From: an uncultured virus (IMG/VR IMGVR_UViG_3300025652_000050)
Lineage: Duplodnaviria > Heunggongvirae > Uroviricota > Caudoviricetes > Crassvirales
Direction: 5' to 3' (one strand)
Virus record (IMG/VR): IMGVR_UViG_3300025652_000050
Length of the DNA stretch: 20,000 nt
Part shown: piece by piece, positions 1 to 20,000 of the stretch
Layout of the letters: every line of letters starts with the position of its first letter
How positions within the stretch are numbered: the stretch's first letter is position 1
Made by a program: the position numbers and the translations under genes
Notes under the pieces: model-generated
Databases searched by the model: none
Seen by the model: only the letters and a program-made list of their open reading frames with translations
Told to the model about the DNA's origin: nothing

Positions 1-1
1 A

Positions 2-2176
2 TTTAATAAAAAATCTACTGAAATAGAAGCATTAAGACAAAAACCAAATAAAACTAAAGCAGAAATAAAGCAGATAAAAGAATTTAAGAATTTATCAGAA
101 ACTTTTATACCAAATCCTATTATTGGAGTTACAAAATCAGGTAACCCAAAGTATAAATACAATACTGTAAAACCAGGATATAGAAATGCTTACTACTATG
201 TTAATGGAGTGCAGCAGAAAATAATGATGAAAGAAGAAATTTACGAGCAATGGTTTGGGGAGAAAAAATTCATAAACAATCCAAAAGCAATTGAAAAATT
301 AGCTAAATGGAGTGGTTCAAGACTTCTTAAAACAATGGCAACAGGTAGAAACCCATTATTCTTTATAACAAATACTCCTAGAGATTTTGTAAATACTTTA
401 ATTGTATCACCTGAGTATAGTAAATTCAAACTTTTAGCAGCAGGTCAATTGATTAAAGATTTATTAAAATCATTTGTAGCAATTAAGAACAAAAACGATT
501 CATTTGAAAAGTATTTTGAATATGGTGGAGGAATGTCATTTTTAAGTTCTGAAGGAATGTTAACAGGTAAAAGTTTGACAAGAGAAATACTTGAAAACTC
601 TAAAAATAAAACTGTAAAAACTATATTAGATGCCAATATAAAAGACAAGGCAGGAAAAGTATTAGATTGGCTTACATTACATGAACTTAATCAATATTCT
701 GAACTTATTTTTAGAATTGCAATATTTGATAGAACAGTTAAAAATGAACTTGGTAAAATAAATGAAACTGATATAAACTCTCTTTCAAAAGAACAACAAG
801 AAGATATTTATTTCAGAGCAGTTGCTTCAGCTAGAAGTGTAATGGATTTCAATCAAGGTGGTTACATCACTAAAGATATGGAATCAGTTATGCCTTACTT
901 AAATGCTGCAACACAAGGTTCAAGAGTTTTAATGGATGCATTCGTTGAAAGACCAATAGAAACAACATCTAACATACTTCAATTAACTGCTATGGGAGTT
1001 ACAGGAGCTATGGGTATGTCGATTGCTTTATCAGGACTAGGAAAAGATGATGATGACGAAAGAACATCAACTCAAATTTACTTAGAAAATCTTGAAATGG
1101 TTAGTCCATACGATAGAAGAAACTTTTTCATAATTTTTACAGGTAGAAAAGATGAAGATGGAAACCCAGAATATTTAAAATTTGCAAAAGCACAACAAAT
1201 AACTCCATTTACACAAATAGCAGAACATCATACTGAAAACTATTTCAGAAAACAATATGGTTTAAAAGAAAAAGACAATTTATTAGAAAAGTCTTTATCA
1301 GCAGTAAATGATAATATTTCTCCAATACAGTTTATGTCATTTAAGGATGACCCATCATTAGTAGGCATATCATTAATGGCTAGAAACCCATTTGGAAGAG
1401 CTGCTATGACTTACGCAACAGGTTATGATTTTTACAGACAAGAAAAACTTTCATGGGATATTGATAATAAAGATGTTCCTAAATATATGGAAGGATATAC
1501 TTCTGATAGAGTAGATGATTTTTATAAAGAGTTAGGTCAAGATTTAAAAATATCTCCTATAAGAACAAAAGCTTTTGTGGAAAGTATTGTAACATCACCA
1601 GGAACAAATCCATATTTAGGTGTAATTTATGCAGGATTAGATGCAACAATGTCAGAAGATCAAACTAAAAACAGACTTGAAATTTTAAAAGAGAACACTT
1701 TAAAAAACATTGGTAAAAGAGCGATTGGTTTTGGAAAACCATACAATGTTACTTTAGAAGAGAAGGAAAAACTTAAAGAACAAATTGAGGAGATTCAAGC
1801 AGAAAATATTATTTTCAATAAAAAAGTTGATGATATTGCAAAAGGATTTATCAATAAAACTGAATCACGAAAAGTTTTAGTAGATAGATTGAAAAAAGAA
1901 CTAAAATTAGAACCATTTAAAGCCGAGAGAGCAGTAAAAAGATTGGAAGATAAGATTAAGTTTAGCGATGTTGACCAATTCTATTTAGATTTAAAGTACG
2001 AGAATAATAATGAAGTAAAAGCTTTAATGATTTTTAATAAGTTTGGTGATATAAGCAAACTATCTCCTGAAAAAAGAAAAGAAGCAGGAAAACAACTTGA
2101 AGATATAAGTTTCACGTTTAATGATGAAACTGCAAATAAGTATAGAGAATTACTTATAGAATTTGAAGAAAGATAA
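2..2176 (+). CDS. C-terminal part of a very large phage protein (LPD38-like large polyvalent protein / putative virion-ejected protein); 5' truncated by window
   Basis: Frame is open from position 2 through the GTG at 209 to TAA at 2176. Motifs 'DFNQGG' and 'MPYLNAATQG' followed by a hydrophobic helix resemble LPD38-type C-termini (recognised from memory, not searched). Confidence 0.6.
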   Translation, partial: FNKKSTEIEALRQKPNKTKAEIKQIKEFKNLSETFIPNPIIGVTKSGNPKYKYNTVKPGYRNAYYYVNGVQQKIMMKEEIYEQWFGEKKFINNPKAIEKLAKWSGSRLLKTMATGRNPLFFITNTPRDFVNTLIVSPEYSKFKLLAAGQLIKDLLKSFVAIKNKNDSFEKYFEYGGGMSFLSSEGMLTGKSLTREILENSKNKTVKTILDANIKDKAGKVLDWLTLHELNQYSELIFRIAIFDRTVKNELGKINETDINSLSKEQQEDIYFRAVASARSVMDFNQGGYITKDMESVMPYLNAATQGSRVLMDAFVERPIETTSNILQLTAMGVTGAMGMSIALSGLGKDDDDERTSTQIYLENLEMVSPYDRRNFFIIFTGRKDEDGNPEYLKFAKAQQITPFTQIAEHHTENYFRKQYGLKEKDNLLEKSLSAVNDNISPIQFMSFKDDPSLVGISLMARNPFGRAAMTYATGYDFYRQEKLSWDIDNKDVPKYMEGYTSDRVDDFYKELGQDLKISPIRTKAFVESIVTSPGTNPYLGVIYAGLDATMSEDQTKNRLEILKENTLKNIGKRAIGFGKPYNVTLEEKEKLKEQIEEIQAENIIFNKKVDDIAKGFINKTESRKVLVDRLKKELKLEPFKAERAVKRLEDKIKFSDVDQFYLDLKYENNNEVKALMIFNKFGDISKLSPEKRKEAGKQLEDISFTFNDETANKYRELLIEFEER

Positions 2177-2233
2177 AATAAAGTTTGGGAGTAGCCACCA
2201 ATTAAAAAACGTGAGGTATTTTATTTAAAATAG

Positions 2234-2263
2234 AAACCCTATCCGATTGAGATAGGGTTTTTT
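2234..2263. terminator. Rho-independent terminator between convergent genes
   Basis: Stem AAACCCTATC (2234-2243) / GATAGGGTTT (2251-2260) followed by a T run; lies between the + strand large gene and the - strand operon. Confidence 0.8.
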
Positions 2264-2290
2264 ATTTTCAGGGAGTTTAACTAATACTTG

Positions 2291-2428
2291 TTAGTTTTTG
2301 TCGTTGATTATTTCTACTATTTCTTCAACAGTTTCACAAATAATCATTGGTTCATCACAGTCTAACATGTTGTATGCTTCGTAGCCTGAAACTTTGCTTG
2401 GTTCTATTCGGTAGTTTTTGTAAGTCAT
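2291..2428 (-). CDS. small hypothetical protein, 45 aa (MTYKNYRIEPSKVSGYEAYNMLDCDEPMIICETVEEIVEIINDKN)
   Basis: Manually translated; below ORF-track cutoff; fills the gap between the NinG-like gene and the terminator in operon orientation. Confidence 0.55.
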   Translation of the reverse strand: MTYKNYRIEPSKVSGYEAYNMLDCDEPMIICETVEEIVEIINDKN

Positions 2429-2440
2429 GGAGTTTTGGTG

Positions 2441-3205
2441 TTATTTGTTAAAAATACAATATTTTTCTTCGTAAATTCCTAATTCGATATTAATTTGATT
2501 TCTTAGTTCTATTCTTTTTTCTAAAGAATGTTTTTTGCTTATTTTTTTAAGCTTTAAGACTATTTTTTTTGCTTTAAATGTTAGTTCCTCATATTCAAAA
2601 GATTTTAACTTAGGAGTTTCTGTAGCCTTTAAATCTGTTATAAAGTTCATATAATCTTGTCCATACTCTCTAATAACTCCTTCTCTTAAAAGACCATCAT
2701 CATTTTGAAAGTGATTTGACTGAGCATTTTGTCTATGAATATTATGTAAATTATACTTAATATTTGAATTACCACCTCTTGCGTATATATGACCTGCGTG
2801 AATTTGACCACCTCTTTGTCTTGCTAAACAATCTAATCCAAAATCTATTAATCTAACTATTTTATTAACTTCTTTTTGGAGTTCGTTTTTCCAATTAGTT
2901 GTACTTGATTTAAGTTTTTGTTTAAACTTTTTCTCATTTTGTATTTTAGTTTTTTCAACTATTTTTAAAGCATACGAAACTTTACAATCTATATTATCAC
3001 AAACTTTATTTTCATACCTACCAACTGGCATGAAATATTCTTTACATTCTTGACATTTTTTTTTCTTTATTACTAATGGAGATTTCAGTTTCAAATTTGG
3101 TTTTTTGTCCTTGTTGAAACATTCTCTTGAACAATGTCTTTCAGTTTTACTGTACTTTGGAGTAAATTCTTTTCCGCAACTTGGATTTTTACACTTCTTT
3201 GCCAT
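2441..3205 (-). CDS. NinG/Rap-like recombination endonuclease (HNH-type) with N-terminal Zn-finger repeats
   Basis: CxxxxC..F / CxxC N-terminal motifs, then 'VRLID.GLDC', 'HAGHIYARG' and 'YNLHNIHRQ', typical of the NinG family. Confidence 0.75.
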   Translation of the reverse strand: MAKKCKNPSCGKEFTPKYSKTERHCSRECFNKDKKPNLKLKSPLVIKKKKCQECKEYFMPVGRYENKVCDNIDCKVSYALKIVEKTKIQNEKKFKQKLKSSTTNWKNELQKEVNKIVRLIDFGLDCLARQRGGQIHAGHIYARGGNSNIKYNLHNIHRQNAQSNHFQNDDGLLREGVIREYGQDYMNFITDLKATETPKLKSFEYEELTFKAKKIVLKLKKISKKHSLEKRIELRNQINIELGIYEEKYCIFNK

Positions 3206-3397
3206 CTATTCTGTTTTTTCGATTAACAATTTAACTTCTTTCCAAAACTCCTTTGTTTGAGTCGGTGGAACTTTGAATCCAATGTAAGCTTCGTGTTGTG
3301 TAGCACTTATACATTCTTCTACTAAAATCATAACATACTCTTTGTTGTTATCAAATTTAGCCATTAATTCAATTAGTTTTACTTCTGGTTTTTGCAT
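3206..3397 (-). CDS. hypothetical phage protein
   Basis: 63-aa ORF abutting its neighbours in the operon; C-terminal 'FWKEVK..IEK'. Confidence 0.65.
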   Translation of the reverse strand: MQKPEVKLIELMAKFDNNKEYVMILVEECISATQHEAYIGFKVPPTQTKEFWKEVKLLIEKTE

Positions 3398-3398
3398 T

Positions 3399-3602
3399 TT
3401 ATAAAAATATTAGTTTGTGGTTAATTCCTTCACGAATTTTAATTCGCTTCTCTTTGTACAGTTTCATTAGAACTTCTCGACATTCTTTATAAGAAATTCC
3501 AAATTCATTCTGAACTTTTACAATTGGTGTTCCGCATTTATTACCGTTTGATTTTTGCTCAAACTCTAGGAATAAAAATATTTCAAATTCTAAATCTTCC
3601 AT
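3399..3602 (-). CDS. small winged-helix-like hypothetical protein
   Basis: ORF-track 3399..3644; likelier ATG at 3602 (MEDLEF); 'CREVLMKLYKEKRIKIREG' resembles a wHTH helix-wing. Confidence 0.55.
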   Translation of the reverse strand: MEDLEFEIFLFLEFEQKSNGNKCGTPIVKVQNEFGISYKECREVLMKLYKEKRIKIREGINHKLIFL

Positions 3603-3603
3603 G

Positions 3604-3696
3604 CTAAGTACATCTATATAAGCAGTAAAAAATAAAAAAAGCAATTATCCATGCTATTAATTCATCTATAATTTTATTTAGTTTGTTTCTATTCAT
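3604..3696 (-). CDS. 30-aa putative membrane peptide (MNRNKLNKIIDELIAWIIAFFIFYCLYRCT)
   Basis: Manually translated; fills the gap exactly between adjacent operon genes; single hydrophobic stretch. Confidence 0.45.
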   Translation of the reverse strand: MNRNKLNKIIDELIAWIIAFFIFYCLYRCT

Positions 3697-3700
3697 AATT

Positions 3701-3964
3701 TTAAAATTTAAACATTGTTACTGGATTAACTCTAATTTCCCAAATTTCAAATACCCATTTAGGTTGGTCTATTGTTTCTTTTTTAGGCTCAATTGCTTTT
3801 TTAGGCTTCTTTTCTTTAAAAACTTTTAAATTTTTTTCTTCCATATATTTATTTACAGAATTAAAGCTAACTTCTAGGTTTAAAGAAATTTGATTGATTG
3901 ACATTTTTAGTCTATTTTCTGAAATGAAGTCTTTTTGTTTTTTTGTAAATTCTTTTCTTTTCAT
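3701..3964 (-). CDS. HTH-domain protein
   Basis: 'MSINQISLNLEVSFNSVNKY' helix-turn-helix pattern. Confidence 0.6.
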   Translation of the reverse strand: MKRKEFTKKQKDFISENRLKMSINQISLNLEVSFNSVNKYMEEKNLKVFKEKKPKKAIEPKKETIDQPKWVFEIWEIRVNPVTMFKF

Positions 3965-3976
3965 TCACGTTTTGGT

Positions 3977-4165
3977 TTAAAATGGTGTATATTCTTTTTT
4001 TGGTTTTAATATTTCGTGTTTATCACGTGCTAATTTTTCTGCTATTGCATCACGAATGAAATCACAAACTCGAATGTTATATTTACCTAAATTTTTCAAT
4101 GTTGTACTTTGAATTTTGGTTAATTTTACGGTTTTAACTTCTGTATATTTTAGTGGTGTTGGCAT
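3977..4165 (-). CDS. ribbon-helix-helix (CopG-like) small DNA-binding protein next to the attI-like site
   Basis: Beta strand 'EVKTVKLT', a helix, then 'VCDFIRDAIAEKL'. Confidence 0.55.
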   Translation of the reverse strand: MPTPLKYTEVKTVKLTKIQSTTLKNLGKYNIRVCDFIRDAIAEKLARDKHEILKPKKEYTPF

Positions 4166-4169
4166 AGAT

Positions 4170-4214
4170 TTGTGATACTTTAGGTTCGTACATACAAGAG
4201 TTGGCAGTAATTTT
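4170..4214 (+). other. attI-like / cassette-boundary core site (G|TTGGCAGTA)
   Basis: GTTGGCAGTA at 4200-4209 is the exact reverse complement of TACTGCCAAC at 5014-5023, but no attC hairpin precedes it. Confidence 0.5.
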
Positions 4215-4677
4215 ACCCAACATTGCGCGCCAATTGCAATTCGAGTTTTTTAATGTTTATCATTTGAGAAACTACATTGCAAATTGCGTTCGCTTGATTA
4301 ATGTAAGTTTTGTCTTTTTGTACTTTTTGAATAGTATCTAAAAGAATTACACTCAAATCATTTTCTTGTATTGCTACAATATTTTTTTTATTTTCTTCCA
4401 TTTTATTAGGGTTGAGTTCGTCTTTTTTCACTTGTATTGATACATTTTTTAATTCATTTTGTCTTTTTTCTAAAACTCCTTGTTTTAGTTTTACTCTTAC
4501 AGGAATTAAATTCTCAATAAATAAATCTATTTCGTTTTCAAAGAAATTATAAGTTTGCTTATCTGTAAAAACAATATAAGTAACTCCTACTTTTTTCCAT
4601 TTAGTTATAGTGATAATTTTATCCTTATAATTAAATTTCTTATCGATTAATAAATTTAGCTTTTGTTGCATCTTCAA
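4213..4677 (-). CDS. hypothetical protein (second gene of left cassette)
   Basis: 154-aa ORF; stop lies a few bases from the GTTGGCAG boundary; overlaps the upstream ORF. Confidence 0.7.
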   Translation of the reverse strand: MKMQQKLNLLIDKKFNYKDKIITITKWKKVGVTYIVFTDKQTYNFFENEIDLFIENLIPVRVKLKQGVLEKRQNELKNVSIQVKKDELNPNKMEENKKNIVAIQENDLSVILLDTIQKVQKDKTYINQANAICNVVSQMINIKKLELQLARNVG

Positions 4678-4921
4678 GTTGTTGTTTTAGCTCTAAATTC
4701 AAGTCATAAAGTTTTATAATCTCTATTGATAATTTCTTTATTTGCTCGTCTTTGGTTTCTTTTTCTTCATTCATCGCTCCGTAATATCGGGTGCAAACAG
4801 ATGTAGCAGTTCTTCCAGTTTTCAATGAAGCAATAAAAAACGCTTCTCTTAAATTATTAGGGTTTTTTAAAACCTCTTGTTTAATAATTTCTTCTTCTTC
4901 TGTGGTCCAATTTTTTGCCAT
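4640..4921 (-). CDS. Myb/SANT-like small protein with coiled-coil tail (first gene of left cassette)
   Basis: 'WTTEEEEII...GRTATSVCTRYY' resembles a Myb-like HTH. Confidence 0.6.
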   Translation of the reverse strand: MAKNWTTEEEEIIKQEVLKNPNNLREAFFIASLKTGRTATSVCTRYYGAMNEEKETKDEQIKKLSIEIIKLYDLNLELKQQLEDATKAKFINR

Positions 4922-4932
4922 AATATTATTTT

Positions 4933-5002
4933 TAGTAAAGTTTTCCTAAAGTGGTCGAATTTGACCACTTTAAATATTAAATAGTTAGTAAAATTTTCCT
5001 AA
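4933..5002. promoter_or_regulatory. operator-like palindrome flanked by direct repeats
   Basis: TAAAGTGGTCGAATTTGACCACTTTA (4947-4972), flanked by TAGTAAA(G/A)TTTTCCTAA at 4933 and 4986. Confidence 0.45.
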
Positions 5003-5016
5003 CATCAAAAAACTAC

Positions 5017-5147
5017 TGCCAACACGTGCTATAAGAAATAGCGGGTTCGGTGCTTTCTGAAAGTTCAGGTGTATTTTTAAAATCTGTCATAAATTTAAAG
5101 TTTAGTTTTTATTAATCCGCTACTTCTCATAGCACCATACGTTAGTA
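5017..5147 (+). repeat. attC-like hairpin (left site)
   Basis: TGCCAAC-AC-GTGCTATAAGAAATAGCGG ... CCGCTACTTCTCATAGCAC-CATAC-GTTAGTA; imperfect inverted repeat with AAC/GTT cores, in reverse orientation to the right-hand array. Confidence 0.8.
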
Positions 5148-5363
5148 GCAAGAATACGATTTCGTTTCATTCGCGAATCTCCAATGCTCGTTTTTTTCTA
5201 TAAATCCAATATTACCATTTGATAACTGAACGGAATGTAAGTATCCATATATAGCTATTTTGTCTTTACTTTCAAAGTCAACTTTTATGATAGTTCCATA
5301 TAATCCTTGATAATTTCCACTTATAAATTTTACGTTGTCACCGTTTTTTAATTCCTTTTTCAT
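5142..5363 (-). CDS. KOW-motif (SH3-like) hypothetical protein
   Basis: 'LKNGDNVKFISGNYQGLYGTIIKV' is a KOW pattern; the stop codon overlaps the GTTAG core of the attC-like site. Confidence 0.65.
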   Translation of the reverse strand: MKKELKNGDNVKFISGNYQGLYGTIIKVDFESKDKIAIYGYLHSVQLSNGNIGFIEKNEHWRFANETKSYSCY

Positions 5364-5448
5364 AATATATTTAGTTTTATAATAACTGCTATATTTAATA
5401 GCTATTATTTAATTTCTCTTCTTTTTCCCTTGTAATACCATCTGTTAT

Positions 5449-6930
5449 TTAAAAAGGAATATCATTTTCGTCAGGTAAATCAAAAGCATCTTTTATGCTT
5501 ACTTTTGGAATTTCTAATAATTCTACTTTTACAATATTTGGATTTTCTCTGAAATATCTACCTGAAATATTTTGTCCTAAATGTTCTAAATCCATAAACC
5601 TCATGTATTTTAATTGACAACCAACTCTGCAATATCCTGTTTCTCCATGCCTATATTTAGCAACTTCTATTTCTGCTTGGTCAATTGTAGGAGAACGTTC
5701 GTCGTCATCCCATTCATCTATTTTATAATATTCTGGTCGATAAATAAACATAACAACATCTGCATCTTGTTCTATTGATCCAGAATCCCTTAAATCAGAT
5801 AGCATAGGTCTTTTACTTGAACCTCTTTGTTCTACACTTCTTGACAATTGTGCTAATGCAATTACAGGAACATCTAAGTCTTTAGCTAGAGCTTTTAGAG
5901 AATTTGATATTTCTGCAACTTCTTGTTCTCTATTGTTTATTTTTTTATTTTTTACTTTCATTAATTGTAAATAATCAACAAAAATAATTTTAATAAATTT
6001 TTCTCTTTTTAATTTATTGCTTTTTATTTTTAACTCAATTGGAGAAATTCCACTTGTATCATCAATTGTAATTGGTAAGTTTGCTAATAAGTCAGAACAT
6101 TTTTTTAATTCTATTATTTCTTGTGGTGTTAAGTTAAAACTATTTATTTTTACAATATCGATACCTGAAATAATACTTAACATTCTTCCTATTATTTGTT
6201 TTTCACTCATTTCAAGACTAAAAAAAGCAACAGGAATACCTCTTAAACCACATTCAATTATTTCATTTAAAGCGTATGCAGTTTTACCACTTCCAGGTCT
6301 TCCTCCTAAAACTATTAAATCTGAATTTTGGAAACCATTTAGTTTTTTATTTAAAAGTGTTAGACAAGATTTTACACCTGGATTATTATTTTTATTACTA
6401 TTTAAATAAGCATTTACATTTTCTTTAAAATCTGAATCTTTTCCAACGGTTATTAAGTCTGTAACTTCCCCAAATTCCTTATAAGCTTTTTCTAATAATT
6501 CAAAAACATCAACATCTTCATTGTATGAATCCTCTATCATATTTGAAGAAACTTTTATACATTTTCTTTGAATATATTTTTGAAGTAAAATTCTTGAATG
6601 ATATTCTATATGAGCTGAAGAAGATACTTTTTGAGTTAATTCTATTAAAGTAAAATCTCCACCAATTAAATCTAATTTAGATACTCTTTTTAATTCTGCT
6701 GAGACTGTTAATAAATCAACTCCTTTATTTTGATGATATAAATTAATTATTGCTTCGAAAATAAATTTATTACTTTCTTTGTAAAACACATCAGGAGTAA
6801 GTAATTCAACTGCTTCATTTAAGCCATTTTTATCAATCATCATAGCTCCAATTACAGCTTCTTCTAAATCTATCGACTGAGGAGGTAATTTACCTTTATT
6901 TAGATCTATTATATTTGATTTCTCTACCAT
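5449..6930 (-). CDS. dnaB: replicative DNA helicase DnaB
   Basis: 'LPPQSIDLEEAVIG' N-terminus, Walker A 'GRPGSGKT', 'FFSLEM', 'FVDYLQL', 'LAQLSR', 'RPMLSDLRDSGSIEQDAD'. Confidence 0.97.
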   Translation of the reverse strand: MVEKSNIIDLNKGKLPPQSIDLEEAVIGAMMIDKNGLNEAVELLTPDVFYKESNKFIFEAIINLYHQNKGVDLLTVSAELKRVSKLDLIGGDFTLIELTQKVSSSAHIEYHSRILLQKYIQRKCIKVSSNMIEDSYNEDVDVFELLEKAYKEFGEVTDLITVGKDSDFKENVNAYLNSNKNNNPGVKSCLTLLNKKLNGFQNSDLIVLGGRPGSGKTAYALNEIIECGLRGIPVAFFSLEMSEKQIIGRMLSIISGIDIVKINSFNLTPQEIIELKKCSDLLANLPITIDDTSGISPIELKIKSNKLKREKFIKIIFVDYLQLMKVKNKKINNREQEVAEISNSLKALAKDLDVPVIALAQLSRSVEQRGSSKRPMLSDLRDSGSIEQDADVVMFIYRPEYYKIDEWDDDERSPTIDQAEIEVAKYRHGETGYCRVGCQLKYMRFMDLEHLGQNISGRYFRENPNIVKVELLEIPKVSIKDAFDLPDENDIPF

Positions 6931-7796
6931 TATTCTATTCTTTTTCTTTTGTTAGGATCAGGAACTATTATTTCTTTATGATTAATTTGTTTAATAACTG
7001 TGTTTTTCTTTGCTAATAGTGTTGATATTTTTTCCCTTAATTTAGATGTGGAAAGAATGTTTGATTTCCAAAACTCTCCCTCTTTTGAATTTAGATATGA
7101 ATAAGCGTCTCTTATTTGCTGTTTAGTTACTTTATCATTATCAATCATTAATCTTATTGGCTCTACAAAATTTTTATATTTTGTTTTTTCTATTTGATTT
7201 GTCGGAGAACCTTTTTCTTTTAAGTTATTAATAAATAGTTTATAAAAACCAATAGCAGTATTATAATTAAAAAGAGAGTCTTCATTTATTTCAATTTCTA
7301 AATCTTTAATTTTAAAAAACTTTTTATCGTCTGAAATTTTAATTTCTGACAAAAGAGAATTATTAAGTATATTATTATTGTTTAATTGTTTATTGTTTAT
7401 ATTGTTAGTTGTTGTTACTTGTTTGTTGGTTTGTTTGTTACTTGTTTGTTGTTTGTTTGTTGTTTGTTTTTCTTGAGTTTGATAATCATCATATTTTACA
7501 ACGTCTAACAAGGTGTATTTGTTTGTTGTTTGTATGTTGAGTTCGTGTGTTTTTGTTAGTTTAAAAATCGACGTCCTAATTTGCTGAATTGTGAGGTTTG
7601 TTTCTTTAGATAATGCTTGATTACTCGTTATAAAACTTCCTCTTTTTATATCAATACCTCTCCAATTTTTATCTTCCCAATTTGCTTTTAAAAGACAGTG
7701 TATAAACAAAGTTTTAGTATTTATGTCTGAATACCACTCCCAGTCTAAAAGTTTTCGATGTAATGTTATAAATCCACTCATATTTTTAAAGGTCAA
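6930..7796 (-). CDS. phage replication initiator (N-terminal wHTH); likely start 7781
   Basis: 'GFITLHRKLLDWEWY...LLKANW...RGSFITS..LS.ET.LT.QQIRT', a Q/T/N/K-rich linker, C-terminal 'FWKSNILSTSKLR'; directly upstream of DnaB. Confidence 0.85.
   Translation of the reverse strand: MTFKNMSGFITLHRKLLDWEWYSDINTKTLFIHCLLKANWEDKNWRGIDIKRGSFITSNQALSKETNLTIQQIRTSIFKLTKTHELNIQTTNKYTLLDVVKYDDYQTQEKQTTNKQQTSNKQTNKQVTTTNNINNKQLNNNNILNNSLLSEIKISDDKKFFKIKDLEIEINEDSLFNYNTAIGFYKLFINNLKEKGSPTNQIEKTKYKNFVEPIRLMIDNDKVTKQQIRDAYSYLNSKEGEFWKSNILSTSKLREKISTLLAKKNTVIKQINHKEIIVPDPNKRKRIE
7405..7560. repeat. iteron-like TTGTTTGTT repeats inside the initiator gene (putative origin)
   Basis: Multiple TTGTTTGTT/TTGTTG units at about 7410-7470 and 7518-7532, next to an AT-rich tract. 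Confidence 0.5.
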
Positions 7797-7971
7797 ATCC
7801 TAGAGAATGCTTCATATAGAATACTTCAAGAGGTTTCCATGAATTAGAAGTCATTCTATTGCTAATAGTTACTTTATCAAGATTAAGTTTTTTAGAAAGA
7901 TCCTCTTGAGTCATCTTTCTTCTTGATAGTTCTAATTTAATTTTTTCAGATGTTGTTAATCTAATTCCCAT
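7786..7971 (-). CDS. Cro/XRE-like HTH regulator
   Basis: 'MTQEDLSKKLNLDKVTISNR' HTH. Confidence 0.75.
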   Translation of the reverse strand: MGIRLTTSEKIKLELSRRKMTQEDLSKKLNLDKVTISNRMTSNSWKPLEVFYMKHSLGFDL

Positions 7972-7994
7972 AATAAGTATGTTTATTTTTTTTA

Positions 7995-8002
7995 CAAATA
8001 TA
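7995..8002 (-). promoter_or_regulatory. Bacteroidota -7 promoter element TATATTTG
   Basis: Matches TAnnTTTG on the - strand, about 24 nt upstream of the HTH gene start. Confidence 0.55.
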
Positions 8003-8052
8003 TAAATTAATTTTAATTAATTAATAAAAATTTATAAAAATAATTTAAAAAA

Positions 8053-8085
8053 AAAACTATGAGTATTAATAAGACCCATAGTTTT
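8053..8085 (-). terminator. terminator-like hairpin
   Basis: AAAACTATGAGT / ACCCATAGTTTT stem with an A run on the left (U tail on the - strand). Confidence 0.6.
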
Positions 8086-8113
8086 ATGTAGTTAAAAGTT
8101 TCTACTCTACAAA

Positions 8114-8830
8114 TTAAAATTCGATAATAGTAACTTTGTCTTTTATTTTTTCAACTTCCTGGTTTACTCTTTGTTCAAATTGAGATTCAATTAGTTCAGC
8201 AGCATCTACGCTTTCAAGAGAACATTTAATATCAGAACCATGAGCTTCTAAAATAACATTTACTTCGATTTGAATTGGGTCCTCGCCTTCTAAAAGAGGT
8301 AATTTAAGTTTAATAGCATCAGGCATATTACTTTCAACAGTTTGTTTGAAATTTTGAGTAACATTTCCTTTTCTATCATCTGCTTTATCTATATCAGCAT
8401 TAACTTTTGCCTTTAAGTTTCTTAAAGTGTTGCAAATAGAAGCGTGTTCCATATTACTAACAAACATTGATCTTAAAAGTTTAAGTTTGTTTGCTAATTC
8501 TTCTGGTGAATATAACATCTTATCGTTATTAATCCCAAGAGAATTGAATTTTTTTGAAACTGAAATTTCACCAATAACAGTATATTTATTAACTACGCTT
8601 TGTTCGTTTAAAATTAATTCAATTACACCATCTGTTTTTGAAACCATACAATGTGCTTTACTTCCTTCAAATTCAGTAATCTTACCTTCTAAAAATCTTG
8701 AAGGAGCATCAATATTACCTTTAATATTTACCGGTTGTGGATTATGTTGTTCAGGTGCTTTTCCTTCTAAAATAACCAAGTTAGTTACTCCATTTTCAAC
8801 CATTGTCTGTACTTTTTTGTCGTTACTCAT
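8114..8830 (-). CDS. conserved phage hypothetical protein (possibly DUF2303/YfdQ-like)
   Basis: 238-aa ORF; C-terminal 'MPDAIKLKLPLLEGE' is reminiscent of DUF2303 (not verified). Confidence 0.5.
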   Translation of the reverse strand: MSNDKKVQTMVENGVTNLVILEGKAPEQHNPQPVNIKGNIDAPSRFLEGKITEFEGSKAHCMVSKTDGVIELILNEQSVVNKYTVIGEISVSKKFNSLGINNDKMLYSPEELANKLKLLRSMFVSNMEHASICNTLRNLKAKVNADIDKADDRKGNVTQNFKQTVESNMPDAIKLKLPLLEGEDPIQIEVNVILEAHGSDIKCSLESVDAAELIESQFEQRVNQEVEKIKDKVTIIEF

Positions 8831-9269
8831 TTGTTCCTGTTTTTAAAGTTTTAATTTTTGTTTGTTTTTCTTCTGAAGTTAATCTTCTTGCATCAACACA
8901 AATACCTGTGTTATCAAAAGAATACATCATACCTGAAGCTTGGTCATCAACAAGGAATAGTTTTCCGTATTTTTGCTCTGACTTAAATTTAATAGACTCA
9001 ATTAAAATTGATGCTTGAGCTTTTGGTTCTTTTTCCAGAAGTTTAAATCTGTCCATTGCTTCTTTTTTCTGTTTAGCAAGTTCAGATAATTCAATACCAA
9101 TTTGAGAATATTCGTCTTTTCTCTCAGCTACTTCTTTTTCAGTAAGATTTTTTGTGTAGCTCGTCTCTTGTAATCCATAAGCAACTGCTTCTAAATTGTC
9201 TTGGATTTCTTTTTGAGACATTCCTTCAAATGCTTGATCATAATGTTGACCGATTTTAAATGCTTCCAT
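8823..9269 (-). CDS. conserved phage hypothetical protein, translationally coupled to the downstream gene
   Basis: 148-aa ORF with an 8-nt overlap with 8114..8830. Confidence 0.7.
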   Translation of the reverse strand: MEAFKIGQHYDQAFEGMSQKEIQDNLEAVAYGLQETSYTKNLTEKEVAERKDEYSQIGIELSELAKQKKEAMDRFKLLEKEPKAQASILIESIKFKSEQKYGKLFLVDDQASGMMYSFDNTGICVDARRLTSEEKQTKIKTLKTGTNE

Positions 9270-9314
9270 ATATTTGGTTTTTGGGTTTTATAAAGGTCGC
9301 CCAAACCTATTGAT

Positions 9315-9662
9315 TTAATTTTTAATTCTCATTGGTTCTAAAATAGCATCTACTATTGATTTTATAAACTCTTTTTTTTCAGATGGCACATGAATAGATA
9401 ATGTTTCAGATTCTCCTTCGTACATTTTTTTTCTACCAGATTTTGACTTAGGTTTGTTTTCTTTTTGATTTTTAATAAAAGTATCAATTGTTTTTTTTAA
9501 TTGTAAACATTCTTCAATACCAATTCCAACCTCTCCTAATCTTTGTTCATTGTTTTTAAATATTTCAAAATTTAAAACATCATCAATACCAGTAATTTTT
9601 AAACTATAGCACAATTCTTCTTTGTCTAATAATAAAATATCTATTTTTTTTTCTTTACTCAT
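9315..9662 (-). CDS. hypothetical protein with C-terminal RHH-like segment
   Basis: 'KSGRKKMYEGESETLSIHVP' basic / beta-strand motif. Confidence 0.55.
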   Translation of the reverse strand: MSKEKKIDILLLDKEELCYSLKITGIDDVLNFEIFKNNEQRLGEVGIGIEECLQLKKTIDTFIKNQKENKPKSKSGRKKMYEGESETLSIHVPSEKKEFIKSIVDAILEPMRIKN

Positions 9663-9663
9663 T

Positions 9664-10383
9664 TTATTGATTTTTAATTTTTTCTGCGAAATAAACCTGA
9701 CCTTTACCTGTTATTTTTGTAGTTCTTGTCGTGAAAGTTTCTGATCCGCTACCAATAGTTCTTGTGATAACTTCAAATAATCCAGAAGCAACATGATTTT
9801 GGTAAGGTTCATTATCTTTATTTAAAAATTTATTTTCTCTAAACCATTCAAAAAGTCTGTTTTGACCTATTTCAAAATCTTCATCGCATAAATCTTTTGC
9901 AAACTGTCTAACTAAAATAGAATTAGAACTACCAATTACACTTTCAGCGAATACAATTTTAGGTTTATCTTCTTCAATTTTATTATTAGCTTCTATTAAT
10001 AAGTTAGAAACACGTTCTTTCTCTATTAATAAAGCCATTTCAGACTGTAAAACTTCAAGATGTGTTCTTGGAACTATTTCTTTTAATTTTTTCTCACAAG
10101 CTATAAAATACTGTCTTGCTTCTTTTCCTTTATCACTTCTTTGAATCATGGAAATTTCTTTAGCAGTATCTAATGTTAAAACAAAGTCTTGAACTTCTTG
10201 ATTTGCAAGGGTGTTAAATACTTTACACCCATTATAATCTACTCCTTCTATGAATCCGTACTCTAATTGTCTATTCATCCAATTAGAAAATCTTTCAGTA
10301 GCACCTAAAAATTCATAAAGATTCCTAGCACTAACTAATTGTTGACCTTTTTCGTTTTCTGTAACTTTAATTAATTCTTTCAT
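9664..10383 (-). CDS. phage antirepressor (AntA/AntB N-terminal + KilA-C/ANT domain)
   Basis: 'VSARNLYEFLG...FSNW', 'AKEISMIQRSDKGKEARQYFI', 'KPKIVFA', 'IGQNRLFEWFR', 'TTKITGKGQVYF'. Confidence 0.92.
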   Translation of the reverse strand: MKELIKVTENEKGQQLVSARNLYEFLGATERFSNWMNRQLEYGFIEGVDYNGCKVFNTLANQEVQDFVLTLDTAKEISMIQRSDKGKEARQYFIACEKKLKEIVPRTHLEVLQSEMALLIEKERVSNLLIEANNKIEEDKPKIVFAESVIGSSNSILVRQFAKDLCDEDFEIGQNRLFEWFRENKFLNKDNEPYQNHVASGLFEVITRTIGSGSETFTTRTTKITGKGQVYFAEKIKNQ

Positions 10384-10405
10384 AAGTGTTTATTTTAAAT
10401 AATTA

Positions 10406-10413
10406 CAAATATA
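10406..10413 (-). promoter_or_regulatory. Bacteroidota -7 promoter element TATATTTG
   Basis: Matches TAnnTTTG about 23 nt upstream of the antirepressor ATG. Confidence 0.55.
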
Positions 10414-10456
10414 TTAATATTATATAATAAAACAATAAAAAATATAGAAAATTAAA

Positions 10457-10491
10457 AAAAGGTGAGTATTAATACATAATACTCACCTTTT
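10457..10491 (-). terminator. terminator-like hairpin
   Basis: Perfect 15-bp stem AAAAGGTGAGTATTA / TAATACTCACCTTTT with a 5-nt loop. Confidence 0.7.
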
Positions 10492-10523
10492 AAAAACATA
10501 AATAATTAAATATCAATTAGTTA

Positions 10524-10913
10524 CTAAAAAGGAAGGTTATCTTTATCCTCTTCATCTGTTGGAGCATAATCTGGCTTAAACTCTTGTGGATTATTATTCA
10601 TAGGGGGTGGATTAAACTGTGCTGCATCTTCTTGTTGTTTATCTGCAGGTTGTATTTTCCAACAAACCAAAGTGTTAAAATATTTATCTTCATTTTGGGG
10701 ATTTGTCCAAAGTTTTCCTCTGATATTTATACCACAAATAACCTCTTGCCCTTCAGTATAAGCATCAATTATATCTGTTTTGTCTCCATGGAGTTCTAAT
10801 TGAATGTTCTGTACATATTGCTCGTTTGTGGAAATTACAAATTCTCTCTTTTTAAAAGTGGCACCAATTTGTTGTTCTGGCTTTATAACTTTAATAGTTC
10901 CTCTAATTTCCAT
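10524..10913 (-). CDS. DUF3127-family single-stranded DNA-binding protein
   Basis: 'MEIRGTIKVI...FKKREFVI..NEQY.Q.I..E...YFNTL.CWKI' and acidic 'DNLPF' tail. Confidence 0.85.
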   Translation of the reverse strand: MEIRGTIKVIKPEQQIGATFKKREFVISTNEQYVQNIQLELHGDKTDIIDAYTEGQEVICGINIRGKLWTNPQNEDKYFNTLVCWKIQPADKQQEDAAQFNPPPMNNNPQEFKPDYAPTDEEDKDNLPF

Positions 10914-10915
10914 AA

Positions 10916-11305
10916 TTAATCTTGTATTAAATCGGTTAATGTTACTGCTTTAAATCCTTGAGGTTTCAAGATTTTTCCTTGTTCATTTCTAGTTACTTTC
11001 CCATCAGAACCAACTTTAGTCATGTTGTTTGAATGCACTCTGTTAAATGCTTCTGTAAAAATTGATTGAAGTCCATGTGCATTTATTGTTCCTAATAAAA
11101 TGTACATTTTATCTATACATGCATCTAAAATTTCAACTTTATCTTTTTGCATTGCAGCGTATATGTACTCTTCATTTTCTTCTTTCATTAAATCATATCT
11201 AAGATTTGATTCTTTGATATTAATAAGGCTTGGTTCTATGTTTACAGTTTGGTCTGTTGCTACTTGAAATTCAGCAACTAATTCTAATAATTCGTCTATT
11301 TGCAT
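10916..11305 (-). CDS. MazG-like / PRA-PH nucleoside triphosphate pyrophosphohydrolase
   Basis: 'LMKEENEEY', 'EILDACID..Y', 'VHSNNMTK', 'GKILKP'. Confidence 0.88.
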   Translation of the reverse strand: MQIDELLELVAEFQVATDQTVNIEPSLINIKESNLRYDLMKEENEEYIYAAMQKDKVEILDACIDKMYILLGTINAHGLQSIFTEAFNRVHSNNMTKVGSDGKVTRNEQGKILKPQGFKAVTLTDLIQD

Positions 11306-11307
11306 TT

Positions 11308-12216
11308 TTATTGAGTTTTGTTTAAGGTTATTGTTTTGTAGTATTCTAAAGCCATTGGGATTACATCTAAAATCTCTTGTTCAATAGTTTTGTCTCTTCT
11401 GGCCATGTAAGATTTTAGTCTTTCTTCTTTTGAATATTCTGGATTATCAGAATAAATAAGATTTCTTTTTACTTGATCGAAAAGAGGTTTTGCAATTTCT
11501 GAATCCATGTCAATAATTCCGTACTTGTTTTTTAGCTTCCAATTTTCTGCTTCAAGAATATGGTCAGGAGCGTCAGTAAGGCAATATTGTAAGTGAGCTT
11601 CATCAGCGTTGTAAAGCATCATATAAACTCTTAATTGTGTTTCGTACATACTTGAAAACTCTGCATTCATAAAGGTTTCAGCATCAAACGAACATTTTAC
11701 ATCTTTCACAACTTTAAGAGGGAATTTAGTTTCTCCATCTTCCATTAATTTTCTCCATTCCGGAAGTTCATCAACTGAATTATAGGTATGAATAATATCG
11801 GCTTCACCTGTTATGCTGCCAATTGTAATTCTCTCTTCGTTCTTTAAGAAAAACTGTTCTTCAATTTCTCCAATAAGTTCAATTCCATTTTCTTCATTAA
11901 ATAATCCCTTCATTACATACTTATTATCCAAGTTTTTAATGAATCCTTTTTCATTCTGTAACCAGATTTTTTGAACTTCTTTTTTTGCAGTAAGAGATAG
12001 TTCAGGTTTTGCATCTCTTTTTTCAATAAGTTTTTGAAGTTCATCAGCCTTATTATCGGTCCACTTAACTTTATTTCCATTCTTATTTAAACCGTTTTCC
12101 ATCTCATAGACTAATTCATCTATTCTGTCCAATTGAACATCAGTAATTGATGTATCTTTGTTTTTTACTAAAAGGTTTGCGAATGAACTCGCTCTGAATA
12201 CTATTTGTTTTTCCAT
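11308..12216 (-). CDS. PD-(D/E)XK exonuclease (lambda-exo/YqaJ-like), partner of RecT
   Basis: 'FRASS', 'KG...E', 'ITGEADI', 'DVKCS', 'YETQLRVYM'; adjacent to RecT. Confidence 0.8.
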   Translation of the reverse strand: MEKQIVFRASSFANLLVKNKDTSITDVQLDRIDELVYEMENGLNKNGNKVKWTDNKADELQKLIEKRDAKPELSLTAKKEVQKIWLQNEKGFIKNLDNKYVMKGLFNEENGIELIGEIEEQFFLKNEERITIGSITGEADIIHTYNSVDELPEWRKLMEDGETKFPLKVVKDVKCSFDAETFMNAEFSSMYETQLRVYMMLYNADEAHLQYCLTDAPDHILEAENWKLKNKYGIIDMDSEIAKPLFDQVKRNLIYSDNPEYSKEERLKSYMARRDKTIEQEILDVIPMALEYYKTITLNKTQ

Positions 12217-12227
12217 TTAATTAAATT

Positions 12228-12262
12228 TAAAAAATAGCGAGATTTTAAACGAACCTCGCTAT
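12228..12262 (-). terminator. terminator-like hairpin
   Basis: ATAGCGAG (12234-12241) / CTCGCTAT (12255-12262) with an A run on the left. Confidence 0.55.
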
Positions 12263-12273
12263 CTTAGTTACTA

Positions 12274-13257
12274 TTATTTTTTAGCTTTTAACTCTCTCTT
12301 GCGGTCATCAAAAATAATTATAAGTTCTTCGTCATCGTCGTCTATTCCTGGCAAGCATTTTTCAAGAGTTTCAATGTCTTTTGAATTTTCAATGTATTTA
12401 ATTATTCTATTTCTTTCTTTTAATTTTGAAACATCATTTACATTTGGTGTAACAGTTTCATTATCTACATATTCAGCATCAATATCAACTGTGTCTTCTT
12501 GAGTAAAGTTATCATTTTTGATTACTGCTTGGTCTGAAACAAGAGCTTTCTGAACAGAAGTAGACAAAGGTGCATCTTTTGATAGGTGAAGTTTAATAAC
12601 TGTCTTAGAAGCCATTTTATCAAACATATCTTTCCAAAGTCCTGTTCCAAATTTCTTGTAAGTTTGAGAGAAAGTTTTTGCATGTAATTCCACTTCGTCT
12701 TTAGTCATGTAAAATGTACTTTCAAATCCATTGACTAATTTGAAGTATGAAACATATCCAATAACAGGTTTTGAAATTCTCTCTTTGTCATTTTGAATCC
12801 AATTGAATTTAATTTCTCCTGTCATTCTATCAGTTGTTTCAATTTCTCCTTCTCTTACATCTGAATCATTCATTTTTAAAAACTGTCCAGAACGCATTGC
12901 TAACTGTTTCATTCCTTTAGCCGACAATTGAAACTGAACCATTGTTTTATAAGAACCATCAGATTGTCTTGTTTTAAATGGAACCAAAAATGCATGTCCT
13001 ATACTTGGATTAATTGGTAAATCTAAAGTAGCAGCCATTAAAGCAGCAGTATAAAGAGAATTTTGATCCGCACTTGCTAATTGTCCGTTTGAATTTACTA
13101 CAGATAAAATTGAAGTAACAAAAGATACTCCTTTTTCTTTATCGCCTAAAACCTCAGCGAATTTAGCTTTAATACTGTCTGAATTTAAAAAATTAGATAA
13201 TGCTTTTACTCCTATTATTGGAGTATTTTGATTTGAATTTGTAATTTCTGTACTCAT
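12274..13257 (-). CDS. recT: RecT-family single-strand annealing recombinase
   Basis: 'AATLDLPINPSIGHAFLVPF', 'QFQLSAKG..QLA.RSGQ', 'VIGY..YF.L.NGF', 'W...FDKMASKTV'. Confidence 0.92.
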   Translation of the reverse strand: MSTEITNSNQNTPIIGVKALSNFLNSDSIKAKFAEVLGDKEKGVSFVTSILSVVNSNGQLASADQNSLYTAALMAATLDLPINPSIGHAFLVPFKTRQSDGSYKTMVQFQLSAKGMKQLAMRSGQFLKMNDSDVREGEIETTDRMTGEIKFNWIQNDKERISKPVIGYVSYFKLVNGFESTFYMTKDEVELHAKTFSQTYKKFGTGLWKDMFDKMASKTVIKLHLSKDAPLSTSVQKALVSDQAVIKNDNFTQEDTVDIDAEYVDNETVTPNVNDVSKLKERNRIIKYIENSKDIETLEKCLPGIDDDDEELIIIFDDRKRELKAKK

Positions 13258-13260
13258 AAT

Positions 13261-13488
13261 TTATTGATTTTTAAGGTATTTTTGATAGTTTTCTTTAGAG
13301 ATTCTATGACTTCTTCCAATTTTGTTTCCAATTAGTTTTCCATCAGCAATGTGTTTTTGTACTGTATAGTAGTTTAGTCCTACTTTATCAGCTACTTCTT
13401 GAACAGTATAATAATCCTTTTCTTCTTTTTCAGATACTCGGATTTCAACTGACTCTCCTGGTTTAATGTGAATTACTCTTTTTGCCAT
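13261..13488 (-). CDS. excisionase-like (HTH_17/MerR-type) DNA-binding protein
   Basis: 'YYTVQEVADKVGL...TV...I..GKL.G.KIGR..RI'. Confidence 0.8.
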   Translation of the reverse strand: MAKRVIHIKPGESVEIRVSEKEEKDYYTVQEVADKVGLNYYTVQKHIADGKLIGNKIGRSHRISKENYQKYLKNQ

Positions 13489-14859
13489 TTAGTTTAAATA
13501 TTTTTCGATTAATTCATCAAGAATTATTTCATCTTGTTGTTGAAGCCAATTGGTTAATGCTTCTAATTTATCATTGTAGTTCATTGATGCTAATCTGTTT
13601 TTATTAGCTTCAATCATTCTGTCTACTTTGTGGTCTTTTAAAGGATCTCCTGAAACTTCAACTGTTTTTTTATTAATTAATATTGGAGTTTCGGAGTCTG
13701 GTTTTCCTGTAAAAGTATCAATTAAAACTCCTTCTTCATTTTCGATAAGTCTACCTGTTTCTTTAAATTCTACTTCCTGTACAGTATTATCAACCTTAAT
13801 AACATTTGCATCTATTTCTTCACCTTTAAAAATAGCTTTAAAACTATCTTCAATTGGTTGTTTTGAAATATCAAATTTTTCTATTTCTTGTGCTTTTTTC
13901 TTAGCTTCAAACTCAGCCTTTTCCTTTTGGAAAGCTTCTATTTTTAATCTGTTTTCCTCAGCAATAGCTTCATTTTTAATTGTTTGCTTATGCGTAATTT
14001 CTAAATGACCTATTGTTCTTTCAATTAAAGCTTGAATTTCTGCTCTTGCAATTGAATATGATTCTTGAAACTCTTGACAATCTAAAGCTAATTCTTCTGA
14101 AAATTCTTTCTGAATAGTTTTTGACTCTTCAAAAGTTAAAGTTGATAGCTTAGTCAACCAGGTGTTTTTCCAATTAGAAAACTTCTCTTTAATATCGAAT
14201 ACACGTTTCTGCTCTAACTGTTCAGCCTTGATACGTTCATTTTCCAAACGTTGCTCTTCTTGTTTTTGAATTTCACCGCATTTTTCATCAAAACTTGTTT
14301 GAACTCTATGCTTGGCCATCTCGAAAAGTTGTTGAAACTCCATGAAATCAAAATTAGAATCAAACATAAATCCTAATTGCTCTTTATTAGCCTTTACATT
14401 TTCAATGGTACTTCCTTTTACAATAGCATTACATTCATTCTCAAAGTTTACAATCTCTTCTCTAATCTTAGTAACTCTTTCTTCTTCTGCACGAAGTTTA
14501 GCTAAACGTTCTTGTTCCTTGATATCTTCATGTCGAGAAACTTCTTCCTGTTGCCTATTTTCTACATGAATAACATCTGCTATGATTTCAACATAAGCGT
14601 TCTTTACAGGTCCTAAAATAAACTCTTTAATTTTTTTGTTTACGGTTTTTTCCTCTGTCTGCAATTCTGTACGAATACTTCTCGCACCTGTTCTACTTTT
14701 TTTAGCTTCTTCATAAGTAGCATTATCAGTAATTGCTACATACTTAAACTCTTTTAATCTTTTTGCAACTTCTGCTTTTTTATTTTGAAGTTCTGGAAGT
14801 TGATTAATATCGAATTTGTCTAACTCGATTACCTGTAATTTGTTTTTTGATTTTTCCAT
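13489..14859 (-). CDS. coiled-coil phage protein (DUF1351-like N-terminus)
   Basis: Likely ATG at 14859 (MEKSK); 'ITDNATYEEAKKSR...RTELQ' and long E/K/Q heptads; upstream of RecT/exonuclease. Confidence 0.55.
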   Translation of the reverse strand: MEKSKNKLQVIELDKFDINQLPELQNKKAEVAKRLKEFKYVAITDNATYEEAKKSRTGARSIRTELQTEEKTVNKKIKEFILGPVKNAYVEIIADVIHVENRQQEEVSRHEDIKEQERLAKLRAEEERVTKIREEIVNFENECNAIVKGSTIENVKANKEQLGFMFDSNFDFMEFQQLFEMAKHRVQTSFDEKCGEIQKQEEQRLENERIKAEQLEQKRVFDIKEKFSNWKNTWLTKLSTLTFEESKTIQKEFSEELALDCQEFQESYSIARAEIQALIERTIGHLEITHKQTIKNEAIAEENRLKIEAFQKEKAEFEAKKKAQEIEKFDISKQPIEDSFKAIFKGEEIDANVIKVDNTVQEVEFKETGRLIENEEGVLIDTFTGKPDSETPILINKKTVEVSGDPLKDHKVDRMIEANKNRLASMNYNDKLEALTNWLQQQDEIILDELIEKYLN

Positions 14860-15047
14860 TTTTATAAATTTAATTAAATTAATGTGTAGCAAAGTAACTA
14901 ATATTAAATGAATATAGCAAATGTTATGTGTTATTTTTTTAAAAGTGTTATATTGTGTATAACTATCTGATAATCAATATCGGGTGTATTTCGGGAATTT
15001 TATACATATTATATATGTAAGGTGTTGGTATTTGGTAGTTTAAAGAT

Positions 15048-15080
15048 TTACTTTTTATTCGTTATAAGAATAAAAAGTAA
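15048..15080. repeat. perfect 13-bp inverted repeat with 7-bp spacer GTTATAA
   Basis: TTACTTTTTATTC-GTTATAA-GAATAAAAAGTAA. Confidence 0.7.
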
Positions 15081-15137
15081 TTTAGAATCTGTATAAATTA
15101 TAAAGATAAATATAGTAAAGTAGCTAATGTTAAATAA

Positions 15138-15153
15138 TAATTTTGTAGTTTTG
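15138..15153 (+). promoter_or_regulatory. tandem Bacteroidota -7 elements (TAATTTTG, TAGTTTTG); putative promoter for the cassette array
   Basis: Two TAnnTTTG matches immediately before the first hairpin, in the divergent intergenic region. Confidence 0.55.
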
Positions 15154-15166
15154 CTTTATAATTTAA

Positions 15167-15300
15167 AAATAACGTTTATCGGCTTTATTTCAGTGCCGTA
15201 ATTTAAAACTGAAGTTCACAAATAAAAACTAAACTTATGAATAGAGAAAACAATTCCAATAAATACCAAGCAAAGGCATTGAATAAAACCGATGTTATAA
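15167..15300 (-). repeat. attC-like hairpin 1
   Basis: AAATAAC-GTTT-ATCGGCTTTATTTCAGTGCC ... GGCATTGAATAAAACCGAT-GTTATAA. Confidence 0.8.
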
Positions 15301-15322
15301 GCCGTTTTTTTTTTTAAAAATT

Positions 15323-15697
15323 ATGGAAGTTACATATTATCAATTTTGTAAAACAATAGCCGAAGATTTTGGTATTGAATTAAATCAAAATCACAAAACT
15401 AAATTTAATCAATTCCCTATAAAAAATGGGAAAAGAAAAATAAACTCTTTTCACGATGCTACAATAGTAGACAAGCAAGGGAATGAATACCCTTATATGA
15501 TTAGTCAAACCGTTAGGAACGAAGAAAAACTAATTGATTTTGATTATATATATGTTATAAGACCAAAAAATCTAAATCAAATTATAGAAGAAACGGGTGT
15601 TGTTTTAAAATCAAACTCTTGTAAAATTTGTGAAGGCGGTGGTTGGTATAGTCAAGGAACAGAATACTTTTATAAAGGAATATCTTGTGAAGTATAG
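15323..15697 (+). CDS. cassette 1 hypothetical protein
   Basis: 124-aa ORF between hairpins 1 and 2; ends GTTATAAGCCGTTTT / AAAATGGATTATAAC. Confidence 0.75.
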   Translation: MEVTYYQFCKTIAEDFGIELNQNHKTKFNQFPIKNGKRKINSFHDATIVDKQGNEYPYMISQTVRNEEKLIDFDYIYVIRPKNLNQIIEETGVVLKSNSCKICEGGGWYSQGTEYFYKGISCEV

Positions 15698-15712
15698 TCG
15701 TCCTAAAATGGA

Positions 15713-15843
15713 TTATAACGGTCTCGCTGCTTTGCGAGGTTGCAAAATTCAAGACTAATAATTAAAATACAAACTAAACTTTAAATTTATGACTGATAAT
15801 AAAAATATTACTAATGTGCAATCTTGCAAAACAGCTGTTATGC
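15713..15843 (-). repeat. attC-like hairpin 2
   Basis: TTATAAC..GCTGCTTTGCGAGGTTGCA ... TGCAATCTTGCAAAACAGCT-GTTATGC. Confidence 0.85.
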
Positions 15844-16061
15844 CACGTAGTTTAACATTCGAAAATGGAGCAAAAGCACTTTTAATGGGTGAATTTGCAG
15901 AATATATTGAATTACCAAATGAAGAATATTGTGGTTGTGGAGAATGTGATTATTGTATAGAATTTCCAGATACAGAAGAAACTATTATTCATAAAGTGCC
16001 TATAAGTTGGGATTTAATAAAGGACATATACTCTCAGATTGTAGCTCACTATGGGGCATAA
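15789..16061 (+). CDS. cassette 2 protein, Cys-rich; resembles a segment of DUF551/Ea-type enterobacterial phage proteins; starts inside hairpin 2
   Basis: 'LTFENGAKALLMGEF...CGCGECDYC...VPISWDLIKDIY'; resemblance from memory. Confidence 0.65.
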   Translation: MTDNKNITNVQSCKTAVMPRSLTFENGAKALLMGEFAEYIELPNEEYCGCGECDYCIEFPDTEETIIHKVPISWDLIKDIYSQIVAHYGA

Positions 16062-16177
16062 CGTTTAGTATATGGCAAGTAGCCGACACATAAGTAAGTA
16101 CATAAAGAATAAATTATTAATTAAGCAAATAGTAAAAAAATAAGCCTAACAGCTATTTGCTATATACATTGTTAGGC
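16056..16177 (-). repeat. attC-like hairpin 3
   Basis: GCATAAC..GTATATGGCAAGTAGC ... GCTATTTGCTATATAC-ATT-GTTAGGC. Confidence 0.85.
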
Positions 16178-16188
16178 AACGTTTTATT

Positions 16189-16407
16189 ATGAAATACGAA
16201 ACTGAAATAAATGAAATTCTTAATACTGTACTTCCTAAAGAAAGTTGGATGACAGATGATGAACATAAAGAAATAATCGAAGAAACTTTTATGCAAATGG
16301 GGGTAAATAAGCAAAAACTTTCTGACGATATAGAAGTAGGTATAAAAAATGGATATACGGTTAAGCAACAAATTGAGTTATTGAAACGAGTTCTAAATGT
16401 TTCCTAA
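16189..16407 (+). CDS. cassette 3 hypothetical protein
   Basis: 72-aa ORF; stop overlaps the CCTAAC core. Confidence 0.75.
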   Translation: MKYETEINEILNTVLPKESWMTDDEHKEIIEETFMQMGVNKQKLSDDIEVGIKNGYTVKQQIELLKRVLNVS

Positions 16408-16538
16408 CGTTTGAGGCTTTGCGAGGATTTTCGGGAAGCACAAAAAGACTTTTCAAATTTAAAAATTAACTTAAAAAATACACAATGACTAAAAAATTAA
16501 ATACAGACACCGAAAATCTTGCAAAACCTTTGTTATAA
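16402..16538 (-). repeat. attC-like hairpin 4
   Basis: TCCTAAC..AGGCTTTGCGAGGATTTTCGG ... CCGAAAATCTTGCAAAACCT-TT-GTTATAA. Confidence 0.85.
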
Positions 16539-16565
16539 GCATACCACGAATTAAAAATTTATAAT

Positions 16566-16787
16566 ATGAAAAAAGTAATAATTATTGGTGCAAATACATT
16601 AATTGCAACTCAAATACTTGCAAATTCAGTACAAGAAAAAACTATTATTGTTGCACAAGAACAAAACAATCCTTTTGAAAGAGAGCCTATTAAAATAACA
16701 GCTACTTTACCTTTACCAAAATTGATAGACTGTTATGATAAAAAAGGTAAACTATTTGAACTACCTAAATCTAAATTCCATAAGTAG
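16566..16787 (+). CDS. cassette 4 hypothetical protein
   Basis: 73-aa ORF; ends GTTATAAGCA / TGCTTATAAC are perfectly complementary. Confidence 0.75.
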   Translation: MKKVIIIGANTLIATQILANSVQEKTIIVAQEQNNPFEREPIKITATLPLPKLIDCYDKKGKLFELPKSKFHK

Positions 16788-16799
16788 CTAAAAGGTTGC

Positions 16800-16893
16800 T
16801 TATAACGGTAGGTATATGGTTAGTGCGCCTACCATAAACTTTTAAATTAAGCACCGACCTTCATAGGCGCATTAACTATATACAATGTTGTGT
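16800..16893 (-). repeat. attC-like hairpin 5 (short)
   Basis: TTATAAC..GTATATGGTTAGTGCGCCTA ... TAGGCGCATTAACTATATAC-AAT-GTTGTGT. Confidence 0.85.
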
Positions 16894-16911
16894 GCCGTTA
16901 ATTTTAGAAAT

Positions 16912-17112
16912 ATGAAAACAGCGGTAACAGTAATACAAACAATCCAAACAGGGATGGATAATTACAAAGACTTGAAAAAAACAAAAGTGTTTGAAGATAA
17001 CACAACTTTGCTTGAAATAAAGCAATGGGCAAAAGAAGCTATGAACGTTAAAAAAATAGAAGTGAAAGATATTAGTTTAGGTTGCTTAGACTTTTCTGAT
17101 GTTGAGTCTTAA
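16912..17112 (+). CDS. cassette 5 hypothetical protein
   Basis: ORF-track 16885..17112; likelier start MKTAV at 16912. Confidence 0.7.
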   Translation: MKTAVTVIQTIQTGMDNYKDLKKTKVFEDNTTLLEIKQWAKEAMNVKKIEVKDISLGCLDFSDVES

Positions 17113-17116
17113 TGGC

Positions 17117-17254
17117 ACATAACGTTTGATGGCTTTGCGAGGATTTTCAGATTAGAGCAAACTAATTAATTGATTAATAACAAAATAAACCAAATACAAA
17201 ATGAATAAAAAAACAAATACAGAATCTGAAAATCTTGCAAAACCTTTGTTAACC
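17117..17254 (-). repeat. attC-like hairpin 6 (homolog of hairpin 4)
   Basis: ACATAAC..GGCTTTGCGAGGATTTTCAGATT ... AATCTGAAAATCTTGCAAAACC-TTT-GTTAACC. Confidence 0.85.
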
Positions 17255-17629
17255 ACTGTGTTTTTAGCACCGTATTTGCCTTACGGATTGAAAATAAAAT
17301 ATAGAGAACATATAGGTATTTTGCTTAAATTATGGCAAGATAAAGACACTCTGTACATAAACTGTATAAATGGAATAGGAACGTTTGTAAATCCAACATA
17401 CCCAAATGAATTTAAACCAATTTTAAAACCTATTTCAGATTTAACAAGACCTGAGTTAGAAGATGCGGAGTTTAGATATTATATTGATTATTTGACTTAC
17501 GAAAATCAAGGAGTAGAATGGACTTTAAGAGCTCCCTATGATATGATAGTTTACTTATTAAGTCAACATTATGATATTTACGGATTAATAGAAAAAGGTT
17601 TGGCAATATCTATCCACGATGTTGAGTAA
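17201..17629 (+). CDS. cassette 6 protein, conserved Bacteroidota-phage family ('LAPYLPYGLK...KPILKP.SDL...HYDIYGLIEKGLAI'); starts inside hairpin 6
   Basis: 142-aa ORF; family recognised from memory. Confidence 0.75.
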   Translation: MNKKTNTESENLAKPLLTTVFLAPYLPYGLKIKYREHIGILLKLWQDKDTLYINCINGIGTFVNPTYPNEFKPILKPISDLTRPELEDAEFRYYIDYLTYENQGVEWTLRAPYDMIVYLLSQHYDIYGLIEKGLAISIHDVE

Positions 17630-17635
17630 CATTGT

Positions 17636-17770
17636 GGTTAACGTTTTGCAGCTTGCGAAAGTGGCGTTTTTTAGTACCAAGCCTTTACAAATATACACTA
17701 ACTTTTAAATTTAAAAAATATGTTTATAGATACATCCTAAACTAGCCATTTTTGCAAACTGCTGTTGTGC
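17636..17770 (-). repeat. attC-like hairpin 7
   Basis: GGTTAAC..GCAGCTTGCGAAAGTGGC ... GCCATTTTTGCAAACTGC-T-GTTGTGC. Confidence 0.85.
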
Positions 17771-17785
17771 GTTCGGTTTTTATTA

Positions 17786-18211
17786 TTAAATTTTAGTATA
17801 AACTATAACTACACTAATAGACAAACCATTTCCTTCCCTTTGAAAGCTAGTGATTAATGAGTTGTTTGTTAATTCATCAATGTTTACTTTAAATATTGGT
17901 TCATCTAAACCAGGATCATCAAATACATAAGTTATTTTATTATTAGATAAAGAGTAGTCAGATGGGTCTAAATAACTAGTTGTTCCACATAAATAATGTT
18001 CATAGTATCTATTATCAGTTTTATACTCTTTATAAGTTCCTGTTGAGCAGTTGTCTAGATTCATAACTTCATTATTATTTTTAATAGAAACTATTTTCCA
18101 CTTTCCAATTAATAATGTTCCATCAATATTTTGATTTGAATCATCATTTTTTGAGCAAGAAGAGAAAGTAAGAATAAATAAAGAGAAAAGTAGTGTAATT
18201 AAATTTTTCAT
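17786..18211 (-). CDS. Bacteroidota-type lipoprotein with lipocalin-like domain (cassette 7, antisense to the rest of the array)
   Basis: Signal peptide plus lipobox 'FSSC-SKNDD', 'LIGKWKIVS' and beta-barrel pattern. Confidence 0.8.
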   Translation of the reverse strand: MKNLITLLFSLFILTFSSCSKNDDSNQNIDGTLLIGKWKIVSIKNNNEVMNLDNCSTGTYKEYKTDNRYYEHYLCGTTSYLDPSDYSLSNNKITYVFDDPGLDEPIFKVNIDELTNNSLITSFQREGNGLSISVVIVYTKI

Positions 18212-18353
18212 AGATAAAAGTTGTTTAAAATTGAATACAATATTAAAATAAAAAAAGATTAGAATTTTACGGTAAACCGTAAAGTGGTTAAAAAATAATT
18301 ATGTGGTTTAATATTCCTCCACAAAAAAGGAATTAAAATTAAAATTAAAAATC

Positions 18354-18539
18354 ATGTCAAAAACACAAAAAAACCAAGACAAAATAAACATTTCTGAACC
18401 AATAAAAGCTATTGAATCTCCTGAAACCATAAATAAAGCAATAGAAATACTTTCTATACTTAGAGGAAAAACAATAGATGAGTGTGTAAAAACTTTAGGA
18501 TTAGCAAGGGAATTACTTTTTACTAATTCTAATTTCTAG
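18354..18539 (+). CDS. cassette 7 small hypothetical protein
   Basis: 61-aa ORF with an A-rich upstream region. Confidence 0.6.
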   Translation: MSKTQKNQDKINISEPIKAIESPETINKAIEILSILRGKTIDECVKTLGLARELLFTNSNF

Positions 18540-18672
18540 ACATTATTATATTAAGTATTCTTTTTAATAGAGTATTATTACCTGCTATATCTCCTTTTAG
18601 CTCATCAATTTCGCCACGTAAAGATTGGATTTCTTCTCTTAGTCTTCTGATTTCGTTCTCTAATTCATTCAT
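18529..18672 (-). CDS. 47-aa coiled-coil peptide (MNELENEIRRLREEIQSLRGEIDELKGDIAGNNTLLKRILNIIMSRN)
   Basis: Manually translated; clear heptad pattern; converges on and overlaps 18354..18539. Confidence 0.5.
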   Translation of the reverse strand: MNELENEIRRLREEIQSLRGEIDELKGDIAGNNTLLKRILNIIMSRN

Positions 18673-18746
18673 AATTTAATTTTTTTATTTATGTTAATAT
18701 TTCAATTTTATTATTTCTTTCGATTTTTACGTTCCACGAAACTGAC

Positions 18747-18878
18747 GCACAACGTCTTGCGTCTTGGCGAGGTTGCTGAGTACGGAAAAATAAATTATCA
18801 ATTTTAAACAAAATATTATGCGAAACGTAAACGTGATTAAACCACAAAATCAGCAATCTTGCCAAAACGCTGTTATGA
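18747..18878 (-). repeat. attC-like hairpin 8
   Basis: GCACAAC..GCGTCTTGGCGAGGTTGCTGA ... TCAGCAATCTTGCCAAAACGC-T-GTTATGA. Confidence 0.85.
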
Positions 18879-19153
18879 CCAGTTATTACTTGGTTAGGTA
18901 TTCAGGCGGAAGCTATGATGATTATTATAGTGCGGTTATTTTTGTTACTAACAACAAAAAGACTGCGACTAAATATTGTACTAAATTCAATAAAACTTTA
19001 AAAAAGTGGAAAGACTATTATAAACAATTTGAAACTAAAAAATACGGAATAATAACTTGGATAAGAGATGAGTACATTGATACAAAATTTTACCGATGGA
19101 ATAAACTTCAAAAAATCAGCCGATGTTATTACGAAGTCGTTTCGGTCAGATAA
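18818..19153 (+). CDS. cassette 8 hypothetical protein; starts inside hairpin 8
   Basis: 111-aa ORF 'YYLVRYSGGSYDDYY..VIFVT'. Confidence 0.75.
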   Translation: MRNVNVIKPQNQQSCQNAVMTSYYLVRYSGGSYDDYYSAVIFVTNNKKTATKYCTKFNKTLKKWKDYYKQFETKKYGIITWIRDEYIDTKFYRWNKLQKISRCYYEVVSVR

Positions 19154-19157
19154 TTGG

Positions 19158-19278
19158 TCATAACGGTTTGTATATGAAACGTTGCAGACCGAAACTTAAT
19201 AGATAGACACAAAGAATTGAATTATTAATAAACTAAATAAAAGACCACTAAAGCAATGTTTTATATACGTTGTTATGT
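19158..19278 (-). repeat. attC-like hairpin 9
   Basis: TCATAAC..GTATATGAAACGTTGC ... GCAATGTTTTATATAC-GTT-GTTATGT. Confidence 0.85.
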
Positions 19279-19290
19279 GGCGTTTGAATT

Positions 19291-19494
19291 ATGACTAAAA
19301 AAGAATCAGCACTTAGAGAATTACGTAAATTAATGGATATACTAAAAACTTGGGGGAATTGCCTTGTACCTACATTATCTGACCAAAAAGAAACTTACGC
19401 ACAGGACAGGTTAAACCATTTTGCAAATTACCTTATAAATGAAGAAGGTATGACCATTGAACAGATAGATGCCGAAATATTAGCACTTGACTAA
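19291..19494 (+). CDS. cassette 9 hypothetical protein
   Basis: 67-aa ORF between hairpins 9 and 10. Confidence 0.75.
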   Translation: MTKKESALRELRKLMDILKTWGNCLVPTLSDQKETYAQDRLNHFANYLINEEGMTIEQIDAEILALD

Positions 19495-19498
19495 TGCC

Positions 19499-19630
19499 TC
19501 ATAACGTTTCTCGGCTTTGCTTTGTTGCGGAAAAGTATGCCGAAAGTTTAGATTTAAAAACAAAATTAACAAATACAAACCAAACATTGGTTAAGCACTA
19601 AACCGCAATAGAGCAAAACCGATGTTATAA
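19499..19630 (-). repeat. attC-like hairpin 10 (homolog of hairpin 1)
   Basis: TCATAAC..TCGGCTTTGCTTTGTTGCGG ... CCGCAATAGAGCAAAACCGA-T-GTTATAA. Confidence 0.85.
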
Positions 19631-19642
19631 GTAGCTTTTATT

Positions 19643-19852
19643 ATGACAAACGAATATTTACAACAAAAATTTGGAGAATTAATTTATGAATTAGGTGAAA
19701 TTAACTTCAACGCAATTACAGATGATTTTTGGCAAAAACATATAAATGAAAATCAAAACTTCAACGAAAAGCAATTAGAATGTTTAAGGCATTTTGCAGA
19801 AGATTTAATAAAACACGAACTAAAAGAAATAACTAAAAAATACATTAGGTAG
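19643..19852 (+). CDS. cassette 10 hypothetical protein
   Basis: 69-aa ORF between hairpins 10 and 11. Confidence 0.75.
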   Translation: MTNEYLQQKFGELIYELGEINFNAITDDFWQKHINENQNFNEKQLECLRHFAEDLIKHELKEITKKYIR

Positions 19853-19879
19853 CTTAACCGCAATGTTCTTTAAAGTTAC

Positions 19880-20000
19880 TTATAACGGTTTGTATATGAA
19901 ACGTTGCAGACCGAAACTTAATAGATAGACACAAAGAATTGAATTATTAATAAACTAAATAAAAGACCACTAAAGCAATGTTTTATATACGTTGTTATGT
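19880..20000 (-). repeat. attC-like hairpin 11 (identical to hairpin 9)
   Basis: 19882-20000 is identical to 19160-19278. Confidence 0.85.

What the first reader, a model, noticed from the sequence alone, without database searches (positions are those of the whole stretch)
4170..5147. Second mini-array with an attI-like site inside the replication operon
Seen: hairpin 5017-5147; its flank AAAACTACTGCCAAC pairs 14/15 with GTTGGCAGTAATTTT at 4200, delimiting a two-gene cassette (4213-4921). No hairpin precedes 4200, only GTGATACTTTAGGTTCGTACATACAAGA-GTT, the position an attI would occupy. The hairpin loop shares AAACTAAACTTTAAATTTATGAC (23 nt) with hairpin 2, about 10 kb away, linking the two loci. 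Inference: the phage has at least two cassette-accepting loci.
Basis: partly seen in the sequence, partly recalled or inferred. Interest (0 to 1): 0.75.

Follow-up and report, generated by a model that had tools for sequence, protein, structure and literature searches.

The report
Second cassette dock in phage integron
A Flavobacterium-type phage keeps a second, small row of swappable gene cassettes inside its replication genes, ending at a conserved docking sequence beside a small gene instead of beside the recombinase, which suggests that these phage "integrons" can load cassettes at more than one place.

Summary
The hairpin is a true member of the phage's attC-like site family: a covariance model built only from relatives scores it 91 bits, E 4.5e-17, on the MINUS strand. 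The 14/15 flank pairing is real (0 of 200 shuffles). The locus reads on the minus strand, co-oriented with the replication genes: DnaB, then a 73-aa gene that is a cassette elsewhere, then the hairpin, then a two-gene cassette, then AAC | 34-nt site | 62-aa gene.

The same two-gene cassette sits in true arrays in two viral contigs at 95-97% identity. There the arrays end as AAC | conserved site | a 267-aa Xer-like integrase.

Six further contigs carry a relative of the 62-aa gene. In each, the gene is preceded by about 33-46 nt and the AAC end of a different cassette. One is 36/37 identical across the AAC plus site, with homology starting exactly at the AAC. So 4166-4200 is a recurrent array terminus, a second kind of attI-like dock.

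Limits: no integrase lies in the window or in five of those six contigs, recombination was not observed, and no empty site was found.

This scan's earlier AI notes describe similar Xer-type phage integron-like systems on other DNA. The dock beside the 62-aa gene is what this report adds.

The parts
3977..4165 (-). 62-aa gene that follows the dock. It is conserved together with the dock. Function unknown (phrog_25647); possibly a small DNA-binding protein.
   Evidence: Relatives in L050 and L061-L065 are 47-89% identical. The AlphaFold model is low-confidence (pLDDT 64) with two helices after an extended N-terminus. Only the L050 homolog gives a weak DUF6290 hit (E 0.007, below cut-off).
4166..4200 (-). 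attI-like docking site ('attI2'). It reads C|TCTTGTATGTACGAACCTAAAGTATCACAAATCT on the minus strand and starts with the C of the AAC at 4202->4200.
   Evidence: 36/37 identical in L061, where a different cassette abuts it. The same position and layout occur in 6 of 6 contigs holding a relative of the 62-aa gene. Rank 2 of 872 AAC sites with a weight matrix built from 17 integrase-adjacent sites. The motif AACTNYTRTATRTA matches once in the window, with chance expectation 0.01 (the motif was shaped after seeing the site). A window-wide profile search is not significant (E 1.4).
4200..4214 (+). Right-hand flank of the two-gene cassette (R'' box plus extension). It is complementary to the flank at 5009-5023.
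   Evidence: 1 mismatch, 0 of 200 shuffles reach 2 matches; 7 of 8 positions next to the boxes are complementary.
4213..4921 (-). Cargo of cassette b. ORF1 4921->4640 is 93 aa, with a weak Myb-like DNA-binding hit. ORF2 4671->4213 is 152 aa, with a weak phrog_17069 hit (function unknown).
   Evidence: The module is 94.7-96.7% identical in nucleotides in L011 and L012, inside true arrays.
4946..4981 (.). Palindrome in the 5' leader of cassette b. It may be an operator or a terminator.
   Evidence: Sequence. 28-44 nt matches occur near the homologous gene pair in L015 and L016.
5014..5150 (-). attC-like hairpin site: AAC 5143->5141, stems 5136->5118 and 5044->5026, GTT 5023->5021. By the family's commonest unit it belongs to cassette b, which then runs C5141..A4201.
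   Evidence: 91.2 bits, E 4.5e-17, minus strand only. It carries the AACG...TGTT polarity marks that are invariant in 69 of 69 family members. Stem checked.
5013..5090 (-). 25-codon reading frame that starts in the hairpin loop and stops in the R' flank. The loop stretch 5072-5113 is 90% like the loop of the site at 15717-15839, where the same ATG opens a 90-aa gene.
   Evidence: my own reading of the sequence.
5142..5386 (-). Cassette a remnant: the 73-aa KOW-like gene (5363->5142) with its cassette-type 3' flank TCTTGCTACTAA|C. No hairpin lies upstream of it, and its 5' flank is degenerate (5 of 8).
   Evidence: In L058 the 84%-identical gene lies between two attC sites, with flanks GTTAGTAGC...GCTACTAAC. 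L050 has the same flanks around another ORF. L010 has the gene without the flanks..
5384..5402 (+). Second attI-like sequence (AAC TGCTATATTTAATAGC) at the distal edge of the mini-array, inverted relative to 4166-4202. Its meaning is unknown.
   Evidence: Rank 1 of 872 AAC sites (8.2 bits). The short motif AACTNYTATAT alone is not significant (chance mean 0.41). Profile E-value 2.4.

Best explanation
The region 4166-5386 is a second, short cassette array of a phage-borne integron-like system, read on the minus strand.

Its units are gene cassettes bounded by folded attC-like sites of the form AAC-stem-loop-stem-GTT. In this family the strand that folds is the gene-sense strand. Homology breaks lie mainly at the 5' AA|C, so each hairpin leads the gene that follows it.

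The one complete unit here is C5141..A4201: the hairpin plus two genes. It abuts, at AA|C, a conserved 34-nt site in front of a conserved 62-aa gene. That site is the array's docking end. It is attI-like and resembles the site found next to the Xer-like integrase in related phages.

Cassettes would be inserted and exchanged there by a roughly 267-aa Xer-type tyrosine recombinase acting in trans. Such a recombinase is probably encoded beyond the right end of the big array (15164-20000+), which the window does not show.

Shown: site membership and strand, cassette identity in other arrays, recurrence of the junction with different cassettes, and covariation of the stems.

Inferred: the recombination itself, its strand and cleavage point, and the presence of the integrase in this phage.
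For: (1) Family membership. A model built from 69 sites of relatives hits 11 sites on + at 15164-20000 and one on - at 5150->5014. Across 86 sites, 95.9% of pair cells form pairs against 64.5% in shuffles, 471 against 137 cells change on both sides, and slid controls give 34-51%.

(2) Cassette footprint. In the big array, 10 of 10 cassettes have at least 6 of 8 complementary flank bases (mean 6.3). 100 non-adjacent pairs average 3.0, and 4 of them reach 6. Cassette b has 7 of 8.

(3) Cassette b in other arrays. It lies in the arrays of L011 (7 hairpins in my scan; b is terminal) and L012 (5 hairpins; b is internal) at 96.7% and 94.7% identity, with ends at 5024/5025 and 4200.

(4) The integrase-adjacent terminus. 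Those arrays end AAC|TACTATATGTA..., about 55 nt before the ATG of a co-directional 267-aa recombinase. 22 of 35 integrase loci carry this motif at that place. 28 of 35 have at least one hairpin upstream, and the other 7 have under 370 nt of sequence upstream.

(5) The 62-aa-gene terminus. All 6 contigs with a relative of the 62-aa gene show cassette-AAC | 32-46 nt | ATG, with differing cassette flanks. Model hits upstream number 5 in L061, 6 in L063, 10 in L064 and 7 in L050. L061's homology starts exactly at the AAC.

(6) Breakpoints. Among shared in-array segments, 17 sharp ends fall at AAC and 6 at GTT. L040 and L047 share a 324-nt unit at 99.7% identity running from AAC to AAC.

(7) Folding strand. 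G.T pairing next to the boxes occurs in 86 of 86 sites on the sense strand only.
Against: - No tyrosine recombinase is seen in the window.
- None is found in the five contigs of L061-L065, one of which is rated 97% complete, although its array runs off the contig end.
- A window-wide profile search for the docking site is not significant (E 1.4).
- Only the docks of the window, L061 and L065 look like the integrase-adjacent site to my eye; in the matrix L065 ranks only 20 of 872. The docks of L050 and L062-L064 do not resemble it (ranks 84-324 of 872).
- The hairpin in front of cassette b differs in the window, L011 and L012. The hairpin-leads-gene unit is therefore not kept for this cassette.
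- 6 of 23 sharp ends lie at GTT.
- Folding energy is not better than shuffles.
- No empty site was found.
- The distal cassette a has no hairpin upstream and a poor 5' flank.
Confidence: 0.72

Rival explanations
1. Inert relic. A fragment of an integron-like array (cassette tail, hairpin, cassette, dock) was carried into the replication module by ordinary phage mosaicism and no longer recombines. Under this view the 34 nt are simply the leader or promoter of the 62-aa gene.
For: There is no integrase nearby and only one hairpin at the locus. Cassette a is degenerate at its 5' end. Both G001 and L061 lose homology at 3996-4003, so the dock plus 62-aa gene behaves as a mosaic block. The conserved part of the site in L062-L064 (CTATAAAAGTATTAC...) lies next to the ATG, as a leader would.
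Against: The window and all 6 relative contigs share the exact AAC| junction; the abutting flanks differ, with two flank types recurring. Arrays of 5-10 hairpins lie at the same junction in relatives. That pattern calls for repeated site-specific events at this point, not one accidental transfer.
Confidence: 0.15
2. Regulatory stem-loops, not recombination sites. The hairpins would be promoter/terminator modules, like the PeSL elements of T4-type phages. Genes would be shuffled by homologous recombination between similar hairpins.
For: Loops carry start codons and A/T-rich leaders. The sense strand is the one selected to fold, as for an RNA. Hairpin cores are shared between unrelated genes. 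For PeSL (PMC2839356) I saw only the search listing and the start of the abstract.
Against: AAC and GTT are invariant in 86 of 86 sites. The complementarity between the two ends of each cassette has no role in a regulatory element. A tyrosine recombinase with a conserved junction site follows the arrays: 22 of 35 integrase loci carry the junction motif and 28 of 35 have at least one hairpin upstream. Homology breaks fall within a few bases of AAC or GTT. The two roles are not exclusive.
Confidence: 0.07
3. A single cassette inserted by an integrase at a secondary GTT site (attG-like) in the intergenic space between the 73-aa and 62-aa genes.
For: The GTT at 4200 and the GTT at 5141 would frame one insert. 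Without the insert, the stop codon of the 73-aa gene and the 62-aa gene would be 34 nt apart. attG insertion is known for classical integrons (bioRxiv 10.1101/2022.09.11.507474; abstract and outline seen).
Against: No relative has the empty site. The 73-aa gene is itself cassette-derived. The target is a conserved array terminus in 6 other contigs. Homology with other copies of the cassette ends at 5024/5025, not 5141.
Confidence: 0.04

Closest known systems
Classical integrons (IntI integrase, attI, attC-bounded cassettes; sedentary chromosomal integrons)
   Same: Rows of one- or two-gene cassettes are separated by imperfect hairpin sites with outer AAC/GTT boxes. The two ends of each cassette are complementary, as expected from a circular intermediate. 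A conserved non-hairpin docking site lies at one end of the array. A tyrosine recombinase sits next to that site in related phages.
   Different: The recombinase is Xer-like and 267 aa long. It falls below the IntI cut-off and matches IntI only up to about residue 180. The gene-sense strand is the folding strand, and the hairpin leads its gene instead of trailing it. The inner loop asymmetry lies on the 5' arm. This locus has a dock with no integrase beside it.
CALIN / SALIN (attC sites lacking an integron integrase), including those reported in phages (Qi et al. 2023, PMC9892861; abstract and section 3.4 read)
   Same: attC-type sites occur in a phage genome away from any integrase. Cassette cargo in relatives includes DNA methyltransferases, as that paper reports for phage cassettes.
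   Different: That paper treats such clusters as integrase-less fragments recognised by bacterial IntI1. Here the cluster ends at a conserved site that recurs with a conserved gene, and relatives encode their own Xer-like integrase.
attG secondary-site insertion of integron cassettes (Loot et al., bioRxiv 10.1101/2022.09.11.507474; abstract and outline seen)
   Same: A cassette lies outside the main array, with a junction at a GTT/AAC triplet.
   Different: The target here is not an arbitrary genomic site but a conserved terminus shared by the window and six other contigs. No empty site is known.
Xer/dif recombination and dif-flanked modules
   Same: The recombinase's best family match is archaeal XerA (187 bits, cut-off 220) and its best solved relatives are XerA structures. 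The cleavage context ...ATAA|C resembles the Xer arm ...CATAA| of E. coli dif. That dif sequence is recalled, not tested here.
   Different: Arrays of folded sites carrying cargo genes, and a docking site, are not features of chromosome-dimer resolution.
PeSL mobile regulatory cassettes of T4-type phages (PMC2839356, PMC4122927; search listing only)
   Same: Small accessory phage genes are each led by a stem-loop that also carries expression signals, and they are shuffled between related phages.
   Different: As I recall it, PeSL shuffling is ascribed to homologous recombination without a dedicated recombinase. Here there are invariant AAC/GTT boxes, flank complementarity and an associated integrase.

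Membership tests
Classical integron | An IntI-type integrase carrying the integron-specific additional domain | tested here: not met
   There is no tyrosine recombinase in the window. The array-adjacent recombinase of the relatives (L011, L012) scores 146 bits on TIGR02249 against a cut-off of 265. It matches in two stretches, the best covering residues 7-182 on profile positions 2-180 of 315. The match to VchIntIA (2a3v) covers only residues 10-180.
Classical integron | attC sites: imperfect inverted repeats with outer AAC...GTT boxes and conserved structure but variable sequence | tested here: met
   AAC and GTT are invariant, 15 of 20 pairs show changes on both sides, and the hairpin at 5150->5014 scores 91.2 bits.
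Classical integron | Cassette boundaries at the box triplet, with the two cassette ends complementary (circular-intermediate footprint) | tested here: met
   10 of 10 cassettes of the big array reach at least 6 of 8, and cassette b reaches 7 of 8. One search supports the 14/15 flank pairing.
Classical integron | attC trails its gene, and the strand antisense to the genes is the folding and recombining strand | tested here: not met
   G.T pairs occur on the sense strand in 86 of 86 sites. Sharp homology ends fall at the 5' AAC 17 times and at GTT 6 times. Segments that start at AAC run through the hairpin into the following gene.
Classical integron | An attI docking site adjacent to the integrase gene | tested here: not met
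   At this locus the dock (4166-4200) is followed by a 62-aa gene. In relatives a similar site does precede the integrase.
Classical integron | Integrase-dependent excision and insertion of cassettes | not testable with these tools
Only comparative evidence is available.
CALIN (cluster of at least 2 attC sites without integrase) | Two or more attC sites close together with no integrase nearby | tested here: not met
   There is one model hit at this locus. Formally it is a single attC without an integrase. The definition is recalled; 'SALIN' appears in the section headings of the Loot et al. preprint.
attG-type secondary-site insertion | An isolated cassette in an otherwise ordinary target, with an empty site in relatives | tested here: not met
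   no empty site was found, both neighbours belong to the array system, and the target is conserved as an array terminus.
Xer recombinases | A score above the curated cut-off of a Xer equivalog model | tested here: inconclusive
   The best hit is NF040815 XerA at 187 bits against a cut-off of 220. XerC and XerD score 158-160 bits against cut-offs of about 330.

The most novel reading that the evidence does not exclude
These Flavobacterium phages run an integron-like system with two kinds of docking site. One sits beside the Xer-type integrase. The other sits beside a small conserved 62-aa protein that helps recruit the integrase. This would let arrays sit inside essential operons, and would let phages without an integrase of their own (such as the contig rated 97% complete) draw on a shared cassette pool through integrases supplied in trans by co-infecting phages or prophages. 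The pair of inverted attI-like arms at 4166-4202 and 5384-5402 would make the mini-array an invertible or exchangeable block.
Probability: 0.25. Interest if true: 0.85.

Novelty: new variant of a known kind. Interest (0 to 1): 0.7.

Why it matters
Integrons are thought of as bacterial devices with one integrase, one attI and promoter-less cassettes whose sites trail the genes. Here a phage lineage uses the same logic with several differences:
- The recombinase is Xer-like and lacks the integron-specific domain.
- The hairpins lead the genes.
- As this locus shows, there is more than one kind of docking end, and one of them has no integrase beside it.

If this holds, three things follow. Phage accessory genes (relatives carry DNA methyltransferases in cassettes) can be swapped at several places in a genome. 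"Integrase-less attC clusters" in phages need not be dead fragments. The system also offers natural material for asking how strand choice and attI recognition work without the IntI-specific domain, and how ordinary genes become cassettes: the same genes occur here both as cassettes and as plain phage genes.

Tried and rejected
- Empty site. An exact search for the 29 nt left of and including the GTT at 4200 in viral contigs found 0.
- Neighbouring genes. DnaB relatives (8 loci) and 73-aa-gene relatives (1 locus; 3 loci, one of them the same contig and one a weak high-GC match I set aside) gave no contig with the two neighbours adjacent.
- Closest relative. G001 is 99% identical over window 1-4003, diverges at 4003, and its contig ends 59 nt later. 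It says nothing about the locus.
- Own assembly. It is not held, so the phage's integrase could not be sought.
- Secondary-site idea. My first hypothesis, an attG-like insertion of one cassette, was dropped.
- Classical orientation. I considered the hairpin as the trailing site of the 73-aa cassette. That fits cassette b's differing hairpins in L011 and L012, but not the AAC|dock junction or the 17:6 breakpoint tally.
- Docking-site profile search in the window: E 1.4, not significant on its own.
- Folding z-scores are not significant.
- 62-aa protein. Pfam gives nothing above cut-off. The AlphaFold model is too weak (pLDDT 64) for a fold search, so none was run. The protein atlas returns only viral hypothetical clusters plus a weak DUF3950 lead.
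- Chance matrix hits. Two weight-matrix hits in L041 lie inside a 736-aa gene and are chance.
- Literature. Four searches found no description of a Flavobacterium-phage integron-like system with a Xer-type integrase or with a second dock. Subscription journals and supplements were not searched.
Full report
WHAT IS THERE. The window is 28% G+C phage DNA. A minus-strand replication and recombination block includes NinG, a DnaD-like protein, DnaB at 5449-6930, an antirepressor and RecT. From 15164 to the window's end there is a row of hairpin sites on the + strand.

The finding's hairpin is real. Arms 5026-5044 and 5118-5136 form 19 pairs, bracketed by AAC 5021-5023 and GTT 5141-5143. Its folding energy is no better than that of shuffled sequence (z -0.71 and -1.50), so energy alone proves nothing.

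The 15-nt flank left of the hairpin recurs, inverted, at 4200-4214 with one mismatch. 0 of 200 shuffles give two matches. The loop shares 42 nt at 90% with the loop of the site at 15717-15839, in inverted orientation.

FAMILY AND STRAND. I aligned 69 hairpin sites taken only from arrays in other contigs. AACG at the 5' end and TGTT at the 3' end are invariant. I built a covariance model from them.

With filters off the model finds 12 sites in the window. Eleven lie on + between 15164 and 20000. One lies on the minus strand at 5150->5014, with 91.2 bits and E 4.5e-17. The next best match has E 0.16, and the + strand of the hairpin does not score. With default filters this hit is lost.

On 86 model-aligned sites, 95.9% of pair cells are paired against 64.5% in shuffles. 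471 cells against 137 change on both sides. Sliding the partner by 1-3 columns drops pairing to 34-51% (the alignment is fitted to the model, which favours it). The pair next to the boxes is G.T in 86 of 86 sites. That pairs only on the gene-sense strand, so the sense strand is the one kept foldable.

The mini-array therefore reads on the minus strand, like the genes around it.

THE SYSTEM IN RELATIVES. Cassette b consists of the two ORFs 4921->4640 and 4671->4213. It occurs at 96.7% identity in L011 and 94.7% in L012, with homology ends at window 5024/5025 and, for L012, exactly 4200. Both contigs hold arrays, of 7 and 5 hairpins in my scan. Cassette b is terminal in L011 and internal in L012.

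Each array ends as cassette-AAC|TACTATATGTA..., about 55 nt before the ATG of a co-directional tyrosine recombinase of 267-268 aa. That enzyme is Xer-like:
- NF040815 XerA: 187 bits, cut-off 220.
- IntI model TIGR02249: 146 bits, cut-off 265, best stretch only to residue 182.
- Match to the solved IntI (2a3v): stops at residue 180.

A search with the enzyme gave 34 viral loci. Counting L012 as well:
- 22 of 35 have AACTNYT[A/G]TAT at that place.
- 28 of 35 have at least one hairpin upstream; the other 7 have under 370 nt of upstream sequence.
- A second clade has another conserved junction, TAAC|GTYCCCATTTA....

The closest genomic relatives of the enzyme are in Flavobacterium MAGs (82% and 74% identity).

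THE NEIGHBOUR IS ALSO A CASSETTE. In L058 an 84%-identical copy of the 73-aa gene lies between two hairpin sites, with flanks GTTAGTAGC...TCTTGCTACTAAC. The window keeps the 3' flank, and the stop codon's AA is the AA of the hairpin's AAC. It has no hairpin upstream and only 5 of 8 complementary flank bases.

L010 has the gene as a plain gene ending nine residues earlier. L050 has the same pair of flanks around a different ORF, followed by a cassette with b's flanks and yet another ORF.

THE DOCK. The 34 nt between b's AAC (4202->4200) and the ATG of the 62-aa gene (4165) are the point of the finding. The 62-aa gene has relatives in L050 and in five more viral contigs. In all six, the gene is preceded by 32-46 nt and then the AAC end of a cassette. 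The cassette flanks are CATATAAC, GCTACTAAC, TGCCACTAAC (in two contigs), GACTATAAC and TTACTAAC.

Model hits upstream:
- L061: 5.
- L063: 6.
- L064: 10.
- L050: 7, on the matching strand.
- L062: none by the model, though 4 hairpins by my cruder scan.
- L065: the contig starts 25 nt before the AAC.

L061 is the closest. Homology of 93.7% begins exactly at the AAC (window 4202) and runs to 3996. 36 of 37 bases of AAC plus site are identical, while the cassette in front is unrelated.

The site also resembles the integrase-adjacent dock. I built a weight matrix from the 16 nt after the AAC of 17 such docks. Among the window's 872 AAC sites, the site at 4202 ranks second (5.4 bits) and the third best scores 0.55.

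Against this:
- A profile search over the whole window gives only E 1.4.
- The docks of L050 and L062-L064 do not match the matrix (ranks 84-324 of 872).
- None of the five contigs of L061-L065 holds a tyrosine recombinase. One is rated 97% complete, though its array runs off the contig end. L050 has both kinds of array, back to back, plus the integrase.

WHICH UNIT MOVES. In the big array the 8 nt after each GTT are complementary to the 8 nt before the next AAC in 10 of 10 cassettes (6-7 of 8). In 100 non-adjacent pairs the mean is 3.0, and 4 reach 6. That fits a circular intermediate but does not say where it is cut.

Among in-array segments shared between contigs at 85% identity or more (35 listed, several of them in integrase regions), sharp ends shared by both partners within 6 nt fall at AAC 17 times and at GTT 6 times. 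Segments starting at AAC usually run through the hairpin and 10-133 nt into the next gene. L040 and L047 share a 324-nt unit from AAC to AAC at 99.7%. In the window two hairpins (19160-19278 and 19882-20000) are 100% identical from ATAAC onward, behind different genes.

The commonest unit is therefore hairpin plus following gene, cut at the 5' AA|C of the folding (sense) strand. That cut position within the folded strand matches classical integrons as I recall them, but the genes lie on the opposite strand relative to it.

The exceptions matter. Cassette b has three different hairpins in front of it in the window, L011 and L012. Four segments are hairpin-only with both ends sharp. A recombinase without the IntI domain that reads extrahelical bases (recalled knowledge) may choose strands less strictly, which would swap hairpins between genes. 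This is inference.

MECHANISM, WITH STATUS.
- Shown: the site's family membership, strand and covariation; the identity of the cassette in other arrays; the recurrence of the AAC|dock junction with different cassettes.
- Inferred: a Xer-type integrase folds the sense strand of a cassette's site and joins it at AA|C to the double-stranded dock. The dock at 4166-4200 is used by an enzyme encoded elsewhere. The cassettes ride on the replication operon's transcription and on signals in their own loops.

AN UNEXPLAINED SYMMETRY. The best-scoring AAC site in the window (8.2 bits) is at + 5384. That is exactly the complement of the GTT that starts the 73-aa cassette, and it faces away from the array. 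The mini-array is thus bracketed by two outward-facing attI-like arms.

In 452 kb of other loci, hits of 5.4 bits or more that are not at a dock are two chance hits inside a gene in L041 and one in L008. The short motif alone is not significant. The arms could mark an invertible block or insertions on opposite strands. I could not test this.

WHAT IS KNOWN. Qi et al. 2023 (PMC9892861; abstract and section 3.4 read) report integrons and integrase-less attC clusters in 21 phages. These include a Polaribacter phage and methyltransferase cassettes, and the paper shows IntI1 can use some phage attC sites. From what I read, it does not describe a phage-own Xer-type integrase or docking sites.

Loot et al. 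(preprint; abstract and outline seen) describe insertion at attG sites.

PeSL elements were seen in a search listing only.

Four literature searches gave no description of this system.

Earlier AI notes of this scan describe Xer-type integron-like arrays in phages and the hairpin-leads-gene logic on other DNA. They are not independent evidence. I re-derived strand and breakpoints here.

LIMITS.
- No recombination was observed.
- The phage's own integrase is unseen.
- Relatives are metagenomic fragments.
- My hairpin scan and breakpoint tally rest on thresholds I chose.
- Near-duplicate contigs were dropped before the tally (L033, L039, L053; L011, L017-L019 as copies of L024).
- The 62-aa protein's function is unknown.

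Noticed in passing
window 15164-20000 (+): The big array holds 11 attC-like sites (E 7e-21 to 7e-6). Its cassettes encode 67-142-aa proteins, all without Pfam hits except one reverse-oriented lipocalin-like gene (17786-18211). It runs off the window's right end, where a dock and an integrase would be expected.
   Followed up: partly
window 19160-19278 and 19882-20000: Two hairpin sites are 100% identical over 119 nt, starting at ATAAC, but sit behind different genes. This suggests a recent duplication of a hairpin-led unit. The window ends before the following gene can be compared.
   Followed up: partly
window 15789, 17201, 18818 (+) and 5090->5013 (-): ATG codons in hairpin loops open reading frames that run through the 3' stem and the GTT box into the cassette gene in 3 of 11 sites. 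At 5090 the frame stops after 25 codons, in the cassette flank.
   Followed up: partly
L013-L016 (with window 4213-4921) and L010 (with window 5142-5363): The two genes of cassette b (46-97% amino-acid identity) and the 73-aa gene (82%) also occur as ordinary phage genes without hairpins or cassette flanks. These are possible snapshots of how cassettes are recruited from the phage gene pool.
   Followed up: partly
L050 8587-9261: Two cassettes carry the same 13-20-nt flank pairs as cassettes a and b of the window, in the same order, but with unrelated ORFs and another hairpin between them. Flank pairs seem to form families that are independent of their cargo.
   Followed up: no
window 5384-5402 (+) and 4166-4202 (-): The two best matches in the window to the integrase-adjacent dock matrix sit at the two edges of the mini-array, in inverted orientation.
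   Followed up: partly
window 3996-4003: Both G001 (99% identical to its left) and L061 (94% identical to its right) lose homology here, near the 3' end of the 62-aa gene. The dock plus the 62-aa gene therefore behaves as its own mosaic module.
   Followed up: no
L006 6485-6608; L007 6998-8225: In two contigs whose DnaB is 47-48% identical, hairpins with the AACG...TGTT marks follow DnaB directly. The position after DnaB may be a recurrent home for such arrays.
   Followed up: no
L012 1189-5330: Three of the cassettes in this relative's array encode DNA methyltransferases (two N6/N4, one C5), and the terminal cassette encodes a PAPS-reductase-like protein. These are plausible counter-defence cargo.
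   Followed up: no

Follow-up and report, generated by a model that had tools for sequence, protein, structure and literature searches.

The window (the whole 20,000-nt stretch of DNA that was analysed, which is phage-like) probably carries an array of mobile gene cassettes of an integron-like system common to Bacteroidota and their phages; the array starts at position 15171 and reaches at least to 20000 (Table 1). We hold the complete reading, in which an integron-like array, its anatomy, a recombinase mechanism and circular units are taken together, to be probable to the same degree. The system is a little-described integron variant, and the rule of complementary cassette ends is itself already textbook knowledge for integrons. 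Twelve hairpins were found in the window: 11 lie within the array, which runs off the window end, and one accompanies a lone cassette (5143-4200, minus strand). A covariance model (R1) scores these 12 sites at 43–115 bits, compared to 28 bits or less on the opposite strand; the model also recovered H0, which a simple detector missed at its threshold. No recombinase gene was found within the 20,000 nt. The AT-rich spacer ahead of the array is presumed to be an early promoter region, and a search of this spacer for an attI-like motif gave nothing above chance.

Table 1. Hairpin sites (H), cassette bodies (C) and other features of the window. Outer pairs and gain refer to folding with cognate arms.
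Feature	Coordinates	Strand	Arms	ORFs	Outer pairs	Gain (kcal/mol)	Remarks
Lone cassette body	4200..5023	-	5' 5023-5009 / cognate 3' 4214-4200	4921-4640; 4677-4213			
Lone hairpin	5021..5143	-					same family; inside replication module; R1 102.2 bits, in training set
AT-rich spacer	14893..15170	.					between divergent 467-aa gene and array; from ORF map and sequence
H0	15171..15296	+					first array site; AAC...GTT; R1 77.4 bits; folded
C1	15294..15719	+	15294-15308 / 15705-15719	15323-15697 (124 aa)	14	-8.0	
H1	15717..15839	+					R1 93.8 bits; fold -14.0 kcal/mol this strand, -11.5 opposite strand
C2	15837..16062	+	15837-15851 / 16048-16062	15789/15840-16061	14	-10.8	
H2	16060..16173	+					TATATG/TATATAC type; R1 59.6 bits, outside training set; detector hit
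C3	16171..16408	+	16171-16185 / 16394-16408	16189-16407 (72 aa)	13	-5.5	weakest gain of the ten
H3	16406..16534	+					R1 77.8 bits; folded
C4	16532..16806	+	16532-16546 / 16792-16806	16566-16787 (73 aa)	13	-9.9	
H4	16804..16889	+					short (86 nt), 20 uninterrupted pairs; R1 43.4 bits, outside training set; folded
C5	16887..17123	+	16887-16901 / 17109-17123	16885-17112 (75 aa)	15	-10.3	
H5	17121..17250	+					R1 77.8 bits; folded
C6	17248..17642	+	17248-17262 / 17628-17642	17201-17629 (142 aa)	14	-9.7	
H6	17640..17766	+					R1 92.7 bits; folded
C7	17764..18753	+	17764-17778 / 18739-18753	reverse 17786-18211 (141 aa, lipocalin-like); forward 18354-18539	15	-12.7	about 1 kb, composite
H7	18751..18874	+					R1 104.2 bits; fold -17.9 kcal/mol this strand, -15.0 opposite strand
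C8	18872..19164	+	18872-18886 / 19150-19164	18818/18875-19153 (111 aa)	15	-10.6	
H8	19162..19274	+					identical to H10; R1 54.4 bits
C9	19272..19505	+	19272-19286 / 19491-19505	19291-19494 (67 aa)	13	-7.9	start recurs after H10
H9	19503..19626	+					R1 115 bits; folded
C10	19624..19886	+	19624-19638 / 19872-19886	19643-19852 (69 aa)	15	-9.8	
H10	19884..19996	+					second copy of H8; R1 47.7 bits

All sites form long, imperfect hairpins with AACG...TGTT at their limits, and in the window the + strand folds best. In closed form, the site begins with a 15-bp outer stem; an asymmetric spacer follows, with 5 nt on the side of the AAC and 1-2 nt across from it, and then come an inner stem containing 1x1 mismatches and a loop. 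Extrahelical bulges are absent: across 277 hairpins, the arm opposite AAC has 3 single-base bulges versus 182 1x1 mismatches. Hairpins from outside the window were collected with our own detector, in which AACG...TGTT is obligatory and G.T is accepted as a pair on the strand under search. As for the cassette genes, the C1 ORF has no match in Pfam or PHROG, that of C6 matches phrog_10841 (unknown function; E 1.7e-17) and the reverse ORF of C7 matches Lipocalin_4 (E 4e-9); R1 found no hairpin in the C7 interior.

The initial annotation stated that the sequence following each GTT pairs with that preceding the AAC of the next hairpin. All 20 of its quoted end strings (ten GTT, ten AAC) are present where it placed them, and 19 are unique in the window, with GTTATGCC having another copy at 887. 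The ten cognate pairs have a mean ungapped extension score of 10.1, compared to 4.6 for the 90 non-cognate pairs (best 9.0), and contiguous matching, starting at the G of GTT, averages 7.8 and 4.5 nt, respectively. The annotation had named cognate pairs no more complementary than random ones as the outcome that would overturn its claim: in both permutation tests, none of 100,000 re-pairings reaches the observed sum. In silico circularisation, the check that the annotation had suggested, gave the same picture. When the cognate arms are added to the hairpin core and folded (ViennaRNA, DNA parameters), they contribute a mean of -9.5 kcal/mol (-5.5 to -12.7) and form 13–15 outer pairs in ten of ten cases, versus -2.2 kcal/mol and 0–9 outer pairs (mean 4.7) for nine sites in their array context and -2.8 kcal/mol (best -9.2) for 90 shuffled pairings (Mann-Whitney p = 2e-7).

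Pairing was further said to extend often to about 15 bp. This is exact for the ungapped extension in six of the ten cassettes (C1, C2, C5, C6, C8 and C10); it is shorter in C3 (14 nt), C9 (13 nt), C4 (10 nt) and C7 (9 nt). Other viral and bacterial loci supplied 104 non-redundant cassettes, in which cognate ends score 9.3 versus 4.2 for non-cognate ends and the extension is exactly 15 nt in 50; an 18-cassette chromosomal array obeys the same 15-nt rule. A position profile of 114 cassettes (window plus other loci) describes an outer stem of 15 bp, longer than the classical 7-bp R box as had been claimed, with a G.T at position 11. Watson-Crick pairing is 60–100% at positions 1–10, 1% at position 11 (where 75% of cassettes have G.T), 72–79% at positions 12–15 and 12–21%, which is background, from position 16 on. 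The proposed fingerprint of circular intermediates thus holds as far as sequence goes: in every unit one end is the partner of the other, and a crossover at the conserved AAC/GTT separates the two, the pattern to be expected if units recombine in closed circular form. The paired ends would accordingly mark swappable cassettes, a reading that the sequence supports in part, with the circles themselves deduced from the ends.

A single hairpin motif recurs across 35 viral stretches and over 122 genome stretches, almost all carrying a Bacteroidota title; "viral" contigs over 100 kb may be bacterial fragments. Hairpins also match named phages of Flavobacterium, Cellulophaga and Tenacibaculum (24 records), and the same hairpin family fills arrays in both Flavobacteriia-type phages and Bacteroidota chromosomes. 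Methyltransferase cassettes occur in relatives of the window array. In bacterial loci, genes for Xer/IntI-like tyrosine recombinases adjoin the arrays. These proteins align end to end with XerA but with VchIntIA only in two stretches, skipping approximately 43 residues. Hairpins occur in 55 of the 80 best viral loci encoding an Xer-like recombinase, with 249 upstream on the recombinase strand versus 11 elsewhere: in these relatives the recombinase gene sits at the downstream end of the array, and a recurring motif, AAC followed by TAyTATATATA, precedes it. PF00589 has no match in three complete or near-complete related array-bearing phage genomes (G002, G003 and G006), while the match in a fourth, G005, is weak and far from its arrays. 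The literature searched yielded no experiment on this Xer-like family with these sites.

Could the array instead be a classical integron cassette cluster without an integrase (CALIN), with attC sites served by a true IntI from the host? The sites are attC-like in their AAC/GTT triplets, their imperfect hairpins of 86–130 nt, their cognate ends and their G:T-rich folding strand. CALINs have been reported in phages, and a classical integrase may act on such sites, since IntI1 recombined one predicted Polaribacter phage site in E. coli in the account given in PMC9892861; that phage has at least one hairpin of the window family (39123-39244), which may or may not be the published site. We nevertheless consider this unlikely. 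The array-side recombinases are all without the IntI insertion and score 185–209 bits against TIGR02249, below the cut-off of 265; bulges are absent opposite AAC; and the outer stem measures 15 bp rather than 7. Moreover, IntegronFinder surveys, as presented in 10.1101/2022.02.28.482270, list for Bacteroidetes only In0 elements and one complete integron. For the first two of these reasons, the suggestion that each unit once formed a complete attC does not stand in its classical sense.

The two strands of the hairpins are not equivalent. Of 221 distinct hairpins, 163 are more stable as the AACG-to-TGTT strand and 54 less so (four ties), and G.T counts are 411 on this strand versus 62 on the other, an asymmetry somewhat inflated by a detector that sets the strand by AACG/TGTT and allows G.T. 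This mirrors the G:T excess described for attC bottom strands (PMC5027507). In phages this folding strand also carries the genes, and a hairpin therefore precedes its gene. An alternative is that the hairpins and end pairing act in RNA rather than as DNA recombination sites, helping to process or terminate a polycistronic early transcript or to control its translation: the phage hairpins are on the coding strand, RNA would tolerate G.U, the right arm runs into a T-rich stretch after position 15, and several loops contain an ATG in frame with the next ORF. The asymmetry, however, persists in bacterial arrays (better in 57 hairpins, worse in 22), where the folding strand is antisense to the genes (31 cassettes antisense, 7 sense) and is therefore not in the mRNA. 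A role in RNA also leaves the repeat and homology boundaries at AAC/GTT and the association with a recombinase unexplained, and no Rfam family was matched by the hairpins, making this explanation very improbable.

Cassette boundaries argue for site-specific exchange at the AAC/GTT triplets. The H8 repeat is identical to 19884-20000 over 117 nt, starting 2 nt left of AAC, a left boundary that supports crossover there; the copy of C9 following H10 is represented by its first 7 nt, where the window ends. C8 is 83.5% identical to G002 11789-11487, with similarity running from 8 nt before GTT to 2 nt after AAC. Eight of nine homologous cassette pairs resemble each other more in the upstream core than in the downstream one (6 of 7 independent families, with 1 tie), and in phages a hairpin and the gene downstream of it tend to move together. 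Because of this, and in agreement with the H8/H10 boundary, it is most likely the upstream core that completes the circle's site, judging from these comparisons, and not the downstream core as in integrons read along the gene. For the C8 pair itself, core identity is 0.72 upstream and 0.62 downstream against an upstream-core background of 0.60-0.74, and neither flanking core is clearly co-inherited.

Shuffling by homologous recombination between repeated intergenic elements, with no dedicated site-specific enzyme, would resemble the PeSL cassettes of T4-type phages. The early region is plastic, and repeated elements do lie between its small accessory genes; the window phage encodes RecT and an exonuclease, and PeSL-mediated mini-circles are on record (PMC2839356, PMC4122927, as far as these describe them). 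Homologous exchange predicts neither complementary unit ends nor a fixed 15-bp stem with G.T at position 11, neighbouring cores are often dissimilar (one has 0.48-0.74 identity to the window cores), and the H8/H10 repeat begins exactly at AAC. We regard this explanation as highly unlikely; the complementary ends and boundaries at an invariant triplet, unlike PeSLs, indicate a site-specific enzyme.

The lone cassette in the replication module supports the paired-ends reading from outside the array. Its hairpin scores 16/16 with the detector, its arms have one non-Watson-Crick position, the G.T at position 11, and no hairpin follows the 3' end of its body. Among 636 GTT-started 15-mers from both strands of positions 1-15000, an inverted partner within 4 kb and with at most one substitution exists only for the lone-cassette pair, which was recovered from both strands. 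That the cores are mobile miniature elements inserting into palindromic targets between genes is the least credible proposal: one hairpin family does span many unrelated phages and bacteria, with one member alone in the replication module, but insertion predicts pairing between the flanks of a single hairpin, whereas in-array flanks form far fewer outer pairs than cognate arms and the right arm of the lone hairpin pairs 809 nt downstream rather than with its own left flank.

For the cassette array we propose an enzyme of the Xer/IntI branch of tyrosine recombinases that has no integron-integrase insertion. It would cleave the folded strand at its 5' AAC and exchange strands between two sites. 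The unit, a hairpin core plus the gene that follows it, would be excised as a circle and could re-enter another site or an attI-like site beside the recombinase gene. We infer that the enzyme acting on the window array would be supplied by the phage or by its host.

Classical integrons (IntI, attI and attC, including sedentary chromosomal ones) share many of these features: AAC/GTT bounds, imperfect hairpins, sites that exist only in closed form, a better-folding G:T-rich strand, arrays, cassette duplication and, in relatives of the window array, a recombinase at one array end. As described in PMC2674596, integron cassette ends reconstitute the site, and a cassette's own site exists only in the closed form; according to PMC5027507, the better-folding strand has more G:T, and its 5'-AAC-3' is the proposed place of cleavage. 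The differences lie in the outer stem with its fixed G.T, in place of a 7-bp R box; in the spacer and the missing bulges; in recombinases without the IntI insertion; and, in phages, in genes on the folding strand, a hairpin before the gene and a recombinase downstream of the array.

Qi et al. 2023 (PMC9892861) describe phage CALINs, likewise integrase-free groups of attC-like sites in the genomes of virulent phages; one such phage infects the flavobacterium Polaribacter and has methyltransferase cassettes. That report gives 17 clusters of at least 2 predicted sites each, found with classical attC models and interpreted as ordinary integron parts; the portions of the report consulted do not mention arrays of 10 or more sites, the 15-bp rule, the inverted gene orientation or an Xer-like recombinase. 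The rAID-1 clusters of Bacteroidales (Ross et al. 2019, 10.1101/471110; PMC12247911) resemble, in their layout, Flavobacterium loci that hold homologues of the Xer-like recombinase. A homologue occurs in 52 of 121 genomes of the order of a Bacteroides-labelled genome, where this layout recurs and the arrays obey the 15-nt cognate rule. The rAID-1 clusters differ in being chromosomal and in holding immunity genes, and their descriptions, in the available parts of both sources, are without hairpin anatomy, cognate ends, circles or phage arrays. Finally, PeSLs are also stem-loop repeats flanking small accessory genes in plastic regions, with mini-circles as proposed intermediates; they differ as promoter/terminator composites that, in the accounts of PMC2839356 and PMC4122927, are thought to recombine by homology.

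The ends of each array cassette (C1-C10, the bodies between successive hairpins H0-H10) are complementary to each other, as the initial annotation had proposed, and every end string it quoted for the ten cassettes was found in its place. The contiguous match averages 7.8 nt between cognate ends (the two ends of one cassette) versus 4.5 nt between non-cognate ends, the corresponding mean extension scores are 10.1 and 4.6, and none of 100,000 permutations reached the observed cognate sum. When each cassette was closed in silico and folded with DNA energy parameters, a check suggested in the same annotation, the cognate arms added -9.5 kcal/mol, compared with gains of -2.2 kcal/mol for the in-array sites and -2.8 kcal/mol for 90 shuffled pairings (p = 2e-7). 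Cognate arms form 13-15 outer pairs in all ten cassettes; in-array flanks form 0-9. The pairing of about 15 bp that had been described is exactly 15 nt without gaps in six of the ten cassettes, and 14, 13, 10 and 9 nt in the others. The outer (R) box is thus completed by the ends of one cassette and not by the two flanks of one in-array site. Such complementarity is sequence-level proof that these small phage genes are mobile units, separate from one another and with exact limits, and not ordinary members of an operon. The further reading of the ends as a fingerprint of circular intermediates is partly supported: it stands in so far as the sites mark integron-like, site-specific cassettes, but no circle was observed, and the sites differ from classical attC.

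The outer stem was profiled over 114 cassettes, including those bounded by hairpins of the same kind collected at other loci. Positions 1-10 are Watson-Crick paired in 60-100% of cassettes, position 11 in 1% (it is G.T in 75%) and positions 12-15 in 72-79%; from position 16, pairing falls to a background of 12-21%. This profile defines the outer stem as a 15-bp element, twice the length of the classical R box. Next to the 15-nt right arm there is a T-rich run (positions 16-20, with T in 52-88 of the 114 cassettes at each position), and no complementary A-run lies opposite it on the other arm. Within the hairpins, five unpaired bases separate AAC from the inner stem in 189 of 277 cases, and one or two unpaired bases precede GTT in 212 of 277. 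Interruptions of the inner stem in these 277 folded hairpins are mainly symmetric: there are 182 1x1 mismatches, and one-base bulges number 11 on the AAC arm and three on the opposite arm. AACG and TGTT do not vary among the ten aligned window hairpins, nor do AAC and TGTT among the full set of 63, and compensatory changes occur at 13 of 19 consensus pairs. A search of the hairpins against Rfam returned no family, the sole match being S15 at chance level.

A covariance model trained on 63 hairpins, of which the window contributed eight, finds exactly 12 sites in the window. Eleven belong to the array and score 43-115 bits (four of these were outside the training set); on the opposite strand, scores are 28 bits or less. 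The twelfth is a lone hairpin in the phage gene region, followed by a 15-nt arm whose partner lies downstream of it (see table). The only position in this arm pair that is not Watson-Crick is a G.T at position 11, and among the 636 15-mers that start with GTT in window positions 1-15000 this arm alone has such a partner. The pair therefore marks an eleventh cassette that obeys the rule, outside the region covered by the initial annotation. No hairpin follows its 3' arm, and the cassette apparently sits at a secondary site.

Coordinates of features in the window
Feature	Coordinates (nt)	Strand	Remarks
724-aa open frame	2-2176		runs off the window start
Phage genes	1-14892	mostly minus
Lone hairpin site	5014-5150	minus	found with the covariance model
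Lone cassette, arm after hairpin	5023-5009	minus
Lone cassette, partner arm	4214-4200	minus	809 nt downstream of the first arm
AT-rich stretch upstream of array	14995-15020		resembles the attI-like motif, 3 mismatches
Small ORFs with long hairpins between them	15171 to window end	plus
ATG in loop of H0	15238
ATG in loop of H1	15789
ATG in loop of H3	16486
ATG in loop of H5	17201
ATG in loop of H7	18818
C7	17764-18753		about 1 kb; reverse lipocalin-like gene and forward 61-aa ORF, no hairpin between
Reverse gene of C7	17786-18211	minus	lipocalin-like
Duplicated stretch (H8 and start of C9)	19162-19278 and 19884-20000		exact recurrence after C10

A repeat and homologous cassettes point to the boundaries of the mobile unit. 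H8 and H10 are identical: the identity begins 2 nt to the left of AAC and extends for 117 nt to the window end, taking in the first 7 nt of C9; to its left stand the ends of C8 and C10, which are not alike. This exact recurrence indicates that a cassette is duplicated in the array and that its second copy runs off the window. Between C8 and its homologue in the related phage G002, identity is 83.5% over a stretch that begins 8 nt before GTT and stops 2 nt after AAC; this pair is uninformative as to which hairpin travels with the gene. For nine pairs of homologous cassettes taken from different arrays, similarity is greater in the upstream hairpin core in eight cases, with one tie (six of seven when independent families are counted). 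To judge from these boundaries and from the similarity of the upstream cores, the unit appears to consist of a hairpin core and the body after it, with the cut at the 5' AAC. According to the available text of PMC5027507, this is also where the folded bottom strand is cleaved by classical integrases.

The hairpins have a preferred strand. Of 221 distinct hairpins, 163 are more stable on the strand that reads from AACG to TGTT (the folding strand); on that strand, G.T pairs have G on the 5' arm in 411 cases versus 62 reversed, and mismatches are CxA in 149 cases versus 10 AxC, the size of the asymmetry being somewhat inflated because the hairpin detector is biased towards G.T on the strand that it scans. 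For hairpins of bacterial arrays, folding is better on the AACG-to-TGTT strand in 57 cases and worse in 22. As the asymmetry is also present in bacterial arrays, where the folding strand is antisense to the genes (31 cassettes antisense, seven sense), it places selection on folding at the DNA level. At viral loci, in contrast, 41 cassettes are sense to the folding strand and none is antisense; in the window, seven are sense, none is antisense, two are ambiguous and one has no long ORF. Phage cassettes are packaged the opposite way round from host cassettes.

The reverse gene of C7 matches Lipocalin_4 (E 4e-9) and encodes a hydrophobic N-terminus. In five hairpins an ATG lies behind an A-rich stretch in the loop (see table). 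In C2, C6 and C8 the loop ATG shares its frame with the cassette ORF, and C2 and C8 have a second in-frame ATG within GTTATG. From the loop ATGs of H0 and H3, frames of approximately 17-26 codons run to a stop at or just past GTT.

The window has a G+C content of 28%. Its phage gene region encodes NinG, a DnaB helicase, a DnaD-like loader, an antirepressor, an exonuclease, RecT and an HTH_17 protein, and the nearest relative of the DnaB is that of Cellulophaga phage phi39:1 (41% identity). The 724-aa frame at the window start has no Pfam match, and its PHROG matches are all weak and fall to giant families whose function is unknown. The nearest record, G001, has only window positions 1-4000 in common with it and lacks an array, and megablast of both window halves against named phages gave no match. 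The array packs 11 sites into 4.8 kb; no tyrosine recombinase is encoded within the window, and the downstream side of the array, which is the recombinase side in relatives, lies beyond it. A divergent 467-aa gene was considered as a hidden recombinase and dropped: it has no Pfam match, no function is assigned to its PHROGs, and the atlas places it beside unnamed viral clusters, among them one with DUF1351. No backbone protein of the window is common to more than seven array-bearing loci, so no window-encoded partner emerges.

One hairpin motif was located in 35 viral stretches and in more than 122 genome stretches; Bacteroidota titles account for nearly all of the latter. Separately, hairpins match 24 records of named Flavobacterium, Cellulophaga and Tenacibaculum phages, and Polaribacter phage P12002L has one clear hairpin of the window's family, adjoining a methyltransferase gene. 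At four of the 13 bacterial loci with at least three hairpins, a tyrosine recombinase lies at the gene-upstream end of the array. The best family for the array recombinase is a XerA/integron-integrase model. On the integron integrase model TIGR02249, these recombinases score 185-209 bits (cut-off 265). The protein aligns with XerA over its whole length and with VchIntIA in two stretches, skipping approximately 43 residues that correspond to the integron-specific insertion region. Of 121 genomes in the order to which a Bacteroides-labelled genome belongs, 52 have a homologue; a genus-level search around that genome covered 10 small genomes and gave one good match, on a short contig. Arrays lie beside the homologues in the expected orientation in six of 10 regions examined, and one such array of 18 cassettes obeys the same 15-nt rule.

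Relatives of the recombinase are encoded in at least 586 viral stretches. Among the best 80 viral loci, 55 have hairpins, of which 249 lie upstream on the same strand and 11 elsewhere. The viral recombinase gene encodes a median of 267 aa; the motif AAC|TAyTATATATA often lies 5' of it and is a candidate attI-like site. In the window, from which the array runs off, this motif has eight matches versus 5.1 expected, which is not above chance; the same applies to the AT-rich stretch upstream of the array. No tyrosine recombinase was found in three complete or near-complete related array-bearing phage genomes.

Related arrays of some animal-associated genera contain genes for aminoglycoside- and lincosamide-modifying enzymes. 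In records of Riemerella, Empedobacter, Myroides, Bergeyella and Kaistella (L061, L076, L089, L100 and L050), hairpins flank or neighbour genes whose domains are of the APH phosphotransferase, LinB-like nucleotidyltransferase and ABC-F types; in Empedobacter they adjoin the Xer-like recombinase. Several other loci show unusual arrangements. At L038:133-1527, a single frame that starts inside a hairpin joins the N-terminus of a C5-methylase to the C-terminus of a recombinase, which may reflect a fusion, a frameshift or faulty assembly. Just 5' of the recombinase gene in L351 (about 7925-8004) and L348 is a unit of approximately 29 nt with pairing ends and no ORF, apparently an empty mini-cassette. 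The chromosomal locus L305 (G045:C1:528000-546000) has 19 nearly identical 67-nt hairpins beside a recombinase, with two sites of approximately 120 nt interspersed among them; the homogeneity of these hairpins resembles that of sites in sedentary chromosomal integrons.

We lean, with some reserve, towards the reading that a second version of the integron operates in Bacteroidota and their phages. In it, a short Xer-like recombinase without the IntI insertion would read a folded site built of a 15-bp outer stem with G.T at position 11 and a 5/1 spacer, free of extrahelical bases. Phages would own complete platforms (array, then attI-like site, then recombinase) in which each gene lies on the folding strand behind its own hairpin, and would thereby keep early or counter-defence genes in a pool of their own, packaged in inverted orientation. 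The window would contain one of these arrays and, in the replication module, a further cassette inserted at a secondary site. If this is true, gene capture by recombination of folded DNA is not confined to the IntI-type integrons of Proteobacteria, and has shaped the accessory genomes of Flavobacteriia-type phages and Bacteroidota chromosomes; the defined grammar of the site would also allow cassettes to be found and delimited automatically in phage metagenomes.

Our literature search found no paper on this hairpin anatomy or its phage form. Phage CALINs, runs of two or more attC sites with no integrase close by, are on record with at least two predicted sites each (PMC9892861, available text), and IntegronFinder surveys report almost nothing in Bacteroidetes, as far as the available portion of 10.1101/2022.02.28.482270 extends. 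The rAID-1 clusters (recombinase-associated acquired interbacterial defence), in the accessible part of 10.1101/471110, consist of a XerD-like recombinase at least 44% identical to a B. fragilis reference followed by at least two co-directional low-GC genes; the recombinase-array layout in the order of the Bacteroides-labelled genome matches the description of these clusters. The PeSL repeats of T4-type phages, as characterized in the partial source available, are composite early promoters and stem-loop terminators that recombine by homology, whereas the window units have mutually complementary ends and a repeat boundary at AAC.

By the standard definition, the site of an integron cassette exists only in the circular form (PMC2674596, available text), so the principle behind the initial annotation is not new. 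As in integrons, the sites are imperfect hairpins bounded by 5'-AAC and GTT-3' triplets, the R box is restored by the two ends of one cassette, and one strand folds better and is richer in G:T. Unlike attC, as described in the available text of PMC5027507, sites of the window's family have no extrahelical bases opposite AAC, and their asymmetry lies in a 5-nt versus a 1-2-nt spacer. The outer stem is 15 bp with G.T at position 11 rather than an R box of approximately 7 bp (RYYYAAC/GTTRRRY), and the recombinase of relatives lacks the IntI-specific insertion. Finally, integron genes lie opposite the folding strand with attC after the gene, whereas the phage genes lie on the folding strand, and the position of the recombinase in phages differs as well.

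What the first reader, a model, noticed from the sequence alone, without database searches (positions are those of the whole stretch)
15237..18878. attC-like hairpins double as translation-initiation modules and N-terminal leaders
Hairpin loops contain A-rich Bacteroidota-style start regions and an ATG. Three ORFs start inside the hairpin and read through the right arm: 15789 MTDNKNITNVQSCKTAV-, 17201 MNKKTNTESENLAKPLL- and 18818 MRNVNVIKPQNQQSCQNAV-. In others the leader stops at or just after the core: 16485 MTKKLNTDTENLAKPLL*, 15237 MNRENNSNKYQAKALNKTDVISRFFF* and 5090(-) MTDFKNTPELSESTEPAISYSTCWQ*. Homologous hairpins 4 and 6 give a free peptide versus a fusion. Inference: the recombination site supplies expression signals, translational coupling or hairpin melting, and may seed new gene starts.
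Basis: partly seen in the sequence, partly recalled or inferred. Interest (0 to 1): 0.72.

Follow-up and report, generated by a model that had tools for sequence, protein, structure and literature searches.

The report
Phage genes starting inside recombination hairpins
In this phage of a Flavobacterium-type host, small swappable genes are separated by folded, integron-like recombination sites whose loops carry a start codon, so that many genes appear to begin inside the hairpin in front of them.

Summary
Window 15171-20000 has 11 hairpins of 86-130 nt (AACG-stem-loop-stem-TGTT); a twelfth lies at 5143-5021 on the minus strand. Seven have an ATG in an A-rich loop. Three ORFs (15789, 17201, 18818) read from that ATG through the right arm. 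Three leaders stop at or just after the GTT core, and one 6-codon ORF ends in the loop.

Each gene is flanked by a 12-nt inverted repeat across GTT/AAC, the integron-cassette hallmark. The same hairpin family fills cassette arrays beside a Xer/IntI-like recombinase in Flavobacterium chromosomes.

Phage genes lie on the opposite strand to chromosomal cassette genes, so the hairpin sits 5' of its gene and its better-folding strand is the mRNA strand. In two viral data sets the loop ATG is in frame with the downstream gene in 23 of 30 and 61 of 85 cases (expected one third). Its sequence context matches real gene starts. Homologues of ORF 17201 and ORF 18818 exist with no leader or with many different leaders.

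The hairpin travels with the downstream gene (9 of 15 close pairs) and never with the upstream gene alone (0 of 10).

Translation itself is inferred; no expression data could be reached. Earlier notes of this scan report the same phenomenon in other genomes. My four searches for such accounts found no published description.

The parts
15138..15153 (+). Two overlapping Bacteroidota-type -7 promoter motifs (TAnnTTTG) just upstream of the first hairpin; candidate promoter of the whole array
   Evidence: the + strand matches downstream of position 14000 are at 15138, 15146 and 18937. None lies inside a hairpin on the + strand. This is a motif match only.
15171..15296 (+). Hairpin E1 with loop ATG at 15237
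   Evidence: z -2.56; for stem architecture
15237..15317 (+). Free 26-aa leader ORF from the E1 loop; its stop lies 5 nt before the ATG of ORF 15323
15323..15697 (+). Cassette ORF, 124 aa, no Pfam family
15717..15839 (+). Hairpin E2 with loop ATG at 15789
   Evidence: z -2.94
15789..16061 (+). ORF of 90 aa starting at the E2 loop ATG; a second in-frame ATG sits in the core (GTT ATG, 15840)
16060..16173 (+). Hairpin E3 (GTATATGG-type arms), no loop ATG
   Evidence: z -2.33
16189..16407 (+). Cassette ORF, 72 aa; its ATG lies 15 nt after the E3 core
16406..16534 (+). Hairpin E4 with loop ATG at 16485
   Evidence: z -2.96
16485..16538 (+). Free 17-aa leader ORF; its stop TAA lies in the core GTTATAA
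16566..16787 (+). Cassette ORF, 73 aa
16804..16889 (+). Hairpin E5 with a 32-nt loop and no loop ATG; an ATG overlaps the core at 16885
   Evidence: z -4.63
16885..17112 (+). Cassette ORF, 75 aa from 16885 (alternative ATG at 16912)
17121..17250 (+). Hairpin E6, homologous to E4, with loop ATG at 17201
   Evidence: D5, 88%; z -3.33
17201..17629 (+). ORF of 142 aa starting at the E6 loop ATG; the first 16-17 residues are hairpin-encoded
   Evidence: In the alignment of 22 sequences, 17 homologues start 1-2 residues before the conserved LxLxHLAPYLPYGLK. Only 4 sequences (the window, P0001, P0002, P0027) carry a hairpin-type leader.
17640..17766 (+). Hairpin E7; its loop holds only a 6-codon ORF (17720-17740)
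   Evidence: (z -2.83)
17786..18211 (-). Lipocalin-like gene on the opposite strand inside the long cassette between E7 and E8
   Evidence: PF13648, E 4e-9. The sequence after the E7 core (GTTGTGCGT) is complementary to the sequence before E8 (ACGCACAAC).
18751..18874 (+). Hairpin E8 with loop ATG at 18818
   Evidence: z -4.26
18818..19153 (+). ORF of 111 aa starting at the E8 loop ATG; a second in-frame ATG sits in the core (18873)
   Evidence: The family occurs without a leader and behind at least 45 different right arms.
19162..19274 (+). Hairpin E9, no loop ATG
   Evidence: z -2.28
19291..19494 (+). Cassette ORF, 67 aa
19503..19626 (+). Hairpin E10, no loop ATG
   Evidence: z -4.05. It is 92.8% identical to a hairpin in locus L001, and both share the same downstream flank.
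19643..19852 (+). Cassette ORF, 69 aa
19884..19996 (+). Hairpin E11, an identical copy of E9
   Evidence: D1: 19160-19278 = 19882-20000, 100%
5021..5143 (-). Solitary hairpin Em in the replication module, with loop ATG at 5090 and a free 25-aa leader (5090-5013)
   Evidence: (z -6.11). Its homologue in locus L010 is fused to a 378-aa C5 DNA methylase.

Best explanation
The hairpins are attC-type, folded single-strand recombination sites of an integron-like gene-cassette system of Bacteroidota. The phage carries them as an array without a recombinase.

In the phage the cassette genes lie on the strand opposite to the one used in chromosomal arrays. Two things follow. Each hairpin lies directly 5' of a gene. 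The strand that folds best, with G.T wobbles in place of A.C mismatches, is also the mRNA strand.

I infer that the array is transcribed as one long RNA from a promoter at about 15140. Each site then folds into a 16-20 bp stem that holds its A-rich loop open. That loop acts as a Shine-Dalgarno-free, Bacteroidota-type ribosome landing site with an ATG 12-46 nt before the right arm. Ribosomes would start there, unwind the right arm and the GTT core, and run on into the cassette gene.

Where the frames agree, which is about 70-75% of cases, the protein carries a 15-27 residue leader encoded by the recombination site. Where they do not agree, a short peptide is made and the gene uses its own ATG.

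Hairpin and downstream gene mostly move as one unit, with the breakpoint at the AAC side. Exchange at the GTT side also occurs and puts new leaders in front of old genes.

Shown here: the structure, the cassette hallmark, the strand reversal, the frame excess, the start-site context, and the add-on nature and swapping of the leaders. Inferred: transcription, actual initiation at the loop ATG, and the recombinase that acts on these sites.
For: Structure.
- The consensus fold of 35 elements has 23 pairs, and 16 of them show compensatory changes. AAC/GTT is invariant in 35 of 35, and one G.U pair is kept in 32 of 35.
- Across 66 elements the layout is fixed. The left spacer is 5 nt in 48 of 66 and the right spacer 1 nt in 42 of 66. 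There are 49 C.A mismatches, almost all at stem position 4-6. G.T wobbles or a bulge sit at about positions 11 and 14.

Cassette hallmark.
- The 12 nt after the GTT of one hairpin are complementary to the 12 nt before the AAC of the next in at least 9 of 12 positions in 39 of 71 neighbouring pairs. The same holds for 3 of 87 pairs taken across a single hairpin and 304 of 5000 random pairs.
- The replicate set gives 156 of 339 against 38 of 451.

Link to chromosomal arrays.
- The exact arm motifs occur in at least 122 genome contigs, mostly Bacteroidota.
- In a Flavobacterium covae chromosome, locus L103, a tyrosine recombinase gene lies divergent from a cassette array with the same hairpins.
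- Homologues of that recombinase lie in 10 of 79 bacterial loci.

Strand reversal.
- Cassette ORFs lie on the AACG->TGTT strand in 44 of 46 and 125 of 127 viral cassettes, but in only 14 of 74 bacterial ones.
- Per-locus mean loop A content is 0.41-0.55 in viral loci and 0.31-0.48 in bacterial loci.

Use of the ATG.
- The loop ATG is in frame in 23 of 30 cases (p 1.5e-6), with 19 fused. The replicate gives 61 of 85 (p 5e-13), with 50 fused.
- The start context over -15..-1 is A 0.55 and G 0.07 for 34 loop ATGs. It is A 0.53 and G 0.07 for 126 starts of long genes, and A 0.38 and G 0.19 for 3131 internal ATGs. Loop ATGs and gene starts share an A peak at -13..-11 and a dip at -9.

Leaders are add-ons.
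- ORF 17201 family: see the parts entry.
- ORF 18818 family: the conserved core was located in 76 of 79 proteins. Of these, 52 have an extension of at least 12 aa and 24 do not. There are 45 distinct right-arm 7-mers. In 28 of the 52 there is no other Met within 6 residues of the core.
- One leader (MTQKKHS..TETQSCKTGV) precedes C5 methylases, an N6/N4 methylase and a 71-aa ORF.

Linkage.
- Among pairs of closely related flanks (at least 80% nt identity over at least 150 nt), the hairpin body is shared in 9 of 15 pairs related only downstream. It is shared in 0 of 10 pairs related only upstream.

Promoter.
- TAnnTTTG motifs lie at 15138 and 15146, and none lies in a loop on the + strand.
Against: - No transcript, ribosome or peptide data exist for this window.
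- All N-termini in the protein databases are gene-caller predictions that favour the longest ORF.
- E2 and E8 have a second in-frame ATG exactly in the core (GTT ATG), which could be the real start.
- About half of the hairpins have no canonical loop ATG (32 of 66; 111 of 226). The loop start is therefore optional.
- Variable columns in the leaders show no codon periodicity: 9, 9 and 6 at positions 1, 2 and 3 in 5 groups of 13 sequences. The peptide itself is not visibly under selection.
- No recombinase lies in the window. No protein family is shared by all of the window and five complete phage genomes, and no homologue of the chromosomal recombinase was found in any of them.
- The chromosomal recombinase scores below the curated integron-integrase cut-off (184.5 against 265 bits).
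- One short-loop member of this hairpin family, P12002L_attC1, gave no verified recombinant with IntI1 in the assay of Qi et al. 2023 (PMC9892861, section 3.4 and supplement).
- 6 of 15 closely related downstream genes sit behind different hairpins, so the 'one unit' rule is loose.
Confidence: 0.7

Rival explanations
1. The loop ATGs are not used. Translation starts at or after the core: at the ATG in GTTATG, at GTG or TTG codons, or at the gene's own ATG. The long 'leaders' are then artefacts of choosing the longest ORF.
For: E2 and E8 have an in-frame ATG in the core. ORF 17201 has in-frame TTG and GTG codons just after the core. Of 52 leader-bearing homologues of ORF 18818, 24 have a Met at the junction. 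The leaders show no codon periodicity. No expression data exist.
Against: If the ATG were unused, its frame would be random. It is in frame in 23 of 30 and 61 of 85 cases. Its context matches real starts, not internal ATGs. Of the 52 homologues, 28 have no other Met near the core. In ORF 17201 the residues that replace the conserved N-terminal helix lie upstream of the GTG.
Confidence: 0.12
2. The hairpin belongs to the upstream cassette, as an attC does in a classical integron. It lends its start codon to whichever cassette lands downstream.
For: The same leader stands in front of unrelated genes, and the same gene stands behind different leaders. 6 of 15 closely related downstream genes have different hairpins. 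235 of 255 pairs of similar hairpin bodies share neither flank.
Against: The hairpin is shared in 0 of 10 pairs related only upstream, against 9 of 15 related only downstream. Loci L187 and L226 are 100% identical over 250 nt up to the AAC and differ from there on. E9 and E11 become identical at ATAAC and have different upstream genes. The strand reversal relative to chromosomal arrays places the expected crossover at the AAC side.
Confidence: 0.12
3. The hairpins act mainly on RNA, as intercistronic processing, stabilising or terminating structures like the RNase III sites of T7 early mRNA (that comparison is recalled, not from a call). On this view their likeness to recombination sites is secondary.
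For: The wobbles are G.U on the sense strand: 112 G.T against 21 T.G. One G.U is nearly invariant. The stems are stable as RNA. One short-loop member failed the IntI1 assay (PMC9892861).
Against: An RNA role does not explain several findings. The 12-nt inverted repeats flank each gene. Homology breaks sharply at AAC and GTT. One cassette holds a gene on the other strand (17786-18211). The same sites fill arrays beside a recombinase, with the genes on the other strand. An RNA role in addition to recombination is part of my best explanation.
Confidence: 0.08

Closest known systems
Integron attC sites and integrase-less attC clusters (CALINs) in phages: Qi et al. 2023, Front Microbiol, PMC9892861 (read: abstract, section 3.4, passages, supplement file 1)
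   Same: The sites have an AAC...GTT inverse core and core, an imperfect hairpin with an unpaired spacer, and one-sided bulges. Cassette-specific complementarity spans each gene. The arrays have no integrase, and DNA methyltransferases are frequent cargo. Their oligonucleotide P12002L_attC1 is a short-loop member of this same hairpin family.
   Different: In these phage arrays the genes lie on the other strand, so the site is 5' of its gene. The loops are long (about 30-77 nt in the window), A-rich, and hold a start codon. The paired R box extends to 12 nt. The associated chromosomal recombinase is Xer-like and scores below the integron-integrase cut-off. The paper contains neither 'translation' nor 'start codon'.
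ORF-11, ORF-17 and ORF-18 in the attI1 site of class 1 integrons: Hanau-Bercot et al. 2002, as described in the review PMC8876359 (passages read)
   Same: A recombination site carries its own translation start. The short ORF crosses the crossover point, and its stop can be supplied by the core of the inserted cassette, as in E4 (TAA in GTTATAA). It serves cassettes that lack their own start signals. N-terminal fusions are known there as well.
   Different: That system is in attI, occurs once per integron, depends on a Shine-Dalgarno sequence, and works by coupling. Here the start is in the loop of every second attC-like site, has no Shine-Dalgarno sequence, and mostly gives in-frame fusions.
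rAID-1 clusters of Bacteroidales: Ross et al., preprint 10.1101/471110 (passages read)
   Same: These are arrays in Bacteroidota of low-GC accessory genes with repetitive intergenic sequences 'reminiscent of integrons', beside a XerD-family tyrosine recombinase.
   Different: They are chromosomal, and the recombinase is co-directional with the genes. I did not compare their repeats or their recombinase with those found here. The passages I read say nothing on start codons in the repeats.
PeSL elements of T4-type phages: Arbiol et al. 2010, PMC2839356, and PMC4122927 (search listing and start of abstracts only)
   Same: Repeated intergenic stem-loop modules flank small variable genes in phages and combine gene shuffling with expression signals.
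   Different: PeSLs are promoter-terminator motifs thought to shuffle by homologous recombination. The loops here have no Bacteroidota -7 promoter motif on the coding strand, and the sites carry the integron cassette hallmark.

Membership tests
Integron attC site | Inverse core ...AAC at one end and core GTT... at the other | tested here: met
   AAC and GTT are invariant in 35 of 35 aligned elements. All 12 window elements have them.
Integron attC site | Imperfect hairpin with an unpaired spacer and extra bases on one arm only, giving a difference between the two strands | tested here: met
   The spacers are 5 nt on the left against 1 nt on the right. Single-base bulges number 20 on the left arm and 1 on the right. 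C.A mismatches number 49, and G.T wobbles 112 against 21 T.G.
Integron attC site | The sequence beside the core at the start of a cassette is complementary to that beside the inverse core at its end | tested here: met
   39 of 71 neighbouring pairs against 3 of 87 across one hairpin; 156 of 339 against 38 of 451.
Integron attC site | Cassette gene lies upstream of its attC on the strand that reads inverse core to core in the chromosomal sense | tested here: not met
   Viral arrays are reversed: 44 of 46 and 125 of 127 cassettes. Bacterial arrays are mostly in the classical sense, 60 of 74.
Integron attC site | Serviced by an integron integrase (IntI) | tested here: not met
   No recombinase lies in the window. 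The recombinase beside the Flavobacterium covae array scores 184.5 bits on TIGR02249, whose cut-off is 265 bits.
Integron attC site | Recombined as a folded single strand at the core | not testable with these tools
   Homology breaks exactly at AAC and at GTT. In print, P12002L_attC1 of this family gave no verified product with IntI1 (PMC9892861).
CALIN (cluster of attC sites lacking an integrase) | Two or more attC-type sites close together with no integrase nearby | tested here: met
   There are 11 sites in 4.8 kb and no tyrosine recombinase in the 20-kb window. I could not run IntegronFinder's own attC model.
attI1 ORF-11-type translation element | Start signals and a short ORF inside the recombination site that cross the crossover point | tested here: met
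   Leaders at 15237, 16485 and 5090 (-); fusions at 15789, 17201 and 18818.
attI1 ORF-11-type translation element | Shine-Dalgarno sequence before the ATG, and coupling to a nearby cassette start | tested here: not met
   G content upstream of the loop ATGs is 0.07. In only 3 of 12 free leaders does the stop lie within 5 nt of, or overlap, the next ATG.
PeSL (promoter-early stem-loop) | Promoter inside the repeated element | tested here: not met
   No TAnnTTTG lies in any hairpin on the + strand. Sigma-70-type matches are not enriched: 29 found against a shuffle mean of 32.8.
rAID-1 | XerD-like recombinase at least 44% identical to the B. fragilis one, with co-directional downstream genes | not tested
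   Only passages of the preprint were read. No sequence comparison was made.

The most novel reading that the evidence does not exclude
Phages of Bacteroidota run an inverted integron logic. The cassette is hairpin-then-gene. One sequence serves both as the folded DNA substrate for cassette exchange and, as RNA, as a structure that holds open a Shine-Dalgarno-free ribosome landing pad with a built-in start codon. Any captured gene, mostly anti-restriction methylases and small unknown genes, would then be expressible at once, whatever its neighbours. Exchange at the GTT side would continually create new N-termini. The recombinase would be borrowed from the host's chromosomal Xer-like cassette system.
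Probability: 0.45. Interest if true: 0.85.

Novelty: new variant of a known kind. Interest (0 to 1): 0.7.

Why it matters
Integron cassettes are usually described as promoterless genes followed by their attC site. [quoted passage not shown]

Here a large and widespread family of such sites is used the other way round. It occurs in at least 123 viral contigs for one arm motif alone and at least 122 bacterial genome contigs for another. In the phages the site precedes the gene, and its loop appears to be the ribosome entry point.

If confirmed, this would have several consequences.
- It would show how a recombination site can double as a portable expression signal in bacteria that do not use Shine-Dalgarno sequences.
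- It would explain hundreds of odd 15-27 residue N-terminal extensions on phage methyltransferases and small proteins, which now confuse start-site annotation and family models.
- It would give a mechanism by which phage and host share a pool of swappable genes.
- It would offer a compact, self-contained expression cassette for engineering Bacteroidota.

Tried and rejected
- Close relatives of the window among deposited phages: none by megablast for 14900-20000. Only distant helicase matches for 1-8000.
- Rfam: no family at E up to 1 overlaps the hairpins. The single weak hit was an S15 leader elsewhere, below threshold.
- The window's own genome is not held. The nearest record, G001, shares only window 1-4003 and stops short of the array.
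- A phage-encoded recombinase shared by array-bearing phages: none. No BLASTP family is common to all of the window and five complete genomes. PF00589 is present in 2 of 5 genomes, and those hits are not similar to the chromosomal recombinase.
- Promoters in the loops: not supported.
- Translational coupling as the general role of the free leaders: weak. The gaps between leader stop and next ATG are -4, 5, 5 and 27 nt in four cases and 50-114 nt in the other 8 of 12.
- Selection on the leader peptide: in the h2 alignment I counted by eye 6 of 7 variable columns at third codon positions. The wider test found no periodicity (9, 9, 6), so I dropped the claim.
- RNase III-type processing as the main role: rejected, see the rival explanations.
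- A miniature transposon with target duplication: rejected, because the two flanks of one hairpin are unrelated (3 of 87).
- My first scanner sometimes picked a second GTT a few bases downstream as the core. This lowers the hallmark counts of that call, and later calls use a stricter rule (onward).
- Loci dropped before counts. L007 duplicates L003. L171, L208, L229 and L239 belong to contigs already used or overlap other loci. Elements without both 262-nt flanks were also dropped, 20 of 299.

Full report
**What is in the window**

The window has 28% G+C. Its minus strand from 2.4 to 14.9 kb encodes a phage replication and recombination module: RecT, an exonuclease, SSB, a MazG-like enzyme, Ant, a DnaD-like loader, DnaB and NinG/Rap.

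From about 15.1 kb to the end of the window the plus strand carries small ORFs. Only one gene in that stretch, on the minus strand, has a Pfam family. These ORFs are separated by 11 hairpin elements, and a twelfth lies between two minus-strand genes at 5143-5021.

Each element reads xxxxAAC-G, then about 5 nt of spacer, a left arm, a loop of 32-77 nt, a right arm, and T-GTTxxxx. I folded 11 of the 12, leaving out the duplicate E11. All 11 fold better than dinucleotide shuffles, with z from -2.3 to -6.1. The centroid is one long stem with an open loop.

It is correct in every particular that I checked.
- Loop ATGs lie at 15237, 15789, 16485, 17201, 17720, 18818 and 5090 (minus strand).
- The ORFs 15789-16061, 17201-17629 and 18818-19153 start at such ATGs.
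- The three free leader peptides translate exactly as quoted.
- Hairpins 4 and 6 are 88% identical over 60 nt. One ends in a stop inside the core (GTTATAA) and the other runs on into a 142-aa ORF.
- Five hairpins (E3, E5, E9, E10, E11) have no loop ATG.

**What the hairpins are**

A search of IMG/VR for the arm motifs of one hairpin type found 20 viral contigs, many with arrays. A second arm motif found at least 123 more.

Across 66 array members the stem plan is fixed.
- The left spacer is 5 nt in 48 of 66 and the right spacer is 1 nt in 42 of 66.
- Four pairs are followed by a C.A mismatch; 49 such mismatches were counted in total.
- Five more pairs follow, then a G.T wobble, bulge or mismatch, then two pairs, a G.T wobble, and six or more pairs.
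- Wobbles are G on the left arm and T on the right 112 times, against 21 the other way.
- Single-base bulges lie on the left arm 20 times and on the right once.

An alignment of 35 elements gives 23 consensus pairs, 16 of them with compensatory changes. AAC and GTT are invariant. This is a selected structure of one particular strand.

The decisive feature is at the flanks. The 12 nt that follow the GTT of one hairpin are the reverse complement of the 12 nt that precede the AAC of the next. In other words, each gene is bracketed by an inverted repeat.
- At least 9 of 12 positions match in 39 of 71 neighbouring pairs. The figure is 3 of 87 for the two flanks of one hairpin and 304 of 5000 for random pairs.
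- The replicate set gives 156 of 339 against 38 of 451.
- In the window this holds for nearly every neighbouring pair. It holds even across the 1-kb cassette between E7 and E8, which contains a minus-strand lipocalin-like gene.

This is the classical hallmark of integron gene cassettes.

**Link to chromosomal arrays**

The first arm motif also occurs in at least 122 contigs of bacterial genomes. Nearly all are Bacteroidota: Flavobacterium, Riemerella, Empedobacter, Myroides, Sphingobacteriales, Chitinophagaceae and others. From the size of the collection I estimate about 8 chance matches. Of the 79 loci I scanned, 35 locus-strands hold linked arrays, with up to 14 elements in 15.5 kb.

In a Flavobacterium covae chromosome (locus L103) a 393-aa tyrosine recombinase gene lies divergent from such an array. 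The cassettes include a Cass2 'integron-associated effector binding protein' and SocA/Panacea antitoxin domains. The recombinase is Xer/IntI-like but below the curated cut-offs: TIGR02249 scores 184.5 bits against 265, and NF040815 scores 198.5 against 220. Homologues lie in 10 of 79 bacterial loci. Among the viral loci and genomes, only L018 has one.

The family therefore belongs to an integron-like system of Bacteroidota. The window's phage carries an array without the recombinase.

Qi et al. 2023 (PMC9892861) reported such integrase-less attC clusters in phages, among them Polaribacter phage P12002L. Their oligonucleotide P12002L_attC1 is a short-loop member of this family. It was the one site of six for which they obtained no verified IntI1 product. 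Their working site, attC2, is not a clear member.

**Strand reversal**

In the chromosomal arrays the genes lie on the strand that reads AACA...CGTT. In the phage arrays they lie on the strand that reads AACG...TGTT.
- Cassette ORFs lie on the AACG->TGTT strand in 14 of 74 bacterial cassettes.
- They do so in 44 of 46 viral cassettes and in 125 of 127 cassettes of the replicate set.

The phage cassettes are thus inverted relative to the classical layout. By the integron convention, the phage coding strand corresponds to the strand opposite the cassette genes of the chromosomal arrays. That is the strand with wobbles in place of A.C mismatches, so the mRNA can form the same hairpin. The site now lies 5' of a gene. 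Loops are richer in A on this strand in phages: per-locus means are 0.41-0.55, against 0.31-0.48 in bacterial arrays.

**Is the loop ATG a real start?**

There are four lines of comparative evidence.

1. Frame. I defined the downstream gene's frame without reference to the ATG, as the only frame open from +45 to +165 after the core. The last loop ATG lying 10-50 nt before the right arm is in that frame in 23 of 30 cases (binomial p 1.5e-6 against one third), with 19 uninterrupted fusions. In 76 other viral loci it is in frame in 61 of 85 cases (p 5e-13), with 50 fusions. The cases are not all independent, because some loci share cassettes.

2. Context. The 15 nt before the loop ATGs have A 0.55 and G 0.07, with a peak at -13 to -11 and a dip at -9. 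Starts of 126 long genes of these phages have A 0.53 and G 0.07 with the same profile. The 3131 internal ATGs have A 0.38 and G 0.19.

3. Leaders are add-ons.
- For ORF 17201, 199 homologues were found. I aligned 21 of them with the window protein. Seventeen begin 1-2 residues before the conserved LxLxHLAPYLPYGLK. One has an unrelated extension. Four sequences, including the window's, carry a hairpin-type leader ending in KP(L/M/V)LTTV.
- For ORF 18818, 79 homologues were found. The core was located in 76. Of these, 24 start within 11 residues of it (for example M-YIVRY) and 52 carry an extension of at least 12 residues that ends, in nearly all cases, in V (the GTT codon) plus three residues. 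There are 45 different 7-mers before that V. In 28 of the 52 there is no other Met within 6 residues of the core, so the loop ATG is the only ATG on offer.

4. One leader, many genes. MTQKKHS..TETQSCKTGV precedes C5 methylases, an N6/N4 methylase and a 71-aa ORF. MI(D/N)RITEQPFCQTRV precedes at least five different proteins. The Pfam methylase domains begin at residues 18-48, straight after the leader. The window's solitary hairpin Em gives a free peptide. Its homologue in locus L010 is fused to a 378-aa C5 methylase.

Against this, all database N-termini are predictions. E2 and E8 have a second in-frame ATG in the core. The leaders show no codon periodicity. No expression data could be reached.

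**To which gene does the hairpin belong?**

Among pairs of array members from different contigs with closely related flanks (at least 80% over at least 150 nt), the hairpin body is shared as follows:
- 9 of 15 pairs related only downstream;
- 0 of 10 pairs related only upstream;
- 2 of 2 pairs related on both sides.

Examples such as L187 and L226 are 100% identical for 250 nt up to the AAC and unrelated from the G onward. In the window, E9 and E11 become identical at ATAAC after different genes.

With looser, protein-level matching the figures are 20 of 92 and 4 of 149, and all 4 of the latter are also related downstream. Of 255 pairs of similar hairpin bodies, 235 share neither flank.

So the main breakpoint is at the AAC side. 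That is where integron logic puts it once the strand reversal is allowed for, and hairpin plus downstream gene form the usual unit. Exchange at the GTT side also happens: 6 of 15 pairs, and many leaders on one gene family. The start codon is therefore mostly built in, and sometimes swapped.

**Transcription and the free leaders**

Bacteroidota-type -7 motifs (TAnnTTTG) lie at 15138 and 15146, just before E1, and in no hairpin on the plus strand. This fits one long transcript, but it is only a motif match.

Among 12 free leaders, the stop overlaps or lies within 5 nt of the next ATG in three cases, including E1, and 27 nt before it in E4. The rest are 50-114 nt away or end inside the loop. Coupling may operate for some of them, but it is not the general rule.

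**Comparison with what is known**

The closest published kinds are these.
- Integron attC sites and phage CALINs (PMC9892861).
- The ORF-11, ORF-17 and ORF-18 start signals in attI1 (passages of PMC8876359).
- rAID-1 arrays of Bacteroidales with a XerD-like recombinase (preprint 10.1101/471110, passages).
- PeSL modules of T4-type phages (listing only).
- Carvalho et al. 2024 (PMC11511950, abstract only), who show that translation of cassettes shapes the expression of integron arrays.

Four of my literature searches looked for such accounts. None of them listed a description of attC-type loops that carry start codons, or of the reversed cassette layout in phages. The phage CALIN paper contains neither 'translation' nor 'start codon'.

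**Earlier notes of this scan**

After I had reached this reading, a look-up showed that earlier notes of this scan describe the same phenomenon in other genomes, with the same conclusions on the reversed layout and the built-in start. One of those notes gave me the rAID-1 lead.

**Verdict**

I add that the site is mostly the gene's own. The element is a new variant of a known kind: an integron-like cassette system used in reverse, with the recombination hairpin as the translation start.

Noticed in passing
window 19160-19278 and 19882-20000: A 119-nt stretch (hairpin E9 with its core) is repeated exactly 722 nt downstream, after a different gene. The window ends inside the second copy, so I cannot tell whether two cassettes are tandemly duplicated.
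   Followed up: partly
L018:133-1527 (+): A 464-aa ORF in a 4.2-kb viral contig starts at a hairpin loop ATG. It joins the N-terminal third of a C5 DNA methylase (residues 28-164) to a tyrosine-recombinase catalytic domain (residues 290-448). That domain is 47% identical to the recombinase of the Flavobacterium covae array. It is the only recombinase of this kind seen in the viral loci.
   Followed up: partly
L103 (Flavobacterium covae chromosome) and L061 (F. psychraquaticum): The chromosomal arrays with the same hairpins carry varied cargo. L103 has Cass2, SocA/Panacea domains and an AAA ATPase. L061 has an AbiC-like protein, an APH-family phosphotransferase, an OLD-like nuclease, an erythromycin-esterase-family protein and an FAD monooxygenase. 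These are Pfam names only.
   Followed up: partly
window 7428-7539: Four copies of an 11-nt-spaced TTTGTTTG-rich repeat lie inside the region of the DnaD-like loader gene. They may be origin iterons.
   Followed up: no
window 16461, 17695, 19568 (minus strand): Bacteroidota -7 promoter motifs (TAnnTTTG) occur on the antisense strand inside the loops of E4, E7 and E10. That is the strand on which genes lie in chromosomal arrays. The matches may be chance, because the loops are T-rich on that strand.
   Followed up: no
window 13261-14892 (minus strand): A 467-aa protein of unknown function (phrog_6347) and an excisionase-like HTH protein sit next to the head of the array. Both are conserved in two of the five complete phage genomes examined (G002, G003).
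   Followed up: no
window 16885; three other loci: In four hairpins that lack a loop ATG, an ATG overlaps the core itself (A-TG-TT). The first codon of the downstream ORF may then be formed by the recombination core.
   Followed up: no
window 17786-18211 (minus strand): A lipocalin-like gene lies on the opposite strand inside the one long cassette (E7 to E8). This is the orientation that is normal in chromosomal arrays.
   Followed up: partly
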